From: Verrucomicrobiota bacterium
GTDB lineage: Bacteria > Verrucomicrobiota > Verrucomicrobiia > Limisphaerales > UBA11358
Length of the DNA stretch: 64,000 nucleotides
Direction: 5' to 3'
Assembly (NCBI GenBank): GCA_028872915.1
Contig: JAGWNY010000007.1
Location: 11,820-75,819 of the forward strand
Shown: positions 1 to 64,000 of the stretch, in pieces
How positions within the stretch are numbered: position 1 is the first letter of the stretch
Layout of the letters: every line of letters begins with the position of its first letter
Program-made: the position numbers and the translations under genes
The notes under the pieces: model-generated
Told to the model about the DNA's origin: nothing
The model's input: only the letters and a program-made list of their open reading frames with translations
Databases searched by the model: none

Positions 1-402
1 ATTGCCCTGGCCCTGGTAGGCTTCCAGAATTTCCGACGCCAGTGCCTCGCGCATGGCTGAGCCTTTTCGTCCGTCCGCAAAATTAACAATCCATCGCAAC
101 GCCAGCGACGTTTGCCGGTCCACCGGCACTTCCATCGGCACCTGGTACGTCGCCCCGCCGACCCGGCGCGCCTTGGTCTCGATGCGCGGCCTCGCGTTGT
201 CCACCGCCCGTTGCAAAATTTCTATCGGATTGCTCGCCGGATTCTTCGCTGAGATGGTGTCAAACGCGCCATAGACGATGCGTTGCGCGGTGCTCTTCTT
301 GCCCCGTTGCATCACCGTGTTGACCAGCCGCGACACCAGCGTGCTGTGAAATTTTTCGTCTTTGGCGGTGCGCCGTTTCGTTGCTTGCCGTCTGCGGGAC
401 AT
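1..402 (-). CDS. rpsG: 30S ribosomal protein S7, 3' end cut by the window edge
   Basis: Hand translation from the ATG (complement of 400-402) gives MSRRRQATKRRTAKDEKFHSTLVSRLVNTVMQRGKKSTAQRIVYGAFD...RRVGGATYQVPMEV, a typical S7. It lies directly downstream of rpsL, as in the str operon. It is absent from the ORF track because no stop falls inside the window. Confidence 0.9.
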   Translation of the reverse strand, partial: MSRRRQATKRRTAKDEKFHSTLVSRLVNTVMQRGKKSTAQRIVYGAFDTISAKNPASNPIEILQRAVDNARPRIETKARRVGGATYQVPMEVPVDRQTSLALRWIVNFADGRKGSAMREALASEILEAYQGQGN

Positions 403-437
403 GGGTGGGAATGATTAAACGTTAAAAACTGTTCGGA

Positions 438-842
438 CTACTTCGCCGCCGCCGGCGCCGCTGCCTTGGCCGCTTTGGGCCGTTTCACGCCATACTTGGA
501 GCGGCTCACCCGGCGCTTTTCAACACCGGCCGCGTCCAGGGTGCCTCGCACGATATGATAACGCACCCCCGGCAAATCCTTCACTCGTCCGCCCCGCACC
601 AGCACAATCGAGTGCTCCTGCAGATTGTGGCCTTCATCCGGAATGTACGCAATCACCTCATACCCGTTGGTCAGTCTTACCTTCGCCACTTTACGCATCG
701 CCGAATTGGGTTTCTTGGGCGTGCGCGTCATCACTTGAATGCACACGCCGCGCCGGAACGGCGAATTTTCCAGGGCCGGCGACTTGGACTTGTAATTGAC
801 CTTCCGCCGGCCTTTCCGAACCAGTTGATTGATTGTAGGCAT
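438..842 (-). CDS. rpsL: 30S ribosomal protein S12
   Basis: 134 aa beginning [13 protein letters not shown], with [19 protein letters not shown] and [19 protein letters not shown], all canonical S12. ATG confirmed at 840-842. Confidence 0.97.
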
Positions 843-1221
843 CTTTAAAATTGTTCCTTGCCGGGCGCCATGGACCGGACAAATGGAATCACAAATGTAT
901 CAAAACGAACCGCCCCCTGCAACAACTATTTGCATCAAATCGCTCTTCCGGTTTTGCTTCTCAGCCGGCGAACCTATACGAAACCATGCCGTTGGCTTGG
1001 TCTCTTTGCGCCCGCCTTCGCTCAAGCCACGGCGGGCTGGCCCAACTGCATGGCAATGGAACGGGTTCCAAAAATTGATTCGACTGATTTTAGCCAAGTT
1101 GAATAATTTTCCGGGGAATTTCAACCGCCAGGGCAAAACGGCCCCCTTTCGATGATTTTGGCCTGCCGATTTTATGTCGTTCACAGACTGCCGCGCAGAC
1201 ATTGAGGGCGGGATGACGGGG

Positions 1222-3453
1222 CTATTCGCCAACGAGCGGATAAGGCGCCACCACGTCGGCGCCGACAGCGTAGCGCGGGTGCGCTTTGATGGAAAAGGCA
1301 AAGGCCACGGTGTAATCGGTCGGGCCGATGCCGTTATCAGTGACGCGGAAAGTCAGGGCGCCGGTCCAACTGCGCATATCACGATAAAGGGTGTAGAACT
1401 GGTCCTGCAAGCGGCCGTTTTCGGCGTTGAAATCGTGCTGGGCGCGCAGGCCCCAATTGTCGTTGAGCCGGAAAAAAAGTGTGCTGCCGATGAGATTGTC
1501 TCCGCTGTCCACGAAGCCGGCGCGCGTGTAGTCGTGGCTGAGCGCCCAACTCCAGCGGTCGTTGGGTGTAAAGGTGATCTGGTGATAGGCCAGATTCAAC
1601 TGGGCGTTGCCGATGTCGTAGCGGACCTCCGACTCCAGCGTCAGCCAGGAGCGCGGACGGAATTCAAGGTCCGAGAAGAGGTCGCTGAAGGTGCTTTGGC
1701 CGGCGGTGGGATGCAGCCGCCAGTCCATGATGAGGTCCCAATCGGCCAGATTTTCCACCTGCCCGCTGCGTTTGGTCTGAAACGTATTGCGCAGGCCGAA
1801 TCGGATGACATTTTCGCTGTCAATGGAATCAATGTCGTTGTAATCGGGCAATTGAATGGGCAAGAGGAGGGGGCTGGGCGAGGCGGGATCGAACTGCGGC
1901 AATTGCGGGGGCAGCGTGCTGGGCCGGGGAATGAACGCATAGCTGGCCGACGGCTCGATGATGTGTCGCAATCCGTCAATGTCCAGAAGCCCATTGGTTG
2001 CGCCGGTCCAAAGCCTGGATGCTTTGAAGGAGAAATCCACACCGGTATTAAAAATTTTCCGGTAGGTTTCGGCATTAGTGCCGCCGGGGCCGCTTTCATG
2101 GCCGTAATAGGTGAAGCGGCCGCCCACACGCGGGGTGACGTTCAGCCAGCCGAAAAACGTCCAAGGCAGCAGCAGTTGCTGAAACGTGTCGGCGCGGGCC
2201 GCCGCGTAGTCGGCGCCGGGGCCGTTCGTGCCGCCGAACAAGGTGTTTGTTTCCGCAAACATCCGGCGATAATAACCCGCGGAACTTTCGCTTTCATAAT
2301 ACAGCGGCGTATAGGGCACCTGCTGGCGCCAACCAGTCAGCTTCACGTCTGGCAGCCGCTCGACCTGGTCAAAGAAATCGTTGACCCGGGGCGTCGTTTC
2401 GGCGTCCACGCTCCAGTTTTGCCAATGCCGGTTAATTTCGGCGAACGTGCGCGGTTGCGGATTTTCAGTGTAAGCGCCTTCAAAAAAATCGTGGAGGAGG
2501 AGTGGATCGGACTGGTAATTAACCAGCGCCTTGACGTCGAGGTTGGTGAAGGGAGCGGCCTGCCATGCAAAGCGAAAACGCTGGCGGTCCCGGGGGATGG
2601 AAAACGTTCCGGGCACGCCGTTGGTGCCCAGGTAGGGATTTATGTCGTGCAGATGGTAATACAGAAATGAAGCCTCGCCCCAGCGATTCAGGTGCAGGTT
2701 CAGATTGGCGCCGCCCGCGCCGCCACGCCGTTCCCGATAATCGGCGCGCACGACGCCATCCACGGCATTGTTCCAATACCACCTGTAGGAGGTTAACAGA
2801 TACGGCCCGAATTTCGTCCGATAGCCGGGCAGAAAGCTGAAATGGTTCGCGCGGGCGCCGAGCGCGCGGTGATAATACGGAAAATAAAATGACGGTACGC
2901 CGTCCACGTACAAAACGGCGTTCCATGCCTCCACATATTTGCCGGGAACGATGCGGAAACGGCTCGCGCGAATCAGGATGGCGGGATCGCTCGCGTCGTC
3001 CGTGGTAATGACGACGCGGCGGGCGGAATAAGTGTTGTTCGAGAGGCTGGCGTGCAGGTCGCGGCCTTCCAGGAACAGGGGCGGCCTGCCGGCGCGGAAT
3101 TCGGCGCTGCTCATTCGGCGGGTCTTGAAATTGTAATTGATATGGTCGCCCACCCAGATCATTTGCCCCTGTGCGATGCGGACGTGGCCGTCGGCCTGAA
3201 CCTCGCCGGTTTGCAAATTGATGGTCCCGCTGTCGGCCGTCAGCACCGAATTGCTGTATTGGACATAGAAATGGGCGGCCTTGACGATGTTGCCCTGCAA
3301 CTCCGCGGCGCCGGAAGGCGCATCGGGGAGGATTTGGTTGAGGGCGCCAAACTGGATGGGCTGCTCCTGCGCGAGGGCATTTGATGAAAGAATGAGCGCC
3401 AAAAATGTCAGCGGCAGAATGGCGGGAAATCTTCTCATTAAGCGCGGCGCCAT
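1222..3453 (-). CDS. lptD: LPS-assembly outer membrane protein LptD/OstA family
   Basis: 743 aa. Signal peptide MRRFPAILPLTFLALILSSNALAQ. OstA-like N-terminal domain (LTADSGTINLQTGEVQADGHVRIAQGQMIWVGDHINYNF), then a long aromatic- and glycine-rich region typical of a beta-barrel. Alternative ATG at 3438. Confidence 0.75.
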   Translation of the reverse strand: MAPRLMRRFPAILPLTFLALILSSNALAQEQPIQFGALNQILPDAPSGAAELQGNIVKAAHFYVQYSNSVLTADSGTINLQTGEVQADGHVRIAQGQMIWVGDHINYNFKTRRMSSAEFRAGRPPLFLEGRDLHASLSNNTYSARRVVITTDDASDPAILIRASRFRIVPGKYVEAWNAVLYVDGVPSFYFPYYHRALGARANHFSFLPGYRTKFGPYLLTSYRWYWNNAVDGVVRADYRERRGGAGGANLNLHLNRWGEASFLYYHLHDINPYLGTNGVPGTFSIPRDRQRFRFAWQAAPFTNLDVKALVNYQSDPLLLHDFFEGAYTENPQPRTFAEINRHWQNWSVDAETTPRVNDFFDQVERLPDVKLTGWRQQVPYTPLYYESESSAGYYRRMFAETNTLFGGTNGPGADYAAARADTFQQLLLPWTFFGWLNVTPRVGGRFTYYGHESGPGGTNAETYRKIFNTGVDFSFKASRLWTGATNGLLDIDGLRHIIEPSASYAFIPRPSTLPPQLPQFDPASPSPLLLPIQLPDYNDIDSIDSENVIRFGLRNTFQTKRSGQVENLADWDLIMDWRLHPTAGQSTFSDLFSDLEFRPRSWLTLESEVRYDIGNAQLNLAYHQITFTPNDRWSWALSHDYTRAGFVDSGDNLIGSTLFFRLNDNWGLRAQHDFNAENGRLQDQFYTLYRDMRSWTGALTFRVTDNGIGPTDYTVAFAFSIKAHPRYAVGADVVAPYPLVGE

Positions 3454-3573
3454 TAAACAGAAGGAAAACGACCTTGTCGAGCGGCCATTCCTGCGCCCGG
3501 CCCGCCTTCGATTGCACGGAGACCCCGGCTTTATTGTAATTTCAAGCCACCAAAACTTCCGGCTGCCGCCCGG

Positions 3574-4347
3574 CTACAAGCGCACCGAAATGCTTTTTCC
3601 GGCCAGAAACCGTTTAACGTCCCCAACCGTATATTCGCCGAAATGAAAAATGCTGGCCGCGAGTACGGCATCGGCCCTGCCTTCGATCAGCACTTCGGCC
3701 AGATGTTCGAGCGTGCCTGCGCCGCCGCTGGCGACCACCGGCACGCCTACGGATTCACTGATGCGCCGGGTAATCGCCAGATCGAACCCGCCTTTCGTGC
3801 CATCGGCGTCAATGGAATTCAGAACAATTTCGCCTGCACCCAGCACCACCGCTTTTTTTGCCCACTCCACGGCATCCAGACCCGTGGGCTTGCGGCCACC
3901 GTGTGAAAACACCTGCCATTGATCGGGACCGGTTTTTTTGGCGTCAATGGAAACCACGACGCACTGGCTGCCGAATTTTTCGGCTCCGGCGCGGATTAGT
4001 TCGGGGTTGGCGAGTGCGGAGGAGTTGATGCTCACCTTGTCGGCTCCGGCGCGGAGCATGCGGAACATGTCATCCACGGATTTGATGCCGCCACCGACGG
4101 TCAGCGGCATGAAACATTCGTTTGCGGCACGTTCGATCACGTCCACCATCGTGGCGCGGCCGTGGGCGCTGGCGGTGATGTCGAAAAACACCATTTCGTC
4201 GGCACCCTGCTGGTTGTAGCGAACGGCCAGTTCGACGGGATCGCCGACATTCTTCAGTTCGCCGGCTTCGGCCCTGCCGAATTGCACGCCGCGGGTGACC
4301 TGGCCACCATGCACGTCCAGGCAGGGGATGACGCGTTTGGCAATCAT
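3574..4347 (-). CDS. hisF: Imidazole glycerol phosphate synthase cyclase subunit HisF
   Basis: [23 protein letters not shown]...TVGGGIKS...VASGGAG, a classic HisF. ATG confirmed at 4345-4347. The track ORF extends to 4377, but those 10 extra residues are not HisF-like. Confidence 0.93.
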
Positions 4348-4443
4348 GGGGGTATTGAAAACCGTGAAGGGGCGCAAGGCAAATGAATCCGCGCCGAAAA
4401 AGTTTTACTTGGCCGGGGACGAAAAATATATTGGCTGCTGGTG

Positions 4444-4530
4444 GCCGACGTGGCGGAATTGGCAGACGCGCTGGACTCAAAATCCAGTGGCCTCGCGGCC
4501 GTGTGGGTTCGACCCCCTCCGTCGGCACCA
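4444..4530 (+). tRNA. tRNA-Leu (anticodon CAA), class II with long variable arm and encoded CCA
   Basis: Acceptor stem GCCGACG pairs with CGTCGGC, followed by ACCA. Anticodon stem CTGGA/TCCAG encloses the loop CT-CAA-AA. T-arm is GGTTCGACCCC. The long variable arm fits tRNA-Leu. Confidence 0.9.
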
Positions 4531-4700
4531 AATGAAAAACAGGCGATTCATGCGCAATTCACTTGAGATGAAAAGCTTTTTCGCAGTTTTAATGCTCTCT
4601 GTCATTTGCGACCCAAAGTCTCGCCGGCCTTTCGGAACCGAATACTGCCTTGCCCCCACTCAAGCGGTTCGATGATTTGGCAGATTGAGACGCAGCGGCA

Positions 4701-5963
4701 TTAATTCAAATGGTTTGCCGCGTCGCCCACCCCCACAACAATTTCCTTGCGTGATTCCGGATTTGTGATGCGAACGTATTCGTCGCTTTCAAGACGGGCG
4801 GTGAACGATGCCTTTAATTCGCGGGCGCGTTTGTATTGTTTATCGGGCTTGGAGGGCGTCAGTGGGTAATCCACCACAAATCCGGCACATCGCAGGTCTT
4901 CGGCCAATTTCAGCGATTGGAGGCGAAGCTCTTCGTCCTGAATGACCACAAAGACGTCCACGCGGGCATCAAATGATGGCAACAGTTTGCGTGCCTTGAG
5001 CAATTCGAGCAGCACCACATCGCCCATGCCGAAGCCCAGGGCGGGAAGGTCCACCCGCCCGCCGCTGATGAGTTTGATGAGATTGTCATAACGTCCGCCG
5101 CCGGCAATGGCGCGGAACTCGCCGGTGGCGTCAAACGCCTCGAAAACCACGCCCGTGTAATAAGCCAGGCCACGGATCACGCGATAATCCACGCGCGCAA
5201 AATCCTTCATTCCGCGCGCCGCAAGGTTTCGGAGAATGGCATCGAGTTCGGGAGTGGGCGCGCCCGATGCGATGAAACGCCGCACGTCTGGAAGCGAAAA
5301 ACCCAAGGCCGACAATTTCCGCGCCGTTTCGGATTCCGGCGCCCGATCGAGTTTGTCTATGACCTGGAAGAATTCGTATTCCTCCTTGCCGCCGTTGGGG
5401 GCGGCGGGCGATTGTCCTCGCCTGCCTTTGGTGTAAAAATCCTGCCAGGCGTTGCGGCTGCTCAACCGGATAACGAAGTCCCGTTCGGTGAGGCCAAAGG
5501 CGCGCAAGGTATCAATCAAAAGGGCAATGAGTTCGGCGTCGGCGGCCGGGTCGGTTTCGCCCAAGATGTCGGCATTGAACTGGAAATGCTCGCGCAGGCG
5601 GCCTTTTTGCTGGCGTTCATATCGAAAAAGCTGGGGGATGGCGAACCATTTGACCGGCTTTTTGTAATTGCGCTCGTGGGCGGCGGCCATGCGCGCCAAT
5701 GTGGGGGTCATTTCGGGGCGCAAGGCCACGGAGCGGTTGCCCTTGTCGGTGAAATTATAGAGTTGGCCGACGATTTCATCGCCGCTCTTGGTGGTGAAAA
5801 GTTCCAGAGGTTCGAGCGGCGGCCCGTCATATTCACGAAAATGGAAACGGCGGGCCACCGACCGCCATTTTTCAAAAATGTACTGCCGGGCGTCGGCGCT
5901 CCAGACATCGGTATGGGGAAGCGGTTCGGGGTAAAAATCGCGGAATCCGGGTAATCGTTCCAT
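4701..5963 (-). CDS. hisS: Histidine--tRNA ligase
   Basis: 420 aa with GFRDFYP, ALRPEMT, FRYERQQKGRLREHFQFN, GGGRYDNL and RGLAYYTGVVFE, which are class II HisRS motifs. A HisZ paralog cannot be fully excluded. Confidence 0.88.
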   Translation of the reverse strand: MERLPGFRDFYPEPLPHTDVWSADARQYIFEKWRSVARRFHFREYDGPPLEPLELFTTKSGDEIVGQLYNFTDKGNRSVALRPEMTPTLARMAAAHERNYKKPVKWFAIPQLFRYERQQKGRLREHFQFNADILGETDPAADAELIALLIDTLRAFGLTERDFVIRLSSRNAWQDFYTKGRRGQSPAAPNGGKEEYEFFQVIDKLDRAPESETARKLSALGFSLPDVRRFIASGAPTPELDAILRNLAARGMKDFARVDYRVIRGLAYYTGVVFEAFDATGEFRAIAGGGRYDNLIKLISGGRVDLPALGFGMGDVVLLELLKARKLLPSFDARVDVFVVIQDEELRLQSLKLAEDLRCAGFVVDYPLTPSKPDKQYKRARELKASFTARLESDEYVRITNPESRKEIVVGVGDAANHLN

Positions 5964-6014
5964 GCCGGAATTTAGAAAAAAACGGGCGAAAGGTAAAAAT
6001 AAAACGCGGGTTCT

Positions 6015-7298
6015 TCACAGGCGCCGCAATACTTTATGCGCGACGCGGATGGTTTTTTCGATGTCAGCCGGGGTGTGCGCCGTGGAAATGAACCCTGCCT
6101 CAAATTGCGAAGGCGCCAGATAGATGCCTTGGGCGAGCATTCCGTGGAAAAATTTCGCGAAACGGTCCCGATCGCTCTTCATCGCATCGGCCAGGTTATG
6201 GACGGGCTGATGGCAGAAATAGGCGCAAAACATGGAGCCGCATGAATTGAACTGGACGGAAATTTTCGCGGCTTTTGCAGCTTCGCGCATTCCGGCGGCG
6301 AGTTGCCGGCCGCGGTCTTCGAGCTTCTGATACACGTTGCCGTCCGCCAGCGCGTCCAGATTCGCAATCCCGGACGCCATAGCGATGGGATTGCCGCTGA
6401 GCGTTCCGGCCTGATAGACCGGTCCGAGGGGCGCGAGCAAGTCCATGATTTCGGCGCGGCCGCCAAGGGCTCCCACCGGCAGGCCGCCGCCAATGATTTT
6501 GCCCAGGCAGGTAAGATCAGGCAGGACGTTGAAACGTTCCTGGGCGCCGCCCCTGGCCAGCCGAAAGCCGGTCATCACTTCGTCAAAAATGAGGAGTGCG
6601 CCATTGGCGGCCGTGATGTCGCGTAGAAATTCAAGATAACCCGGTTGGGGAAGATACAAGCCGGCGTTTCCGGGCACCGGCTCAACGATGATAGCGGCGA
6701 TTTGATTCTTATTGGCCGCGAACGCGGCCTCGATTGCATCCGCATCGTTGAACGGCAGGACGAGAGTATGTTGCGTGAAGGCGGCGGGCACGCCGGCGCT
6801 GTCCGGACTTCCAAACGTGAGCGCGCCGCTGCCAGCCTTGACCAGAAGCGAGTCGGCATGGCCATGATAGCAGCCGTCGAACTTGATGATTTTGTCCCGG
6901 TTGGTGAAGCCGCGCGCCAGGCGGATGGCGCTCATGCAGGCTTCGGTGCCGGAATTGGTCATGCGGACTTTTTGAATGCCCGGAACCCATTGGCGGATGC
7001 GCCTGGCCATTGTCACTTCCAACGCATTGGGAATTCCGAAGCTGGCGCCGCGCGCCGCAGCCGCCTTGATGGCGGCGACGATTTTCGGATGCGCGTGGCC
7101 GAGGATGGCTGGTCCCCAGGTGCAGACGTAGTCCAGGTATTCATTGCCGTCCACATCCCAGACGCGGGCGCCTTTGGCGCGCCGGGCAAAAAAAGGCTGC
7201 CCGCCAACGGCCCGGAAGGCCCGGACGGGAGAGTTTACGCCGCCGGGAATGAATTTCAGTGCCTCGGCAAAAAGCTTTTTGGACAGCGCCTGTTTCAT
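6015..7298 (-). CDS. hemL: Glutamate-1-semialdehyde 2,1-aminomutase
   Basis: FIPGGVNSPVRAFRAVGG, VRMTNSGTEA, FDEVMTGFR and LGKIIGGGLP. The first track codon at 7301 is TTG; the ATG is at 7296-7298. Confidence 0.93.
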   Translation of the reverse strand: MKQALSKKLFAEALKFIPGGVNSPVRAFRAVGGQPFFARRAKGARVWDVDGNEYLDYVCTWGPAILGHAHPKIVAAIKAAAARGASFGIPNALEVTMARRIRQWVPGIQKVRMTNSGTEACMSAIRLARGFTNRDKIIKFDGCYHGHADSLLVKAGSGALTFGSPDSAGVPAAFTQHTLVLPFNDADAIEAAFAANKNQIAAIIVEPVPGNAGLYLPQPGYLEFLRDITAANGALLIFDEVMTGFRLARGGAQERFNVLPDLTCLGKIIGGGLPVGALGGRAEIMDLLAPLGPVYQAGTLSGNPIAMASGIANLDALADGNVYQKLEDRGRQLAAGMREAAKAAKISVQFNSCGSMFCAYFCHQPVHNLADAMKSDRDRFAKFFHGMLAQGIYLAPSQFEAGFISTAHTPADIEKTIRVAHKVLRRL

Positions 7299-7353
7299 CA
7301 AGACAATTTACCCGGCGCCGCCGGCAAATAGAAGCAGAATGCGGAAGTGGAGC

Positions 7354-8796
7354 TTACGGGCGTTTGAGCTTTTGCTCGAGGATGGCGCCCACAACGGCGG
7401 GGTTTGCCTTTCCCTTGCTCAATTTCATCACCTGGCCTTTGAGGAAATTCAGCGCGGCGGCTTTGCCGGACCGGAAGTCATTGGCCGGACCGGGATGGCT
7501 GGCGACGACCTGGTCGCACAATTTTTCAATGGCGGCCGAATCGCTGACCTGGGCCAGGCCGCGTTCCTGGACGATGGCGCCGGGGGACCGGCCGCTCTCG
7601 AACGTTTCGGCAAAAACCGCCTGTGCGGCGGAACTGCTGATGGTTTTGGCCTCGATCAGGCCGATCAATTCAAGAATGGCGCCGGATTGGAATTTCAAGT
7701 CTGCAAAGGTCATTAGCGTGCCATTTTCAGCCGCCCCGGACATTTTGGCGCGCAAATTGTTGATGACCCAGTTCGCGACGGCCTTGGGGTTCGACGATTT
7801 TTTGGCGAGCGGCTCAAAGTAATCTCCGAGTGCGACTTCGTTTTTGAAAACCTCGGCGTCGCCGGCAGGTAATTGGTAATCGCGCATGAACCGCTGTTTG
7901 CGGGCCAGGGGCAATTCGACCACCCGCGCCGAAACCGCTTCCAGCCACTTTTCAGTTGGCGAAAAAGGCATGAGGTCCGGTTCGGGGAAATAGCGGTAAT
8001 CGTGGGCGTGCTCCTTGCTGCGCATTTCGCCGGTCACACCGGCGGCGTCGTCCCATCGGCGGGTGGATTGGGAAAGGGCGCCGCCGGCCTTGAGGACAGC
8101 GATCTGGCGCGGAACTTCGTATTCGAGGGCGCGGCGCACGCCTGAAAAACTGTTCATGTTTTTGATTTCAATTTTCGCCCCGAGTTCGGCCGAACCTTTG
8201 GGCCTCACCGAGACGTTGACGTCGCAGCGGACCATGCCTTTTTCCATGTCGCAATCGCTGACGCCGCCATGGATTAAAATGTCCTTGAGGGCGGTGAGAT
8301 ATTCATAGGCCATATCGGCGCCGGTGATGTCCGGCTCGGAGACGATTTCGAGCAAGGGAACACCGGCGCGATTGAAATCCACGCCGCTGTTGCGTTCGAA
8401 ATGAAAGTTCTTGCCCACGTCCTCCTCGAGGTGGGCGCGAGTGAGCCGGACGCGGCGGACGGCGCCATCGAATTCAAAGTCCACGCGGCCGCGGCGCGCG
8501 CTGGGACCGTCGTATTGGGTGATCTGATAATTTTTTGGGACATCGGGATAAAAATAATTTTTACGGTCAAATTTTGCGGACGGCGGAATGTCACAGTTGA
8601 GCAGCAGGCCGGCCAGGATGGTGAGGCGCAGGGCTTCTTCATTGGCCACGGGCAGGACGCCGGGAAAGCCCAGGCAAATGGGGCAAACATTTGTGTTCGG
8701 CTCGGCGCCAAAGGCGTTGGCGCAGCCGCACCACATCTTGGACCGGGTTTTAAGCTGGACGTGGGTCTCCAGTCCGATGACGGCTTCGTATTCCAT
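7354..8796 (-). CDS. gatB: Asp/Glu-tRNA(Asn/Gln) amidotransferase subunit B
   Basis: 480 aa beginning MEYEAVIGLETHVQLKT, with CPICLGFPGVLPV, RKNYFYPD, DVNVSV and RYFPEPDL, a classic GatB. Confidence 0.95.
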   Translation of the reverse strand: MEYEAVIGLETHVQLKTRSKMWCGCANAFGAEPNTNVCPICLGFPGVLPVANEEALRLTILAGLLLNCDIPPSAKFDRKNYFYPDVPKNYQITQYDGPSARRGRVDFEFDGAVRRVRLTRAHLEEDVGKNFHFERNSGVDFNRAGVPLLEIVSEPDITGADMAYEYLTALKDILIHGGVSDCDMEKGMVRCDVNVSVRPKGSAELGAKIEIKNMNSFSGVRRALEYEVPRQIAVLKAGGALSQSTRRWDDAAGVTGEMRSKEHAHDYRYFPEPDLMPFSPTEKWLEAVSARVVELPLARKQRFMRDYQLPAGDAEVFKNEVALGDYFEPLAKKSSNPKAVANWVINNLRAKMSGAAENGTLMTFADLKFQSGAILELIGLIEAKTISSSAAQAVFAETFESGRSPGAIVQERGLAQVSDSAAIEKLCDQVVASHPGPANDFRSGKAAALNFLKGQVMKLSKGKANPAVVGAILEQKLKRP

Positions 8797-8875
8797 TTAC
8801 TGGAATTTAGTCGGAGGCGCGCCGGGATAAAACGAGATTTTACGGTGAAACGGTTCCATTATTTCTTCAACCGCT

Positions 8876-10135
8876 CTAATTGCCGGCGAGAAGTTTTTGC
8901 CAGATTTCTTCGTTCAGTACGGCTCTTTTGAAGAAGCCTGTGTCGTCGGGCGGCGGGGCCGCCTTTTCGGGATGCAAGGGCATGTGAATGGTAAAGGTGT
9001 TGCCCTGGCCCGGTTCACTGTGGGCATCAATTGTGCCGCCATGATGATGCACGACAAAAAAGCAGGCCATGAGGTGAATGGCATATTCAGACGCGACGGC
9101 GCGCTGGGCGGCAAACGGGTCGAACACAGCGCGGAGGGCGTCCTGCGGAAGGCCGGGACCGTTGTCGGCTATATGAATGATCATTTCCGCCTGGCGCCCG
9201 CTGCCCTTCGACTCGGCGGAAAAGGTCAGGCGTTTTCCCGAGGGCAACGTGGCCAATTCCTCCTTGAGAAGCCATTCAAAGACGTGGAAAAACTTGTTTT
9301 TGTCCACCTGAAGCAGCGGCAGGGAATCGGGGACGTTGTTTTCAATTTCGATTTGCCGGGTGGCGATATCGGTTGCAAATTTCTCCCGCGCCTCTTCCAC
9401 CATGTCGCGCAGCGAAACCTTGTCGGCGAAGGGCGTGCGCGGATTTTCGGAGGCGGTCCATATTTCCTTCAGCAGATTGTTGATTTTTTCAATTTGTTCC
9501 TGGGCCCCCTGGTGATAGTCCGTCCAAAAGCCCGGATCGCGCAATTCGTTCTGGCTGGCGCGTTCATCGGCCATTTTGTCCGGGGCCAGTTCCAAAAATG
9601 TCTGGACGGCAACGAGCGAATTGCGGATGTGATGGCCCAAACCGGCGGCGATCAGTCCCAGGCTTACCATCCGGTCGGCAATCATCATGTTGCGAAGGAT
9701 TGACATTTTTTCATGAAGAAGCTGGTCGCGCTCCATCTGAACCATGAAAAATTCGAGGCCCTGGCGGAGGGTGAGTTCGAGCTGCGGCGGTTCCCAGGGC
9801 TTGGTGACATATTTATAGATTGCCCCGCTGTTCACGGCGGCAATGGCGGCGTCCATGTCGGCAAACGCGGTGACCAGAATCCGCAAAATGCGTGGACGAA
9901 GCTGCCGCGCCCGTTCGAGGAGCCAGACGCCCTTTTCTCCAGGCATCCGTTGGTCGGTCATCAATAATCCAATCTCATCGGCGTGTTGTTCAAGCAGGGC
10001 GTAACCTTCCTGTGCGCTGGGCGCGGTGAACAGGCGGAAGTTTCCGCCGAAGGCGCGGGAAAAATTCTTGAGCGATTTTTCCTCATCATCCACGTAGAGG
10101 ATGGCGAATTTTTTATAATCGTATTGGTTCTCCAT
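8876..10135 (-). CDS. Response regulator with an N-terminal receiver and a C-terminal histidine-kinase-like output domain (PhcR-like architecture)
   Basis: The receiver has ILYVDDEE...LLMTDQRMPG...VTAFAD...YVTKPW. It is followed by an H-box-like LGLIAAGLGHHIRNSL and a GHKL-like segment IADNGPGLP...FDPF. The G2 box looks degenerate (SEYAIHLMACFF instead of GxGLGL). The start overlaps the upstream kinase by 23 nt. Confidence 0.8.
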   Translation of the reverse strand: MENQYDYKKFAILYVDDEEKSLKNFSRAFGGNFRLFTAPSAQEGYALLEQHADEIGLLMTDQRMPGEKGVWLLERARQLRPRILRILVTAFADMDAAIAAVNSGAIYKYVTKPWEPPQLELTLRQGLEFFMVQMERDQLLHEKMSILRNMMIADRMVSLGLIAAGLGHHIRNSLVAVQTFLELAPDKMADERASQNELRDPGFWTDYHQGAQEQIEKINNLLKEIWTASENPRTPFADKVSLRDMVEEAREKFATDIATRQIEIENNVPDSLPLLQVDKNKFFHVFEWLLKEELATLPSGKRLTFSAESKGSGRQAEMIIHIADNGPGLPQDALRAVFDPFAAQRAVASEYAIHLMACFFVVHHHGGTIDAHSEPGQGNTFTIHMPLHPEKAAPPPDDTGFFKRAVLNEEIWQKLLAGN

Positions 10136-12962
10136 GTTGTGTCTCCGGGTCTGCGGCGGGTTTGGGCTTCAGGGGCAATTCCACGGTGAACTGGCAATTC
10201 CTGCCGGGTTCGCTTTTTACGGAGATGCGGCCTCCGGAACCTTGAAGAATGCGATAGCAGATGCTCAGGCCCAATCCCATGCCTTTTCCCACGTCCTTGG
10301 TGGTGAAAAAGGGATCAAATATTTTTTCCGCCAGCTTGGGATCAATGCCCGGCCCATTGTCGCGAACGACTATGAAACTGTTGCCGCCTTCCAGCCGCCC
10401 TTCAATCCAGATGGTTGGCTCGCCGTCCGTGAAGGTCTTTGTGCCAAGGGCGTCCACTGCATTTTGCAGCAAGTTGACCAGCACGTGGACGAGTTGGTTG
10501 CGGTTGACCCAGGCTGTCTGCCGCGGTTCGATATGGCGTTCGATCCGAATTTTGCCCTTCCATTCGCTCGACAGGAAGCGGAGGGCGGCGTCCACGGCGT
10601 TTTCCACCTCCACGGATTCCTCGCCGCCGCCCGGATGGGTGAACCTGCGCAAATCCGAGACTATGTCACGTACACGTTTGACGCCTTGTTCGACGTCGTC
10701 GAGAATTTCATCGTATTCGCTGCGGAATTCGGCGGGAAGCTCCTTGCTTTTGTTACGCAGGGCGAACAAGCCGGTGAGGGTGAAATTAAGGGGATTATTG
10801 ATTTCATGAATGATGCCGGCGCTCAGGCGGCCCAGCGAGGCTAATTTTTCGGACTGGACCAATTGCATTTCGGTTTCCTTGATTTGTTCGATGGCGGAGG
10901 TGAGCGCCCGGTTGCGGGTGGAAAGTTTGCGCTGGTAATCGTGGGTTTCAATAAGGTTTCGCACGCGCGCCTGGAGTTCATTGGAGGAAAAGGGCTTGGC
11001 CAGGAAGTCGTTGGCGCCGATGCGCAAGGCGTCGAATTTGGTTTCCTCATCGGCGCGGGCGGTGATCAGGATGATGGGGATGTTGACGGTGGCTTCACGG
11101 CGTCGCAATTCACGGCAGACCTCCAGGCCGTCCATTTCGGGCATCATCATATCCAGCAGGATAACGTCGGGCTGAAAATCCACCGCCTTGGCCGTGGCAT
11201 CGAGTCCATTGACGGCTTCCACGAGGTCGTATTTTTCTTCCAGCTCGGAGCGCAGATACCGGCGCATGTCCGGTTCATCGTCCGCAATCAGCACGGAGGG
11301 GCGGCGGCCGGTGATGGCCGGAGGCTTGGAACGTTCGCGGATGGCGGCCATGGCGGGGAACATCTCGGCGCGCCGATAAAGATTGGCAAGCCACTCATCG
11401 GAAAGGTCGGCACCATTGGCCGGCGCCGTCGCTGCCACGTCGCGTTTGGGTGGCATCTCCGCTTTTTTGAAAGGCAACCGCACTGTGAACTCCGCGCCCT
11501 GGCCCTCCCGGCTGGCCACCGCCGCCGTGCCGCCCATCATTTCGCACAGTTCCTTGACCAGGGCAAGGCCGATGCCCACACCTTGAAACTTTCGCTTCGA
11601 GGAAGTGTCCGCCTGCCAGAAACGGTCGAAAACGAACGGCTGCTGGTGTTCGGGAATGCCAGGGCCGGTGTCGGAAACGATGATCACCAATTCCTCCGCC
11701 CCCGTTCGAGTTGCCGGCGCCGTTGTTCCGTTGCCTGGCGGGGATGCGGGCAGGGCCGGCGCGGTGGAGGCCGCTTGTTTTTCGGCACGCAGCCGGACGA
11801 TGCCTTTTGCGGGCGTGAATTTGAGCGCGTTGAAGAGAAGGTTCAGCACGATTTTTTCGAGCTTGTCCTGGTCGGTCAGGACGGCTTTGAGCGCGGGGTC
11901 AACGAATGTTTCCAGGCGGATTTGCTTGTTTTCCGCCATGGGCCGCACAGCGCTGGCGAGGCCGCGGACGAATTCGTTCATGGCCAGCGGCTCGGCCTTG
12001 ACATCCATCCGGCCCGCTTCGAGGCGGATAAGTTCCAGGAGATCGTTGATCAATTTGAGGAGCCTCATGCCGTTGTTTTGCATCATCGCCAGTTCCTCCC
12101 GGACGTCTGGGTCAAGATGTTTGTCGAAACGCTGCAACAGGCGTTCCAGCGGCGAAAGCAGGAGGGTGAGCGGAGTGCGCATTTCATGGCTGATGTTCGC
12201 GAAAAACCGGCTTTTGAGGCGGTCCATTTCGACGAGTTTTTGGTTGGTGACCTCGAGGTCGCGTTTGTTCTGGTCCAATTGGTGGCGCAAGGCGAATTCG
12301 CTGAAACGGATGCGGTTGTAGAACCAGGAACCGGTCGCGATGAACAATCCCGTGACAGTGAGAAAATAAAGGTTATTGACGAGCGTGCCCTCAATGCTTC
12401 GCCTGTCGCAAAGGGCGCAGGCGACCAGGTAACTTCCAAGCGAAAAAAGAAAAACCAGAATGCTGTCGAAAAATGTCCACCGCAACAAAATGGCCGCCCC
12501 CAACATGACAAGATTCAGGCCGGCGTAGTAAGGCGAGTTGGCGCCGTTCGTCCGGTAAATCATCCAGGAAATGGACGCCAGAGGAAGAAAGGCGACCATG
12601 AAGCCGAGGAACCGGTAAATGCGCCGGCCAGCGCCGCTTTGAAGGGCAAACCAGACCAACGCCAAAAAGACGTCGCAGAACAGGCGCAATCGAATGAACT
12701 CGTCGAGATGCCGCGGATAAACGAAATAATCCAGCACCGTCCCGGCCGGCATGAAGATCAATGCCATAATGCATCCAAGCTTGTAATTGGCGATGCGGAT
12801 CAGTCTTTCATACTGGGCGAAAGCCACCTTGATTTCGTCGGCGAACTTGGTGGTGTAGGAAAGGCGCGTCAAGCGCGCCCACCCGGAGGTCGCCATCGCC
12901 CGGAGGGCCGGGATGCCGCGAGGCCCGAACTTTGCTGGATTGGCTGGGAAACCGTCAGGCAT
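10113..12962 (-). CDS. Polytopic hybrid sensor histidine kinase with HK-REC-HK architecture (two kinase cores)
   Basis: 949 aa with at least 6 predicted TM helices in residues ~60-215. Core 1: FFANISHEMRTPLT plus VSDTGPGIP...GVGIGLALV. Receiver: VLIADDEPDMRRYL...VILLDMMMPEMDG...LAKPF. Core 2: KLASLGRLSAGIIHEINNPLN plus VRDNGPGID...FDPFFTTK...GMGLGLS. Confidence 0.85.
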   Translation of the reverse strand: MPDGFPANPAKFGPRGIPALRAMATSGWARLTRLSYTTKFADEIKVAFAQYERLIRIANYKLGCIMALIFMPAGTVLDYFVYPRHLDEFIRLRLFCDVFLALVWFALQSGAGRRIYRFLGFMVAFLPLASISWMIYRTNGANSPYYAGLNLVMLGAAILLRWTFFDSILVFLFSLGSYLVACALCDRRSIEGTLVNNLYFLTVTGLFIATGSWFYNRIRFSEFALRHQLDQNKRDLEVTNQKLVEMDRLKSRFFANISHEMRTPLTLLLSPLERLLQRFDKHLDPDVREELAMMQNNGMRLLKLINDLLELIRLEAGRMDVKAEPLAMNEFVRGLASAVRPMAENKQIRLETFVDPALKAVLTDQDKLEKIVLNLLFNALKFTPAKGIVRLRAEKQAASTAPALPASPPGNGTTAPATRTGAEELVIIVSDTGPGIPEHQQPFVFDRFWQADTSSKRKFQGVGIGLALVKELCEMMGGTAAVASREGQGAEFTVRLPFKKAEMPPKRDVAATAPANGADLSDEWLANLYRRAEMFPAMAAIRERSKPPAITGRRPSVLIADDEPDMRRYLRSELEEKYDLVEAVNGLDATAKAVDFQPDVILLDMMMPEMDGLEVCRELRRREATVNIPIILITARADEETKFDALRIGANDFLAKPFSSNELQARVRNLIETHDYQRKLSTRNRALTSAIEQIKETEMQLVQSEKLASLGRLSAGIIHEINNPLNFTLTGLFALRNKSKELPAEFRSEYDEILDDVEQGVKRVRDIVSDLRRFTHPGGGEESVEVENAVDAALRFLSSEWKGKIRIERHIEPRQTAWVNRNQLVHVLVNLLQNAVDALGTKTFTDGEPTIWIEGRLEGGNSFIVVRDNGPGIDPKLAEKIFDPFFTTKDVGKGMGLGLSICYRILQGSGGRISVKSEPGRNCQFTVELPLKPKPAADPETQHGEPIRL

Positions 12963-14457
12963 TGTCAGGCTTTCTTATTTCAACAAGAATGTTCACCGCG
13001 TCACCTACGGCGCGGACATTGGATTCGGAACGCAGCCGTTCGGGAATCAGCATGGCAAGCTCCTCCGAGTTGCGATAAATCAGATGCCAATCCAGGACGT
13101 ATTCCATCCACCCCCGCGATGGGTTGTTGGAGTTGACGTTTGAAACCAGAACGAGGCCTCCGGGCGCGGCCAGTTCGTAAAAGAGTTCAATGAGCTTTTC
13201 GCAGACCGAATTCGCAAGATAGTCAAACAATCCGGCGCAATAGATGAAATCATAATGGCCCCGTTTAAACTCTGAATTATCCTTCAAAAACAGCATGACG
13301 GATTTCTTCGTGAGCCGGAACGCGCAATCACTGTCGTGTTGCCGGCATAATTTGCTCAACGTGTGGTCGGTGTAATGGATGGTTTCCTCGTTGAAATCCA
13401 GCAGCGAAAAATCCGTGTCGTCCGTGAAGGGAAAGCTGGCGATAAATCTCTGTACTTCCACCGCCGGGCCGCAGCCCAGGTTGAAGATGCGGGTGGGACG
13501 GCTGAAGGCGGCATGCTGTGAGACCTCCAGCTTAAGCCGTTCCGTGAGGGCGTCTATTCGGTGCCGATGCGCGACGACGGGCGATGTATTGAGAAAAAAC
13601 ACGTTTAGAAGCTTGGCGAACAGCGAATCGCCGGCCTGCGGCTCCCCCAGCATCATGTTTACCATCTCATAGTCGCCTGCGTATCCCAGTGGTTTTTCAA
13701 AAGTCCTGCGGATGAAGGGCGAACATAATACCAATGGGTGCAACATGCGCCGCGCGTAAATCGCGTGGCTGACATCCATTTCTGCGGCGTTTCGCGGCAA
13801 CGATTTTTCAAATTTCTCCACAAACGACCCCAGCACCGGAAGCACGGAGGGCAGTATTGTCTCCAATATCCGGCGTTCGTACATTGGACGAAAAGCGTCA
13901 CCTTGCGCCGCGACCTTCAGTTCAACCTTGTCCATCCACAATCGCAAGTCCTGCAGGAACAATTGCAGGTCCGCGACTGCCACCTTGAATTCCGGCGATA
14001 GCGGTGGCGCTTTTTGCCGCTCCTCCAGAAACCTTTTGACCTCGCCGCTGATTCCGCGCCGGTTGTCCAGCGCGATCAGCAGGTTCAAATCCGCCCAGTT
14101 CACCGGGTCCAATGTAGCTTCACAAACCAGTTTGGTGCCCGCGTCCACCACACTGTTGATGACGGCGCGGCCCGAGTAAATCTCGTCCTGTTGCATGAAT
14201 ATCCGCAGATCATCCAGTGCTTCCGACAGCCGGAGTACGGCCATCGGATTATACAACTCAAACACCACCCCGTTGCGCTGCAATCGGATTATGGTCCCCC
14301 GCAAGGCGGCGCCTTCCGAGGTTTGGAACAGAACGCAATTCCCATCCGCTCCCGCCTGATGAGGCGGCGGTCCTGGGGCCTTCTTTGGTGTGCTGGGTGT
14401 CAATGCCGACATACCATTTCCATCGCTTCTGCCGTTGCCATTGGAACTTCGGTCCAT
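12955..14457 (-). CDS. Class I SAM-dependent methyltransferase with a long N-terminal extension (PhcB-like by architecture and context)
   Basis: Motif I IFNLGCGPAVEV, post-I LLDFNEE, motif II YDFIYCAGLFDYL and motif III LAAPGGLVLVSNV all lie in the C-terminal third. About 330 aa of non-catalytic N-terminal region precede them. The stop overlaps the kinase start by 8 nt. The track start at 14508 is TTG; the first ATG is at 14455-14457. Confidence 0.7.
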   Translation of the reverse strand: MDRSSNGNGRSDGNGMSALTPSTPKKAPGPPPHQAGADGNCVLFQTSEGAALRGTIIRLQRNGVVFELYNPMAVLRLSEALDDLRIFMQQDEIYSGRAVINSVVDAGTKLVCEATLDPVNWADLNLLIALDNRRGISGEVKRFLEERQKAPPLSPEFKVAVADLQLFLQDLRLWMDKVELKVAAQGDAFRPMYERRILETILPSVLPVLGSFVEKFEKSLPRNAAEMDVSHAIYARRMLHPLVLCSPFIRRTFEKPLGYAGDYEMVNMMLGEPQAGDSLFAKLLNVFFLNTSPVVAHRHRIDALTERLKLEVSQHAAFSRPTRIFNLGCGPAVEVQRFIASFPFTDDTDFSLLDFNEETIHYTDHTLSKLCRQHDSDCAFRLTKKSVMLFLKDNSEFKRGHYDFIYCAGLFDYLANSVCEKLIELFYELAAPGGLVLVSNVNSNNPSRGWMEYVLDWHLIYRNSEELAMLIPERLRSESNVRAVGDAVNILVEIRKPDNA

Positions 14458-14634
14458 CACTGTCAGAATGAACGTTTTCCAAGCGAAAACAATGCCATTA
14501 TTGCCCAAAAACAGAATCCAATCCCCGGTCCGAAGATGTGTCGGCCGGCCATTTCATGTGCCATCCGAAGAGGTCCTTTCATCCCGCTCGGAATCATCCT
14601 GTAGCAACTTGGGACAGTGTCCCGGATGAAGGCG

Positions 14635-16173
14635 TCAACCCCGGTTTTGGCGTCCGTCTTCAATGGCCGGCTTGGGATGGGGGGGGAGCCGGTTGACAAG
14701 CGCGAGGAGCGTGACCGCTGAGGCGGTCTGGCGTTCAGCCTCTTCAATGCGCGCAAATTCTCCATACACTTCCGCGCGCAAGGAACCGTCTTGGCGCGGC
14801 AATTCCTGCCCCCCACCCATCCGCATGGCGCGCAGAACATGATGCGCCGTTATGGATTCAAGGGGACGGGCCGGCAGGCAGCCAGTTTCCGGCCGGGCAG
14901 TCTCGGTGACCAGGCGGGCGGCGATGAGCATTTGAAAAACCTGCTGTGCCAGCCGGGTGGGGATGTCCAGTTCCGCGGAAATTTCCTGGAGCGTTGCGGG
15001 CGGATCACCGCGTTGAAAACGTTGCGCGATGCACGTCATCAATCGCAACGCAATGAATTCGCGACCGCGTTGATTGACGTTTTCGACCAATTTCTCCTGC
15101 GCATAGACCCGGCGGTTTTGAAACGCATAGGCGACCTGAGCGCCGAACAGGAGAATCAGCCATGAAAAATAAAGGCCCACCATGAATACCGGCACCAGGC
15201 CCAGGCTGCCGTAAATTTTGCTGTTGGTCACGACGCGCGAGACGTAAAGAAAACCGAACACGTTGTTCAAGTGCCACAAAACGCCCCCTACCGCCCCGCC
15301 AATGAGAGCAGCCGCCGGCCGCACACGCGTATTGGGCACCAGCAAATACACCAGCGCAAACGCCAGCCACAGGACGATGAGCGGCAGCACGTCAAAGAGC
15401 AAACCGCCGGCGATCGGCGCTTGGCTCGCCAGCCAACGGGCAGCCTCCATGTGTGCCCCCCCGGCCAGTCCCAGAGCCGCAATCAGGAGCAGCGGCCCCA
15501 GCGTGATGACCGCCCAATAGAGGACGATGCGCCACAACCAACTGCGCCCGCGCGCCACACCCCAGATGTCGTTGAAGGTGGCCTCCACACCCGCCAGCAT
15601 CCGAATGGCGATGAACACCAGCACCACCATCCCCGTAACGCCCAGCGCGCCGCTGCGCGTGTTCTGGACAAAATGATGAATGTATTGCGCCGCCTCTTTT
15701 TGCGCCGTTTCGATGCGCCTGTTCCCAGCGGCCGGCGTTTGCCCGGGAGCCGGCGTCGGGCCGAAGGGCACGGCAATGGTCTGCGTGTTTGTCCGATTCA
15801 ACGGCACGGACAGGGACTGGCTCAAGTTCAGCGACACTTCCGCCCCGTTCGTTTCCAACCCTGCCGGCGGCATGACGTTGGAGACGAATTTGTCAATCAT
15901 CCCGTAAATTTTCTGCTCCCCTTCGCTTTTAAGCAGGCTGCTGGTGACGCTTATGGTCACGGCCAGGAGCGGAATCAGGGCCAGCAGCGTGGTGTAGGAC
16001 AACGCCGCCGCCCGAACCGGGCAGCGATTGCGCGCGAAACTTTTTCCCACCAACACCCAAAAATGGGCGAACCGGTCGAGCCGGGTCCATTCGCCTTCGG
16101 GCCATTCTTTTCCCGTGACCGCGCGGAGCCGCGCGGGAAATTTCGCCAGGCGTGAAAACAGCCTTTTTGCCAT
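14635..16173 (-). CDS. YihY/BrkB family inner membrane protein with a C-terminal winged-helix-like extension
   Basis: RCPVRAAALSYTTLLALIPLLAV and several TM helices are typical of YihY. The tail REFIALRLMTCIAQRF...ATLQEISAELDIPTRLAQQVFQMLIAARLV looks like an HTH. ATG at 16171-16173; the track start at 16215 is TTG and would overlap the murJ stop. Confidence 0.78.
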   Translation of the reverse strand: MAKRLFSRLAKFPARLRAVTGKEWPEGEWTRLDRFAHFWVLVGKSFARNRCPVRAAALSYTTLLALIPLLAVTISVTSSLLKSEGEQKIYGMIDKFVSNVMPPAGLETNGAEVSLNLSQSLSVPLNRTNTQTIAVPFGPTPAPGQTPAAGNRRIETAQKEAAQYIHHFVQNTRSGALGVTGMVVLVFIAIRMLAGVEATFNDIWGVARGRSWLWRIVLYWAVITLGPLLLIAALGLAGGAHMEAARWLASQAPIAGGLLFDVLPLIVLWLAFALVYLLVPNTRVRPAAALIGGAVGGVLWHLNNVFGFLYVSRVVTNSKIYGSLGLVPVFMVGLYFSWLILLFGAQVAYAFQNRRVYAQEKLVENVNQRGREFIALRLMTCIAQRFQRGDPPATLQEISAELDIPTRLAQQVFQMLIAARLVTETARPETGCLPARPLESITAHHVLRAMRMGGGQELPRQDGSLRAEVYGEFARIEEAERQTASAVTLLALVNRLPPHPKPAIEDGRQNRG

Positions 16174-16211
16174 ACGATTCGCTCGCACGCTAATCGGAGC
16201 CTCGCGGCAAG

Positions 16212-17783
16212 TCAATCGGCGGCGTGGCCAGTGGTTGCGCGTTTAAGCCGGGCCAGTGCGAAGGCAAACATCTCTGCCGCGGCCGGCACTTTGAACGCGA
16301 GCGCAATGGCCCCGTAAATTGCGCCGCCCAGGATGGACGGCACAAACACGGCGCCCATTCTCATGGCAATCCCATGATGGCCGAATTGACGTTCCCACAA
16401 TATCCATGCGCACCAGGCGGCCAGGCCGGCCGCTATTCCGGAAAAGGCGAGCACGGGAACCGATTTCTTGAATGGCGCCAATTCCAGGGGGCCCAGCCTT
16501 TTGTGGAGCGCAAAGAGCAAAAGTCCCGCGTTGCATGCGGATGTCACCGTGTTGGCAATGCCCAATCCCCCTTGCCGCAGCGGAAACACCAGCCCCCCGG
16601 CCAAAACGGCGTTCAGAACCAGGCAAAAAATGCTGATCTTCATCGGCGTCTTGATGTCCCCAAGCGCATAAAAGGCGCGCGCCAGAACATTGACGCTCGA
16701 ATAAGCTACCAGCGCCGGCGCGAGGCATTCCAGCGCGAACGATACCTCGCTGGTTGCGGCGGCCTTGAAACTGCCCCCTTGAAAGAGAAGCCGGATGATG
16801 GGCGTGGCAAGGACAAACAACAGGACGGACGAAATCCAGTTCACAAAAAGCAACGTGGCGAGGCCGCTCCGCACCGTGGACCGGAATTCTGAATGGTTTT
16901 TTTCGACCGCGAGACCGGCGAGCGTGGGTAGCATATAGGTGGCGAGCGAAATTCCGAACATCCCCTGCGGCAGTTCCATCAGGCGCACTGCGAAACCGAA
17001 TGATGACACGATGCCCGCGCCCACCCAGAACGCGAGGAATTGCACCACCGCAATGTTGATTTGGAACGCCGCCACCCCAATGGCGCCGGGTATCATGCGG
17101 CTCACCACCAGCCGCACCGTTTCATTGTTCCATGGCGAGACCCAGCGATAGCGGAATCCTTCGCGGAACAACACCGGCAGTTGAAACGCCGCCTGGGCCG
17201 CCCCGGCGGCCAGAACGCCAATTGCCAGTCCAAAAATTTGTTGCGGCAGCCCATGGCCCATCTGCGGCGCCAGCCAGAAGACCGACGCAATCATGACCAC
17301 GTTCAGCGCCGTGGCGCCCATCGCCGGAATAAAAAAATAGCCCCGCGCATTGAGCATCCCCATAAAAACCGCGGCCAGGCAGACCAACAGCATGTAGGGA
17401 AACATCACGCGCAACAGCCGCAACATCAGTTCCGTCCTCGGCTCGAATGCGTGCGCCGCCAACGCAACCGACACGCCCAACAATACAATGCCAACCACAG
17501 CCGACGCGCCAATGATCAGCGCCGAGATGACGCCATTCGCCGCCCGCCACATTGCCTGCTCGCCTTCCGTTTTCTCCTTCTCCTTGAAAATAGGGATGAA
17601 CGCCGCCGTCAACGCCCCTTCGCCCAGCAACCGGCGGAATAGATTAGGAATCTGGAAGGCCAGCAAAAAAGCGTCCGTGACCCAGCCCACCCCCATGAAC
17701 CGCGAATAGACCATCTCGCGGGCCAGCCCAAGCAACCGGCTCGTGAAAGTCGCCGCAGCCATCGCGCCGGAGGATTTGAGCAT
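16212..17783 (-). CDS. murJ: Lipid II flippase MurJ
   Basis: From the internal ATG (17781-17783): MLKSSGAMAAATFTSRLLGLAREMVYSRFMGVGWVTDAFLLAFQIPNLFRRLLGEGALTAAFIPIF, the canonical MurJ N-terminus, then ~14 TM helices. The 126-aa upstream extension in the track is not MurJ-like. Confidence 0.9.
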   Translation of the reverse strand: MLKSSGAMAAATFTSRLLGLAREMVYSRFMGVGWVTDAFLLAFQIPNLFRRLLGEGALTAAFIPIFKEKEKTEGEQAMWRAANGVISALIIGASAVVGIVLLGVSVALAAHAFEPRTELMLRLLRVMFPYMLLVCLAAVFMGMLNARGYFFIPAMGATALNVVMIASVFWLAPQMGHGLPQQIFGLAIGVLAAGAAQAAFQLPVLFREGFRYRWVSPWNNETVRLVVSRMIPGAIGVAAFQINIAVVQFLAFWVGAGIVSSFGFAVRLMELPQGMFGISLATYMLPTLAGLAVEKNHSEFRSTVRSGLATLLFVNWISSVLLFVLATPIIRLLFQGGSFKAAATSEVSFALECLAPALVAYSSVNVLARAFYALGDIKTPMKISIFCLVLNAVLAGGLVFPLRQGGLGIANTVTSACNAGLLLFALHKRLGPLELAPFKKSVPVLAFSGIAAGLAAWCAWILWERQFGHHGIAMRMGAVFVPSILGGAIYGAIALAFKVPAAAEMFAFALARLKRATTGHAAD

Positions 17784-17888
17784 TTGTGACACGCCCCACA
17801 AATTAAACGAATCCTTCCCCTCGAAAACGCAAAAAACCGCCAAACCGGCAGGCTTGCGCCACCATTGCTCTTTCACCACAATCACAGA

Positions 17889-18743
17889 ATGAACAACCCC
17901 GAAAGGCCGGCCATTTCCAAATGGCCATTTTTGCTGGCTCAGATTTTGTTGCTCGGTTTTGCCTGGCTTTTTGTCTGGCGCTCCGCGCATCCCATCCCGG
18001 GCTGGGAAATCGCCGTGTGTTTTGCCATCGCCGTGGCCGGGGCGGCCATCGGAGTGTGGCCGTATCTGTTGGATTATCATCTGATCGGCAGGGTGATTGA
18101 ACGCCAGGCACTCGGCGACGTGGCCGGGAAAATCCAAAATCTTGAAAAGCTGGCGGCGCAAATTTCATCCGCCACCAATCTGTGGTCCGGCGTGCAGGGC
18201 CACGCCGAACGTACCGCCAATGCCGCGAATGAAATTGCCGAACGAATGTCCAATGAAGTGCGGCAGTTTGCCGATTTCATGCAAAAAATGAATGACGGGG
18301 AAAAGGCAGCGTTGCGGCTGGAGACCGAAAAGCTCAGGCGGGGGGAAAGCGAGTTTCTCCAGGTCCTGGTGCGGATTTTGGACCATGTTTTCCTGCTGGA
18401 ATCGGCGGCGGCGCGTTCGGGACAGCCCAAGTTGGCCGAACAAATTTCGAATTTTCAAACCGCCTGCCGGGAAGCGGCCCGGCGCGTGGGCCTCATGCCT
18501 TTTGCCGCCGCGGTGGACGAACCCTTTGACGGCAAGCGCCACCAGTGCCTTGCCGGAGCCGCGGCCGCCGACGGCGCCGTGGTTGCCGAAACGATTGGCG
18601 CCGGTTACACGTTTCAGGGCCGCCTGCTGCGGCCGGCGTTGGTCAAGTTGCGTGGCGCTGCGCCGGACGGCGGGAATGCGACGCCGGAAGCGGGAGTCGA
18701 GGAAACGGCCGACGCTGAATCAGAAAAAGAAAACAGGGATTAA
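17889..18743 (+). CDS. Membrane-anchored protein with a GrpE-like C-terminal domain
   Basis: Two N-terminal TM helices (WPFLLAQILLLGFAWLFVW and WEIAVCFAIAVAGAAIGVWPYLL), then a coiled coil. The C-terminus GLMPFAAAVDEPFDGKRHQCL...VVAETIGAGYTFQGRLLRPALVKL matches the GrpE beta-domain pattern (FDP..H.A......V..GY....R..RPA.V.V). ATG at 17889; an alternative in-frame start is at 17865. Confidence 0.6.
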   Translation: MNNPERPAISKWPFLLAQILLLGFAWLFVWRSAHPIPGWEIAVCFAIAVAGAAIGVWPYLLDYHLIGRVIERQALGDVAGKIQNLEKLAAQISSATNLWSGVQGHAERTANAANEIAERMSNEVRQFADFMQKMNDGEKAALRLETEKLRRGESEFLQVLVRILDHVFLLESAAARSGQPKLAEQISNFQTACREAARRVGLMPFAAAVDEPFDGKRHQCLAGAAAADGAVVAETIGAGYTFQGRLLRPALVKLRGAAPDGGNATPEAGVEETADAESEKENRD

Positions 18744-21700
18744 GGCGGGGCCATGCGGTTGGCCGGGTCGTGCTTGCTTGATTTTTGATCCCGCCGGTAA
18801 ACAGCAATTGACGGCCGTTGTGACTCCAATTCGACCGTCCGGCGGGCAGCGAAAAAATGGAGGCTGCAACGGGTGACCGGGCGGCAATAAATCCTTTGCA
18901 ACGCGGCGGCGTAAAGGTTCAACTGCGGCGTGTAGAAACGGATTTTTTCGGGCAAGGCGGCGGCGCTCACGGCATCGGTTTTGAAATCGAGGAGATGGAT
19001 GGCGTTGGGCAGAAGGACGACCAGATCGGCAACGCCCTGGACGACGATGAATTCGTCATTGAGATCGGGGAAAGCCGGCATTCCAAAAATTTCGTCCAAT
19101 TCACGGGGGAGGAACTTTGCGGTGAAAGGCAATTCACGGCGGACGCAATGAGGCTGCAATCGGATGTCACCGCCAAGGGCAGAATTCCAAAATGCCAGGA
19201 TGTTTTCGAGGTTCAAGGACCTGGATTCTTCGGGGGAGAGGATGTCCGCCGTTTGCAGGCGGGAGGCTTCCGATTTGAGAAATTTCAAATTCAAATCCGC
19301 GGCAAAGTGAAAATGTTGAAGGAACTTGTGATGCGCGACGCCGACGACGGCGGCTCCGACTGCGGCCGGGATTGCGGGCGGGGGAAAAAGGGCAACGGAT
19401 TCATTCCCGTCATCGGTCTGCCGCGCCTGATGACGCAGAGCCGTCACGGAGGATTTGGCGGGACGTTGGGTTGCGGCGATGAACGGGTATTTCCACGCGA
19501 GAATACGCGGCAATTTCTCCGGGAGCGGAGGCAGCGGAGGGTATGTTGCGACGGTCGGCGGAGGATTGGCCGACAAGGCGTGATCGCCGATGATGCGCCA
19601 GCGGAGATGGGGCCATTGGCCTTCCACCGTCTCCGTAGCGCCGTTCAACGGCTTTTGCGTTGCGGCCCAAAGGACAAGCCAATCCGCGCAACTGTTGGCT
19701 GTGAGAATGTCGCGTATGGAGATGACCGGACGGTTTTCGAAGGCCGTCCGCCATTTTTTTTCTGAAATGCCCGCAGTCAGCAGAAGGCGGTCACGGGCGC
19801 GGGTCACGGCCACGTAGAGCAGGCGCAGCTCCTCGCCAATCAGTTCGCGACGCTGATTTTTTCGCGCCTGCCAAAGGCCCAAAGAGGGGTAGGAGGCCGG
19901 AACGCCCGGTAAATTGACCCTGGAACAAAGACCGAGATTTTCGTCAAAGATGATGTCCTGGGTCAGATCGCGGATGTTAAATCTTCTGGCCAGGCCGGCC
20001 ACGGCCACGATGGGAAATTCAAGTCCCTTGGCCTGGTGAATGCTCATCAGCCGGACGGCATTTTCGGAGGCAACCAGGGCGACCTCGGGTTCGCCGGCGG
20101 TTTCCACGAACTTGAGGAAATCGGGGATGCGGTTGCCGCCTGGCGCGCCGCTGAAGCGTTCCAGGAGGGCTTGAAAGCGGCCGACATTGGCGTGGCGGCG
20201 GGTGCCATCGGGCCGGGAGCGGAGCCAGTCGGCATAACGGGTTTCCTGGAGGATTTCCTCGAGACATTGGCCGGGTGAAACCCGCGCGGCGAGGGCGCGC
20301 CAGCGCGCCAAGGAGTCAAGAAATTTTACAGCCCTGGCGCGCGCGGCGCCGGGAAGGTGGGCGCCGGGACGGCGGCTTTCGGATAGGGCGAACCAAAAGC
20401 ACCCGGCCCGCAGCAGCCGGATTTGGGCCAGTTCGTCCAGGGAAAAACCAGCGAGAGGCGAACGGAGAACGGCAATGAGCGGAACGTCCTGAAGCGGGTT
20501 GTCGAGCAGTTGCAACAGGCTGAACAGGTCGGTGATTTCGGGATTTTGATAAAATCCGCCGCGCTCGACGGCGAGCGGAACGCCGGCGCATTCGAATTGG
20601 CGGCAAAAGACGGCGGCGGTGGACGCGGGCGCGCGCAGCAAAACGGCCATGTCACGCCAGTCGGCGGGCCGAAACGAGCGCGTGTGATTGTCCCAAATTT
20701 CGTCGCGGGCGTCCTTGAGTTCGCGGAGGCGTAGCGCAAGCATCCGCGCCTCTTTTTCAAGATTGTCCAAATCGGCCACGTCGTCATTGCCTTCTCCGGA
20801 TGAATCGGTGCCCGATCGTTTGGCAAAATGAAGCAGCCATTCGGCCCTGGGGCCTGGATCGGCGATCAATGTGGGGCGCGTTTGCGGCGAGCCGAATTGA
20901 AGACGGGCATCCGGTCCGTAGTCCACGCCGCCCAGTTCGGCCCGCATCAGCGGCTCAAATAATGAATTGATAAAGGAAAGCAGGGCGGGTCGGCTGCGGA
21001 AATTTTCCGCCAATGGAATAGTTTGGCCGGTCGCGCCGTTCCATTGGCGGGCGTAGGCGCGGAAAATGGTGGGATCGGCGAGGCGAAAGCGGAAGATGCT
21101 TTGTTTGACGTCGCCGACGAGAAAACGATTGCCCGGGGGGCCGTCGGCGGACGTGTCATTGCGGCTGAGGGCGGAAATGATTTTGTCCTGGGCGGCGTTT
21201 ATGTCCTGATATTCATCCACGAAAATGAACCGGAATTTCCTGCGCCATTGATGGGCAACGGACGTGGGCGATTCGGATGAAAAATCCCAAAGCAATTTGA
21301 GCGAAAATTGTTCGAGGTCATGAAAATCCAGCAAGCTTTCGGCGCGTTTACGCGTGGAAAATCGGCGCTCAAATTCACGGGCCAATTCGAGCAGGGTTTT
21401 CACGCGGCCGCGAACGCAGTCCCAATCCTGGACGAGCGGATCGCCACGGCCGGAGGGCGCAAGAGAATGGAGAAACGCGGCGTCATCGAAAAATTCCTCA
21501 AGCGGCTTTCGAAATTTTTTGGTTCCGTGCGGCCAATTGGAGTCAGCCGCGCGGATTTGCGCCAGAACGGATTGATCGGCGGCGGGCGACTTCAAGATCG
21601 CGAGGCATTCGGCGGCTTTGGGATTGTCTTGTTCCGGATTTTGGAGAACGGGGGTCCATTCCAAGCGCCACTTGGCTATGGCCTGCGGATACTTCTGGCG

Positions 21701-22321
21701 CCATTGAACCGGCTCGGCATTCGCGCATTCCTCAATTTGACGTTTGAGCCAGCGGTCCGGGTCGGGACGCGTTTGGAGAAAATGGTGAATGCGCAGGAGC
21801 AGGTCGCGAATGGGGTCATCGCGCCCGGCGCCACGGGCAACGATTAATTCCCGAACGGCAGCGGAAAAGGGGTCGTCGCGCTCATAACAGGACTCAAAGA
21901 GTTGATTGAGCGTTTCGGCGGCCAACAGATGGGCCTGGCCTTCGTCGGCAACCGAAAGCTGCGGGTCGAGGCTGAGGTCCAAACAATGTTCGCGGACCAA
22001 CTTGAAACAGAAGGCGTGGAGAGTGCCGATGTGGGCGGCGTCAAAGAGGGCAAGTTGTTCGGCGCGGTGCGCAGCGACGGGGGAATTTTCGAGCGCCGAG
22101 CGGAGGCGTCGGCGCATTTCTGCGGCGGCGGCTTCGGTAAAGGTGACGATGAGGATTTCATCCAGCGAAACGTTTTCATGCAGAAGCAGTTGGAGGCAGC
22201 GGGAGACCAGGATATGCGTCTTGCCCGTGCCCGCGCCGGCCATGACGAGGATGTTGCCGCGGGCGGCGACGGCGCGCTGTTGCGCGGGCGTCAGCAATTG
22301 CGGCTGGCACGTTTGATCCAC
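18740..22321 (-). CDS. UvrD/Rep-type helicase fused to a PD-(D/E)XK nuclease (AddA/RecB-like)
   Basis: 1193 aa. Walker A VMAGAGTGKTH; helicase motifs FVDEYQDIN, VGDVKQSIFRFR and VRLMSIHQAKGLEFP, then LLYVAVTRARDRL. The C-terminal nuclease motif is VQGVADLVVLL...HLLDFKTD. GTG start at 22319-22321. Confidence 0.8.
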   Translation of the reverse strand: MDQTCQPQLLTPAQQRAVAARGNILVMAGAGTGKTHILVSRCLQLLLHENVSLDEILIVTFTEAAAAEMRRRLRSALENSPVAAHRAEQLALFDAAHIGTLHAFCFKLVREHCLDLSLDPQLSVADEGQAHLLAAETLNQLFESCYERDDPFSAAVRELIVARGAGRDDPIRDLLLRIHHFLQTRPDPDRWLKRQIEECANAEPVQWRQKYPQAIAKWRLEWTPVLQNPEQDNPKAAECLAILKSPAADQSVLAQIRAADSNWPHGTKKFRKPLEEFFDDAAFLHSLAPSGRGDPLVQDWDCVRGRVKTLLELAREFERRFSTRKRAESLLDFHDLEQFSLKLLWDFSSESPTSVAHQWRRKFRFIFVDEYQDINAAQDKIISALSRNDTSADGPPGNRFLVGDVKQSIFRFRLADPTIFRAYARQWNGATGQTIPLAENFRSRPALLSFINSLFEPLMRAELGGVDYGPDARLQFGSPQTRPTLIADPGPRAEWLLHFAKRSGTDSSGEGNDDVADLDNLEKEARMLALRLRELKDARDEIWDNHTRSFRPADWRDMAVLLRAPASTAAVFCRQFECAGVPLAVERGGFYQNPEITDLFSLLQLLDNPLQDVPLIAVLRSPLAGFSLDELAQIRLLRAGCFWFALSESRRPGAHLPGAARARAVKFLDSLARWRALAARVSPGQCLEEILQETRYADWLRSRPDGTRRHANVGRFQALLERFSGAPGGNRIPDFLKFVETAGEPEVALVASENAVRLMSIHQAKGLEFPIVAVAGLARRFNIRDLTQDIIFDENLGLCSRVNLPGVPASYPSLGLWQARKNQRRELIGEELRLLYVAVTRARDRLLLTAGISEKKWRTAFENRPVISIRDILTANSCADWLVLWAATQKPLNGATETVEGQWPHLRWRIIGDHALSANPPPTVATYPPLPPLPEKLPRILAWKYPFIAATQRPAKSSVTALRHQARQTDDGNESVALFPPPAIPAAVGAAVVGVAHHKFLQHFHFAADLNLKFLKSEASRLQTADILSPEESRSLNLENILAFWNSALGGDIRLQPHCVRRELPFTAKFLPRELDEIFGMPAFPDLNDEFIVVQGVADLVVLLPNAIHLLDFKTDAVSAAALPEKIRFYTPQLNLYAAALQRIYCRPVTRCSLHFFAARRTVELESQRPSIAVYRRDQKSSKHDPANRMAPP

Positions 22322-22421
22322 AGCCGGAGGCTAACGCGAAAAGGATGGTGCGAAAAGCGGAACATCGTTGGCGGGCGCATCCTGCGTTGCGCGGGGTGCG
22401 AGGTTTGTTTAATTTCGGGCC

Positions 22422-23171
22422 ATGCCGTCTTGGATTCGAGTTTGTGTGATTTTTTGCGCCGTTTTGTTGGCAATTGCCTTGAACGGATGCATGCCGGGAC
22501 AGGGAAATGGGGATGATGAAAAGGAGCCGCATTATCTGCTGGGAGAAAGTCGTCTCAATGCCATGGATTATGCGGGGGCCGCGCGGGCATTTGAGGAATC
22601 GCTGGAAGTGAACCCGCACTCCGCCGCGGCGCATTATCAATTGGCGATGCTCTATGACACGCAGGCGCCCGATCCGGCGGCGGCGATCTATCACTACGAA
22701 CAGTATCTGAAATACGATCCGAACGCGCCCAATGCCGTGATCGTGACGCAGAGAATTGAGGCGTGCAAGGAACAATTGGCATCGGACGTGCTGGCGTTGC
22801 CGTCGTCCTCCTCGACGGAACAGCAATTGGAAAAGTTAATCGCGCAAAATCATGAATTGCAGGATGAAGTGAATAAATGGCGCCAGGCGTATAACGCGCT
22901 GCATTCCGCGCAAATGGGAGCTGCCGCGCCCGTGGCGACCGCGACAGCGCCGGCAGCGGGCCTGGAACCCGCCCCGCCGCCGCGCACGGTCACTGAACCG
23001 GCGAAAGCGGCGGGGACGCCGGCCCAATGGCATCGGGTTGTGCCGGGCGAGACGGCCATGGCCATTTGCCGCGAATACGGCATCCGGTTTACGTCTCTGG
23101 AAGCGGCGAATCCGGGAGTAAATCTGACGCGGCTCCGGGTGGGCCAGATGTTGAAGGTTCCGCGGGGGTAA
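22422..23171 (+). CDS. Lipoprotein with TPR repeat, coiled coil and C-terminal LysM domain
   Basis: Lipobox LAIALNGC after a hydrophobic leader. TPR-like AARAFEESLEVNPHSAAAHYQLAMLY. The LysM-like end is HRVVPGETAMAICREYGIRFTSLEAANPGVNLTRLRVGQMLKVP. Confidence 0.75.
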   Translation: MPSWIRVCVIFCAVLLAIALNGCMPGQGNGDDEKEPHYLLGESRLNAMDYAGAARAFEESLEVNPHSAAAHYQLAMLYDTQAPDPAAAIYHYEQYLKYDPNAPNAVIVTQRIEACKEQLASDVLALPSSSSTEQQLEKLIAQNHELQDEVNKWRQAYNALHSAQMGAAAPVATATAPAAGLEPAPPPRTVTEPAKAAGTPAQWHRVVPGETAMAICREYGIRFTSLEAANPGVNLTRLRVGQMLKVPRG

Positions 23172-23183
23172 AAAGATATTAAC

Positions 23184-24131
23184 ATGGTCATTTCATTTGA
23201 AGACGCGCGGGCGACCTACCAAAGAATCGCCGGCAACATTGCGAAAGTCATGCGGGGACAGTCGGGGTCCACGCGTTATCTGCTCGCCGCGCTGGCCAGC
23301 GGCGGGCATGTGTTGCTGGAGGATTTTCCTGGCACGGGCAAGACGACTCTGGCCAAGGCGCTCGCGCGTTCGATTGACGCGCGGTTCAAACGCATCCAGT
23401 TTACGCCGGACCTTCTGCCGTCGGACATCGTGGGGGTTTCGATTTTCAATCAACGCGACCAGCAGTTTCATTTTCACGAGGGGCCTGTGTTCACGGACGT
23501 GCTGCTGGCCGACGAGATCAACCGCGCGTCACCCCGGACCCAGTCGGCGCTGCTGGAGGCGATGGGTGAGAGCCAGGTGAGCGTGGAGGGAGAACGGAGG
23601 AGTTTGTCTCAAATGTTTTTTGTGATGGCGACGCAAAACCCGGTGGAATTTCGGGGAACCTACCCGCTTCCGGAGGCGCAGATGGACCGGTTTGCGATGC
23701 AATTTACGCTTGGCTACGTGGCGCCATCGGAGGAAGTGGCAATTCTCACGGCGCAGGAACATAATCATCCGCTGGAATTTTTGGCGCCATGCGCGTCGGT
23801 GGGGGAGGTTCTGGCGCTGAAGGAGGCGGTGGAAAACATACGCGTCAGCCCGGAACTGAAGCGGTACGCGGTGGACATTGTATCGGCAACGCGCGAGGCG
23901 AACGGGGTGCAATTGGGGGCCAGCCCGCGGGCGTCCATCGCATTGATGAAGACGGCGCAGGCGCTGGCATTGTTCGACGGGCGGGATTATGTGACGCCGG
24001 AGCAAATTCAATCGCTGGCGGCGCCGGTGGTGGCACACCGGCTGGTGCTGGAACCGAAGGCGCGTTTTTCGGGGGTGACAGCGCAAGGTATCGTGGAGGA
24101 GATTTTGAAAAAGCTCAAAGTGCCGGCGTAA
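23184..24131 (+). CDS. MoxR-family AAA+ ATPase
   Basis: HVLLEDFPGTGKTTLAKALA (Walker A), VLLADEINRASPRTQSALLEAM (Walker B/sensor) and FFVMATQNPVEFRGTYPLPEAQMDRF, a canonical MoxR/RavA-type sequence. Confidence 0.92.
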   Translation: MVISFEDARATYQRIAGNIAKVMRGQSGSTRYLLAALASGGHVLLEDFPGTGKTTLAKALARSIDARFKRIQFTPDLLPSDIVGVSIFNQRDQQFHFHEGPVFTDVLLADEINRASPRTQSALLEAMGESQVSVEGERRSLSQMFFVMATQNPVEFRGTYPLPEAQMDRFAMQFTLGYVAPSEEVAILTAQEHNHPLEFLAPCASVGEVLALKEAVENIRVSPELKRYAVDIVSATREANGVQLGASPRASIALMKTAQALALFDGRDYVTPEQIQSLAAPVVAHRLVLEPKARFSGVTAQGIVEEILKKLKVPA

Positions 24132-24223
24132 AGCGGCGCGAAGACGCGGAAGGGCCGGCGGCGAGGGGCGCAAATTGTGGAAGCAGCGGCGGCCCGCATG
24201 GTGTAGATTGCGGGCATTCGGCC

Positions 24224-25564
24224 ATGAATCCCGTTTTCCGATTGTTTTACGTGCTTTACCGCGCCGGGGCGGCGTTGAAGCATTGGTCGAGGCGCCGGTT
24301 CACCAAAGCGGGTCTTTTTGTAGCGGGCGGTTTTCTCGTGAGCGGCTCGGTGGGAACGGACGTGGAGAACACGGTTGTTTACGAGGCCTTTGCGCTGTTG
24401 CTGGGGCTGCTGTTGCTGGCGCTTGCGGGAAGCTGGTTTTTCCGGGGCGAATTTTCAATCACACGCTCGTTGCCGCGTTTTGGAACCGCAGGCGAGAGGC
24501 TGCGATATCGTGTTCGGGTGACTAATCGGGGCAGGAGGATTCAGAAGGACTTGACGCTGCTGGAAAATCTGGTGGACCCGCGGCCCAGCTTCAAGGAATG
24601 GATTGGATTTCAGCGGGCGGAGGGGCGGGGGCGGTGGTTTCGCACGAAGCCATTACGGCGGAAGCACCCGTTTCGGATGGCGTGGGTGAAGGAGGCGGCG
24701 ATGCCGGCGCTGGCGGCGAACGGAGAGGGAGAAACGGAAGTGGAGCTGCTGCCGTATCGGCGGGGGATATTGCGGCTGACCGGAACGACGCTTGCACGGT
24801 CGGACCCGATGGGACTGTTTCGATCATTTGTCCACGTCAAGGCGCCGCAAACGGTCTCGATTTTGCCGAGACGTTATCCGCTGGGAGCGGTTGCGTTGCC
24901 GGGAACCATGAAATACCAGGAAGGAGGGGTGGCACAGGCCTCGAACGTGGGGCGAAGCGATGAATTTGTTTCGCTGCGTGATTACCGGCGTGGGGACCCG
25001 GTGCGGTACATTCATTGGCGGAGTTGGGCAAAGGCGGGAAAACCCATCGTAAAGGAATTCGAGGACGAATTTTTTGTGCGTCACGCGCTGGTGCTGGACA
25101 CGTTCACGGACAATCCGCGAAGCGAACTGTTGGAAGAGGCCATTTCCGTGGCGGCATCGTTTGCATGCGAAGTGGTGACGCAGGAGTCACTGCTGGATTT
25201 GCTGTTCGTGGGCGCGCAATCGTATTGCTTCACAGCCGGCCGGAGTCTGGGGGGAACGGAGCAAATGCTGGAGATTCTTGCGGCGGTGGGTGGATGCACG
25301 AGAGGGTCGTTCGTGGCATTGGAAGAGTTGGTGCTGCGCCACATTGGGGCGGTGAGCGGCTGCATTTGTGTGTTGCTGGACTGGGATGGGCCGCGGCAAC
25401 AGCTTGTCAGGAAGTTGATGGAGATTGGCGTTCCGACACTGGTGCTGGTGGTGACGGATGGAGCGGGAAAAAAGCCGGAGCCGGGACCCATGCGGGAGGC
25501 GCCGGAACGATTTTGGGTGCTGGACGTGGGACAGATTGGAGAACAACTCGCGGCGTTGAAATGA
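24224..25564 (+). CDS. DUF58 family protein (MoxR partner, VWA-like)
   Basis: N-terminal TM pair, then SDEFVSLRDYRRGDPVRYIHWRSWAKAGKPIVKEFEDE, the hallmark DUF58 motif. ATG confirmed at 24224. The track ORF from 23789 is a glycine-rich readthrough overlapping moxR. Confidence 0.82.
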   Translation: MNPVFRLFYVLYRAGAALKHWSRRRFTKAGLFVAGGFLVSGSVGTDVENTVVYEAFALLLGLLLLALAGSWFFRGEFSITRSLPRFGTAGERLRYRVRVTNRGRRIQKDLTLLENLVDPRPSFKEWIGFQRAEGRGRWFRTKPLRRKHPFRMAWVKEAAMPALAANGEGETEVELLPYRRGILRLTGTTLARSDPMGLFRSFVHVKAPQTVSILPRRYPLGAVALPGTMKYQEGGVAQASNVGRSDEFVSLRDYRRGDPVRYIHWRSWAKAGKPIVKEFEDEFFVRHALVLDTFTDNPRSELLEEAISVAASFACEVVTQESLLDLLFVGAQSYCFTAGRSLGGTEQMLEILAAVGGCTRGSFVALEELVLRHIGAVSGCICVLLDWDGPRQQLVRKLMEIGVPTLVLVVTDGAGKKPEPGPMREAPERFWVLDVGQIGEQLAALK

Positions 25565-27699
25565 GAACTCCTCCCGGACTTTTGGGTGCCGCGGCCATGT
25601 TCTGGGGCTGGCAATCGGGCCTCGGGATGGCAGGCATCATCATGGCGGCGATTCTGGAAGGGGCGCCATTTGTTCGCACGCGGTGGGACCTTCAGGACAC
25701 GGACTTCGAACGGATTTGGAATTTCTGCACGCTGCTGTCATTGACGGTGCTGATCTACGCCTTTTCAAGCAACGAGGAAGGCGGAAGTTTTGGAGGACTT
25801 TTCCATGGAGCGGAGGCGCTGCATAACGCGACGGCCACCACATCGCGGACGGCGTCGGCGTTTCTGCGGTGGCTGCCTCTTGTGTTCTTGATGATGATTG
25901 TCTCGCAGCTTTATAGTGTTCGCCAGAGGGTGCCGTTGACGGCGGTGTCTCTGTGGCTGCGGCGGCGGAAGCGGCGGGAGATGAAGAGCGGGCAGGCGAT
26001 GACGCCTTTCGGAAGCATCAATCTGACGTATCCGTATTTCGTGACATGCCTTTTTTCGGCGGGCATTCATCCGCGGGAATTCAATGACGCGAGCCGCTTT
26101 TATTTTGTGGGGCAGGCGGCTTTGATTGCGTGGGCGCTGTGGAGGTTCCGGTCGCGGCGGTTTGGGAACGTTCTGTGGTGCCTGGCGATGCCGACGGCGA
26201 TAGCGGCTGGATTTGCAGGGCAATATGGCGTGTGGCAATTGCAGGGAGTGATTGCCGGCTACAATGCACAATGGATGGAGCGGCTGTTTCGCGGGCAAAC
26301 GGACCCCCGAAAGAGCATGACGGCCATCGGCGAGATAGGACAGTTGCAATTTTCGACCCGGATAGCGGTGCGGTTGAGAACGCCGCCGGGCCAGCCGCCG
26401 CCCGCGTATTTGCGGCAGGCGAGTTATGACAATTACCGGCGCGAGGTCTGGTTTGCCGGGCGCGCGCGGGACGAGTTTGCGCGAGTGCCGGAAGTAAACC
26501 AGACGACCTACGTGCTGGTGGGAGGGAAGACGAACACGGCCACGGTAAATATCGCCTGCTACTTGAATGGCTGGGACCAGGAACTCGGCAATCCGCAGGG
26601 TTTGGTGCCGCTGCCAACGGGTTGCGGGCGGCTTGAAAATATGTATGCCTACGAGCTGCAAAAAAACCCGGAGGGCGCTTTGCTGGCCGATGGCGCGCGG
26701 TTGCTGATTTTCGACGCGGATTACGGTCCAGGAGGAACGATGGATATGCCGCCCGGCGCGGGAGGAAGCGACCCGGACCTCTCGGTGCCGACGAATGAAG
26801 TTCCCGTATTGAAACAAGTGATGGCCGAAAACGGCCTGGAGGGGGAATCGGAAGGGCAAACGCTGCAAAACGTGCGGCGCTTTTTTGCCAGACGGTTCAC
26901 TTACACGCTGTGGCAGAGGCCGCCGGCCAGCCAGCGCACGAATGAAACACCCCTGGCCCGTTTTCTACTGCGAACACACAGAGGCCATTGCGAATACTTT
27001 GCCACCGCAACGGTCCTGTTGCTGCGGCAAATGGGCATTCCGGCGCGATACGCCGTCGGTTACCTCGTGCCGGACCGGGGCCGGGGCGGCAGTTATCTCG
27101 TTCGTGATTGCGATGCCCATGCCTGGTGCCTGGCGTGGGACGCGAACAAAAAACAATGGGAAGATTTTGACACTACGCCCTTTTCGGCGCTCAACGCCAT
27201 GGACCTCTTGCCGCCGTGGCAGTGGATGGCCGACATGCTGTCCAATGGCGCCTTTGAGTTTTCCAAATATCGCCTGGCATTGCAACGCCGCGACTGGCGG
27301 GCTTATTTGCTGCTCGCGCTTATTCCCGCTCTGGCGTTTCTCCTGTATCGTATTCTTTTCCGCCACGGGCGCAAGCAGCAGTGGCGCAAGATGCCGCGCC
27401 CTGTTGAAAACCTGGCCTGGCCTGGCCTGGACTCGGAGTTTTATGCGCTCGAAAGGAAGCTGGCGGAGCGGGGCGCGGCGCGGGGTGCGGGAGAACCGCT
27501 CGCGCAGTGGATCGAGCACGTCCTGCGGGACCCGACTCCCGAAGATTTTCGCGGAACGCTGCGCCGGGCCTTGGAATTGCATTACCGGCACCGGTTTGAT
27601 CCAAACGGATTGACGGCGTTGGAGCGCCGGCAGTTGGCTCAAGAGGCCGGCGCAGGGCTGGAGAGGCTTGCCGAACTGAACGGCCGGCATTCGGGGTAG
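25561..27699 (+). CDS. Transglutaminase-like membrane protein
   Basis: Several TM helices, then the transglutaminase core RGHCEYFATATVLLLRQMGIPARYAVGY...DAHAWCLAW (Cys-His-Asp). The ATG at 25561 overlaps the DUF58 stop in an ATGA junction. Confidence 0.85.
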   Translation: MRTPPGLLGAAAMFWGWQSGLGMAGIIMAAILEGAPFVRTRWDLQDTDFERIWNFCTLLSLTVLIYAFSSNEEGGSFGGLFHGAEALHNATATTSRTASAFLRWLPLVFLMMIVSQLYSVRQRVPLTAVSLWLRRRKRREMKSGQAMTPFGSINLTYPYFVTCLFSAGIHPREFNDASRFYFVGQAALIAWALWRFRSRRFGNVLWCLAMPTAIAAGFAGQYGVWQLQGVIAGYNAQWMERLFRGQTDPRKSMTAIGEIGQLQFSTRIAVRLRTPPGQPPPAYLRQASYDNYRREVWFAGRARDEFARVPEVNQTTYVLVGGKTNTATVNIACYLNGWDQELGNPQGLVPLPTGCGRLENMYAYELQKNPEGALLADGARLLIFDADYGPGGTMDMPPGAGGSDPDLSVPTNEVPVLKQVMAENGLEGESEGQTLQNVRRFFARRFTYTLWQRPPASQRTNETPLARFLLRTHRGHCEYFATATVLLLRQMGIPARYAVGYLVPDRGRGGSYLVRDCDAHAWCLAWDANKKQWEDFDTTPFSALNAMDLLPPWQWMADMLSNGAFEFSKYRLALQRRDWRAYLLLALIPALAFLLYRILFRHGRKQQWRKMPRPVENLAWPGLDSEFYALERKLAERGAARGAGEPLAQWIEHVLRDPTPEDFRGTLRRALELHYRHRFDPNGLTALERRQLAQEAGAGLERLAELNGRHSG

Positions 27700-27849
27700 C
27701 GGAAGCAGCGGAGGACTTTTTGCGGCGCGGAAGGCCATGGAATTTCAGAAACGACTCTTTTTTCCCACTTTTCCGAATTTATTGATTGACCGGCGATTTA
27801 AAAATGGGATAATAAGGACGCGGTAGTTGGAAAGCGGCAGCGGGAACCG

Positions 27850-29889
27850 ATGAAAACGATTTTAATCCTCTCAGACCATCCGGATTTTGCCGAAACAATC
27901 CGGTCCACCCTGAATACAGACCATTATCGGGTGGTGCATCGGCTCAATGTGGACGACGCGGAACCGATTCTGGCGCATGGACTGGCGTCGGTGGCGATTT
28001 TGGACATAGATTTGGCCGGGGTGAGCGGGGTTTGGGTGATTGAGCGGCTGAGGCGCAGGGCTGCCAAATTGCCTTTAATCGCCTATACGAATGAAAGCCA
28101 GTCGGAATGGGAGGAAGAGGCTTTCTTGCAGGGGGTGACGCACGTGCTCCTTAAGCCGGTCCGCGGACGGCTGTTGAATTCCTTACTGGAACGGTTGTGG
28201 ATGACATCGGCGCCGAGGGCGATGCTGGCGCCTGCTCCGGTCCAGCAACCGTTGTTGCGGGCGCCTGAGTCGCCGCTGGTGGATCGGAACGTCAATGGGC
28301 CGCAAACACTGGAGATGCTGCGGGATTTTTCCTCCATCCTGACCCATTCGCTCGATGCGGAGCGGATGTTGAAACAATTTCTGATGTTTCTGCGGGAGGT
28401 ATTGAGCATCAACCGGGCGGCGATTTTTCTGAACCGACCGGCGGCGCCCCTCACGGAGGCCCTGTCGCCGGACAGCGGACGCCGGCTGCGGGCGGCTGCG
28501 GCAATCGGGCTTTCATCGGGATTGCTCGAACATTTTGAACTTTCGCTGGATTCGGGCATTGGGGGGCAACTGATGAAGTTGGGGCGGATTTTGCGGCGGG
28601 ACAATGAGGAGGCGCGTGTGGATGGCGAGACGCAGAAGGAGTTTGAATTGCTGAGCGCGCAAGTGGCGGTGCCGATTCCGGACCGGGAAGGGATCGTGGG
28701 CGTGGCAGTATTTGACGGACGGGTGACGGGCGAGCCTTTGGTGAACGCGGAACTGGAATTGATCTTTCACCTGCTCGAACAGGTGGGTTTGGCGCTTCGA
28801 AACATCTGGCTGCACGACCAACTTGCGGGGAATCACGAGATGATGACGGATGTGCTGCGTGAGTTGAGCAGCGCGTGTGTTGTGATTGGGCGTGATTTGA
28901 AATTGCTCCATGTCAACAAGGCCGCGCGGCGGCACTTTGGCCACCGGCTCAAAAATCGGGCGGGCGATCTGGAATTCAGCGACCTGCCACAGGCGCTGGG
29001 GGCGAAAATTTATACGGTGTTGAAGACCGGGGCAACCATCGGCCCGTTCCGATATCAGCCCGAGAATTCGCCGAACACCGTTTACTCCATCAGCATCGTG
29101 CCGTTCCAGCGAGGCGAATCGGCGGTGCCGGCGTCGGCCTTGTTGACGGCGGATGATTTGACGCAGACCGAGCAGTTGCAGCACCTCCAACTGGAGGCGG
29201 CGAATCTGAGATTGATCAAGTCCATGGCAGACCGGCTGGCGCACGAGATTGGAAACACCATGGTTCCGCTTTCCACCCACCAGCAATTGCTGGCTGAAAA
29301 GTTCGCCGACAAGGAATTTCGGGAATCGCTTGATCACGCCCTGGCCGATGGGGTGCGTCGGGTTTCGCGGTTGATCAATCAAATGCGGTTTTTGGCGCGG
29401 GGCGGGCGTTCGGAGCACGAAGCGATTCCGGTGCAACAGTTGATTGAAGAGGCTTATCACGAAGCGCTCAAACACCAACCTTCGGAATGGGCGCGGCTGA
29501 CGTACGAAAACGGCGGCCCGCCCATCGTCGTCATGGGCGAACGGGCCGCCCTCCGCCACGCGCTGGCTGAAGTGATGCTCAATGCGCTCCAGGCCAATCC
29601 AAAAGAACCGCTGGTGGCCGTGCGGGCGGGAACCGAAACCGCAGGAGGACACCATCATTTGAAGATCGAAGTGCAGGACAATGGCGCCGGTTTTACGCCT
29701 GAAGCGGCGGAAAAGGTTCCGGCCCCGTTTTTCACGACGCGGACGGTCGGACTCGGCCTGGGGCTGACAGTGTGCCGGCGGATTCTTGAATCGCACCGGG
29801 GGAAACTCGTCATTCCGCCGCCGCAGGAAGGTCGCCCGGGGATCGTCCAGATTTCGCTGCCGATGGAGATGGCGGGGGTTGTAGAATAG
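27850..29889 (+). CDS. Sensor histidine kinase with N-terminal receiver-like domain and GAF domain
   Basis: REC-like ILILSD...VAILDIDL...LLKPV. GAF-like LREVLSINRAAIFL...VAVPIPDREGIVGVAVFDG. H-box MADRLAHEIGNTMVPL. HATPase VQDNGAGFT...FFTTRTVGLGLGLTV. Confidence 0.8.
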   Translation: MKTILILSDHPDFAETIRSTLNTDHYRVVHRLNVDDAEPILAHGLASVAILDIDLAGVSGVWVIERLRRRAAKLPLIAYTNESQSEWEEEAFLQGVTHVLLKPVRGRLLNSLLERLWMTSAPRAMLAPAPVQQPLLRAPESPLVDRNVNGPQTLEMLRDFSSILTHSLDAERMLKQFLMFLREVLSINRAAIFLNRPAAPLTEALSPDSGRRLRAAAAIGLSSGLLEHFELSLDSGIGGQLMKLGRILRRDNEEARVDGETQKEFELLSAQVAVPIPDREGIVGVAVFDGRVTGEPLVNAELELIFHLLEQVGLALRNIWLHDQLAGNHEMMTDVLRELSSACVVIGRDLKLLHVNKAARRHFGHRLKNRAGDLEFSDLPQALGAKIYTVLKTGATIGPFRYQPENSPNTVYSISIVPFQRGESAVPASALLTADDLTQTEQLQHLQLEAANLRLIKSMADRLAHEIGNTMVPLSTHQQLLAEKFADKEFRESLDHALADGVRRVSRLINQMRFLARGGRSEHEAIPVQQLIEEAYHEALKHQPSEWARLTYENGGPPIVVMGERAALRHALAEVMLNALQANPKEPLVAVRAGTETAGGHHHLKIEVQDNGAGFTPEAAEKVPAPFFTTRTVGLGLGLTVCRRILESHRGKLVIPPPQEGRPGIVQISLPMEMAGVVE

Positions 29890-29921
29890 GAAGCGGGCGA
29901 ATCAATCAGGCTTCATCCCCA

Positions 29922-30155
29922 TTAAACGCCGTTATCGCCAATGGCTTCGACGGGACAGCCTTCCTTGGCTTCCTTGCAGCGCGCCTCTTCTTCCGGGGTG
30001 GCTGGTTGTTTATAGACAAAGGAATAACCGCCATCATCGTTGCGCTTAAAATTGTCGGGCGCCGTTTCGCGGCACAAATCGCAGTCAATACACTGGTTGT
30101 CCACGTAATATTTGCCGGCGACGTTTTCAGGATATTTGTTTGCAGCGTCTGCCAT
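29922..30155 (-). CDS. Small ferredoxin (single Fe-S cluster type)
   Basis: 77 aa with YYVDNQCIDCDLCRETAP...CKEAKEGCPVEAI, giving a CxxCxxC...CP cysteine pattern. Confidence 0.8.
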   Translation of the reverse strand: MADAANKYPENVAGKYYVDNQCIDCDLCRETAPDNFKRNDDGGYSFVYKQPATPEEEARCKEAKEGCPVEAIGDNGV

Positions 30156-30276
30156 AAGTTATCGAAAATTATGGACTCAACGGCGGGCAGGCGCAAGCAG
30201 TTTTGCTGAAGCGGAGGGAACCGCGGGCATCTTGAGACCTTTCCGTGGGACTCCAGGAATCGGAGCGCCGCCGGAA

Positions 30277-31566
30277 TCAGGCGGCTTCCTGATCCTGCTT
30301 GCGGCGGACGAGGGGCTTGCTTTCGCCGCGGGCAACGGCGGCGGTGATTTTTACTTGAACGATGTTTCCGCCCTCGGGGACGTCGAACATGAGGTCGAGC
30401 ATTAGCTTTTCGATCAGTCCGCGGAGGGCGCGCGCGCCGGTGCCCTTTTTCATGGCCTGGGCGGCGAGTTCATGGAGCGCATCGGGTGTAAACTCGAGTT
30501 CAACGCCTTCCATGGCCATGAGTTTGGCGAATTGTTTGGTGAGGGCGTTCTTGGTGTCGGCCAGGATGGAGACCAACTGGGGTTCGGTCAATTCGGCGAA
30601 CGTGGTGACGACGGGCAACCGGCCAACAAATTCGGGGATGAAACCGAAGTTCAGGAGGTCTTCCGGCTCGATGTGCTGAAGGATATGGTCGCGGGCGGCG
30701 GCGACGGAGAGGGGCGTTTCCATGGCCGTAAAGCCCATGACATGCCGGCCCAGGCGGCGTTGGATTGTTTTTTCAAGGCCAACGAACGCCCCGCCGCAGA
30801 TGAAGAGGATATTGGAGGTGTCCACGCGGATGTATTCCTGTTGGGGATGCTTGCGCCCGCCCTGGGGGGGGACGCTGCAAATGGTGCCTTCGAGTATCTT
30901 GAGCAGCGCCTGCTGAACGCCTTCGCCGCTGACGTCGCGCGTAATGGACGGGCCTTCGGCCTTGCGGGCAATTTTGTCAATTTCGTCAATATAAATGATC
31001 CCGCGCTGGGCGCGTTTGACGTCGTAGTCGGCGTTTTGGAGGAGGCGCAGGATGATGTTTTCGACGTCTTCACCGACGTAACCGGCCTCGGTCAAGGTGG
31101 TGGCGTCGGCGATGGCAAAGGGAACGTCAAGAATCCTGGCGAGTGTATGGGCCAGGAGGGTCTTTCCGGAGCCGGTGGGGCCAATCATCAGGATGTTGCT
31201 TTTTTCGATTTCGACATCGGCATGGGCGAGGGGCCGGCCGGTGAGATTCGGCTCGCCGGAATCGGGGGAGGGTTGGGGCTGGATTCGTTTGTAATGGTTG
31301 TGAACGGCGACGGCGAGGGTCTTTTTGGCGTGGTCCTGGCCGACGCAATAGAGGTCCAAGCGCCGTTTGATTTCCGCGGGCCGTGGAATGGCAAATTTGG
31401 GCAGTTTTTTCTGGTTTTGGAGCTGCAATTCGCGGTCGAGGACGTTTTTGCAGAGGATGACGCAGTTGTCGCAGATGTACACGCCCGGGCCGGCAATGAG
31501 CTTGCGGACTTCGGCGTGAGTTTTGCCGCAGAAGCTGCACATGGTGATGTTGGCGGGGCGTGCCAT
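30277..31566 (-). CDS. clpX: ATP-dependent Clp protease ATP-binding subunit ClpX
   Basis: Zinc-binding CSFCGK...CDNC, Walker [22 protein letters not shown] and [12 protein letters not shown], a canonical ClpX. Confidence 0.97.
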
Positions 31567-31608
31567 CGGAGATTTAAGAGAGGGAGTTCAAAATAGGAGG
31601 GTTTGGAG

Positions 31609-32238
31609 TCAGACGATTACGGATGTTTTTTCGACGGCGCCGGGAATTTCCTTCCTGGAGACGACGACGTGATCGAGCAGGCCGTAGTTTTTCGCCTCTT
31701 CGGAGGACATGAACCGGTCGCGGTCAGTGTCTTTTTCGATTTCATCGAGGGTGCGGCCGGAGTGTTTGGCCAGGATGGCGTTGAGACGGTCCTTGAGCCG
31801 TAAAATTTCCTTGGCCTGGATGCTGATGTCGGTGGCTTGTCCTTGGACGCCGCCCCAGGGCTGATGGATCATAATGCGGGCATTGGGGAGGGCATAGCGT
31901 TTGCCCTTGGTGCCGGCGGCCAGGAGCACCGAACCCATGCTCGCAGCCTGGCCGACGCAGTAGGTGTTTACGTCGCAGGTGAGGTATTGAATGGTGTCGT
32001 AGATGGCCAGGCCCGCGGTGACGCTGCCGCCCGGGGAATTGATGTAAAGGTGGACATCCTTTTTGGGATCGGACATTTGGAGAAACAGCAACTGGGCGAT
32101 GATAATGTTCGAAATCGTGTCGTCCACCGGCGTGCCCAGGAAAATGATGCGGTCAACCAGGAGGCGTGAATAAATGTCCCAACTTCGCTCACCGCGTCCG
32201 GTTTGCTCGACAACAATGGGAACAAGAAAATTTTGCAT
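31609..32238 (-). CDS. clpP: ATP-dependent Clp protease proteolytic subunit ClpP
   Basis: From the ATG at 32236-32238: [35 protein letters not shown]...GQAASMGS...MIHQP. The track ORF to 32472 adds 78 non-ClpP residues. Confidence 0.95.
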
Positions 32239-32423
32239 ACTGGTTATAAATACTTCATTTACGGGCAAACGTAAAGGTTCAATCGGCAGGTGAATCAGTT
32301 TCCATGCCAATTTTTGGGAAAAACGAGGGCTGGGGAAGACGGGCTTGGCCGGGGCGGGCCGATGCGCAGCCTGCCGATTGTGGGTTAATCCGAAGAACAT
32401 GCAGGCCCGCCGCCCCACCGCGT

Positions 32424-33806
32424 TTATGCGCCGATTTGGTTTTGAATGGCGGCGCAGATTTGTTTTGACCATTTTTCCAGGACTGCCCGGTCGTTTCCCT
32501 CCAGCAGCAGGCGGGCTTTCGGCTCGGTGCCGGAATAACGCAGCAGAACGCGGCCACCGGCGGCGGTCAATTCGTTTTCAGCGGAGGCGACCAGTTTCAG
32601 GACACCGTCGAGATTTTCAAACGGTATTTTTTCGCGGACTTTGACGTTGGTGACGAGTTGGGGAAACCGGCTCCAACATTGCGCGAGGCGGGAGAGGGGC
32701 GCGTTTTTTTGGCGCATGATGCGAAGGATTTGAAGGGCGGAAACCAGGCCGTCGCCGGTGGTCGCATAATCGCGAAAGATCAGGTGGCCGCTTTGTTCGC
32801 CGCCAAAATTGAAGCCGCCTTTGAGCATTTCGTCTATCACGTTCTTGTCGCCAACGGCGGCGCGGATGACCGAACCGCCCCCCTTTTTTACGGCCGCGTC
32901 CAAGCCGGCATTGCTCATAACGGTGGCCACGAGGGTTTTGGCGGCAAGGGTCCCGCCGGCGAGCATGTCAAGGGCGGCAACGGCCATGATGTCGTCCCCG
33001 TCGGCCAGGCGTCCGTTTTCATCGCAGAGCAGGACGCGGTCGGCATCGCCGTCGTGGGCAATGCCGAGGTGCGCATTATGGGCGATGACCTCGCGGCAGA
33101 GATTTTCCGGGAACATGGAACCGCACTGTTCGTTGATGTTGGTTCCATCGGGCTGGTTTCCCAGCAGAATGACTTCCGCGCCAAGTTCGCGCAGGACGCA
33201 AGGGGTGGACTTATAGGCGGCGCCGTTGGCGCAATCCACGACAATGCGGAGGTTTTCCAGGGTGAGCTGTTTTGGGAAACCGGCCTTGGCGAACTCAATA
33301 TAGCGGCCCAAGGCGTCGTCAATGCGGATGGCCTTGCCGATTTCGCCTGGGGCGGGGCGGACGTTTTCGATTTGGCCGCTGAAGACGAGGTTTTCGATGC
33401 GGCTTTCGATCTGGTCGTCGAGTTTGTAACCATCGGCGCGAAAAAACTTGATGCCGTTGTCGGTATAAGGGTTGTGGGAGGCGGTAATGACGATGCCGGC
33501 ATCGGCGCGAAGGCTGCGAGTGATGTAGGCGACACCCGGAGTGGGCAGCGGCCCGATGAAGAGGACATCCACGCCCATGGATAGGATGCCCGAAGAAATT
33601 GCATTTTCGAGCATGTAACCGGAGAGGCGCGTGTCCTTGCCAATGACGATCTTATGTTTGCCGCGGTCGCGGGCCTGGGCGTTAAGGGTCTTGAACACGT
33701 GTGCGGCGGCGCGGCCGAGTTTGAGGGCGGTTTCGGCGGTGACGGGAGGGACATTGGCGGTGCCGCGAACGCCGTCGGTGCCAAAAATTTTGCGGGGAGG
33801 GATCAT
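32424..33806 (-). CDS. glmM: Phosphoglucosamine mutase
   Basis: [27 protein letters not shown] (active-site Ser), [10 protein letters not shown] and GGEQSGH. Confidence 0.95.
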
Positions 33807-34207
33807 GGTTTGGGAGAAACGGGAAGGACGGTGACGTCCACGGGTTCGATGCGCACCGGGGTGACCTGGAGAGGGACGGAGAGGCGCACGGTTTGCTGGG
33901 ATTCCTTGGTCAAGTCCGCACCGGTGAGGTCAACGAATGCGCGGAGTTGGTCTGATTGGAGTTTATCCATGATATTGGCGGGGCCTTCGACGGTGACGCT
34001 GACGAGGTCCGGCACGGTGCGCACGGATTGGACGGCGTTCGTGGAAAGGAGGTTGATGGGAAGGTCATGGTAGGTAATGGGGACGACGGAACTGGTCGTC
34101 GGACTGAATCCGGTATGGGACTTGTAAACGACCAGCCAAATGGCGGCGGCGAAGACGACGGAAAAAAATTTCCACCAAAAATCGGTTGTGTGCCAGGGGC
34201 GGATCAT
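33803..34207 (-). CDS. YbbR-domain protein (CdaR-like), single domain with an N-terminal TM anchor
   Basis: From the ATG at 34205-34207: the TM helix FWWKFFSVVFAAAIWLVVY, then VSVTVEGPANIMDKLQSDQLRAFVDLTGADL...QTVRLSVPLQVTPVRIEPVDVTV, a typical YbbR repeat. It sits between cdaA and glmM, and its stop overlaps the glmM start by 4 nt. Confidence 0.7.
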   Translation of the reverse strand: MIRPWHTTDFWWKFFSVVFAAAIWLVVYKSHTGFSPTTSSVVPITYHDLPINLLSTNAVQSVRTVPDLVSVTVEGPANIMDKLQSDQLRAFVDLTGADLTKESQQTVRLSVPLQVTPVRIEPVDVTVLPVSPKP

Positions 34208-34214
34208 CGGAAGG

Positions 34215-35075
34215 TCAGCCGTGTTTGGGCGAGGGGCCGGTTTCGCCGCGCGTGACGACGGGATGGCGGGGGCGGTTGTGTTCGCTCGACCATCGGCGGA
34301 ACCATTCGATGGAACCATGAGTTTTTGGGGGTTGCAGGATGACGGTGGTAAGGAAGGCGCGCATTTCTTCGAGGGTGACGCCCCGGACAAGTTGGCCTTT
34401 GTGCGCATGGGAGATGAGGCCGTTTTCCTCGGAGACGACCACGACCACGGCATCGGTTTCCTCGCTCAAGCCGATGGCGGCGCGGTGGCGGGTGCCCAGC
34501 GACTTGCTGAGGCCCTGCCGCTGGGTAAGCGGAAAAATACAGGCGGCGTGGGTAATGCGGTCGCCCTTGATGATGACGCCGCCGTCATGGATGGCGTTGT
34601 TGGGGAAAAAGATGGTTTCGAGCATCTCAGGAGTGGCTTCGCAATCCACGGGCACGCCGGACTCGACGGCGTCATGAAGTTGAATGGCTTGTTCAATGGC
34701 GATGAGCGCGCCAATCTTGGCTTCGGAGAGCCGTTCGCACGCTTTGATAATGACCTCAATGCTTTCGCGCTGCTCATGGGGTGTGACAAAGAGGGGAAGA
34801 TTCCCCAATTGCGCCAGGAGACGGCGAAGTTCGGGCTGGAAGATGATGGCGACGCCAATGGCCAGATAGGTGAGGAAGGTGCCCAACAACCATTTCAAGA
34901 CCTGCAATTTTAAGGCGTAGATGATCAACTCCAGGGCCAAAAGGACGACGACAAAGCCGACGACAATGGGCCATCCGCGCGTTCCGCGCAGGAAACGCGA
35001 GGCGTAATAGATGGCCACGGCCAGGATGAAAATTTCCAAGGCCGGCCGCCAGCTATCTTGAAGATAGTGCCACAT
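34215..35075 (-). CDS. cdaA: Diadenylate cyclase CdaA (membrane-bound DAC domain)
   Basis: Three N-terminal TM helices, then the DAC motifs GALIAIE, HDGGVII, LGTRHRAAIGLSEETDA and VVVSEENGLIS. Confidence 0.9.
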   Translation of the reverse strand: MWHYLQDSWRPALEIFILAVAIYYASRFLRGTRGWPIVVGFVVVLLALELIIYALKLQVLKWLLGTFLTYLAIGVAIIFQPELRRLLAQLGNLPLFVTPHEQRESIEVIIKACERLSEAKIGALIAIEQAIQLHDAVESGVPVDCEATPEMLETIFFPNNAIHDGGVIIKGDRITHAACIFPLTQRQGLSKSLGTRHRAAIGLSEETDAVVVVVSEENGLISHAHKGQLVRGVTLEEMRAFLTTVILQPPKTHGSIEWFRRWSSEHNRPRHPVVTRGETGPSPKHG

Positions 35076-35955
35076 TGTTTTTTTTCAAAATCGCCTCGGC
35101 GACGCGAATGGCTCGAACCGTTTCCGCGACATCGTGGGCGCGAACCATTTGCGCGCCGGCGTTGACTGCCAGAATCGCACAGGCCAGCGATTCCGGCAAA
35201 CGTTCGTTGATGGGCGCTCCGGTGAGCCGGCCAAGGAACGATTTGCGCGAGGCGCCCATCAGCACGGGCCGCCCCAACGTTGTAAAGTGGCCCACGGCGG
35301 CAAGCAACCGCAAATTTTGTTCCTGGCTTTTGCCGAAGCCCAAGCCGGGGTCCAATATCACATTGTCAGCAGGGGTGCCGAATTTGTTCAATTTTTTCAG
35401 GGATTTCGTGAAAAAATCCTTCACCTCACGAACGATATCGCCAGTCTTTGCGGCTTCATGGAGACTGGACGGGAGGAGTGTTCCGGCCCCGCCTGAAGCG
35501 TGCATGAGAACATAACCAGCCCCAAATTCGCCCACGGCGCGCCACATTTCATCGCCGGTTTGAAAGGCCGCCACGTCGTTCACAATATCGGCGCCGGCCT
35601 GGAGTGCGGCGCGGGCGACGCCCGGCTTGAAAGTGTCCACGGAAAGCAATGGAACGGGCTTGGCGCTCCTGCCGGAAGGGGCCTTGAAAATCGCGGCCAG
35701 TTTCTCGATGACAGGAATGACGCGCCGCAATTCCTCCTGTTCATCAACAGCCGTTGCGCCGGGTCGGGTGGATTGACCGCCGACATCCACGATTTCGGCG
35801 CCCTCTTCGGCCAGGCGGCGGGCATGGGCCACGGCGGCGTCCGGGCCGGCGAATTTTCCGCCGTCGGAAAAGGAGTCGGGCGTGACGTTGACGATTCCCA
35901 TGACCAAAGCCGGTCGGGGAAAACGAATTTCGGCATGTCGCGCTCGGAACAGCAT
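35053..35955 (-). CDS. folP: Dihydropteroate synthase
   Basis: VMGIVNVTPDSFSDGG, IVDVGGQSTRPG, LSVDT and GASRKSF. The 3' end overlaps the cdaA start by 23 nt. Confidence 0.93.
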   Translation of the reverse strand: MLFRARHAEIRFPRPALVMGIVNVTPDSFSDGGKFAGPDAAVAHARRLAEEGAEIVDVGGQSTRPGATAVDEQEELRRVIPVIEKLAAIFKAPSGRSAKPVPLLSVDTFKPGVARAALQAGADIVNDVAAFQTGDEMWRAVGEFGAGYVLMHASGGAGTLLPSSLHEAAKTGDIVREVKDFFTKSLKKLNKFGTPADNVILDPGLGFGKSQEQNLRLLAAVGHFTTLGRPVLMGASRKSFLGRLTGAPINERLPESLACAILAVNAGAQMVRAHDVAETVRAIRVAEAILKKNNVALSSR

Positions 35956-35967
35956 TGGGGCTGAGTT

Positions 35968-36867
35968 TTACTTTCCTTCCACGCCCTTCAAATACGCGAA
36001 AATCAATTCCGGCAATTCGCGGCTGTATCCCCCTTCGAGCAGGCTGAAAAACGGAACGTTCAAGGCGCGCAACGATTGGCCCAGCCAATGAAAATCATCG
36101 GCCAGCAGCGCTCCCGAGGCCAGCGGGTCGCGGACGTAGGCATCGAACCCGGCGGAAACGGCCACCAAATCCGGCCGAAAATTTTTCAAATCCTCCAGTG
36201 CGCGTGACAACCCGGCCCGATAGGCCTGCCGCGACGAACCGGGCGCAACGGTGTAATTGAAGCAATTGGCGCCGGCGTTGGCGGCGCCGGTGCCCGGATA
36301 GGCCGGGAACTGATGGACGGAAAACAACGCGATGCGGTCGCGATTGAGGAGGATGGCCTCGGTACCATTGCCATGATGCACGTCAAAATCAAAAACGGCG
36401 ACACGGCCGTGGGCGGCGTCGGCGGCTTCCAAAACAGCGATGGCCGCATTGTTCAGATAACAAAAGCCCATGGCGTTGTCGCGCGTGGCGTGGTGGCCGG
36501 GCGGACGCGCCAGGCTGAACGCCATTCGCCCCGCGCGGGCCAGTTCCAGCGCCTTGAGCGCCGCGCCCGCCGAAGCTCGGGCATAATCGGAAATGTTTTC
36601 GTAAGCGGGCGTATCGGCGTCGAAATCGGTTGGGTCCTTCAATCGCTTCAGCAGTTGAGGAGAATGGGCGCGCAGGATGGAAGCCTCGGAAGGTCGGAGC
36701 GGAGCAGTCCAATCCAACGCAAGTTCCGTTTGTTTTTTGAGAAGCTCAACGGTTTTGGACACGCGGGCGGGCCGTTCGGGATGGCCGAAGCGGGAATAGC
36801 CGTGGCACCGTGCGTCCGTGATGATGGTCACGGAATCATTCAAGCATGAAACGGCCGGGGCCGTCAC
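35968..36867 (-). CDS. Histone deacetylase / acetoin-utilization (AcuC) family deacetylase
   Basis: ARPPGHHA, GFCYLNNAAIAV, FDFDVHHGNGTE and LEGGY. GTG start at 36865-36867. Confidence 0.88.
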   Translation of the reverse strand: MTAPAVSCLNDSVTIITDARCHGYSRFGHPERPARVSKTVELLKKQTELALDWTAPLRPSEASILRAHSPQLLKRLKDPTDFDADTPAYENISDYARASAGAALKALELARAGRMAFSLARPPGHHATRDNAMGFCYLNNAAIAVLEAADAAHGRVAVFDFDVHHGNGTEAILLNRDRIALFSVHQFPAYPGTGAANAGANCFNYTVAPGSSRQAYRAGLSRALEDLKNFRPDLVAVSAGFDAYVRDPLASGALLADDFHWLGQSLRALNVPFFSLLEGGYSRELPELIFAYLKGVEGK

Positions 36868-36940
36868 TCAATTATTGAAGCGGTCGGTGGAGTAGAATGG
36901 ATGCTTCGGATCAAGCGCAAAACCGTCAGGCCGCTGCGGT

Positions 36941-38419
36941 TCAGAGCAGTTTGATTTGGGCGCGTTCCCGGGCGAGGGTTTCGGTGAGGCCGGCGACGCG
37001 ACCGGAGCGGCGCTCAATGATGTGCTTGTCCATGGAGGGGTCGAAGGGGACGGGATAGTTGCCGTCGTAGCAGGCCATGCAGAAGGATTCGCGAGGCAGG
37101 CCGGTGGCTTGGACCATGCCGTCCTGGGAGAGGTAATGGAGGGAATCGGCGTTGAGATACGCGCGGATTTCCTCCAGGGAATTGTTGGCGGCCATGAGCT
37201 TGCTGCGGTCGGGAAAGTCAATGCCATAGACACAGGGATTCATGTGCGGGGGACAACTGACGAGCACGTGGACGGCCCGGGCGCCCGCTTCCTTGAGGTT
37301 GTTGACCCGCGCCTTGCAGGTGGTGCCGCGCACGATGGAATCATCCACCACCACCACCCGCTTGTCCCGGACCAGATCGGCGATGAGGTTTAATTTGACC
37401 CGCACATTGAAATCGCGGATGAGCTGGGAGGGCTGCAAAAAGCTGCGTCCCACATAGTGATTGCGGACGAAAGCCATTTCGTACCGAATGCCCGATTCGA
37501 GGGAATAGCCCAGGGCGGCGCAATTGCCACTATCTGGGACGGGAACAACGACGTCGGCCTGGATGGGAAATTCGCGCGCCAGTTGGCGGCCCATCTCGAC
37601 ACGCACCTTGTAAACGTTGCGATTGGCGATGGTGCTGTCGGGGCGGGCGAAATAAACGTATTCAAAGATGCAAAACGCGCGGCGCTGCTGTTCGGGAAAG
37701 GCTTGGATGGATTGAAGGCCCTGTTCGTTGATGATCACGATTTCGCCCGGCTCGACGTCGCGGATGAATTTGGCGTGGATCAAATCCAGGGCGCATGTTT
37801 CGCTGGAGAGGACCCAGGCGTTGTCCAGCCTGCCGATGCACAGCGGCCGGAAGCCGAAGGGGTCGCGGGCGCCGATCAATTCCTTTTCCGTCATGATGAC
37901 CAGTGAATAGGCGCCTTCGATTTTTCGGAGGGAATGGACGAAGGGATTTTTGCTGCCGTTGGCGTCCGGCTGGGCCAGGAGATGGAGAATAATCTCGCTG
38001 TCCACGGTGGTTTGAAAGATGGAGCCGCGGGTTTCGAGTTCATCGCGCAGGCGGGCGGCGTTGGTGAGATTGCCGTTGTGGGCAATGGCAATCTGGCCGC
38101 GGGCGCAATCCACGGTGAGGGGTTGGGCGTTTTTCAGTTGTGAAGAGCCGGTGGTGGAATAACGGGTGTGGCCCACGGCGATGTTGCCCACCAGCCCGTG
38201 CAGGATGTCGCCATCAAAGACCTGTGAGACCAGGCCCATCCCGCGGTGCGCGCGGAAGGTCCGGCCGTCGCTGGCAACGATGCCGGCGCTTTCCTGGCCG
38301 CGATGTTGCAAGGCATAGAGGCCGTAATAGACGAGTTCGGCCGCGTTCGGATGGCCGAAAACGCCGAAAACGCCGCAATAATGTTTGGGATAAAATTGCA
38401 TTTCATCCGGGCCGCGCAA
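36941..38419 (-). CDS. purF: Amidophosphoribosyltransferase (with a short propeptide before the catalytic Cys)
   Basis: HYCGVFGVFG (N-terminal nucleophile Cys), LQHRGQESAGI, HTRYSTTG, VVVDDSIVRGTT, and Cys residues near the C-terminus. Alternative ATG at 38401. Confidence 0.95.
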   Translation of the reverse strand: MRGPDEMQFYPKHYCGVFGVFGHPNAAELVYYGLYALQHRGQESAGIVASDGRTFRAHRGMGLVSQVFDGDILHGLVGNIAVGHTRYSTTGSSQLKNAQPLTVDCARGQIAIAHNGNLTNAARLRDELETRGSIFQTTVDSEIILHLLAQPDANGSKNPFVHSLRKIEGAYSLVIMTEKELIGARDPFGFRPLCIGRLDNAWVLSSETCALDLIHAKFIRDVEPGEIVIINEQGLQSIQAFPEQQRRAFCIFEYVYFARPDSTIANRNVYKVRVEMGRQLAREFPIQADVVVPVPDSGNCAALGYSLESGIRYEMAFVRNHYVGRSFLQPSQLIRDFNVRVKLNLIADLVRDKRVVVVDDSIVRGTTCKARVNNLKEAGARAVHVLVSCPPHMNPCVYGIDFPDRSKLMAANNSLEEIRAYLNADSLHYLSQDGMVQATGLPRESFCMACYDGNYPVPFDPSMDKHIIERRSGRVAGLTETLARERAQIKLL

Positions 38420-38632
38420 ATGGATCGGTCGTCATTGCTCGATCTTTTTGCCCAAACGCCGGGTGAGGGCGCCCGGCCTGCCGCCATGTCCAAGAATCCG
38501 CGACGCAATTACTTCCCTCCCCACTGCCCGGGACCGATTCATAACGGGTTACACGCGCGCATTGTGGCAGAAAAAGACGGCGGACGCAACTAGATGCTCG
38601 ACTTTGAAGCGGGCAGGCTGAATTCTTTGAGG

Positions 38633-40417
38633 ATGATGCGACTGAAACAGATTGCCGTGCTTGCCGCGGCGATTTGCGCCCTGGCCGGTTGCGGAAAAAA
38701 ATCCGCGGCGGGAAAATCCGCGGCGAGCCATCCGTTGCCGGAGCCGCCGGTGGTGGTCCAATGCACTCCGGGCATTCCGGGCGGGCGGCTGATTATTGCC
38801 GAGCTGGGTGATCCGAAGACGTTTAACCCTATCGAGGCGGATGAATGGTCTTCTCTTGAAATTGTGCGTTTTTTGTTCTGGAACCTGCTTAATTTCGACG
38901 TGCCCAGTCAAAAAATCGAACCGGGCCTGGCGGATTGGTGGACGAATTCACCCGATGGCAAAACATGGGAGTTTCGGTTGCGGAAAAACCTGCGCTGGAG
39001 CGATGGCGCGCCTCTGGCGGCTGACGACGTGGTCTTTACATGGAACGATGTCATTTACAATCCGAAAATTCCGAATCCCTGGCGCGACGCTTTCATCATC
39101 AAAGGGAAGAAATTCAAGGTAACCAAGGTGGATGATCTGACGATCAAGGTGGTCACGCCGGAAGTTTATGCGCCGTTCCTCGTTCAATTTGGGGCCATCC
39201 CCATCATTCCCGAACATATCCTGTCCAAATCGGTCGCGAATGACACATTCGCTTCAGCTTATGGCATTAATTCCAATCCGGAGCAAGTGGTGGGCAGCGG
39301 TCCCTTCGTGCTCGAAGAGTACAAGCCGGGGCAATACACCCTGGTTGCGCGAAATCCGTATTTCCTGGAAGTGGACAGGGAGGGCCAGCGACTTCCTTAT
39401 TTTAATGATGTGATTTTTGAGGTGGTACCCCAGATGGATGCCTTGTCGCTGCGTTTTTTAAGCGGCGGAAGCGACCTGGACGACATCATCTACCCTTACG
39501 AATACGACAAATTCAAATCGGAATCCGCCGGGGGCAAATTCACCGTTTTCGATCCGGGCATCGGATTGGAAAACAGTTATTTCTGGTTCAATGAAAACAC
39601 GAACTCGAACCCCAAAACAGGAGAGCCTTATGTGGATCCCGTCAAATTGAAATGGTTTCGCAATGTGAAATTTCGGCAGGCCTGCTCGTATGCGATTGAC
39701 CGGCAGGCCATCATCCGGGCGGTCTTTTCCGGGCGTGCGATTCCCGAATACGGGTTTGAAACGCCGGGCAACAAAAAATGGTTCAATCCAAATATCAACA
39801 CATATCCTTATGATCCGGCAAAAGCGCTGGCGCTGTTGAAGGAAATCGGCATTGAAAAGCGCAACGGGCAGGATTTTTTGACCGATGCTTCGGGCCACCG
39901 CGTTGAGTTCGTCCTTTATACCAATACCGAAAATCCCGCGCGCGAAAAGATCGCGGTGCTGATCCAGGGGGATTTCCAGAAGCTGGGAATGAAAGTCATC
40001 TTCCAGCCGGTTGAATTCAACACGCTCATCACAAAGATCAACGCAACCTACAATTATGACTGCATCCTGATGGGGATGGCGCCCGGCGGACTGGCGGACC
40101 CGAGCGTCAGCATGAGCGTCCTTCAATCGAGTGGATATGATCACGATTGGTTTCCCCGCCAGCAGGAGCCGTCCACTCCATGGGAAGCGCGGATTGACAA
40201 GCTGATGAACGATCAGATGACGACGCTGGATTTTGCCCGGCGCAAAAAAGATTACGACGACGTTCAACAAATCCTTTCGGAAAAGGAGCCGATGATTTTT
40301 ACCGTGACGCCCACCTATTATGCCGCCGCCCGGTCGAATATTGGGAATGTGCGTCCCACGGCGCTGACGCCCGACCAGGTCTCCTGGAACGCCGAGGAAT
40401 TGTATTTCAAAAAGTGA
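38633..40417 (+). CDS. ABC transporter substrate-binding lipoprotein, family 5 (peptide/nickel type)
   Basis: MMRLKQIAVLAAAICALAGCGKK (lipobox LAGC), then an SBP_bac_5-like body (WSDGAPLAADDVVFTW, LVARNPYF). ATG at 38633. The track start at 38594 precedes the signal peptide. Confidence 0.85.
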   Translation: MMRLKQIAVLAAAICALAGCGKKSAAGKSAASHPLPEPPVVVQCTPGIPGGRLIIAELGDPKTFNPIEADEWSSLEIVRFLFWNLLNFDVPSQKIEPGLADWWTNSPDGKTWEFRLRKNLRWSDGAPLAADDVVFTWNDVIYNPKIPNPWRDAFIIKGKKFKVTKVDDLTIKVVTPEVYAPFLVQFGAIPIIPEHILSKSVANDTFASAYGINSNPEQVVGSGPFVLEEYKPGQYTLVARNPYFLEVDREGQRLPYFNDVIFEVVPQMDALSLRFLSGGSDLDDIIYPYEYDKFKSESAGGKFTVFDPGIGLENSYFWFNENTNSNPKTGEPYVDPVKLKWFRNVKFRQACSYAIDRQAIIRAVFSGRAIPEYGFETPGNKKWFNPNINTYPYDPAKALALLKEIGIEKRNGQDFLTDASGHRVEFVLYTNTENPAREKIAVLIQGDFQKLGMKVIFQPVEFNTLITKINATYNYDCILMGMAPGGLADPSVSMSVLQSSGYDHDWFPRQQEPSTPWEARIDKLMNDQMTTLDFARRKKDYDDVQQILSEKEPMIFTVTPTYYAAARSNIGNVRPTALTPDQVSWNAEELYFKK

Positions 40418-40458
40418 CGTTGCCGTTTCGCCGGACCAATCAACTCTTGATCAAAACC

Positions 40459-41226
40459 ATGATGCTTGCAGGAAAAACAGGAATCGTATTCGGGGTGGCC
40501 AACAAACGTTCCATTGCCTGGGCCATTGCCCAGGCCTGGGCGCGCGAAGGCGCCAGGCTGGCCTTCACTTACCAGGGCGAACGGCTCAAGGATAACGTGG
40601 CCGAATTGGCCGGAACGTTCGGTTCGGACACGCCCATCCTGCCCTGCGACGTCACGCGCGATGAGGACATTGCGGCCGTTTTCCAGGCCGTGGGCGAAAA
40701 ATTCGGCAAATTGAACCTGCTTTTGCATTCCGTCGCGTTTGCGCCGCGGGAGGCGCTGGAAGGCGAATTTGTGGCCACCAGCCGCGAGGCCTTCCGCGTT
40801 GCGCATGACGTCAGCGCCTATTCCCTGGTGGCGCTGGCGCGCGCCGCCGCGCCCTTGATGACCGATGGAGGAAGCATCGTGGCCATGAGTTACTACGGGG
40901 CTGAAAAGGTGGTGCCGCGTTACAACGTCATGGGCGTGGCCAAGGCCGCGCTCGAAGCCTCGGCGCGCTATCTGGCTTACGATCTGGGACCAAAAAAAAT
41001 CCGCGTCAATTGCATCAGCGCCGGGCCGGTCAATACGCTGGCGGCGCGGGGCATCGCCGGATTCACGGAGATGCTCAAGCATTACGAAGCGCATGCGCCG
41101 TTAAGGCGAAACGTCCTGCCCGATGAACTGGGCGCGACTGGAGTTTTTCTGGCCGGCGACGGCGCGGCGGCGATTACCGGCCAGACGCTTTACGTGGATT
41201 GTGGATACCAGATCATGGGGATGTAA
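40459..41226 (+). CDS. fabI: Enoyl-[acyl-carrier-protein] reductase (NADH) FabI
   Basis: MMLAGKTGIVFGVANKRSIAWAIA, HSVAFAP, YYGAEKVVPRYNVMGVAKAALE and SAGPVNTLAA. Confidence 0.93.
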   Translation: MMLAGKTGIVFGVANKRSIAWAIAQAWAREGARLAFTYQGERLKDNVAELAGTFGSDTPILPCDVTRDEDIAAVFQAVGEKFGKLNLLLHSVAFAPREALEGEFVATSREAFRVAHDVSAYSLVALARAAAPLMTDGGSIVAMSYYGAEKVVPRYNVMGVAKAALEASARYLAYDLGPKKIRVNCISAGPVNTLAARGIAGFTEMLKHYEAHAPLRRNVLPDELGATGVFLAGDGAAAITGQTLYVDCGYQIMGM

Positions 41227-41494
41227 GACGGATTTTGCCGTTGTTTCAGATTTGCCCTTTTCCGCGTTTGCGGAAAAAGTGGCCGGAAGCGTCCCACGGC
41301 ATTGGCGGCTGCCGCGTTGCGTTCCGTGGGCATCCCCGTCCGGTTAAAGTCAGATGGCCAAGCGGAATTTTTCGACGGCGGGAAGTGGCGGATGGCCAAT
41401 GAGCGATAAGCGGCATCTGGCGCGCACCAAGGCCATCATGAATTTCGTTTCTAAAGAACAACGGAACCGCACTGGACCAAATCATTCGTGAAAT

Positions 41495-41518
41495 CCGCCG
41501 GCGCAATCCTGCCGGCGG
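41495..41518 (-). terminator. GC-rich hairpin just past the stop of the ABC ATPase gene (possible terminator in a convergent gap)
   Basis: CCGCCGGC (41495-41502) and GCCGGCGG (41511-41518) are perfect reverse complements around an 8-nt loop. The hairpin lies 5 nt from the stop at 41523. The downstream U-tract is weak (only ATTT on the minus strand). Confidence 0.35.
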
Positions 41519-41522
41519 CGGC

Positions 41523-42503
41523 TCACTTGCGGGCAAAAATCTGGCGGATAACGTCTTCGATGGGCACGTCGTGGATGTCAATGTCGCTCACGGGCAGGGT
41601 GTCGAGGAGGGATTTGCAGACGGGAATGACGCGGTCGCGTTTGACGCGGAAGGTGATGGCGCCGCCGGTTTTTTCGGCGATTTCGCCGTATTGGGCCAGT
41701 TGGTCCGGCGAAAATTCATTGGCGTGGTCCGAGCGGATGGTCACGAGCTTGGCATCGGCAAAGCGGTCCAGGATTTGGGCGAGGCGCCCATCAAAGAAAA
41801 TTTTTCCGCGGTCAATGATAATGACCCGGTCGCAAAGGGCCTGGATGTCGGCCATATAATGGCTGGTCAGAAGGATGGTGGTTTTTTCGGTCGCATTGTG
41901 ATGGCGGATGAATTCCCGGACGGTCTTTTGCGAAATGACATCCAGGCCGATGGTCGGTTCGTCCAGGAACAGGACCTTGGGCTGGTGCAGTAGCGAGGCG
42001 ATCAATTCCATCTTCATCCGCTCGCCAAGGGACAGTTCGCGGACGCTGACGTTGAGTTTGTCCTTGACGGCGAGCAGGTCGGTCAGTTCGGCGACGACGC
42101 GCTGGAACCGCTCCCGCGGAATGCCGTAAATTCTTGCGTTGAGTTCGAGCGACTCGCGCGCGGGCAGGTCCCACCACAATTGATTTTTCTGGCCGAGCAC
42201 AAGGGCGAACTGGCGGCGATAGCCGTCATGCCGCTCCCAGGGAGTGAAACCGAGCACGCGCGCCGTTCCGCCGCTGGGATAAAGGAGGCCGGAGAGCATC
42301 TTGAGGGTGGTGGTTTTGCCGGCGCCATTGGGGCCGAGAAATCCGACCAGTTCGCCCGGCTCGATCTGAAAGCTCACGCCGTTGACGGCCAGGGTTTGCT
42401 CGTATTGGCGGCGGAACAGGCCTTTGACCGCTCCCCAAAATCCCGGCTCCTTTTTATACGTGCGAAAGGCCTTGGCGAGATCGTTGACTTCAATGACTGG
42501 CAT
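41523..42503 (-). CDS. ABC transporter ATP-binding protein (ABC-2/DrrA-like, with a C-terminal accessory domain)
   Basis: Walker A GPNGAGKTT, signature LSLGERMK and Walker B LFLDEPTIGLD. No permease gene is adjacent. Confidence 0.88.
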   Translation of the reverse strand: MPVIEVNDLAKAFRTYKKEPGFWGAVKGLFRRQYEQTLAVNGVSFQIEPGELVGFLGPNGAGKTTTLKMLSGLLYPSGGTARVLGFTPWERHDGYRRQFALVLGQKNQLWWDLPARESLELNARIYGIPRERFQRVVAELTDLLAVKDKLNVSVRELSLGERMKMELIASLLHQPKVLFLDEPTIGLDVISQKTVREFIRHHNATEKTTILLTSHYMADIQALCDRVIIIDRGKIFFDGRLAQILDRFADAKLVTIRSDHANEFSPDQLAQYGEIAEKTGGAITFRVKRDRVIPVCKSLLDTLPVSDIDIHDVPIEDVIRQIFARK

Positions 42504-42532
42504 CGAAACAGAATCAGGAGGATTGGGCCGGT

Positions 42533-43825
42533 TTAATTTTTTTGAAGGCTGCGATAGATGAGGATGGCCTTGAGCAAATCGCGGGCGCGCTGGAGTTGGA
42601 TGTCGTTGATTTTCGCGACGCGGGCGCGCTCGGACGGGCTGAGGGCCTGCAGGCCGCCGGGTTCTCGCTGAAGCAGGAGGGCCCCCTCTTGTTGATCGGT
42701 CACGGGCACCACAATGTCCGGCTCAATGCCGCGCTCCTCGATCACGCGGTGGCTGGGAGTGTAGTATTTGGCTGTGGTCAGCTTGAGAGCCGAGCCGTCG
42801 CGAAGCGGGAAAAGGCTTTGGACAAGGCCCTTGCCAAAGGTTCTCTGGCCCACAATGACGGCACGATGAAGGTCGTGCAGGCAGCCAGTCACTATTTCCG
42901 AAGCGCTCGCGCTGCCCAGATTGACGAGCACCACAATGGGTTCGCCATGCAATTCGTCCCCGTCGCCGGCGGCGCGCCGGATGGAATCCTGGGAGGGATC
43001 GCGGCCTTCGGTGGTAACGATGAGCTGGCCGCGGGGCAGAAATTTCTGGCAGACGCTGACGGCCTCATCGAGCAGGCCGCCGGGATTCCACCGCAAATCC
43101 AGGATCAACGCTTTCATGCCCTGCGCCTTCAACTTGTCGAGCGCTTCCTGGAGTTCCCGCCCCGTCTTGTCGCCAAATTCGTTGATGCGAATATAACCGA
43201 TTTTATCGGGACCGAGCGGAAAGTCACTGCCGCCGGCGATGTCCTTGACCATTTCCATGTGAATGATGGCGCGTTTGAGAACAATGGTTTTTTCGGTCCC
43301 GGTTTCAGGCCGCTGGATGGTGACGGCGACGTCCGTTCCGGGTACGCCGCGCAACTGGTCCACCACGTCGCCCAGCGGCAAACGCCCAATGTTTCTGCCA
43401 TTGACCTTTACGATGCGGTCCCCGGTCAAAATGCCGGCGCGGAATCCGGGGGAATCGTCCATCGGGGCGACTACCGTCACGTAACCCTCTTTCATGGACA
43501 CGACGAGGCCCAGACCGCCGAAGCGGCCTTCGGTGTCCGATTCAAAACGCTGGTAATCCCGGGGAGTCAGAAATTCGCTGTGGGGATCGAGTTGCGCCAC
43601 CATGCCCTTGATGGCCGAATAAACGAGTTCGTGATAGGTCAGATTGGTGGAGTCGGCGTATTCGGTCCGGATTTTTTGCATGACGTTGACCAGGAGATCG
43701 AGGTTTGCCCTTTCCGAATCGGCGGCGTCTTCGGCGTGTGGCGAGAGAAAAAATATGCCCGCGCCGATGGCAAGATTCAACGCGAGCAGCACAATCACCG
43801 AACCGAAGACCAAACGTCGTTTCAT
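42533..43825 (-). CDS. Carboxy-terminal processing peptidase (S41 family, PDZ domain)
   Basis: N-terminal TM anchor. PDZ region FGGLGLVV...GILTGDRIVKVNG. S41 core ALILDLRWNPGGLL, VLVNLGSASASE and TFGKGLVQ. Confidence 0.9.
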   Translation of the reverse strand: MKRRLVFGSVIVLLALNLAIGAGIFFLSPHAEDAADSERANLDLLVNVMQKIRTEYADSTNLTYHELVYSAIKGMVAQLDPHSEFLTPRDYQRFESDTEGRFGGLGLVVSMKEGYVTVVAPMDDSPGFRAGILTGDRIVKVNGRNIGRLPLGDVVDQLRGVPGTDVAVTIQRPETGTEKTIVLKRAIIHMEMVKDIAGGSDFPLGPDKIGYIRINEFGDKTGRELQEALDKLKAQGMKALILDLRWNPGGLLDEAVSVCQKFLPRGQLIVTTEGRDPSQDSIRRAAGDGDELHGEPIVVLVNLGSASASEIVTGCLHDLHRAVIVGQRTFGKGLVQSLFPLRDGSALKLTTAKYYTPSHRVIEERGIEPDIVVPVTDQQEGALLLQREPGGLQALSPSERARVAKINDIQLQRARDLLKAILIYRSLQKN

Positions 43826-44048
43826 TTCGATGCCGTTTTATCACAAAAGCGCGGGGAGCCGAAGATGAATTTTTGACGAGGCGAACGCTGGGATGTTTCC
43901 AGCCCGCCGGTTCTTCGGAAATCCCGCCCGCCGCAGAGCATGTCCGGCCCCGCAACCCGCTCCAATCGCTGCCTTATGGGGCTTGATTCGAAATTGAACC
44001 TTAACATTGAAGTTGAACGCATCAGGGCCACCCGGGTATCCTCGTACC

Positions 44049-45158
44049 GTGATACGACGATTTTACGTTCATAACTTTCGATGCCTGGAAAATTTCGAGC
44101 TGCCGGTCGCCGATCGGCCGTCCGTCCTGTTGATCGGAAAAAATGGCGCGGGCAAGACAACCATTGGATTTGCGCTCGAAATTCTCCAGCGAATCGCTCG
44201 TGGAACCAATCGAGTGAATGACGTTGTGACCCCCAAGGATTTCGCTTGGGGGCGCACTGAGGCACCCATGAGATTTGAAATTGAAATCAAATTGGATGCC
44301 GTCATTTACAAATATTTCATCGCCTTCGAATTTCCGCCGGGATTCAAGGAACTGCGAGTGCGGGAAGAAGGTCTGGCTGTGGACGGCAAGCCGGTCTTCA
44401 CGCGAGAGTTCGCGCAAGTGCATCTCGCAAAGGCGGGGACGGAGAAGGAGGCAAAATTCCTGATTGATTGGCATCTGGCCGCTTTGCCAATCGTTCAGGA
44501 GCAGACGGAGAAAGACCCCTTGTTCATTTTCAAGAAGTGGCTGGCGCGTCTGGTCATTCTTCGTCCGATACCAGGTTTGATTAAAGGAACGTCCGAACAG
44601 GAAACATTGCAGCCAAACATTCAGGGCACGGATTTCGGCGCGTGGTTTTCCGGATTGGTTAAATCCGCACCCGCGGCGTACGGAGAAATCGACCGTTATC
44701 TCAAGCAGGTCATGCCGGATCTCAAAGACATCAAAAATCCCGTGATTGGGAAAGACGCCCGCAGCCTGGAGGTGCAGTTCTCGAATGATCTCGGCAACAT
44801 TACGGTTCCGTTCGCCGACCTTTCGGACGGTGAAAAGTGTTTTATGATCTGTGCGATGGTGTTGGCGGCGGATGCCGCTTATGGACCGCTGGTGTGCTTT
44901 TGGGACGAACCGGACAATTACCTGGCATTGTCGGAGGTCGGCCATTTCGTCATGGCTTTGCGCAAAGCATTTCAAAACCGGGGCCAGTTTATCGCCACGT
45001 CGCACAATCCCGAAGCGATCCGGCGTTTTTCCGAAGAAAACACCCTGGCGCTTTTCAGGAAAAGTCACCTGGAACCGACAAATGTCCGGCCCTTAAGCGA
45101 GATCAAAGTGAACGGCGATCTTGTGAGTGCGTTAATTCGCGGGGACGTCGAATCATGA
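44049..45158 (+). CDS. ABC/SMC-like ATPase of the AAA_15/AAA_21 type (OLD/AriA/PtuA-like ATPase, no fused nuclease)
   Basis: N-terminus (V)IRRFYVHNFRCLENFEL, Walker A GKNGAGKTT, signature-like LSDGEK, Walker B VCFWDEPDNYL and H-loop ATSHNPE. No ATG is available. GTG at 44049 gives the family-typical N-terminus; in-frame TTG alternatives are at 44007 and 44013. Confidence 0.8.
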   Translation: MIRRFYVHNFRCLENFELPVADRPSVLLIGKNGAGKTTIGFALEILQRIARGTNRVNDVVTPKDFAWGRTEAPMRFEIEIKLDAVIYKYFIAFEFPPGFKELRVREEGLAVDGKPVFTREFAQVHLAKAGTEKEAKFLIDWHLAALPIVQEQTEKDPLFIFKKWLARLVILRPIPGLIKGTSEQETLQPNIQGTDFGAWFSGLVKSAPAAYGEIDRYLKQVMPDLKDIKNPVIGKDARSLEVQFSNDLGNITVPFADLSDGEKCFMICAMVLAADAAYGPLVCFWDEPDNYLALSEVGHFVMALRKAFQNRGQFIATSHNPEAIRRFSEENTLALFRKSHLEPTNVRPLSEIKVNGDLVSALIRGDVES

Positions 45159-45631
45159 ATAAAATGGTTCCGCATGTCCTCGTGCTGCCGGAGGATGATG
45201 CAAATCGCCAATTAGCCAACGGTTTCCAACTTGATTATTCGCTGGACACACGGCGGATTCAAATTCTTGAGGCGGCTGGAGGGTGGCGCCAAGTTTTAGA
45301 ACGATTGAAAGAAGTTCACGTTGCGGAAATGGAACGCAATCCAAATCGTTTCATGGTTCTGCTGGTTGATTTTGACAGGCAGAAGAATCGCTTTCGCGAA
45401 ATTGCGGCTGAAATTCCGACCCATTTGAGCGAAAGAGTTTTTGTGCTGGGAACCTGGAGCCAGCCGGAGGAACTGCGGCAAGCCCTTGGTTCATACGAAA
45501 AAATCGGATTAGCGATGGCTAAAGATTGCCGGGAAAACACGGATGCGATATGGAAGCACACTCTTCTCACACACAACGCCGAAGAACTGGATCGTTTAAG
45601 GCAGCGAATCCGTCCAATTTTATTCCCCTGA
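45155..45631 (+). CDS. 158-aa protein of unknown function with a Toprim-like acidic motif pattern, translationally coupled to the upstream ATPase
   Basis: The ATG at 45155 overlaps the ATPase TGA (ATGA). A beta-strand-like HVLVLPEDD (E13) and a later hydrophobic strand ending in MVLLVDFDR (D72-x-D74) mimic the Toprim E...DxD arrangement. I recognise no other family. Confidence 0.6.
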   Translation: MNKMVPHVLVLPEDDANRQLANGFQLDYSLDTRRIQILEAAGGWRQVLERLKEVHVAEMERNPNRFMVLLVDFDRQKNRFREIAAEIPTHLSERVFVLGTWSQPEELRQALGSYEKIGLAMAKDCRENTDAIWKHTLLTHNAEELDRLRQRIRPILFP

Positions 45632-45643
45632 TTAAAGGGAGAG

Positions 45644-46330
45644 TCAGAATCGGCGCTTGAGCAGCGATTCGATCCACGGAACATCGCCGGGCACGGTGAC
45701 CTTGGGGTTGGGCGCGTTGGCGGCAACCAGGCGGACGGGCTGGCCGATCAATTCGCACGCGGCTGTGTCGTCCGTGAGGACAAGATTTTTGGCCCGGGCG
45801 GCGGCGACCGCGCGCCGGATGACCTCCACGCGGAACGTCTGGGGGGTTTGCACCGACCAGATGCGCGAGCGGTCGAGCGTGCGCAGAACGACGCGGCCAT
45901 CCGCCGTTTCCTTGATGGTATCCGTCACGGGCTGCGCGGCCACGGCGGCTCCGGTTTCGCGCGCCGCGGCAATGGTGGCGGCAATCAGCGCTTCGGCAAC
46001 GCAGGGACGGGCCGCGTCGTGAATGGCCACGATTTCGGCTTTGGGGGAAAGAGCCGCCAGCCCGTTCCAGACAGAGTCCTGCCGCGCCACGCCGCCGGCG
46101 ACAATGTGAAAGGGTTTTTGAAAGCCAAATCGCGCGGCGAGATTCGAAAATTCGGGCTGCCGCCCTTCGGCGACGACAAGAATTATTTCGCGGATGCAGT
46201 CCGCCTGTTCAAAGCGATGCCAGGCATGGGCGATAACGGGGCGGCCGGCGACGTGCAGGAAGAGCTTGTCCACGCCCGGCCCCATGCGAAGGCCCTTGCC
46301 CGCGGCAACAATGACGGCGGAATTGAACAT
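45644..46330 (-). CDS. ispD: 2-C-methyl-D-erythritol 4-phosphate cytidylyltransferase
   Basis: AVIVAAGKGLRMG...DKLFL, VAIHDAARP and RIWSVQTPQTF. Confidence 0.92.
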   Translation of the reverse strand: MFNSAVIVAAGKGLRMGPGVDKLFLHVAGRPVIAHAWHRFEQADCIREIILVVAEGRQPEFSNLAARFGFQKPFHIVAGGVARQDSVWNGLAALSPKAEIVAIHDAARPCVAEALIAATIAAARETGAAVAAQPVTDTIKETADGRVVLRTLDRSRIWSVQTPQTFRVEVIRRAVAAARAKNLVLTDDTAACELIGQPVRLVAANAPNPKVTVPGDVPWIESLLKRRF

Positions 46331-46431
46331 GCGGCATTGTCAGCGGCCCGGCGGGCGGCGTCAATGCGCGTCGGCGCGGCCGCGCAAGGATACGGCTTGG
46401 TCTGACCGGCCAGGCCGGTTAAATTGCGCGT

Positions 46432-49400
46432 ATGCCGCATGCGGATTTTGTTCATTTGCATTTGCACACCGAGTATTCGTTGCTCGATGGCGCCTGCCGC
46501 ATGGACCGGCTCATGGAAAAGGCCCATGAATTGAAATTTCCGGCGCTGGCCATCACCGACCATGGCGTTCTTTACGGCGCAATAGATTTTTACAAGGAGG
46601 CGCTGGCCAAGGGGATCAAGCCAATCATCGGCTGCGAGGTGTATGTGGCGCCCGGCTCGCGCCTGGAAAAGAAGACCGGCAATGCCGGTGGCGGGCGGGA
46701 CGTCTATCATCATCTTGTGCTGCTCGCCAAAAATGCGACCGGCTATCATAACCTGATCCGCCTCGTCACGGACGCGCATTTGCAAGGCTACTATTACAAG
46801 CCGCGCATAGACAAGGAACTGCTGGCGGCGCACAAGGATGGCCTGATCGCGTTGTCAGGCTGCCTGGCCAGCGAAATTCCCGATTTAATCGTCCACGATC
46901 AGGCGCTCCGGGCGCGGAGCGTTCTGGATTGGTTCCAGCAAACGCTTGGGCCGGACAATTTCTACCTGGAACTGCAAAACCACGGCATTCCCGAACAGGC
47001 AAAGGTGAATCGCCAATTGATCCAGTGGGCGCGGGAAACGGGGCTGAAGCTGGTGGCCACGAATGACGTTCATTACATCGAAAAAAACCATTCCCACGCC
47101 CATGATTGTTTGATTTGCATCGGCACGCAGTCGCAATTGGCGGAATCAAAACGGATGCGCTACGAGCCGGAACAGTTTTATCTGCGCTCGCCCGAGGAAA
47201 TGAAGGCGCGTTTTGCGGAAACGCCGGAGGCGTTGAAAACGACGCTGGAAATTGCGGAAAAATGCAATCTCCAAATCGAATTTGGAAAGTTGCACTTTCC
47301 GGTGTTCGATCCGCCGGAACATTTCACGCGGGAGGGTTACCTGCGCAAGCTGCTGGCCGAGGGATTGGCCAAGCGCTATGGAATTCAGGCCCGAATCGCT
47401 GACGGGAAATTTGTGGCGGAGAAGATTGACGAGGCGAAGCTGGCGGCGGCATTCGGCACGGCAGGCGGTCACGACGACAAAGGCGGGGCAGAAGACGTAA
47501 AGAACGGCAAGAAACGGGAAAAATCGGCGGACATTCAAACCGCCTGCGCAACGGTCCTGGACCGGCTGGAATTGGAATTGAAGGTCATCGAAAAGACAGG
47601 GTTCCTAAGCTATTTCCTTATCGTGGGCGATTTTGTGCGCTACGGGCGCGAGCACGGCATTTCGTGCGTGGCGCGCGGCAGCGCCGCCGGCTCCCTGGTG
47701 ACCTATTTGCTCGAAATTGCGAACGTGGACCCCATACGGCACGGCCTGCTCTTCGAACGATTTCTTAACCCCGAACGGGTCAATCCACCGGACATTGACA
47801 TTGATTTCGCCGATGACCGGCGGGCGGACGTCATCGAATACGTGCGGAATAAATACGGGCGCGACGCCGTGGCGCAAATCGTGACGTTCGGCACAATGGG
47901 CGCCAAGAGCGTGGTCCGGGACGTGGCGCGGGTGATGGGCCTGAGTTACGGGGACGGCGACCGCCTGGCGAAAATGATTCCGTTCGACTTGAAAATGACG
48001 CTGGAGAAGGCGTTGCGCCAGTCGCCCGAACTCAAGGAGGCGTATGAGAACGAGGACGTGACGCGGGAGCTGATTGACACGGCGCTGATTCTGGAGGACA
48101 TCACGCGCAACGCAAGCGTACACGCGGCGGGTGTCGTCATTGGCGACCAACCGCTCGTCAACCTGCTGCCGCTCAAGCAGGATGAAGACGGCGCGCTCGT
48201 CACGCAATACGCCATGAACCCGGTGGGCGACCTGGGCTTGTTGAAGATGGATTTTCTGGGATTAAAGACGCTGACGGTCATCCGCAACACCTGCGAGATG
48301 GTCCTGCGCACGCAAAGCCTGGAAATTGATATTGATCATCCGCCGCTGGACGACAAAAAGACCTATGAGTTGCTGAATCGGGCGGAAACGCTGGGCGTGT
48401 TTCAGTTGGAATCGGGGGGGATGCGGGATTTGTGCCGAAAATTCCAGATTGGCTCCATCGAGCACATCACGGCGCTGGTGGCCCTTTACCGGCCCGGCCC
48501 GATGGACCTGATCCCCGAATTTATCCGGCGGCGGCACGGGGAAATCGCCATCGAATACGAGCATCCCTTGCTGGCGCCGATTGCGCGCGAAACCTACGGC
48601 ATTTTGATTTACCAGGAGCAGGTGATGCAGGCGGCGCAGATTCTGGCGGGTTTCACGCTTGGTGCGGCGGACATTTTGCGGCGGGCCATGGGCAAGAAGA
48701 AGGTGGAGGAGATGCGGAAGCAGCGGGAAAAATTCGTGAAAGGTTGCGCGGAAAAAAACAAAATCCCCGCCGCCAAGGCGAACCAGATTTTCGATTTGCT
48801 CGAAAAATTCGCCGGATATGGGTTCAACAAATCGCACGCGGCGGCCTACGCCATTGTGGCGTATCAAACGGCGTATCTGAAGGCGAACTTTCCGGTGGAA
48901 TTTTTCTGCGCGATGATGACCAACGACATGGCCGACACGGCGAAGTTGAGCCAATACGTGCAGGAGGCGCGCGAATTTGGAATCGAGGTATTGCAGCCGG
49001 ACGTGAATGAAAGCGGCGTTTATTTTGAGCCGGCGTCGGCCCGGGGCCAAAACGGCGGGCAGGCGCGCCGGAACATCCGCTTCGGCCTTGCGGCGATCAA
49101 GAACGTGGGCGAGATCGCCGTCCAAAGCATCCTGTCGGCGCGGGAGGCGGCCGGCCGGTTCGAATCGCTGGACGATTTGTGCGAACGGGTTGAAAGCCGC
49201 GTAGTCAATAGAAAGGTGTTGGAAGCGCTGATCAAGTGTGGCGCGTGCGATTGTTTCAAACAGGCGCGGGCCGCCATGTTTGCGCACATTGAGCGGGCCT
49301 TGGCGCGCGGCGCGGCCGTCCAATCCGACCGGCAAAAAGGCCAAAGTTCGCTTTTTGGAACGCTGGAGGAAAGGCCCGCGCTACGGGAGACTGAAGGCGC

Positions 49401-50118
49401 CACGCCGGAATGGGCGCAACACGAGTTGCTGGCCCATGAAAAGGAATTGCTCGGTTTTTACGTGACCGGCCATCCGCTGACGCCGCTGGCGCCCATTTTA
49501 AAAAAATATGCGCTCGCGACCACCAGCCAGCTTGCGGGATTGCCCAATCGCAGCCTCACTCGCATCGGAGGGTTGATTACCGCCGTTCAAAACGGCGTCT
49601 CCAAAAAATCGGGAAAACCGTATTCCATGGTCACGCTCGAAGACCTGGAAGGCTCGGTGCAGCTCCTGTGCATGAACGAGAATTACGAGAAATACCGCGG
49701 ACTGTTGCAACCGAACAAGGCGGTGCTGGTGATAGGGGAAGTGAACACGGGCGATGAGCGGCCGAAAATTTTTCCGCAGGAAATCCTGCCTCTGGACGAA
49801 GCGCCGCGCAGATTCACCCGGCAGGTGCATTTGCGCTTGCACGCCGCGCACGTGGAACCTGGCCAGTTGGAGTCCGTGCGGGAACTGGTGGCGGCCCATC
49901 CGGGGAAGTGCCCGTTGTTTCTCTGCTTCATGCAGCCGGGCGGCGAAGTGGTTTTTGTGGAGACCAACGACGGTTTCGGCGTTGCGCCGTCGCTGGAATT
50001 GCAGCGCGAAGCCAATGCCCGGTTCGGCGAGGAAACCTATTATGCAAAAGTGGACACGACGTTGCCCGAACGCGCCCCGCGCCGATGGGAGCGCAAGAAC
50101 GGCAACGGGGAGGAATAA
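46432..50118 (+). CDS. dnaE: DNA polymerase III alpha subunit
   Basis: 1228 aa. PHP domain FVHLHLHTEYSLLDG...ITDHG. Polymerase core FLIVGDFV, PDIDIDF, GVFQLES, YRPGPM and FNKSHAAAYA. An OB-fold tail follows. Confidence 0.97.
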   Translation: MPHADFVHLHLHTEYSLLDGACRMDRLMEKAHELKFPALAITDHGVLYGAIDFYKEALAKGIKPIIGCEVYVAPGSRLEKKTGNAGGGRDVYHHLVLLAKNATGYHNLIRLVTDAHLQGYYYKPRIDKELLAAHKDGLIALSGCLASEIPDLIVHDQALRARSVLDWFQQTLGPDNFYLELQNHGIPEQAKVNRQLIQWARETGLKLVATNDVHYIEKNHSHAHDCLICIGTQSQLAESKRMRYEPEQFYLRSPEEMKARFAETPEALKTTLEIAEKCNLQIEFGKLHFPVFDPPEHFTREGYLRKLLAEGLAKRYGIQARIADGKFVAEKIDEAKLAAAFGTAGGHDDKGGAEDVKNGKKREKSADIQTACATVLDRLELELKVIEKTGFLSYFLIVGDFVRYGREHGISCVARGSAAGSLVTYLLEIANVDPIRHGLLFERFLNPERVNPPDIDIDFADDRRADVIEYVRNKYGRDAVAQIVTFGTMGAKSVVRDVARVMGLSYGDGDRLAKMIPFDLKMTLEKALRQSPELKEAYENEDVTRELIDTALILEDITRNASVHAAGVVIGDQPLVNLLPLKQDEDGALVTQYAMNPVGDLGLLKMDFLGLKTLTVIRNTCEMVLRTQSLEIDIDHPPLDDKKTYELLNRAETLGVFQLESGGMRDLCRKFQIGSIEHITALVALYRPGPMDLIPEFIRRRHGEIAIEYEHPLLAPIARETYGILIYQEQVMQAAQILAGFTLGAADILRRAMGKKKVEEMRKQREKFVKGCAEKNKIPAAKANQIFDLLEKFAGYGFNKSHAAAYAIVAYQTAYLKANFPVEFFCAMMTNDMADTAKLSQYVQEAREFGIEVLQPDVNESGVYFEPASARGQNGGQARRNIRFGLAAIKNVGEIAVQSILSAREAAGRFESLDDLCERVESRVVNRKVLEALIKCGACDCFKQARAAMFAHIERALARGAAVQSDRQKGQSSLFGTLEERPALRETEGATPEWAQHELLAHEKELLGFYVTGHPLTPLAPILKKYALATTSQLAGLPNRSLTRIGGLITAVQNGVSKKSGKPYSMVTLEDLEGSVQLLCMNENYEKYRGLLQPNKAVLVIGEVNTGDERPKIFPQEILPLDEAPRRFTRQVHLRLHAAHVEPGQLESVRELVAAHPGKCPLFLCFMQPGGEVVFVETNDGFGVAPSLELQREANARFGEETYYAKVDTTLPERAPRRWERKNGNGEE

Positions 50119-50136
50119 AAATTTGCGGCGCGCCAA

Positions 50137-52722
50137 TCAGGGCGATTGGACGCGGTAGAATTGCCGGGACTGGCTTGCCGGGGTCGTGAAACGATACGAA
50201 CTGTCGGGAACATTGGTGGTGAACGTCGCGCTCATGTTGGTGCTCCAGGGCGCGGTCAAGTGCGCGGTTTGAAGGAGATGAAAGACGCTGGCCGGGCCGG
50301 TAACGCTGAAGTTTAATTCCACCTGATTGTTCGTCAGGATGGGCTGATTCATTGTGATCAACGGCGTGGTATTGGAGACGACAGTCACCTCTTTCGCCGG
50401 CCCGTATGGCAGCGGGAACTGCCCATAAATCACCGGCTGCGCTTGAAGGAGCCACGTTCCGGACTGGCCGGGCGTGAATGTGAAATTAGTGGTGTCAATG
50501 GTTGAGATGACTTGCTGCTGCACGTTGGTCAACACGATGTCTTCGATGTTCCAGCCGATAAAATTGTCGCTTTGCGCATAAAAGCTGCCGCCCTGAAAAT
50601 CATAATTAAAGCGCAATAAGGTAATCTTCCCGGAATAATTGGCCAGCGACAACGTATGCGGCGTAAAGCTGGATTCGGCCGTGCCGCCAGGTTCGGCAAA
50701 CAAATCGTCCCACGTCGCGCCATTGTTCGTGGACGCCTGCACGCGGGCCACTTCGTTGCTGGTGGCGTCGCCCAACTGGCTTGAAAAGCCCAGGCTGGAA
50801 GCGGCCGACGGCAGCAGCGTTTCGTTGAATTGCATCCATTGTGGCGCGGGGTCCAAATGTGTCAGGTGGAAACAGTGCGGCTCCGCGCCAACGGGAGGAT
50901 TGGTGATGGCGTAGTAATACGGCAGCGGCGTGATGGTAAAATTGGCCAGCCCATTGTTCGCGGAGTCGGCAAGGTTGCCGGAGACGATATTGGTAACGGT
51001 GGAATTGTTGGTCGCCTGATTCACGAGGGTTTGGACGTTGGTGATCAAAATGTCCGTGAAATACCAGCCAAGGGGGGAACCGCTGTTGTAGTAACTCCCG
51101 CTTTGAAAATCGTAATTAAAACGCAGCGAAATCGTCTTGCCAGCGTAATTGGCCAGCGACAACGAATGCGGCGTAAAGCTGGTTTCATAGGAGCCGTTGC
51201 CCGCCTGGGTATAAAGATCGCTCCAGTTCACGCCGCCATCGGCGGAGACCTGCACGCGAGCCACTTCATCCGATGTGGCAAAGCCCAATTCGCTCTCGAA
51301 ATCCAGCTCGGTATTCGTCGCGGCGAGCAGGGTGCGGTCCAGTTGGAGCAATTGCGGCGCGGCATTGGTCTGGTAATGCTCCAGGTTGAAACAGGTTCCG
51401 GAACCGAATGGCTCGGTCGTTGTAATGGAATAATTTGGCTGCGGCGAAATGGTAAAATTCACCAGGCCCATGCCGGCGTCGTCAAACACGTTGCCCGAAA
51501 CGAGTTGTGCAATTTGAAAGTTATAGCTGGTCACGTGCGGGTCGTTCGGCGGCGTCGCGTAATAAATCGTTCCGGCGTTGGCGACGGCCTGCGTGGGTCC
51601 GTTCAGAATGGGGGCGATGTAATCCGCGCCTGGCACGGCGGGATCGAATGAAGTCACGTTATACGAATAACTGACGATGGCGCCGTTATTGGTGATGTTG
51701 CCCACGGTGACGTTGTAAACGGTGTCCGTGCCGTCGAATGGGAACGTCGTGGCCTCCGTCGTGGCGTCCAATCCCATTGGAACCCACACGATGGTGTTTT
51801 CGCCGTAACCGGTTTTGTAAGGCTGGATGGCAACGCTGACCGGCACGCCATTGCTGGTCATGCTGACGGTGGCGCCCGAGAAATCCGCGTTGCTCAGGCC
51901 AAAGGACCAATAGGGAAAGACCACCTGATAGGGAACAAAACCTTCCGGCGGCCAGGAGACGTATGGCTGGCGCGTGGCCGGGCGCGCGCCAAAGCTGGCC
52001 GGATCAAAAACGTACGTCAGATTCGCCGCCTCGTTCGTGCCCGCTCCGGGCACGTCGCCCACGCCCATGACGGTTTCCGGGGGATACAAAATCCAGCGGC
52101 GATGCCCCACTTCACTGTTGTTTCCGCCGAAGTCCCAGATGAAAAACATGGTTGCTTCCGCGCCATCCGCGCCAATCGCCTGGTCGCCCCCGGCGTAACC
52201 CGCGGCGAAGGTGTTGTAGCAGGTGTAAGTGGACGGCGGATTATGATTGAGCGTGTTGTTCGCCGAAATGATCACCGCCATTTGCTGCGAACCCCAATCA
52301 TCAATCGGGTCCAATTGAATGTTTGCCGGCATTCCGGCCAGCGCGCGGAACCAGTTGATGCGCAGCAATTCGGCCTGTACGAAGGCCGGTGCGTTGTGGC
52401 CCGGCGTGCAACTGGACACGTCGGCCGTCGTGCCCTGGGCCACGTTGTCCGAAACCGGATAAATGGCATTGTAAAAATCCCGCGTCTGCTCCCGCGAATC
52501 CGTATTGACGGAAAAACCGCCCGTCACCGGCGCAAGCAACGTCTTCGCCCCTTTTGCAGGCGACGGATTCAAGGGAAGATTGGGCGGCGCCGGCGCTGCC
52601 TGTCCCAAATTCGGAACCGGCGGGGAATAATGGCTGAGGGTCTGCGAAAAAACAGTCACGGGAAGCGCCAACAGGACCAAACTGGCGTGAATCGTCAAGC
52701 GGATAAATTTGTGGCACCGCAT
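50137..52722 (-). CDS. Large secreted protein: CAP/SCP (PR-1-like) domain, two tandem ~170-aa beta-rich repeats and a C-terminal domain ending in QFYRVQSP
   Basis: Signal peptide MRCHKFIRLTIHASLVLLALPVTVFSQ (ATG at 52720-52722; the track start at 52752 is TTG). CAP-like segment ELLRINWFRALAGMP...NHNPP...GHRRWILYP. The repeats are described in the next feature. Confidence 0.75.
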   Translation of the reverse strand: MRCHKFIRLTIHASLVLLALPVTVFSQTLSHYSPPVPNLGQAAPAPPNLPLNPSPAKGAKTLLAPVTGGFSVNTDSREQTRDFYNAIYPVSDNVAQGTTADVSSCTPGHNAPAFVQAELLRINWFRALAGMPANIQLDPIDDWGSQQMAVIISANNTLNHNPPSTYTCYNTFAAGYAGGDQAIGADGAEATMFFIWDFGGNNSEVGHRRWILYPPETVMGVGDVPGAGTNEAANLTYVFDPASFGARPATRQPYVSWPPEGFVPYQVVFPYWSFGLSNADFSGATVSMTSNGVPVSVAIQPYKTGYGENTIVWVPMGLDATTEATTFPFDGTDTVYNVTVGNITNNGAIVSYSYNVTSFDPAVPGADYIAPILNGPTQAVANAGTIYYATPPNDPHVTSYNFQIAQLVSGNVFDDAGMGLVNFTISPQPNYSITTTEPFGSGTCFNLEHYQTNAAPQLLQLDRTLLAATNTELDFESELGFATSDEVARVQVSADGGVNWSDLYTQAGNGSYETSFTPHSLSLANYAGKTISLRFNYDFQSGSYYNSGSPLGWYFTDILITNVQTLVNQATNNSTVTNIVSGNLADSANNGLANFTITPLPYYYAITNPPVGAEPHCFHLTHLDPAPQWMQFNETLLPSAASSLGFSSQLGDATSNEVARVQASTNNGATWDDLFAEPGGTAESSFTPHTLSLANYSGKITLLRFNYDFQGGSFYAQSDNFIGWNIEDIVLTNVQQQVISTIDTTNFTFTPGQSGTWLLQAQPVIYGQFPLPYGPAKEVTVVSNTTPLITMNQPILTNNQVELNFSVTGPASVFHLLQTAHLTAPWSTNMSATFTTNVPDSSYRFTTPASQSRQFYRVQSP
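50518..51501 (-). repeat. Intragenic tandem duplication (2 x ~470-510 nt) inside the CAP-domain protein gene
   Basis: Protein repeats at aa ~418-574 and ~590-745 of the 871-aa track ORF share long identical strings (EVARVQ, SFTPH.LSLANY.GK, LRFNYDFQ.GS.Y, TNVQ). At DNA level, GGCCAGCGACAACGTATGCGGCGTAAAGCTGG (50641) recurs as GGCCAGCGACAACGAATGCGGCGTAAAGCTGG (51151), an offset of 510 nt. Confidence 0.75.
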
Positions 52723-52889
52723 CGGGGGCAAATTGTTCAACTGACCGGCCAAGGGTAGGCGAGGCCGTCGGCGCGTCCAAGCCCGAAATACTGGTTTTGC
52801 CCGGCTCGCAAACCGCTCCGCTTATCCTGCCGCCCAAACCCGGTGAGAAAAAACTCGCGTTTTGACGGCGCGGCGGCAAAATCGGCGCG

Positions 52890-53582
52890 ATGATTGGCGA
52901 ATTGCTTTTCTGGAGCCTCGCGTTTCTTTTCCACTCGATTATTCTTCTGGCGCTTCTGTGGATCATGATCAAGCTCCAAAAGTTCGAGTATAACTGGCCC
53001 GGCTTGATCGGTTCGGCGTTTCTGGCCGGCGGCCTGGATTTGATCCCCTATGCCGGCCATTTTGCCGCCGTTATCCTTTTGTATCTTTGCATTTGGAAAA
53101 TGACCCAGACGACCCTTTTCCCGGATGCAGCCTTCACGGTTTTTATTGCCTACGCGCTGATGTTTTGTGTCAACTTGTTTTTGTTGGGCGCAATGCTGGG
53201 GGATTTGCGGCCCGATTTGCATCCTGCCGACAACGGCGACACAGTCCGGCGTCCCGTTCCCGCCATGCCCGCGCATCCTCTTGTTGCCGCGGCGGTTCCC
53301 TCCGACGCCAGGCCGCCAAAAGCCGCAACCAACGCGCTGCCCCCAAAACCGGGCGCACTCATCGTCAAAAATTTTTCCGTGAAAAGCCTGATCTCGAACG
53401 GGTCCAACTCATTGTTGGTCCTGGATACAGGCGCCGAAACCTATACGCTCGCGATGGGCGAACAAATGACGATGCGGACTCCGACCGGGACCGGCATGGT
53501 GCGATTTGACGGTTTTGGCACCAATTCCGTCACGCTGGACGTTGACGGACAAACCCTGAAAATCACCAATTCATTGAATTGA
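52890..53582 (+). CDS. Hypothetical membrane protein (4 TM helices, proline-rich linker, small C-terminal beta-rich domain)
   Basis: ATG at 52890. Hydrophobic helices include LLFWSLAFLFHSIILLALLWIMI and AAFTVFIAYALMFCVNLFLLGAML. No family recognised. The coding call rests on ORF length, the TM pattern and the absence of a competing gene. Confidence 0.5.
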   Translation: MIGELLFWSLAFLFHSIILLALLWIMIKLQKFEYNWPGLIGSAFLAGGLDLIPYAGHFAAVILLYLCIWKMTQTTLFPDAAFTVFIAYALMFCVNLFLLGAMLGDLRPDLHPADNGDTVRRPVPAMPAHPLVAAAVPSDARPPKAATNALPPKPGALIVKNFSVKSLISNGSNSLLVLDTGAETYTLAMGEQMTMRTPTGTGMVRFDGFGTNSVTLDVDGQTLKITNSLN

Positions 53583-53596
53583 ACCATCGTCCAGGG

Positions 53597-54328
53597 CTAT
53601 TTCACCGCGGCCCAAACGCGGTGTACGTCGTCGTGGTCGTCGAGGGCTTGCAGGAATTCGCCCACTTCGGCCCGCTGAACTTCCGTCAGTTCGGGAAATT
53701 GTTTTGGCACATAACCGAGTTCGCTGGTCACAACCGTCCAGCCGTTTTCCGAAAGCCATTTGGTAACGGCATGGACGGCGGCGCGGTCGCAGATGAATCG
53801 GGCGCCGGCGGTGCCTTCGGGAATGTCGTCATTTTGATCGCCGGCCAGCGGTTCCACTTCATTGGCGCCGGCCTCAATGGCGGCAGCCTCACGATCCGCG
53901 CCCGAACTGGGATGATGCGCCTCCACGATTCCCACGTGGTCGAAGAGAAATTTATTCGACCCGGATTGCCCCAACTGGCCTTTCTTGAAAAGCACGCGGA
54001 TTTCCGGCGCGGTGCGATTGACGTTGTCCGTATAGACCTCAACAATGACCGGTACTTTGTGCGGCGCGTAGCCTTCAAAGACCACGTGCTCCATGACCAG
54101 CTTTTCGCCGCCGACGCCCGCCCCTTTCTTGATGGCCCTCTCGATGACATCGCGGGAAACGCTTTCCTTCCTCGCCTTTTCAACGGCCGTCGCCAGCCGC
54201 GCGTTCATTTCGGGGTCGGCGCCGCCCATTTTGGCGGCCACGGAAATTTCCCGCACTAATTTGCTCGTGGCGCGGCCCTTTTTAAGGCCGGCGACGAGCC
54301 GTTTTGCATGAAGCCATTGGCGTCCCAT
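53597..54328 (-). CDS. YebC/PmpR family DNA-binding transcriptional regulator
   Basis: From the ATG at 54326-54328: MGRQWLHAKRLVAGLKKGRATSKLVREISVAAKMGGADPEMNARLATAVEKARKESVSRDVIERAIKKG, a canonical YebC N-terminus. Confidence 0.92.
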   Translation of the reverse strand: MGRQWLHAKRLVAGLKKGRATSKLVREISVAAKMGGADPEMNARLATAVEKARKESVSRDVIERAIKKGAGVGGEKLVMEHVVFEGYAPHKVPVIVEVYTDNVNRTAPEIRVLFKKGQLGQSGSNKFLFDHVGIVEAHHPSSGADREAAAIEAGANEVEPLAGDQNDDIPEGTAGARFICDRAAVHAVTKWLSENGWTVVTSELGYVPKQFPELTEVQRAEVGEFLQALDDHDDVHRVWAAVK

Positions 54329-54410
54329 GCCTGATACTCGCAAAAATCCCGAGGAAAATGAAGCGACAAAAATTCCGCATGGCCAGCCGCCAGCTTCCAC
54401 CTTCCATCTT

Positions 54411-55679
54411 CTACCGCATCATGCCGGGCGGCATGGCGAACGCCGTCAATCGCACGCCGGGCGGGACCGAATAATTGAAATCATCAGCGCTGAACGCCTG
54501 GTTGGTGTCAACGTAATCGTAGGTATCGGTCATGGTCCCCGAAATCTTCGGCATGATGGAGGCCTGTCGCCGCATCATTCGGTTCATTTGCGCCTTGGAC
54601 ATGCCCGGAACGGCGTTCGTATTTTCCCTCATTGCCTTCTGAAGTTGGGCCGTGTTCACTTCGCCCCCCAGCGTGATCTCCGAACGCAAAATCAGAAAAC
54701 TCGTTTTGCTGACCCACAGTTTCAATTTTTGTCCCATCACGCTGCCAGTCAAAGTGTAACAATCCTGTCCATCCACCGCTTCATCTTCCGTCTGGCCCAG
54801 GTTGGACATGAATTCGGACACATTTCCCTGGTCATTAAAGAAAAGTGAAGGAATCAAAACCCCCTGGCTTCCGCCCATCGCATAGGCCATTTTTTTGTCA
54901 GGAACGGTGTAGTATTGGTTGAAACGGCGGCCCCTGCCGGCAGCCGCCTGCATCAACACGTAATTGGTCGCGCCCGATGACCACGCCGCAGTGGTGTTCG
55001 TCGCCATCGTCGTCCTCCCGCGCACGCTCATTTGCATGATGTTTTTGGATTCAATGCGGTATAAATCGGGGCGCATCAGTTTGATGGAAACATCCGCCGT
55101 ATTCGTCATGCCCTTGGGCAGGTCGGCTTGTCGCCCTCCAAATTTCCCGGCCGCGCCCGGATTTACATCGGCCAGCGTAACCTTGGACATATCCATGACC
55201 ATGATTGCGGACGCATTGACCGTCAGGCTCTTCAAGTTGGCGTAGGCATCGAGCACATTGGTCAGAATATCACCGGCCGCTGTTGCAGCCATGGCCGTTG
55301 GTTTGGGAACGTAGGCGGCCGGATTTCCGGCGGGTCTTTGGTTCCCTTTGATTTTTGAGTAGCCAAACCATCCGCCAACGGCCAGCGTCGCCACAACAAC
55401 AACCGCCGTCGCAACCATGACCAAAGGTCCTGACTTTCTGGATTTAGCCGAAGCAGCCGCGCGAGTCGGCAAAATGGCCGTTGGCGGCATTCCTGCTCCG
55501 ACGCCGGGAACCGGTGGAATTGGCGGCGGTCGGGAAAGCGGCGGGGCGGCAGTGAGTGGCGGCTGAGGAACAATAAGCGTCTGCTGGCACGCAGGGCACA
55601 CGATTTTGGCGCCGGCATAACCTATGTCGCATTGAATGTGCTGGCTGCAAGACGGGCAGGAAAACTTGAATTCAGCCAT
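54411..55679 (-). CDS. Membrane protein: N-terminal zinc ribbon, Pro-rich linker, TM helix and a LolA-like periplasmic domain
   Basis: MAEFKFSCPSCSQHIQCD...IVCPACQQ (CxxC...CxxC), a PPxP-rich linker and the TM helix LVMVATAVVVVATLAVGGWF. The ~300-aa beta-rich domain is only loosely reminiscent of the LolA/DUF2092 fold. ATG at 55677-55679. Confidence 0.6.
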   Translation of the reverse strand: MAEFKFSCPSCSQHIQCDIGYAGAKIVCPACQQTLIVPQPPLTAAPPLSRPPPIPPVPGVGAGMPPTAILPTRAAASAKSRKSGPLVMVATAVVVVATLAVGGWFGYSKIKGNQRPAGNPAAYVPKPTAMAATAAGDILTNVLDAYANLKSLTVNASAIMVMDMSKVTLADVNPGAAGKFGGRQADLPKGMTNTADVSIKLMRPDLYRIESKNIMQMSVRGRTTMATNTTAAWSSGATNYVLMQAAAGRGRRFNQYYTVPDKKMAYAMGGSQGVLIPSLFFNDQGNVSEFMSNLGQTEDEAVDGQDCYTLTGSVMGQKLKLWVSKTSFLILRSEITLGGEVNTAQLQKAMRENTNAVPGMSKAQMNRMMRRQASIMPKISGTMTDTYDYVDTNQAFSADDFNYSVPPGVRLTAFAMPPGMMR

Positions 55680-55859
55680 ACTATTTTTTGGTTTACCGAA
55701 AATGGCCGCATCCGAACTTGTGCGATGTCTCAACCCAACGCCTTTTTCATAAGGAGTTCAAGCCAAAAATTGGCAAAAATTTTACGGCTTTTGGCCTTGC
55801 CAGGCCAATAAATGGCGCATGGAATCCGCGCTCTGTGTTTTGCTTTTCACGTTCTGGAG

Positions 55860-57584
55860 TCAGCGTAACGGCAGCAGAATCCGAACCGTCGTTCCCCGCC
55901 CGTTGCGCGAGAGAATGCGGATGCCGCCGTGGTGGGTTTCGATGATCCGGCCGACAATCGCCAACCCCAGCCCGGCGCCCTTGGATTTGGTGGTGGCCAG
56001 CATGGTTGTAAAAGCCTGGCGGCGCAGTTCCTTGCTCATGCCCTTGCCGGTGTCCCTGAACTCCACCGAGACGTGGTTCGGTATTTCCGCAGTGGCTGGC
56101 ACACGAACGGCGCGGGTGCGGACGGTCAGCGTTCCGCCGTCGGGCATGGCTTCGGCGGCGTTGAGGAGGAGGTTCAAAAAGACCTGTTCGAGTTGCTGGG
56201 CGTCGCCCATGACCAGGGGCAAATCCGCCTGCAATTGGGCGAGGCGCCTGACATTTTGATTGGCGAGCTTGTGCCGGACGAGCAGGCCCAATTCATCAAT
56301 GAGTTCGTTGATATTGACCGGCGCCATGCGCGGCTCGGTGGTGCGGGCAAAGGCAAGGATTTGTTCGACGATTTTGTTGAGATGCCCGATTTTGGCGTCA
56401 ATGAGGCGGGCGTCCTTGGCGCGCGGATCGCCCGGGGGAAACTGCAAATTGAGCGAATGATAGAGCAGTTTCATGACCGTGAGCGGGTTGCGGATTTCGT
56501 GGGCGACTTCGGCGGCCAGGAGGCCCAGGGCGGATAATTTTTCGTTCTGCCGCAACTGTTCCTCCACGTCCACCACGCGCTCGTAAAGCCGCGCTTTTTC
56601 GATGGCGATGGCGGACAATTCGGCCAGGGCGATCAGGATGTGGATTTCCTCGTTGGAAAAATGGTAGGGCCGTCCGGTATAAACGTTCAGTGTGCCAATG
56701 GCCTGGCCGGAGAAAAGGAGCGGCACGCTGAGCAGTGAAACCAGTCCTTCCCGCCGCGCCAACTCGACGTTTTGATAACGGGTGGAGGTCTGGACATTTT
56801 CCAGTTGGAGCGGTTTCTTGCGCCGCACGACGACCCCCAGGACGCTGTCTTCAACGCTCAGGCGCGGCTTTTTCGTATAGGCCTCGCCGGCGCCGTGGCT
56901 CGCGCGCAGGGCGAGCCATTCGCGGCGCTCGTCAAGCATCATAATGGAGCAGGTGCGCGCGTGCATGAGTTCGCACGCCTCGCGGGTGATGGCGCGCAGG
57001 GCTTCATCCAGATTGAGAGTGGAATTGATGGCCCGGCTGACGGCGGCCAGCGATTCAAAGAGCCGGGCCTTCAACCGCAACTGCTCGTATAGCCAGGTGT
57101 TTTGAATCACCTTGGCGGCCTGGCGCGCCAGCTCCTGGAGCACTTCCTGGTCCTGGACGCTGAAAGCGTCGCGGCGGTCGGAATCCACATTCAAGACGCC
57201 GCGAACTTCGCCATTGACCTCCAGCGGCACCGCCAACTCGGATTTGACGCCGCGCCGCGCCGCGACATAACGGCGATCCTGGCGGACGTCGCCCACGCGC
57301 GCCGGTTTCCCCGAACGCGCGACCCAGCCCGTGATGCCTTCGCCCACCCGCAATTTAAGCTTTGTACCGGCCGCCGGGAGGCGTTCCGAGGCCGAAATTT
57401 CCAGAAGACCGGTATTGGGATTGATGAGGATGACGGAGCCGCTGGAAGCGTGCATAAGCCGGACGGCTTCGCGGACGATGAGTTGCAGGGCTTCCTGTGG
57501 GTCCAGCGTGGAATGAATGACGTTGCTGACCTGATAGAGCAGGCGCAGTCGTTCCAGAAGCACTTTTAAAGGTTCATCATTCAT
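55860..57584 (-). CDS. Cytoplasmic GAF-GAF sensor histidine kinase
   Basis: Two GAF domains (GEGITGWVARSGKPARVGDV...ELAVPLEVNGEVRGVLNVDS, and a second copy ending LLSVPLLFSGQAIGTLNVY). H-box LLAAEVAHEIRNPLT. HATPase FRDTGKGM...GAGLGLAIV. The ATG at 57582-57584 overlaps the lptG stop (ATGA). The 90-aa track extension is not kinase-like. Confidence 0.85.
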   Translation of the reverse strand: MNDEPLKVLLERLRLLYQVSNVIHSTLDPQEALQLIVREAVRLMHASSGSVILINPNTGLLEISASERLPAAGTKLKLRVGEGITGWVARSGKPARVGDVRQDRRYVAARRGVKSELAVPLEVNGEVRGVLNVDSDRRDAFSVQDQEVLQELARQAAKVIQNTWLYEQLRLKARLFESLAAVSRAINSTLNLDEALRAITREACELMHARTCSIMMLDERREWLALRASHGAGEAYTKKPRLSVEDSVLGVVVRRKKPLQLENVQTSTRYQNVELARREGLVSLLSVPLLFSGQAIGTLNVYTGRPYHFSNEEIHILIALAELSAIAIEKARLYERVVDVEEQLRQNEKLSALGLLAAEVAHEIRNPLTVMKLLYHSLNLQFPPGDPRAKDARLIDAKIGHLNKIVEQILAFARTTEPRMAPVNINELIDELGLLVRHKLANQNVRRLAQLQADLPLVMGDAQQLEQVFLNLLLNAAEAMPDGGTLTVRTRAVRVPATAEIPNHVSVEFRDTGKGMSKELRRQAFTTMLATTKSKGAGLGLAIVGRIIETHHGGIRILSRNGRGTTVRILLPLR

Positions 57585-58678
57585 CGCACGCGCGCCGTGA
57601 GGAAGAGGCCCGCGGCGCCAAAAACGAAATTTGGCAACCATGCCGCCAGCCAGCCGGGCCAATGGCCGCCCGACCCCATCGCAATGCTGACCTGTTGCAC
57701 GACAATATACAGGAAACAGATGAAGATGCTTCCGGCAACGCCGAAAAAAAGATTGCGGCGACCGGAGGGCGCGCCGAAGGGAATCGCAATGAGCACCACC
57801 ACCAGACACGTCCAGGGCGCGGCCAGATGTTGTTGCAGTTCGGTGCGCAGCCATTGGGCGCGCGCATCAGGCAGAATGCGGAAATAATCCAGAATGTCGG
57901 CCAGTGGAACGAGTTTTTTTCGGATGCCCAAGCGTTCGTATTCATTGATTTTCATTTGAATATGAATTTCGCGGGGTGTTTCGGTGAATTCGGGCACGGA
58001 CAGCGCGTTCGTCTGGAGCAATGGCTTGAATTGGCCGCCGGGCGCGGCCTGGGCGTCTTCGGTGGCATCGAAAAACACCCACGCGCCGTTTGTAAAGACG
58101 GCGCGGCCGGCGTTCAATTCGCGGCCCAGGCCGGCGGGCGAAATCCAGTTGACCTGCGGCTGGAACAATTCGCCCGTGCGGTAATCAAAGCGGGTAAAGC
58201 CCCAGATGCGATGGGATCGGTCATTTTGAAACCGCGGCTCTTTTTGGGCTGCCACTGGTGCCTTGTGGATGTAGCGGCCCAGGATTGCGGTGGCCCAGTC
58301 GTCGCTGCGTGGCGCGGAGAATTCATTCAATGCGAACAGGGCGAGGCTCGCGACGAATCCCATGAAAAAATAAGGCACGGAAATGCGCCACAGACTGATG
58401 CCGGTGGCGCGCATGGCGGTGATTTCGTTGTGGCGGGCCAGATGAGTGAGCGTGTAAAGAAGCGCGAGGAGCAAGGCGATGGGCAGGGCGGTGACCAGAA
58501 AACCCGGCGTCCACGCCACGCACAATTCCACCACGTCCCAAAAATGGAGTTTGGCCGCCTGCAATTCGTCCAATTGCGTGAAAAGGTTGTAGGAAATCCA
58601 GAAAATGAGAAAACCGCCGAGGCTGTAGGCCAGGGGCGCAAGCAATTCGCGGAACAAATACCGATCAAGCAGCCGCAT
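57581..58678 (-). CDS. lptG: LptF/LptG family LPS export permease
   Basis: From the ATG at 58676-58678: MRLLDRYLFRELLAPLAYSLGGFLIFWI..., 6 TM helices and a large periplasmic loop, matching the YjgP/YjgQ pattern. The choice between LptF and LptG is not secure. Confidence 0.8.
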   Translation of the reverse strand: MRLLDRYLFRELLAPLAYSLGGFLIFWISYNLFTQLDELQAAKLHFWDVVELCVAWTPGFLVTALPIALLLALLYTLTHLARHNEITAMRATGISLWRISVPYFFMGFVASLALFALNEFSAPRSDDWATAILGRYIHKAPVAAQKEPRFQNDRSHRIWGFTRFDYRTGELFQPQVNWISPAGLGRELNAGRAVFTNGAWVFFDATEDAQAAPGGQFKPLLQTNALSVPEFTETPREIHIQMKINEYERLGIRKKLVPLADILDYFRILPDARAQWLRTELQQHLAAPWTCLVVVLIAIPFGAPSGRRNLFFGVAGSIFICFLYIVVQQVSIAMGSGGHWPGWLAAWLPNFVFGAAGLFLTARVR

Positions 58679-58731
58679 TGCGCGCAGGGTATTCGGCGGC
58701 GCGTCACGGGGGCAAGATTTGTTGCTCGCGG

Positions 58732-60117
58732 CTACTGTTCCGCCCTGCGCCAGCTCCACGCCAGGCATCTCTTTGTCCGCGGCGTCACTTTGAATTCCTC
58801 CGCAATCCGCAAACCTTCCACCCAGAAAAGAACGCCGTTTTCAGCCGCAGCCACGGCCAGCCGCCGTCTTTGCGGGCGTGGGATTTTTGCGTTGGTCAGG
58901 AGGTCCTGCAACTTGACGGCCGATCTCATGCCGATGGGCCGAAAGCGGTCGCCAGCCCGCCAATGCCGCAGCACAATGCTCCGTCCGATCTTTTCACGAT
59001 CAAATAATTCGCATCCCCTCTTTCCGCGCGACGGCGGGTGTTTCGGTGGGGCGGAGATGCGCCATTTGAATCGAACGCCGCCAAACGCCGCCTGGCCCGC
59101 CGCGTCCACGGCGGCGCGAAGCGCGGAATCATCGAACAGCGACTCCTCTTCTTCCCGCAACAGCACGCGGCCGTCCGCCGTTCGCGCCACGGAAAACTGT
59201 CTGCTGATGCTCGTGAAAACGCCCGCCGCCCCGCGGAGCGATTCAATGAGATCAAAATCCGGGCCGACGCCGGCGGCGGCCAGCTCGATCTCCAAAACGC
59301 GCCGTTGGATGGCTGGCGGCAGTTTTTCAAACGGCTCGTGCGCCGGACTCGCGGCCCGTCTGGCCCGGAGCCAGCGCCGGGCGGCCTCCCCGGCAAATTC
59401 CGATTCCGCGCCGACCACTTCCATCGCGCGCAGGACCGTCCGGGCCGTGGCGGGTTGATAATTTTTTTTGAGCAACGGCAGCAACTCGTTGCGAACGCGG
59501 TTGCGGAGATGCTCGTCGCTGAAATTGGTGGCGTCGTGCCGAAAGCGGATTTTATTTTCATCGGCAAACTGTTCCAATTCTGATTTTGGCAAATCCAGCA
59601 GCGGGCGAACGACAGGAATGGAAGGATCGGCGGGCGATGGCGAGCGCCAGTTCATGCCAGCCAGCCCGCGTCCACCCGCGCCGCGCAACAGGCGCAGGAA
59701 AAACAATTCCACCTGGTCATCCGCATGGTGGGCCAGGGCGATGGTCGCGATCTTCCGCTCCTGTGCGGTCCGGGCGAGAAATTCATGGCGCAATTGGCGC
59801 GCGGCGGTTTCGATGGACAGGCGCGATTGCCGGGCAAATTTTTTCACGTTGGCGCGCCTGGCGACAAACGGGAGGTCCAACGCCCGTGCTGTTTTGCGCA
59901 CCAGTTGTTCATCGGCATCGGCAGCGCGTCCGCGCAGGCGATGGTTCAAGTGTGCCACGACAATTTTCCAGGAATGATTTCTGGACAAGGCGGCAAGGGC
60001 ATGCAGCAGGGCCATGGAATCCAATCCGCCGGAAACAGCGGCCAGCAGCTTCTGCCCTGGTTTCAGGAGCCGGCGGTTTCGGATGTTTTGTTCGATGCGT
60101 TGAAGCAGATCGGCCAC
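58732..60117 (-). CDS. tilS: tRNA(Ile)-lysidine synthase
   Basis: PP-loop LLAAVSGGLDSMALLH, with LAHHADDQVE and RPLL. GTG start at 60115-60117. Confidence 0.9.
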   Translation of the reverse strand: MADLLQRIEQNIRNRRLLKPGQKLLAAVSGGLDSMALLHALAALSRNHSWKIVVAHLNHRLRGRAADADEQLVRKTARALDLPFVARRANVKKFARQSRLSIETAARQLRHEFLARTAQERKIATIALAHHADDQVELFFLRLLRGAGGRGLAGMNWRSPSPADPSIPVVRPLLDLPKSELEQFADENKIRFRHDATNFSDEHLRNRVRNELLPLLKKNYQPATARTVLRAMEVVGAESEFAGEAARRWLRARRAASPAHEPFEKLPPAIQRRVLEIELAAAGVGPDFDLIESLRGAAGVFTSISRQFSVARTADGRVLLREEEESLFDDSALRAAVDAAGQAAFGGVRFKWRISAPPKHPPSRGKRGCELFDREKIGRSIVLRHWRAGDRFRPIGMRSAVKLQDLLTNAKIPRPQRRRLAVAAAENGVLFWVEGLRIAEEFKVTPRTKRCLAWSWRRAEQ

Positions 60118-60289
60118 GCGCCCATGCTACTTCATCATAGGACGGCGGCAAGCGCCGCAAGATCGGAGCGCGGCTGGGTCGAAGACCAGCCGCGGCAATG
60201 TTCCCAGCCACAAATTTTATGTGAGTGGCGCGTTGGCGCAACGGCTTCCCGGTTCATGGCCCCGATGCGCGAACTTTTTCAGGGAATTT

Positions 60290-60739
60290 TCAATGCGACC
60301 ACAATACCACAAACGAATTTTCGGCCCCGGCCCCGGCCACCAGGAGATGGCCATGGTGCAAGGATTCGGTAATCCGGCCCACGGTCACGCCGCCCGATGT
60401 CAATGTCACTTCCACCTGCCAGGCGCCGAGGTTCTTTATCGAAACCCGGCAATTTTGGCTTAAATCCACGTCACGCGTCCGCCCGCCGCCGATCGAAATC
60501 TTCTTTCCGCTCACGACGTAATAGTATTTCCATTTGAGCGGGAGATGCTTCAATTTTTTTTCAATATCCCTGGCCACCGACCGGAGATGCGAATGGCCCT
60601 GTTCAGGCTGATTGACGCCCAAAACAAGTTGCACCTCCAATCGCAAGCCCCCCTTGGCCGCATGTGCCGTGGCCCCCGTAAGCCAAAACGCGGCCAGCGC
60701 CATGCATGCCAGCCGCCCCGCGGAAAACCATTTTGTCAT
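60290..60739 (-). CDS. Small secreted hypothetical protein (third gene of the ECF sigma operon)
   Basis: Signal peptide MTKWFSAGRLACMALAAFWLTGATAHA. It starts 3 nt after the anti-sigma stop. No family recognised. Confidence 0.5.
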   Translation of the reverse strand: MTKWFSAGRLACMALAAFWLTGATAHAAKGGLRLEVQLVLGVNQPEQGHSHLRSVARDIEKKLKHLPLKWKYYYVVSGKKISIGGGRTRDVDLSQNCRVSIKNLGAWQVEVTLTSGGVTVGRITESLHHGHLLVAGAGAENSFVVLWSH

Positions 60740-60741
60740 AA

Positions 60742-61236
60742 TTAAAATTCCCTTGTTGGAGGCGCTTCTTGGTCCGTCGAAAACCAGACCAATGTCGCCC
60801 CGTCCGCCTGGTCCTGATACGTTGCCGCGTCACAACCAGACTGCGTCGTTTCAACCATGAGCGTATCGGCGCTCGCGTCCGCCGCCCCGCCATTTTCAGC
60901 GGGATTTCGCAGCCACACAACCAGAAAACAGACCGCCATTGCTGCAATGGGCCACAGCGCGCGCCGCCAACCCAACGCCACGGCCGATCGAGGCTCACCT
61001 TGCCGTTCAAGCTCTTGAATCCCCCGCCTGATGCCGGACCAGTAAAACTCCCGGCTTTGGGCCAGAATCGGGCGCGGCGCACCCTGCACAAGCGTTTCCC
61101 GGATGCTCTTGAGCCCCGCATGCAACGATGCAGCGTCCGGGTCTCGTAGCGTCATTTCGGCCACGCGCCGCGCCTTGCGGACACTCAGTTCCCCGTCCAG
61201 CAACGCCTGCACATCCAGTTGTTGTTCATTCGTCAT
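60742..61236 (-). CDS. Putative anti-sigma factor (single-pass membrane protein)
   Basis: It lies immediately downstream of the ECF sigma gene. N-terminal LLDGELS is typical of anti-sigma N-termini, and the central TM helix is LWPIAAMAVCFLVVWL. Confidence 0.55.
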   Translation of the reverse strand: MTNEQQLDVQALLDGELSVRKARRVAEMTLRDPDAASLHAGLKSIRETLVQGAPRPILAQSREFYWSGIRRGIQELERQGEPRSAVALGWRRALWPIAAMAVCFLVVWLRNPAENGGAADASADTLMVETTQSGCDAATYQDQADGATLVWFSTDQEAPPTREF

Positions 61237-61287
61237 GCCAAAATCCGCTCCTCCCGGCCAAATGTTATCAAATTCAACCCAAACTGC

Positions 61288-61881
61288 CTAAATCTCCTCA
61301 TCCTTTTTCACATCGGCAAGCAGTGCCGCCATTCTTCGTCGCGCATAAAAGAGCCGCGACATCACCGTCCCGGTCGAACACCCCATGATCCGGGCAATTT
61401 CCTTGTATCCCAAAGCCTCAAATTCATGCAATACGAGCACCGTCCGGTGAGCGTCGGACAGCCGCCCAAGCGCGGCGTCAATCCTTTGCCGCAGTTCTGA
61501 CAGTTCCAGACGCTCCGTGGGATTTATGGTTACGGGCGGCAAACTTTGTTCGCCCGGCACGGCATCGAGCAGTTCAATGGATTCGGTCCGCAGCCGCTTT
61601 TGCTGACGCAGCCGATCCAGGCAAAGGTTGATCACAATGCGCGTCATCCATGTGCCAAAGGCCGATTCAAACTGAAACTGGCCCAGCCGTTGCCAACCCT
61701 TGATCCATGCTTCTTGTGAAAGATCAATTGCCTCATCTTCATTCCGCATTATGCTGATGGCGCGGGCATGGACTTGATCCCGATGCCGGGCCACCAATTC
61801 TTCAAAGGCCTCCGTGTCCCCGTCCCGGGCCGCCCTTGCAAGCGTTGCATCATCAGCCGTGGAATAACCTTTTCCTAACAT
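61288..61881 (-). CDS. ECF-type RNA polymerase sigma factor (sigma-70 family)
   Basis: Region 2: AFEELVARHRDQVHARAISIMRNEDEAIDLSQEAWIKGW...FGTWMTRIVINLCLDRLR. Region 4: RTVLVLHEFEALGYKEIARIMGCSTGTVMSRLFYARR. ATG at 61879-61881; the track start at 61914 is TTG. Confidence 0.88.
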   Translation of the reverse strand: MLGKGYSTADDATLARAARDGDTEAFEELVARHRDQVHARAISIMRNEDEAIDLSQEAWIKGWQRLGQFQFESAFGTWMTRIVINLCLDRLRQQKRLRTESIELLDAVPGEQSLPPVTINPTERLELSELRQRIDAALGRLSDAHRTVLVLHEFEALGYKEIARIMGCSTGTVMSRLFYARRRMAALLADVKKDEEI

Positions 61882-62018
61882 GGATTGGACGGGGAACGGT
61901 GCGATTTTATTCAACTACATGGCGCAATCCAGATGAAAAGACAGTCCCCCGCCATTGGCCGCCTGGATAAGCGCCGGTTGGCGCGCGGCGGCGCCGGCAG
62001 TTCGCGGATTGGGAACTG

Positions 62019-62681
62019 TCAAATCTTTCCCTTTGTAGTCGGCAGCCGGCCGCCGAGACGCGGGTCCCGCCGGCTGGCGGCATCCGTCGCGCGGGCGAAC
62101 GCTTTGAAGAGCGACTCAACAATGTGATGCGGTTCATTGCCATAAAGCAGCTCCACGTGCAAATTGCAACGCGCCTCGTTGGCAAAGGCCTGAAAAAATT
62201 CCCGCGCCAACCCAAAACGGAACGCGCTGGAGGCGTCCTGCCCCCTGTCGCCATCCGGGATTTTTTTTTGCTGGAATTGGTCCAGGCCCCGCCAGACAAA
62301 ATGCGGACGCCCGCCAAAGTCAATGACGCAACGGGCCAGGCATTCGTCCATCGGCACATAGGCTTCGCCGGTAAACGGGTTCTTGGGGTGGAAGCCGGCG
62401 CCGTAACGGCGGATGCCCCGTTTGTCGCCAAGCGCGCCGGCAAACGCCTGGCCGAGAGCGATCCCGCAATCCTCAACCGTGTGGTGCGCGTCCACTTCAA
62501 GGTCCCCCTTGCAATTCAGCCTCAAATCCATCACCGCGTGTTTGGCGAACAGCGCAAGCATGTGATCAAAAAACGGGATGCCGGTTTTGACCGAAGAGCG
62601 GCCATTGCCGTCCAAATTGAGGCTTGCGGAAATTTTCGTCTCGTTGGTCCGCCGCAAAACAACGGCCTGTCGGCTTTTCAT
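62019..62681 (-). CDS. hisB: Imidazoleglycerol-phosphate dehydratase
   Basis: RRTNETKISASLNLDG, GIPFFDHML, DLEVDAHHTVEDCGIALG and GNEPHHIVESLFKAF. Confidence 0.93.
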   Translation of the reverse strand: MKSRQAVVLRRTNETKISASLNLDGNGRSSVKTGIPFFDHMLALFAKHAVMDLRLNCKGDLEVDAHHTVEDCGIALGQAFAGALGDKRGIRRYGAGFHPKNPFTGEAYVPMDECLARCVIDFGGRPHFVWRGLDQFQQKKIPDGDRGQDASSAFRFGLAREFFQAFANEARCNLHVELLYGNEPHHIVESLFKAFARATDAASRRDPRLGGRLPTTKGKI

Positions 62682-62724
62682 TTTCCGGCATTAAAGCAGA
62701 AAATGCGGCGGGAGAAACGTTAAA

Positions 62725-63642
62725 TTACCGCGGAAAGGGCGAGCCGGGCGGTATCCATGGTTTCTGCGTCAGTTCATCAATATGTTTTTGAATGGCGGCG
62801 GGGCTGGGCGAAACGGTCTTTGCGAGACGCCAATGGGCAATCGCGGCATTGAAATTTCCGGCCTGTTCCTCCAGTTGACCCAGATTCGATTCCAATTGAT
62901 CAAGCAGAAATCGGTTGTCGAAATCGTTGCGCGCCCCCGCCGGCTCGGCGGCGACCTGCTGCTTCAACATTCGCACCCCCGCCTCCCATATTTCCCTCGC
63001 GCGTGGAATGTTGTGATAGTTTTCAAAATAAACCCGGCCCAATTCGAAAAGCAGTTCGGGATTGCCGGGGTTGTTCCGCAAGCCTGACCGGAGAACCTCC
63101 AGTGCCTCGCCTGGCTGATTGAGGCGGGTCCGCAGCCAGAACGCTGTCACAACGTAAGTTTGGATGTTTTCCGGGTCCAACTCGGCGGCAATTTTCAGCC
63201 AGGGCAGGATTTCAGCCACTTCATGGCTCTTGCTCAAATCGTCGGTCGGCCCGCCCTCGTCGAGGTGCGTATGGCGATCTGGAACAAAATGCCGGCCGAA
63301 CGCGTCTATCCAGTCCCGCGGCGGTCCCATGAATGTGGTTTCCTCGCCTTGATTATGGCTGGCCACGTCCCCGGTGTCAGCGGCGATGTGCGGCGTCTCG
63401 AACGCCTTGGTCTGGTCGAAAATCGTCGGATAATAACCGCTGTGATAATAGACGTCCGCCTCCACAAAAAATTGGTTTGCAAACAGGTCGCGGCTGTCTC
63501 CCAGCAAGATTCCATAAAAATTGTCATAGCGGGGATGCGCGCTCTCAATGGCCTGCAACCGCGGGCCAAGATCGGCAGCCAGCCCGAACGCGAGAATGAA
63601 AAATGCCGCCAGGGCCAGAAAATATGTTCGCGCGGCTGTCAC
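62725..63642 (-). CDS. TPR-repeat protein with an N-terminal membrane anchor
   Basis: A GTG at 63640-63642 lies 2 nt after the upstream stop and gives (V)TAARTYFLALAAFFILAFGLAA. TPR-like ALEVLRSGLRNNPGNPELLFELGRVYF and GNFNAAIAHWRLAK. The upstream part of the 423-aa track ORF overlaps a better membrane-protein frame. Confidence 0.55.
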   Translation of the reverse strand: MTAARTYFLALAAFFILAFGLAADLGPRLQAIESAHPRYDNFYGILLGDSRDLFANQFFVEADVYYHSGYYPTIFDQTKAFETPHIAADTGDVASHNQGEETTFMGPPRDWIDAFGRHFVPDRHTHLDEGGPTDDLSKSHEVAEILPWLKIAAELDPENIQTYVVTAFWLRTRLNQPGEALEVLRSGLRNNPGNPELLFELGRVYFENYHNIPRAREIWEAGVRMLKQQVAAEPAGARNDFDNRFLLDQLESNLGQLEEQAGNFNAAIAHWRLAKTVSPSPAAIQKHIDELTQKPWIPPGSPFPR

Positions 63643-63644
63643 GG

Positions 63645-64000
63645 TTAATTTACGGGCTTGCGTCGAAAAGCCAGGCACGCGGCGGCAAGGAAAACCACGA
63701 TGTAGGCAAAACCATAAAGCACGGCCAATCCAATGTATTTCCATTCCACCAGCGGCCAGTCGTGGATGATAAGGTTGCGCATGTCGAAAAATTCCAGGTG
63801 CGGCATCGCGTAATAAATTGCATACACGATTGATCGCCACGGCTCGGAAAGGGACAGCGCGATACGGTCCAAATACCGGCCCACCAGGAGGATGCCTGCC
63901 GCCACCACAAAACAAATGGTTGAGGTCGAGGAGGGCGCGGCAAAAACCAGCGAACCAAGCAATGTAAACGAAATAACCACCCCCAGCATCACCCAATGCA
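63645..64000 (-). CDS. Polytopic membrane protein, C-terminal part only (possibly an ABC-2-type permease); 5' end lies outside the window
   Basis: Frame 63645-63992 encodes clean TM helices (LGVVISFTLLGSLVFAA, ICFVVAAGILLVG, IGLAVLYGFAYIVVFLAAACLAF). The family assignment is tentative. Confidence 0.4.
   Translation of the reverse strand, partial: HWVMLGVVISFTLLGSLVFAAPSSTSTICFVVAAGILLVGRYLDRIALSLSEPWRSIVYAIYYAMPHLEFFDMRNLIIHDWPLVEWKYIGLAVLYGFAYIVVFLAAACLAFRRKPVN

Follow-up and report, generated by a model that had tools for sequence, protein, structure and literature searches.

A Phc-like three-gene cassette in Verrucomicrobiota as a candidate methyl-ester signalling system

To our knowledge, the Phc system is generally seen as peculiar to Ralstonia and its close Burkholderiaceae relatives, in which it controls virulence. 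In the CqsA/CqsS system of Vibrio and the LqsA/LqsS/LqsR system of Legionella, an α-hydroxyketone synthase gene adjoins the gene of a multi-pass membrane sensor kinase, followed by that of a receiver protein, and CqsS/LqsS-type kinases detect a hydrophobic, fatty-acid-derived signal within the membrane. From general knowledge, their likeness to the locus described here is one of function only, as CqsA and LqsA are PLP-dependent acyltransferases unrelated to its SAM methyltransferase, and the CqsS/LqsS sensor domain family differs from its MASE8 domain. PhcB makes 3-OH MAME/PAME and PhcS senses the signal (PMC8578825, PMC7694676, PMC13320629), while the phosphotransfer from Ralstonia PhcS to PhcR/PhcQ lacks biochemical demonstration (PMC8578825). 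The Ralstonia locus (L085) encodes PhcB, then PhcS (MASE8/HisKA/HATPase), PhcR (REC/HisKA/HATPase) and PhcQ (REC); phcA lies outside the operon and does not appear in it. In the Lvr system of pathogenic Leptospira, composed of the hybrid kinase LvrA and the Rec-controlled kinase LvrB, one kinase phosphorylates a receiver and thereby unlocks the next kinase, as outlined in the abstract of the published account, in which no methyltransferase component is described (PMC13269768). Literature searches (PhcB in Verrucomicrobia, the IMG product name, MASE8) returned no such systems outside Ralstonia and relatives and no characterised quorum-sensing system in Verrucomicrobiota; the published Phc work found concerns the Ralstonia solanacearum species complex.

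The locus analysed here lies in a stretch of 64,000 nucleotides (the window) from a Verrucomicrobiota bacterium and comprises the following features.

12955..14457, minus strand: gene of a PhcB-family SAM-dependent methyltransferase (500 aa), the presumed signal synthase
10113..12962, minus strand: gene of a hybrid sensor kinase (949 aa; MASE8-like sensor, kinase core 1, receiver, kinase core 2)
8876..10135, minus strand: gene of a PhcR/PhcQ-like receiver protein (419 aa) with a degenerate kinase-like output domain
14458..14634, minus strand: intergenic region 5' of the methyltransferase gene (177 nt), which we infer to be the likely promoter region

A preliminary description of this DNA had reported three minus-strand genes with overlaps of 8 and 23 nt, and both the ORFs and direct reading of the DNA bear this out: in ATGCCTGA the kinase ATG overlaps the methyltransferase TGA by 8 nt, and the ATG of the third gene (10135) overlaps the kinase TAA (10113-10115) by 23 nt. 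The 8-nt overlap depends on the start codon, holding only if the kinase begins at ATG 12962, and since the first ~32 residues of the window kinase are absent from its aligned orthologues, ATG 12896 or TTG 12872 are equally possible starts. For the methyltransferase, the ORF listing gives 12955..14508 from a TTG; the ATG at 14457, which yields 500 aa, was preferred because the resulting N-terminus fits the 'M...GNG' of the orthologues. Among relatives the cassette genes are closely spaced, mostly <40 nt apart, and the overlap itself is not conserved. The gene after the cassette is gatB. No site was found in 14458..14634 by a sigma-70 consensus scan, and scans for sigma-70 promoters and intrinsic terminators gave nothing in the flanking intergenic regions, with site counts close to the shuffle expectation. 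The sequencing runs containing window DNA are all DNA metagenomes, with no RNA runs.

Every one of the 64 related loci that extend 5 kb or more downstream kept the order methyltransferase, MASE8 kinase, receiver protein, the kinase-like output domain of the third protein being detectable in 63 of them. Three distant cassettes (L086, L090 and L091, 31-35% identity) keep the order as well, two others (L088 and L089) being too short to judge and left aside, so that the arrangement whose conservation had been proposed as a check is found well beyond close relatives. The neighbouring genes are a different matter: the BrkB/Rrf2-like genes, murJ and gatB were found beside the cassette in 0 of 80 related loci, and hemL in one. 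When the sensor segment was searched on its own, the only gene found in the inspected loci, among the matches listed, was the one just downstream of the methyltransferase. Sequence comparison, detailed below, identifies the three genes as homologues of phcB, phcS and phcR/phcQ that are inherited together as a unit.

The methyltransferase aligned with PhcB of Ralstonia pseudosolanacearum (P0263, PhcB by NCBI's naming) at 35% identity over 435 aa (E 2e-94) and with its Cupriavidus necator orthologue at 35% over 461 aa (E 2e-95), and the JGI product name of its closest relatives is 'extracellular factor (EF) 3-hydroxypalmitic acid methyl ester biosynthesis protein'. The PhcB-family signal suspected earlier is therefore present, with no clustering with unrelated methyltransferases. 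The large N-terminal extension noted in the preliminary description is also there, but it is no addition, being a normal part of the PhcB family; the PhcB alignment takes in the N-terminal ~300 residues. Across 84 family members 44 columns are invariant, including KPLGYAGDYEMV, AHRxR, GCGPAxE, D354 and YCAGLFDYL. Identities are 45-60% inside the verrucomicrobial group and 32-35% to Burkholderiales, the two groups being separate. A PhcB-like reaction class is plausible for an enzyme at 35% identity. General domain libraries recorded little: Pfam gave weak class I methyltransferase matches (Methyltransf_23/12/25, aa 318-458), all below gathering score, nothing in the first ~320 aa and nothing meaningful there at E up to 10, and NCBIfam gave no match to the methyltransferase, for which it has no model. 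The single full-length relative that a tblastn search of plasmid sequences brought up lies on a Paraburkholderia graminis plasmid and points to the Burkholderiaceae operons; the other 139 matches covered the C-terminal half only and belong to a shorter, different family.

An AlphaFold2 model of the methyltransferase (mean pLDDT 87) divides the chain into four parts.

14347..14457, minus strand: disordered Gly/Asn-rich N-terminal tail (aa 1-37; pLDDT <50 at residues 1-37)
14110..14337, minus strand: predicted PilZ-fold beta-barrel (aa 41-116; domain model pLDDT 91, Foldseek)
13510..14082, minus strand: helical domain (aa 126-316; helices in the model), bearing the invariant KPLGYAGDYEMV and AHRxR
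12973..13494, minus strand: class I (Rossmann) SAM-binding catalytic domain (aa 322-495; sub-threshold Pfam and fold matches)

The tail is confined to verrucomicrobial members in the alignment and missing from Burkholderiales PhcB. Most of the top Foldseek matches of the barrel in the PDB are PilZ proteins (PP4397, BcsA, YcgR, Alg44, MrkH; TMq 0.6-0.75), at marginal E-values of 2.6e-3 to 0.1. As modelled, the barrel would share the fold of the PilZ c-di-GMP receptors YcgR, BcsA, Alg44 and MrkH, from which it differs in lacking RxxxR plus [DN]xSxxG, motifs that occur together in 0 of the 84 family members, and in having no Pfam PilZ match (none in the N-terminal 320 residues). Its own invariant residues are R61, E67, S78, E79 and Y94. 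R53 corresponds in the alignment to R22 of Ralstonia PhcB, at which an adaptive mutation is described (PMC6989110). The PilZ-like barrel predicted for PhcB itself bears this known mutation site; our literature search returned no description of such a barrel in PhcB. The helical domain is probably a substrate-binding cap. Whole-chain fold matches are small-molecule methyltransferases (3ocj, SgvM, CurJ C-MT, AprA MT2), several of them aligning over 300-500 columns, well past the ~175-residue Rossmann core, and neither SAM motif I GCGPA nor the acidic D354 varies among the 84 members.

The second gene had been described as a membrane sensor kinase, which it is, but the protein is actually a hybrid: it contains a second kinase core and, between the two, a receiver. 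Pfam places, in order, a MASE8-like membrane region, HisKA/HATPase_c, Response_reg (557-668) and a second HisKA/HATPase_c.

12258..12797, minus strand: MASE8-like multi-pass membrane sensor region (aa 56-235; Pfam, sensor-only search)
11463..12245, minus strand: kinase core 1 (aa 240-500; His259, Asn378), of classical HisKA type and absent from PhcS
10947..11300, minus strand: internal receiver domain (aa 555-672; Asp561/562, Asp604, Thr634, Lys656; Pfam Response_reg E 9e-30)
10158..10895, minus strand: kinase core 2, PhcS-type (aa 690-935; His719, Asn834; 38%, E 2.5e-51 against the Ralstonia PhcS core)

Alignment with Ralstonia PhcS fell into two segments, aa 55-497 (25%, E 1.6e-34) and aa 677-930 (the 38% match of core 2). 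Pfam MASE8 on the window kinase (E 6.4e-5, 23.6 bits) is below the 26.2 cut-off and is recorded for its orthologues; several hydrophobic stretches lie within aa 62-187. The membrane segment alone matches Paraburkholderia/Cupriavidus PhcS-like genes at 30-32% (E 5e-16 to 4e-18), and the sensor motif reads SPYYAGLNLV in the window, SPYYVGLNLA in Cupriavidus PhcS and SLYYAGLNLA in Ralstonia PhcS. About 61 of 66 orthologous loci encode the kinase in one ORF of 870-945 aa. Core 1 keeps the H-box ISHEMRTPL and the N, G1 and G2 boxes across 62 aligned sequences and is missing in four loci in which the sensor is joined directly to core 2 (L006, L043, L052 and L060); a separate count gave five short, PhcS-sized kinase ORFs of 456-527 aa. 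The key residues of the internal receiver, Asp604 included, are conserved among orthologues, as are His719 and the N, G1 and G2 boxes of core 2.

In a PDB search with the C-terminal half of the kinase, receiver plus core 2 (aa 545-949), LvrB (8vc9) ranked first and aligned over the full length (E 1e-32); this half shows the layout of LvrB-type Rec-controlled kinases, with a receiver ahead of a DHp/CA core with intact catalytic motifs. Generic kinase matches are plentiful (170 NCBIfam families match the kinase); LvrA is the top NCBIfam match for the kinase and LvrB is among those of the third protein, both far below cut-offs. The window kinase is proposed to share the kinase-receiver-kinase logic of Lvr, although it fuses both stages in one membrane protein with a MASE8 sensor, and no LvrC-like partner was identified for the cassette. 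The resemblance is one of general architecture and family, not orthology.

The third protein consists of a receiver and a histidine-kinase-like domain (Pfam Response_reg, weak HisKA, HATPase_c) with no DNA-binding domain found by Pfam, which fits the PhcR type.

9761..10108, minus strand: receiver domain (aa 10-125; Asp16/17, Asp61, Thr89, Lys112; alignment of 59 orthologues)
8966..9688, minus strand: degenerate DHp/ATPase-like output domain (aa 150-390; motif counts in 59 orthologues)

PhcR aligned with it over the full length at 26-28% (E 2e-30 to 2e-35), and PhcQ with its receiver plus linker at 42-44% (E 3e-40 to 3e-42). In the receiver D16, D17, D61 and K112 are invariant in the 59 orthologues, and position 89 holds T in 57 of them and S in the other two. 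The output domain keeps the G1 box DxGxG (D324 in 58/59), the F-box, H364 and G367 (both 59/59), but the H-box His168 is kept in 38/59 only, and an N-box Asn and a GxGxG G2 box were found in none of the 59. Of the earlier reading as a receiver with a kinase-like output, the domain order and full-length PhcR likeness stand, and the output domain has to be called degenerate. Without N-box, G2 box and a conserved His, the protein cannot simply copy PhcR. An LvrB-type Rec-controlled kinase was also considered for this protein; the architecture fits, but the same three losses led us to reject it, and LvrB matches at the ATPase end only (E 2e-10).

Compared with Ralstonia Phc, the cassette shares gene order and families: a PhcB-type methyltransferase with predicted PilZ-like barrel, helical and Rossmann domains, a membrane sensor kinase of the MASE8 type, and a receiver protein that ends in a kinase-like region and has no DNA-binding domain. 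Homology spans the whole length of each protein, at a pairwise identity of just 25-44%. The cassette differs in the extra kinase core and receiver between sensor and PhcS-type core, in the loss of N-box and G2 box from the PhcR-like domain, with the His lost in a third of orthologues, in the disordered Gly/Asn-rich tail of the methyltransferase, and in its host phylum, Verrucomicrobiota. The window has no separate phcQ, as first reported, the sole PhcQ-like match being the receiver of the third protein. Pfam scans of 23 of the 40 window ORFs, among them all those of 200-330 aa, found no LysR (PhcA-type) domain, which had also been reported as missing. That no PhcA-like LysR was found in these scans and that the cassette has no DNA-binding domain count against a Phc-type circuit, as do the sub-threshold MASE8 match and the degenerate output domain.

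On balance, we think it rather likely that the cassette is the verrucomicrobial counterpart of Phc-type cell-cell signalling, and homology suggests that Verrucomicrobiota probably make and sense their own methyl-ester-like chemical signal. The PhcB-family methyltransferase would O-methylate a carboxylic acid with SAM as the methyl donor, a (3-hydroxy) fatty acid being the likeliest substrate, and the resulting hydrophobic methyl ester would leave the cell, partition into the membrane and be sensed there by the all-membrane MASE8 domain of the kinase. Core 1 (His259) would then phosphorylate the internal receiver (Asp604), which would switch on the PhcS-type core 2 (His719) by an LvrB-type Rec-controlled kinase mechanism, and core 2 would phosphorylate Asp61 of the third protein, whose degenerate kinase-like domain may relay its state by protein-protein contact to a partner encoded outside the cassette. 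Both the kinase and the receiver of the third protein conserve all their phosphorelay residues. In the distant cassette L091 a receiver domain is fused to the methyltransferase, as expected if the signal synthase is under two-component control. A fuller reading is put forward more tentatively, with the balance somewhat against it: a widespread Phc-type system in several orders of Verrucomicrobiota, with a volatile or diffusible self-made methyl ester, a two-stage kinase cascade in a single polypeptide, a pseudokinase-type receiver acting by protein contact, and the PilZ-like barrel as a new regulatory or substrate-handling module.

A Phc-homologous cassette might also serve no cell-cell communication, the methyltransferase modifying, detoxifying or quenching an intracellular, membrane-derived or foreign carboxylic acid while the MASE8 kinase monitors a lipid-like cue or membrane state in a private homeostatic or environmental circuit. 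Such a role would suit a sensor lying almost wholly within the membrane and a cassette with no export, LysR or density-related genes; the FadL/Toluene_X outer-membrane channel that adjoins one distant cassette also fits uptake of a hydrophobic compound, and 35% identity does not fix the substrate. We nevertheless consider it unlikely, as wherever members have been characterised the enzyme makes the signal and the neighbouring MASE8 kinase is its receptor (PMC8578825, PMC7694676), and as co-inheritance of enzyme and sensor in 64/64 loci is the usual synthase-receptor signature.

CheR-like methylation of the kinase or the receiver protein for adaptation, with no small-molecule signal, is very improbable. 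It is suggested by a weak Pfam CheR match in one relative (P0098, E 0.0034, below cut-off), by the automatic NCBI name 'MCP methyltransferase, CheR-type' of a Paraburkholderia orthologue and by the best PDB sequence match of the methyltransferase, a protein lysine methyltransferase at a marginal E of only 0.001. We rejected it on the full-length homology to PhcB, a small-molecule ester synthase, and on fold matches that are almost all small-molecule methyltransferases (SibL and MfnG besides SgvM, CurJ and AprA MT2), CheR being absent among the 50 listed; moreover, Pfam gave no match for MCP-like methylation helices in the kinase. Chance adjacency of an ordinary two-component system and an unrelated methyltransferase without functional link is hardly credible for all the abundance of histidine kinases, with their 170 matching families, and of methyltransferases, being refuted by an order kept in 64/64 loci and distant members while flanking genes differ, by a sensor segment found, among the matches listed, only just downstream of the methyltransferase, and by the same order in the phc operons of Ralstonia, Cupriavidus and Paraburkholderia.

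If the Phc-type signalling reading is true, methyl-ester signalling extends to a major, poorly cultured environmental phylum, for which the cassette offers a concrete entry point in one enzyme. Its variant wiring may help resolve the signal path downstream of PhcS in Ralstonia: a single protein combines kinase, receiver and kinase, the PhcR-like output is degenerate yet conserved, and in some relatives the synthase is fused to a REC domain. Dozens of Verrucomicrobiota genomes carry the three genes, which are conserved throughout members of the phylum from soil, freshwater, mine drainage and other habitats, and public data hold >500 sequence clusters; one carrier, Verrucomicrobiae bacterium DG1235 (locus L051), is cultured.

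The cassette comprises three consecutive minus-strand genes:
12955-14457, minus strand: methyltransferase, 500 aa from an ATG (alternative start, TTG 14508)
10113-12962, minus strand: kinase, 949 aa
8876-10135, minus strand: receiver protein, 419 aa

The overlaps reported in the preliminary description were found on direct reading of the DNA, with 8 nt shared between the kinase ATG and the end of the methyltransferase stop region (ATGCCTGA) and the ATG of the receiver protein gene lying 23 nt within the end of the kinase gene, a GGAG being placed a few bases upstream. The first ~32 residues of the window kinase had no counterpart in aligned orthologues and its start is ambiguous over 12872-12962 (ATG 12962, which gives the overlap, ATG 12896 at Met23 or TTG 12872 at Leu31), so that the 8-nt overlap hinges on the choice of start codon. 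A consensus scan found no promoter or terminator flanking the cassette.

Pfam matches of the methyltransferase to class I methyltransferases were weak and confined to the C-terminal third. Its first ~320 residues had no Pfam match, and no Pfam model covers the corresponding region of the PhcB family. Among 8000 candidates scored, 4461 relatives had E ≤ 0.001, and an exhaustive search of 1.84 billion representatives returned 528 clusters (50% identity level) at E ≤ 1e-30. The enzyme family is already labelled by database names (IMG/KEGG-derived), the JGI name of the relatives being 'extracellular factor (EF) 3-hydroxypalmitic acid methyl ester biosynthesis protein'. A full-length relative (36% identity) on a Paraburkholderia graminis plasmid, with a kinase and two response regulators encoded after it, led through Cupriavidus orthologues to proteins named PhcB by NCBI. 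The window enzyme shared 35% identity over 435 residues (E 2e-94) with one of these, P0263 ('class I SAM-dependent methyltransferase PhcB [Ralstonia pseudosolanacearum]'), and 35% over 461 residues (E 2e-95) with a C. necator protein. The PhcB-family signal anticipated from the gene order is thus present, and the methyltransferase is PhcB-like in sequence. Because the alignment begins at window residue 41 and PhcB residue 10, the 'large N-terminal extension' noted earlier is real but belongs to PhcB itself. An alignment of 84 sequences spanning both groups contained 44 invariant columns, including KPLGYAGDYEMV, AHRxR, motif I GCGPAxE, D354 and YCAGLFDYL. Several other family members are longer (590-760 aa, with N-terminal extensions). 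At one distant locus (L091, 852-2858), a 668-aa relative joins an N-terminal Response_reg domain to the PhcB-like region and precedes genes for the same MASE8 double kinase and receiver-ATPase protein; such a fusion suggests that phosphorylation directly controls the presumed signal synthase.

In its AlphaFold2 model (mean pLDDT 87), the methyltransferase divides into four parts:
aa 1-37: disordered tail
aa 41-116 (window 14110-14337): β-barrel
aa 126-316: helical domain
aa 322-495: Rossmann domain

Whole-chain fold matches were small-molecule methyltransferases (3ocj, SgvM, AprA MT2, CurJ and other polyketide C-methyltransferases, SibL and MfnG), which fits an enzyme whose predicted substrate would be a small molecule rather than a protein. 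A private lipid-sensing or signal-modifying circuit, instead of cell-cell signalling, is a less likely but plausible reading of such a cassette. CheR-like protein methylation is unlikely, because the homology to PhcB and the structural matches both speak against it. The barrel of the PhcB-like enzyme, modelled alone, reached a pLDDT of 91 and matched mainly PilZ domains; it had no Pfam PilZ match, and c-di-GMP motifs were absent from the barrel in 84/84 family members. This PilZ-fold barrel lies at the N-terminus throughout the PhcB family, authentic Ralstonia PhcB included (7001-8404 of the Ralstonia locus, L085), and has invariant residues of its own (R61, E67, S78, E79 and Y94). Window R53 aligns with R22 of Ralstonia PhcB, where R22C is an adaptive mutation modulating the Phc system (PMC6989110); hence the barrel is important to how PhcB works.

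At the Ralstonia locus, PhcB (467 aa) is followed in turn by PhcS (442 aa; MASE8, HisKA, HATPase_c), PhcR (374 aa; receiver, HisKA, HATPase_c) and PhcQ (336 aa; receiver), and the Cupriavidus locus has the same order. The window kinase, previously described as a membrane sensor kinase, does have a membrane sensor, but its Pfam order is that of a double-kinase hybrid: a MASE8-like membrane region, HisKA/HATPase_c (core 1), a receiver and a second HisKA/HATPase_c (core 2). Residues 55-497 aligned with residues 16-439 of Ralstonia PhcS, membrane region included (25%, E 1.6e-34), and residues 677-930 were closer to the PhcS kinase core (38%, E 2.5e-51). The membrane segment as sole query also found PhcS-like genes (30-32%, E 5e-16 to 4e-18). 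A striking motif is common to these membrane regions (window, SPYYAGLNLV; Cupriavidus, SPYYVGLNLA; Ralstonia, SLYYAGLNLA). Across 62 aligned kinase sequences, both H-boxes (His259, His719) and both sets of N, G1 and G2 boxes were kept, as were the internal receiver residues Asp561/562, Asp604, Thr634 and Lys656. The best PDB match of the half containing the receiver and core 2 was LvrB, at full length (E 1e-32). In Rec-controlled kinases, of which this Leptospira enzyme is the prototype, the catalytic domains are released once the receiver is phosphorylated (PMC13269768).

The third protein contains a receiver, a weak HisKA and a HATPase_c domain by Pfam. It could be aligned with PhcR along its whole length (26-28%, E 2e-30 to 2e-35), and its receiver and linker were closest to PhcQ (42-44%, E about 1e-40). 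These findings agree with the published descriptions of PhcR as a receiver with a histidine-kinase domain and no DNA-binding domain, and of PhcQ as a receiver only (PMC8578825). D16, D17, D61 and K112 of the receiver were invariant in 59 orthologues, with Thr (57/59) or Ser (2/59) at position 89. The kinase-like output proposed in the preliminary description was recovered in a consistently degenerate form, the His being kept in only 38/59 orthologues and the N-box Asn and G2 box being absent, with conservation of the G1 box, F-box, H364 and G367. We infer a pseudokinase-like output that may work via protein contacts.

The most economical reading of the kinase would be a relay within one polypeptide, in which the MASE8 sensor would control core 1, core 1 would phosphorylate the internal receiver, the receiver would in turn unlock the PhcS-type core 2, and core 2 would phosphorylate Asp61 of the third protein.

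Scanning one genome per species identified at least 589 genomes with a relative, and the 80 most window-like loci were almost all from Verrucomicrobiota. In tblastn searches with domain-level queries, the order methyltransferase, MASE8-type kinase, receiver protein was found in all 64 loci with ≥5 kb downstream. Distant family members (L086, L090 and L091; 31-35% identity) and an 'Omnitrophica'-labelled MAG (L087) have this order too. The three-gene synteny is therefore conserved among relatives, ruling out chance adjacency. Apart from one hemL match, none of the genes that flank the cassette in the window turned up next to it at other loci, so that the trio moves as one unit. The window kinase layout occurred in 60/64 loci, and one uninterrupted ORF (870-945 aa) encodes the long kinase in ~61/66 loci. 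In the other four (L006, L043, L052 and L060) the sensor is joined straight to core 2, exactly as in PhcS, giving short kinases of 456-527 aa that lack core 1 and the receiver, often with extra receiver-kinase genes downstream; by their domain layout, these cassettes look like intermediates between the Ralstonia and window arrangements. The receiver protein had a kinase-like tail in 63/64 loci, and many loci, unlike the window, carried a fourth gene, for a receiver-kinase or a kinase. Just upstream of the distant (32%) L086 cassette, on the opposite strand, lies a FadL/Toluene_X-type outer-membrane channel gene (454-1674), seen at this one locus, which would fit traffic of a hydrophobic molecule.

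By gene families and order, the window cassette is a Phc-type synthase/sensor/regulator set, and its homology and synteny are solid at the sequence level. It differs from Phc in that a kinase-receiver stage is inserted, the PhcR-like output is degenerate and the host belongs to another phylum. As first described, the window also has no separate phcQ, and no phcA was found in it: no LysR-type gene was present among the 23 window ORFs scanned, and the cassette encodes no DNA-binding domain. Our literature search found no description of Phc-like systems in Verrucomicrobia.

The cassette is surrounded by housekeeping genes (hemL, gatB, a BrkB/Rrf2-like gene and murJ). The gene upstream was:
14635-16215, minus strand: BrkB/YihY membrane domain fused to a weak Rrf2-like winged-helix region (28 bits, just under the Pfam cut-off)

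The same BrkB and Rrf2 pairing lies ~5 kb upstream of the cassette in the 'Omnitrophica'-labelled L087 (1-975), and the combination was not found adjoining the cassette in the other 80 loci. Four further signalling genes were detected in the window, with no evidence linking any of them to the cassette:
27850-29889, plus strand: receiver...HATPase_c protein, 679 aa, a possible further Rec-controlled kinase
34215-35075, minus strand: CdaA-type diadenylate cyclase
55860-57854, minus strand: double-GAF histidine kinase
61288-61914, minus strand: ECF sigma factor

The closest relatives of the cassette DNA (8876-14457) were Verrucomicrobiota, in Limisphaerales and Verrucomicrobiia. All sampled words of this exact DNA occurred in a mine-drainage metagenome run and part of them in soil metagenome runs; no RNA run containing it was found among the sequencing runs searched. 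A complete cassette with the window architecture (methyltransferase, sensor-core 1-receiver-core 2 kinase, and receiver with kinase-like tail) was found in Verrucomicrobiae bacterium DG1235 (L051; DS990592.1, 7001-8389 and downstream), whose genome, its record title bearing no MAG label, appears to come from an isolate, making this carrier a practical experimental organism.

Follow-up and report, generated by a model that had tools for sequence, protein, structure and literature searches.

The window analysed here, a stretch of 64,000 nt from a Verrucomicrobiota bacterium, carries a two-gene cassette of ~1.6 kb in which an ABC ATPase of the SMC/OLD type is encoded alongside an unnamed protein of 158 aa. 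The cassette occupies a segment of 1,818 nt (43826–45643) that separates the start of ctpA, an S41 protease gene (42533–43825, reverse strand), from the stop of ispD (45644–46330, reverse strand). Both of its genes lie on the forward strand. The ATPase gene (44049–45158), of the AAA_21/AAA_15/SMC_N type, begins with GTG and encodes 369 aa (41 kDa). Its stop overlaps the start of the second gene (45155–45631) in an ATGA read directly from the sequence (45155–45158), with the two ORFs in different reading frames. The second gene belongs to an unnamed family and may encode a Toprim-like, metal-dependent effector. The elements on which a sequence-only reading of this DNA had built its proposal, namely the ATPase motifs and N-terminus, the ATGA overlap and a 158-aa ORF with acidic clusters, are all present, well beyond chance.

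The start of the ATPase gene required revision. The sequence-only reading had placed it at 44007, probably 42 nt too early. Most ATPase homologs are exactly 369 aa long, and the codon aligned to residue 15 of the longer frame is GTG or ATG in 66 of 71 loci (GTG in 58, ATG in 8). Together with a promoter-like motif conserved within the 42 nt ahead of this codon, these features indicate that translation most likely begins at GTG 44049, giving a gene of 44049–45158, and that the in-frame TTG at 44007 is probably not used. The motif, TTGAAC-N18-TATCCT (44013–44042, forward strand), comprises a candidate −35 hexamer (44013–44018), an 18-nt spacer and a candidate −10 hexamer (44037–44042). It is the sole non-coding DNA conserved between loci with differing flanking genes, and in a profile anchored across 71 loci the −10 consensus TATCAT is conserved at ~70–77% per position. 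This conservation suggests that the element acts as a promoter. Because the −10 hexamer ends 6 nt ahead of the GTG, a leaderless transcript would be implied. The motif was found solely through cross-locus alignment; a generic promoter and terminator scanner returned nothing over background at the cassette, having missed the element because the window copy fits only 8 of 12 consensus positions.

The ATPase matches Pfam AAA_21 (3e-17; 64 bits, cut-off 27), AAA_15 (7e-13; 49.4 bits, cut-off 32.1) and SMC_N. With both curated cut-offs passed and all motifs in place, it belongs to the AAA_15/AAA_21 clade, as had been proposed, and is a stand-alone ABC ATPase. Its N-terminus, IRRFYVHNFRCLENF, matches the RecF and SMC_N models. 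Walker A (GKNGAGKT, 44136–44159), the ABC signature (LSDGEK, 44820–44837), Walker B with the catalytic glutamate (VCFWDEPD, 44892–44915) and the H-loop (TSHN, 44997–45008) are invariant among 39 homologs, and the protein keeps all residues required for ATP binding, head-to-head dimerisation and hydrolysis. An AlphaFold2 model (pTM 0.81) contains one short helical insert. Its best Foldseek matches have E-values of 1e-11 to 1e-9; the predicted fold most resembles that of PtuA, a defence ATPase, followed by Rad50, SMC and OLD (6p74). A PADLOC search, suggested in the sequence-only reading, yielded weak and generic matches for the ATPase (AbiLi best at 1e-20, AriA at 8e-18, mad3 at 3e-16), together with a full-length alignment to the HEC-01A models at ~1e-15, but left the small protein unmatched. 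Since the AriA score is comparable to those of AbiLi, mad3, HEC-01A and PtuA, the similarity is generic; against the NCBIfam MAD3 model the ATPase scores 37 bits, with a cut-off of 420.

The two genes behave as a unit, as the sequence-only reading had supposed when it proposed that their co-occurrence be scored. The ATPase gene lies directly upstream of the small gene in 82 of 83 related loci, and a 4-nt ATGA or GTGA overlap is kept in 72 of 79, which indicates translational coupling. Distances among the ATPases and among their partners are correlated (co-divergence r = 0.65), and no third gene is conserved: after clustering of 699 neighbouring ORFs, even the most frequent cluster is shared by just 5 of 81 loci. 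Both genes are thus inherited and lost together. Exceptions are confined to very few loci. One locus (L084) carries the ATPase alone, in another (L059) the small gene is truncated and the ATPase missing, and a third (L010) retains an intact small gene beside an ATPase with an internal deletion of ~280 residues.

Comparison with relatives shows that in this genome the cassette has been inserted between ispD and ctpA. In each of the 54 related loci that carry the two, ctpA comes immediately after ispD in the same orientation, 18–378 nt away, and none of the 80 loci compared contains the cassette. The interval is 1,818 nt here, compared with a median of ~72 nt in relatives. GC content is 0.49–0.54 across the cassette and 0.57–0.66 in its flanks. 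Elsewhere the flanking genes differ between loci, and the cassette occurs in at least seven lineages (Verrucomicrobiota, Acidobacteriota, Planctomycetota, Cyanobacteria, Myxococcales, Methylococcales and Syntrophobacter), including two plasmid-borne copies. Its variable flanks, GC dip, scattered lineages and 54 of 54 empty sites mark it as horizontally mobile. Within ±5 kb no integrase or transposase was found, and a search for terminal repeats or insertion scars at the cassette returned only short, chance-level repeats.

This distribution bears on whether the pair could serve the maintenance or processing of nucleic acids, either as a RecF/RecR-like module of an SMC-type ATPase and a non-cleaving Toprim or as an RNase M5-like RNA enzyme with an associated ATPase. 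RecR and RNase M5 are themselves Toprim proteins (PMC10568477, PMC12065111). The RecF and SMC_N matches of the ATPase N-terminus, the Rad50 and SMC heads among its best folds and the housekeeping character of the neighbouring genes would all suit such a role, as would the conservation of both proteins, at 50–88% identity across phyla. An accessory module of this kind is nevertheless improbable, given that only 282 of ~185,000 species genomes match, that no linkage to repair or ribosome genes is seen and that the GC content departs from that of the host. Moreover, close relatives of this genome lack the cassette at the same site, which shows that it is dispensable and was horizontally acquired.

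The genomic context also lacks the signature of a defence island, enrichment in which the sequence-only reading had proposed to score. A Pfam tally of 298 proteins encoded within ±2 genes at ~80 loci is essentially housekeeping, and PADLOC matches among them are limited to a few singleton, generic kinase or helicase proteins. A scan of viral contigs with a profile of the small family recovered no relative. Neither defence-gene enrichment nor carriage by phages or satellites is seen, and an anti-phage role for the cassette is plausible but inferred.

A compact, self-promoted cassette of coupled genes that has housekeeping genes but no defence genes for neighbours, and whose distribution is patchy and horizontally transferred, could also be a selfish addiction element of the toxin–antitoxin type. 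The small protein would then be a toxic enzyme and the ATPase its neutraliser, and the cassette would persist and spread through the cost of its loss, with no role in defence. PARIS itself acts as a type II toxin–antitoxin pair (PMC13064643), and a Dolichospermum plasmid that retains the ATPase after loss of the small gene fits this reading. The locus with an intact small gene and a gutted ATPase (L010) shows the reverse, an arrangement that a strict toxin–antitoxin relationship would not tolerate, and speaks against the simple view of the ATPase as an indispensable antitoxin. As a test of such asymmetry, the decay seen in L084, L010 and L059 is contradictory and the sample is small. Toxin–antitoxin behaviour and defence can, in addition, coexist. 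Addiction without a defence role is regarded as unlikely.

The 158-aa protein belongs to no named family, as anticipated. Neither its sequence nor profiles of its family matched Pfam, PADLOC, NCBIfam, PHROGs or PDB sequences, and the window protein matches no Toprim or defence model, with nothing at E ≤ 1 for DUF4276, HEC-01B or mad4. The family comprises at least 863 clusters at 50% identity and is marked by the motifs PEDDAN, AGGW, EPE and HN..EL. No distant paralogs were found in 1.3 Mb of the loci compared. Both D72 and D74 are invariant among 107 diverse representatives, at least 90% of which also keep E13, D14, P104 and E105. The AlphaFold2 model is confident (pLDDT 87, pTM 0.83) and features a four-stranded α/β core (residues ~7–112) followed by a helical tail (114–156). 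Elements are predicted in the order β1-α1-β2-α2-β3-α3-β4-α4, with β1 at 8–12, β3 at 66–72 and β4 at 95–100. The most conserved residues are acidic and fall at the C-terminal ends of strands 1, 3 and 4 of a Rossmann-like sheet: E13/D14/D15 (45191–45199; E13 45191–45193) within HVLVLPEDD after strand 1, D72xD74 (45368–45376) within MVLLVDFDR after strand 3, and P104-E105 (45464–45469) after strand 4.

Toprim domains are defined by a glutamate after β1 and a DxD motif after β3 (PMC12065111), and the predicted structure of the 158-aa protein places both there. The Toprim arrangement claimed in the sequence-only reading therefore stands as far as the order of elements and the conserved acids are concerned, but the structural and profile comparisons leave the assignment statistically unestablished. 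Solved Toprim domains are three-layer α/β/α sandwiches with sheet order 2-1-3-4; Foldseek searches of the model against PDB and BFVD returned nothing at E ≤ 1e-3. Weak matches to the DnaG Toprim, topoisomerases and an RloB-like protein (E 0.008–0.3) occur amid generic flavodoxin-like folds that score level with them.

At the level of sequence, individual family members show weak matches that converge, co-linearly, on HEC-01B, mad4, DUF4276, Toprim_2 and RT-Toprim. HEC-01B is matched weakly by several members (best 2.5e-4), DUF4276 by 2 of 107 (best 5.5e-4) and mad4 by one (1.7e-3). The closest sequence relatives of the family appear, at the limit of detection, to be the DUF4276/HEC-01B/Mad4 proteins, whose genes follow those of AAA_21 ATPases as in the cassette. 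Alignment of the family profile to 53 genuine DUF4276 proteins by hhalign gave a probability of 1.5% in local mode, with no gain in global or low-MAC modes, and the reverse HMM search gave a best E-value of 0.031. A subclade profile reached 59% by hhalign, a figure discounted as proof because the subset was hand-picked by DUF4276 score and is selection-biased. Two motifs are invariant in the 53 DUF4276 proteins, VEGxGE following strand 1 and REYEAW following strand 4, and the present family carries PEDDAN and (E)PE in their place. Membership of DUF4276 (PF14103), the family of HEC-01B and Mad4, was rejected given the absence of a window match, the 1.5% family probability and the missing signature motifs.

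The weakness of these comparisons leaves room for a protein that is neither a Toprim nor a nuclease. It could be a generic Rossmann- or flavodoxin-like domain that binds metal or phosphate, such as a receiver-, HAD- or phosphatase-like domain, or an adaptor, with the output of the system lying elsewhere, for example in the ATPase or in a small-molecule reaction. Receiver and HAD-type sites, too, are defined by acidic residues that follow strands 1 and 3. Foldseek ranked lumazine synthase, PTS EIIA and integrin I domains highest, all short of significance, with a receiver domain also among the weak matches, and the hhalign alignment to DUF4276 spans only the segment of the strand plus DxD. Against this, what the weak, co-linear profile matches specifically have in common is a Toprim protein that partners an ABC ATPase, genuine ATPase–DUF4276 pairs show the same gene order and overlap, and the model has four strands where receiver domains have five. 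A non-Toprim protein is, on balance, quite unlikely, and the 158-aa protein probably binds metal in the manner of a Toprim nuclease, as judged from the model.

Split pairs of an ABC ATPase and a small Toprim protein are already known from PARIS, AbiL, Mad3-Mad4 and HEC-01 (PMC11464382; bioRxiv 10.1101/2024.01.29.577857). The view of this locus as an uncharacterised, split and minimal system thus holds for its unnamed small family, but not for the kind of system, which has precedents. Among these, HEC-01 offers the closest architecture. It is a PADLOC candidate in which an ABC ATPase (HEC-01A) precedes a TOPRIM/DUF4276 protein (HEC-01B) in a two-gene operon, and the cassette likewise has an AAA_21-type ATPase immediately upstream of a small, putatively Toprim-type gene. 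A genuine pair of this type at another locus (L085, AAA_21 plus DUF4276) has the same gene order and 4-nt overlap. Like the cassette, HEC-01 is frequently found outside defence islands, and it conferred zero protection in E. coli (bioRxiv 10.1101/2024.01.29.577857). In contrast, HEC-01B/DUF4276 proteins are ~190–210 aa, compared with ~160 aa for the cassette partner, and the cassette does not lie within Hma or any other system.

PARIS, a class 4 OLD system, also pairs a split AAA_15/21 ATPase (AriA) with a Toprim-type effector (AriB), in the same gene order as the cassette. It offers a template for the mechanism: its ATPase sequesters the effector until a trigger frees it, whereupon the Toprim cuts tRNA (PMC11464382, PMC13064643). 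AriB is ~35 kDa and contains a DUF4435 dimerisation module, whereas the cassette partner is 18 kDa; no match to DUF4435 (PF14491) or AriB was found in the window protein or in the 107 representatives. AriA is ~53–55 kDa with coiled-coil IS1/IS2 inserts, unlike the 369-aa ATPase described here, and PARIS sits in phage or satellite hotspots, whereas the cassette was not found on the viral contigs scanned. The lack of a DUF4435 effector, the generic AriA match and the 41-kDa ATPase led us to reject PARIS as an identification.

AbiL (AbiLi plus the RloB/Toprim-like AbiLii) shares the two-gene architecture. AbiLi is the best PADLOC match of the ATPase, with alignment over just part of the profile, and the RloB-like protein among the weak fold matches of the small protein recalls AbiLii; no family member matches AbiLii or RloB profiles. 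AbiL is found on lactococcal plasmids, whereas the cassette occurs in Gram-negative phyla of soil and fresh water. The AAA_15/21 ATPase Mad3 and its companion Mad4, a Toprim homolog of the DUF4276 family (PMC12065111, PMC11464382), are accessory to the eight-gene methylation-associated system MADS (bioRxiv 10.1101/2023.03.30.534895). The cassette stands alone, and its assignment to MADS was rejected because neither a methyltransferase nor other mad genes are conserved nearby. OLD classes 1–3 (P2 Old, GajA and the retron-associated class) join an ABC ATPase to an acidic site of Toprim type, a combination that the cassette also appears to have. Their domains are fused and match Toprim_OLD profiles, in contrast to the separate genes and lack of such a match here. 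These classes were likewise rejected, the ATPase and small protein being two ORFs with no fusion-size protein (~530 aa expected) among the best 150 representatives, the longest of which is 282 aa.

Taken together, the cassette looks like a distant, divergent and uncharacterised cousin of the known ATPase–Toprim phage-defence pairs, for which PARIS, AbiL, Mad3-Mad4 and OLD provide precedents (PMC11464382, PMC13064643, PMC10568477). We put at roughly one in two the probability that it is a horizontally mobile, self-contained conflict module of two genes, of the kind formed by an ABC ATPase and a separate Toprim-type effector. In such a module, coupled translation from a leaderless mRNA would yield a complex of the ATPase and the 158-aa protein. 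The ATPase would act as sensor and regulator, keeping its partner inactive until triggered by a phage or plasmid protein, or by aberrant nucleic acid, that changes its nucleotide or oligomer state. E13/D14 and D72/D74 would then bind Mg2+ or Mn2+, and nucleic acid would be cleaved, the target being DNA or a conserved RNA such as tRNA, as with AriB. Cleavage may either arrest the growth of the invaded cell or destroy the invader.

A bolder form of this proposal is advanced tentatively, and we hold it to be somewhat doubtful. The 158-aa proteins may constitute an unnamed, widespread family of minimal Toprim-like effectors that, with the 369-aa ATPase, would form a fifth split OLD-like lineage. 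It would be a leaderless ~1.6-kb cassette that, in bacteria of soil and fresh water, inserts itself between housekeeping genes. Its target or trigger would differ from those known for PARIS, AbiL and Gabija, and today's tools for finding defence systems do not see it.

Pairs of ABC ATPases and Toprim proteins recur in prokaryotic immunity, in OLD, Gabija, PARIS, AbiL, MADS and HEC-01. For the simplest of them, an ATPase with a small stand-alone Toprim, function and target are still to be demonstrated. The present cassette would be the most minimal version yet, with 369 aa and 158 aa and no accessory domains. It is abundant in the poorly studied Acidobacteriota, Verrucomicrobiota and Planctomycetota, and is missed by PADLOC, Pfam and NCBIfam models. 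Should it prove inactive in defence, it would serve as a warning against labelling every ATPase–Toprim pair an immune system. If active, it would extend the defence annotation of soil metagenomes and provide a small, tractable model for the gating of a Toprim nuclease by an ABC ATPase.

The ATPase gene and the small gene encoding the 158-aa protein (45155-45631, +) form one unit. The two overlapping reading frames that the sequence-only reading had described on the + strand at 44007-45631 are present, as is the ATGA shared by the ATPase stop and the small-gene start (45155-45158). This 4-nt overlap (ATGA or GTGA) is kept in 72 of 79 loci, and in 82 of 83 fetched loci the gene immediately 5' of the small gene encodes a homolog of the window ATPase (58-80% identity). 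Identity to the window copies co-varies between the two proteins (r = 0.65), and when 699 neighbouring ORFs were clustered, no third gene proved to be conserved: even the commonest neighbour occurs in just 5 of the 81 loci. At least 1,466 relatives of the small protein, all unnamed and without a Pfam domain, are found in a 90%-clustered database. An exhaustive library divides the family into 863 clusters at 50% identity, nearly all of ~160 aa, with no fusion to an ATPase among the best 150. A scan of one genome per species located relatives in 282 species, the host range spanning Verrucomicrobiota, many Acidobacteriota, Planctomycetota, Cyanobacteria, Myxococcales, Methylococcales, Syntrophobacter and Binataceae. 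A single locus (L043, 9714-10001) has a gap of ~287 nt between the genes and no overlap, which may be an insertion or a rearranged junction. Four other loci (L033, L037, L039 and L069, ~8850-9990 in each) have an ATPase gene broken into two reading frames; the breaks could be real frameshifts (pseudogenes) or long-read homopolymer errors.

The ATPase contains the four motifs proposed for it, Walker A GKNGAGKT, the ABC signature LSDGEK, Walker B VCFWDEPD with the catalytic glutamate, and the H-loop TSHN. All are invariant across 39 aligned homologs, and the protein is predicted to be able to bind and hydrolyse ATP and to dimerise head-to-head. The proposed reading frame likewise stands, whereas its assigned start probably does not: the gene most likely spans 44049-45158 (+), with TTG 44007 an unlikely start, because homologs are mostly exactly 369 aa long, related loci align only from residues 11-15 of the 383-aa reading onwards, and 66 of 71 loci have GTG or ATG at the position of residue 15. 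Pfam assigns AAA_21 (E 3e-17, 64 bits against a cut-off of 27), AAA_15 (7e-13) and SMC_N. The AlphaFold2 model (pLDDT 78, pTM 0.81) is closest in fold to PtuA of Septu and retron systems (E ~1e-11 to 1e-10), followed by Rad50 and SMC heads and then Thermus OLD (2e-9), with TM ~0.5 for all of these listed matches. PADLOC models AbiLi (1e-20), AriA (8e-18), mad3 (3e-16), HEC-01A (9e-16) and PtuA (3e-13) also match, a similarity that is generic only, and the NCBIfam MAD3 model gives 37 bits against a cut-off of 420. The protein is a compact ABC ATPase of the AAA_15/21 clade with a short helical insert, outside all named subfamilies.

The pair is a mobile insertion into the conserved junction between ispD (45644-46330, -) and the S41 protease gene ctpA (42533-43825, -). 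Neither gene of the pair occurs in any of 80 metagenomic loci whose ispD is 65-76% identical to that of the window. In all 54 of these loci that also carry an S41 protease gene, that gene comes next after ispD on the same strand, 18-378 nt away (median ~72 nt), as against 1,818 nt in the window, and the pair has therefore been inserted. Window GC is 0.49-0.54 exactly across the pair and 0.57-0.66 on either side, and GC3 is 0.61 in the pair against 0.72-0.77 in neighbouring genes. The genes flanking the pair vary between genomes; no integrase, transposase or terminal repeats were found around it in the window. Beside ispD in the window lies a divergent dnaE (46432-50118). The 80 related loci, fetched to 6 kb on that side of ispD, had no match to it (0/80), so synteny beyond ispD also differs from that of relatives.

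When loci with unrelated flanks are aligned, conservation 5' of the ATPase gene starts only ~45 nt before the start codon. The window has a promoter-like element here, consisting of TTGAAC (44013-44018), 18 nt, TATCCT (44037-44042) and 6 nt before the GTG. The TATCAT hexamer is ~70-77% conserved per position across 71 loci; the -35 hexamer is conserved mainly in Verrucomicrobia-type loci. The pair is predicted to have its own promoter. The mere 6 nt between the -10 element and the GTG cannot accommodate a Shine-Dalgarno sequence, which suggests that the mRNA is leaderless and that the second gene would be translated by coupling. Cross-locus alignment detected no conservation 3' of the small-gene stop, and the ispD stop codon is just 12 nt from it in the window.

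The small protein has no match in Pfam, PADLOC, NCBIfam, PHROGs or PDB sequences, searched with both the single sequence and a profile. Its two proposed acidic motifs, HVLVLPEDD (E13/D14/D15) and MVLLVDFDR (D72/D74), are both present. A confident AlphaFold2 model (pLDDT 87, pTM 0.83) alternates strands and helices as β1 (8-12), α1 (15-25), β2 (35-37), α2 (44-61), β3 (66-72), α3 (78-86), β4 (95-100) and α4 (104-111), followed by two more helices. G43, D72 and D74 are the sole invariant residues in 107 diverse representatives of the family, and H7, E13, D14, W44, R79, R94, G99, P104, E105 and several C-terminal residues are at least 90% kept. The model places conserved residues at the C-terminal end of each of its four strands, where Rossmann-like folds usually have their active site.

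The proposed Toprim identity holds for the arrangement of these acids, a glutamate after β1 and a DxD after β3, which are Toprim hallmarks (PMC12065111; PMC10568477), whereas its statistical support is weak, with no Foldseek match at E≤1e-3. Weaker matches (E 0.008-0.3) include DnaG Toprim, topoisomerases and an RloB-like protein. Mixed among them are lumazine synthase, PTS EIIA, integrin I and receiver domains, and a rival reading is that the small protein is no nuclease at all. Searched singly, the 107 representatives gave weak Pfam matches to DUF4276 in two (best 5.5e-4) and Toprim_2 in one (0.024). PADLOC gave weak matches to several HEC-01B models (best 2.5e-4), mad4 (1.7e-3) and RT-Toprim (0.053), alongside a few unrelated ones at a similar level. 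The HEC-01B matches are co-linear, residues 35-104, 8-98 and 61-109 aligning with profile positions 34-102, 3-85 and 62-113. A high-GC, phage-labelled contig from human faeces (L085, MT835995.1, 'Bacteriophage sp.') carries at 2977-4730 an AAA_21 ATPase of 392 aa, a distant homolog of the window ATPase, whose gene end is overlapped by 4 nt (GTGA) by the start of a 192-aa ORF. This ORF is a clear match to DUF4276 (1e-16) and, over its full length, to HEC-01B (2e-55). Because one ORF matches both, the HEC-01B models and DUF4276 represent the same family, and the contig shows that AAA_21 and DUF4276 pairs can be phage-borne. Profile-profile comparison of the small-protein family with 53 DUF4276 proteins gave 1.5% probability, the alignment being confined to the β3 strand and DxD. 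An HMM of these 53 proteins, run on 138 targets, detected one family member at E 2.7e-5 and another at 4.4e-4; in the best-scoring member the alignment is in register from β3/DxD through β4 and the following acidic motif. The family falls outside DUF4276; in place of the DUF4276 signatures VEGxGE and REYEAW, it has PEDDAN and (E)PE. A well-motivated hypothesis is that a very divergent Toprim/DUF4276-like core probably makes up its N-terminal ~110 residues, and that its C-terminal part is a different and shorter one.

Genomic context did not bear out the defence role proposed for the pair. Among 298 proteins encoded within two genes of it in ~80 loci, the Pfam domains are those of everyday metabolism and the cell envelope (MurJ, TPR, short-chain dehydrogenases, P450, radical SAM), and the handful of PADLOC matches at E≤1e-10 look like generic Ser/Thr kinases and SNF2 helicases. 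In the window the pair is surrounded by purF, fabI, ispD, dnaE and the genes for a peptide-binding protein, an ABC transporter ATPase and the S41 protease, and two peptide patterns used as query found no relatives in 2.9 million viral contigs. The context thus gives no pointer to defence; a rival reading likens the two genes to RecF/RecR or RNase M5, as an accessory pair for repair or RNA processing. The window also encodes an 871-aa ORF (50137-52752, -), probably secreted, with an N-terminal hydrophobic segment and two long internal repeats, ...FTPHSLSLANYAGKTISLRFNYDFQSGSYY... and ...FTPHTLSLANYSGKITLLRFNYDFQGGSFY..., which suggest a duplicated domain.

Two copies of the pair are on large cyanobacterial plasmids, one without the small gene. 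In the latter (L084, Dolichospermum sp. DET69 conjugative plasmid CP070234.1), the ATPase is intact at 8001-9310 and 55% identical, and is followed by just a 51-aa annotated ORF. VapC toxin-antitoxin genes, group II intron reverse transcriptases, an HNH endonuclease and another AAA ATPase surround it. Elsewhere, a full-length small gene lies beside an ATPase internally deleted by ~280 residues (L010, 9682-10465; residues 2-34 joined to 314-382 in different frames), and a small gene lacking its first 29 codons persists with no ATPase (L059, 10001-10384). A purely selfish, toxin-antitoxin-like cassette would be a further rival. Decay in these last two loci runs both ways; either partner can therefore go first, with no clear toxin/antitoxin asymmetry.

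A mobile module of an ATPase and a Toprim-like enzyme is a likely description of the pair. The fuller reading, which is also the explanation with the best support, is a mobile ABC-ATPase/Toprim-type conflict module; with an immune or abortive role included, it has a probability of about 0.5. Such a module would work broadly as PARIS, AbiL or OLD do: the two proteins may form a complex in which the ATPase would sense a trigger and gate the small protein as a metal-dependent nuclease, whose action on its substrate would arrest the cell or destroy the invader.

Systems that combine a stand-alone AAA_15/21 ATPase with a small, separately encoded Toprim protein are already established. They are represented by PARIS and AbiL, with demonstrated defence activity (PMC11464382; PMC13064643), by Mad3-Mad4, accessory genes of MADS (bioRxiv 10.1101/2023.03.30.534895; PMC12065111), and by the PADLOC candidate HEC-01, which failed to protect E. 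coli (bioRxiv 10.1101/2024.01.29.577857). The design of the pair is thus already known and no surprise to a specialist. The pair nevertheless falls outside all four families in membership tests and is shorter than each; it is missed by current models and sits alone among housekeeping genes. It represents a large, uncharacterised family that is minimal and easily tested.
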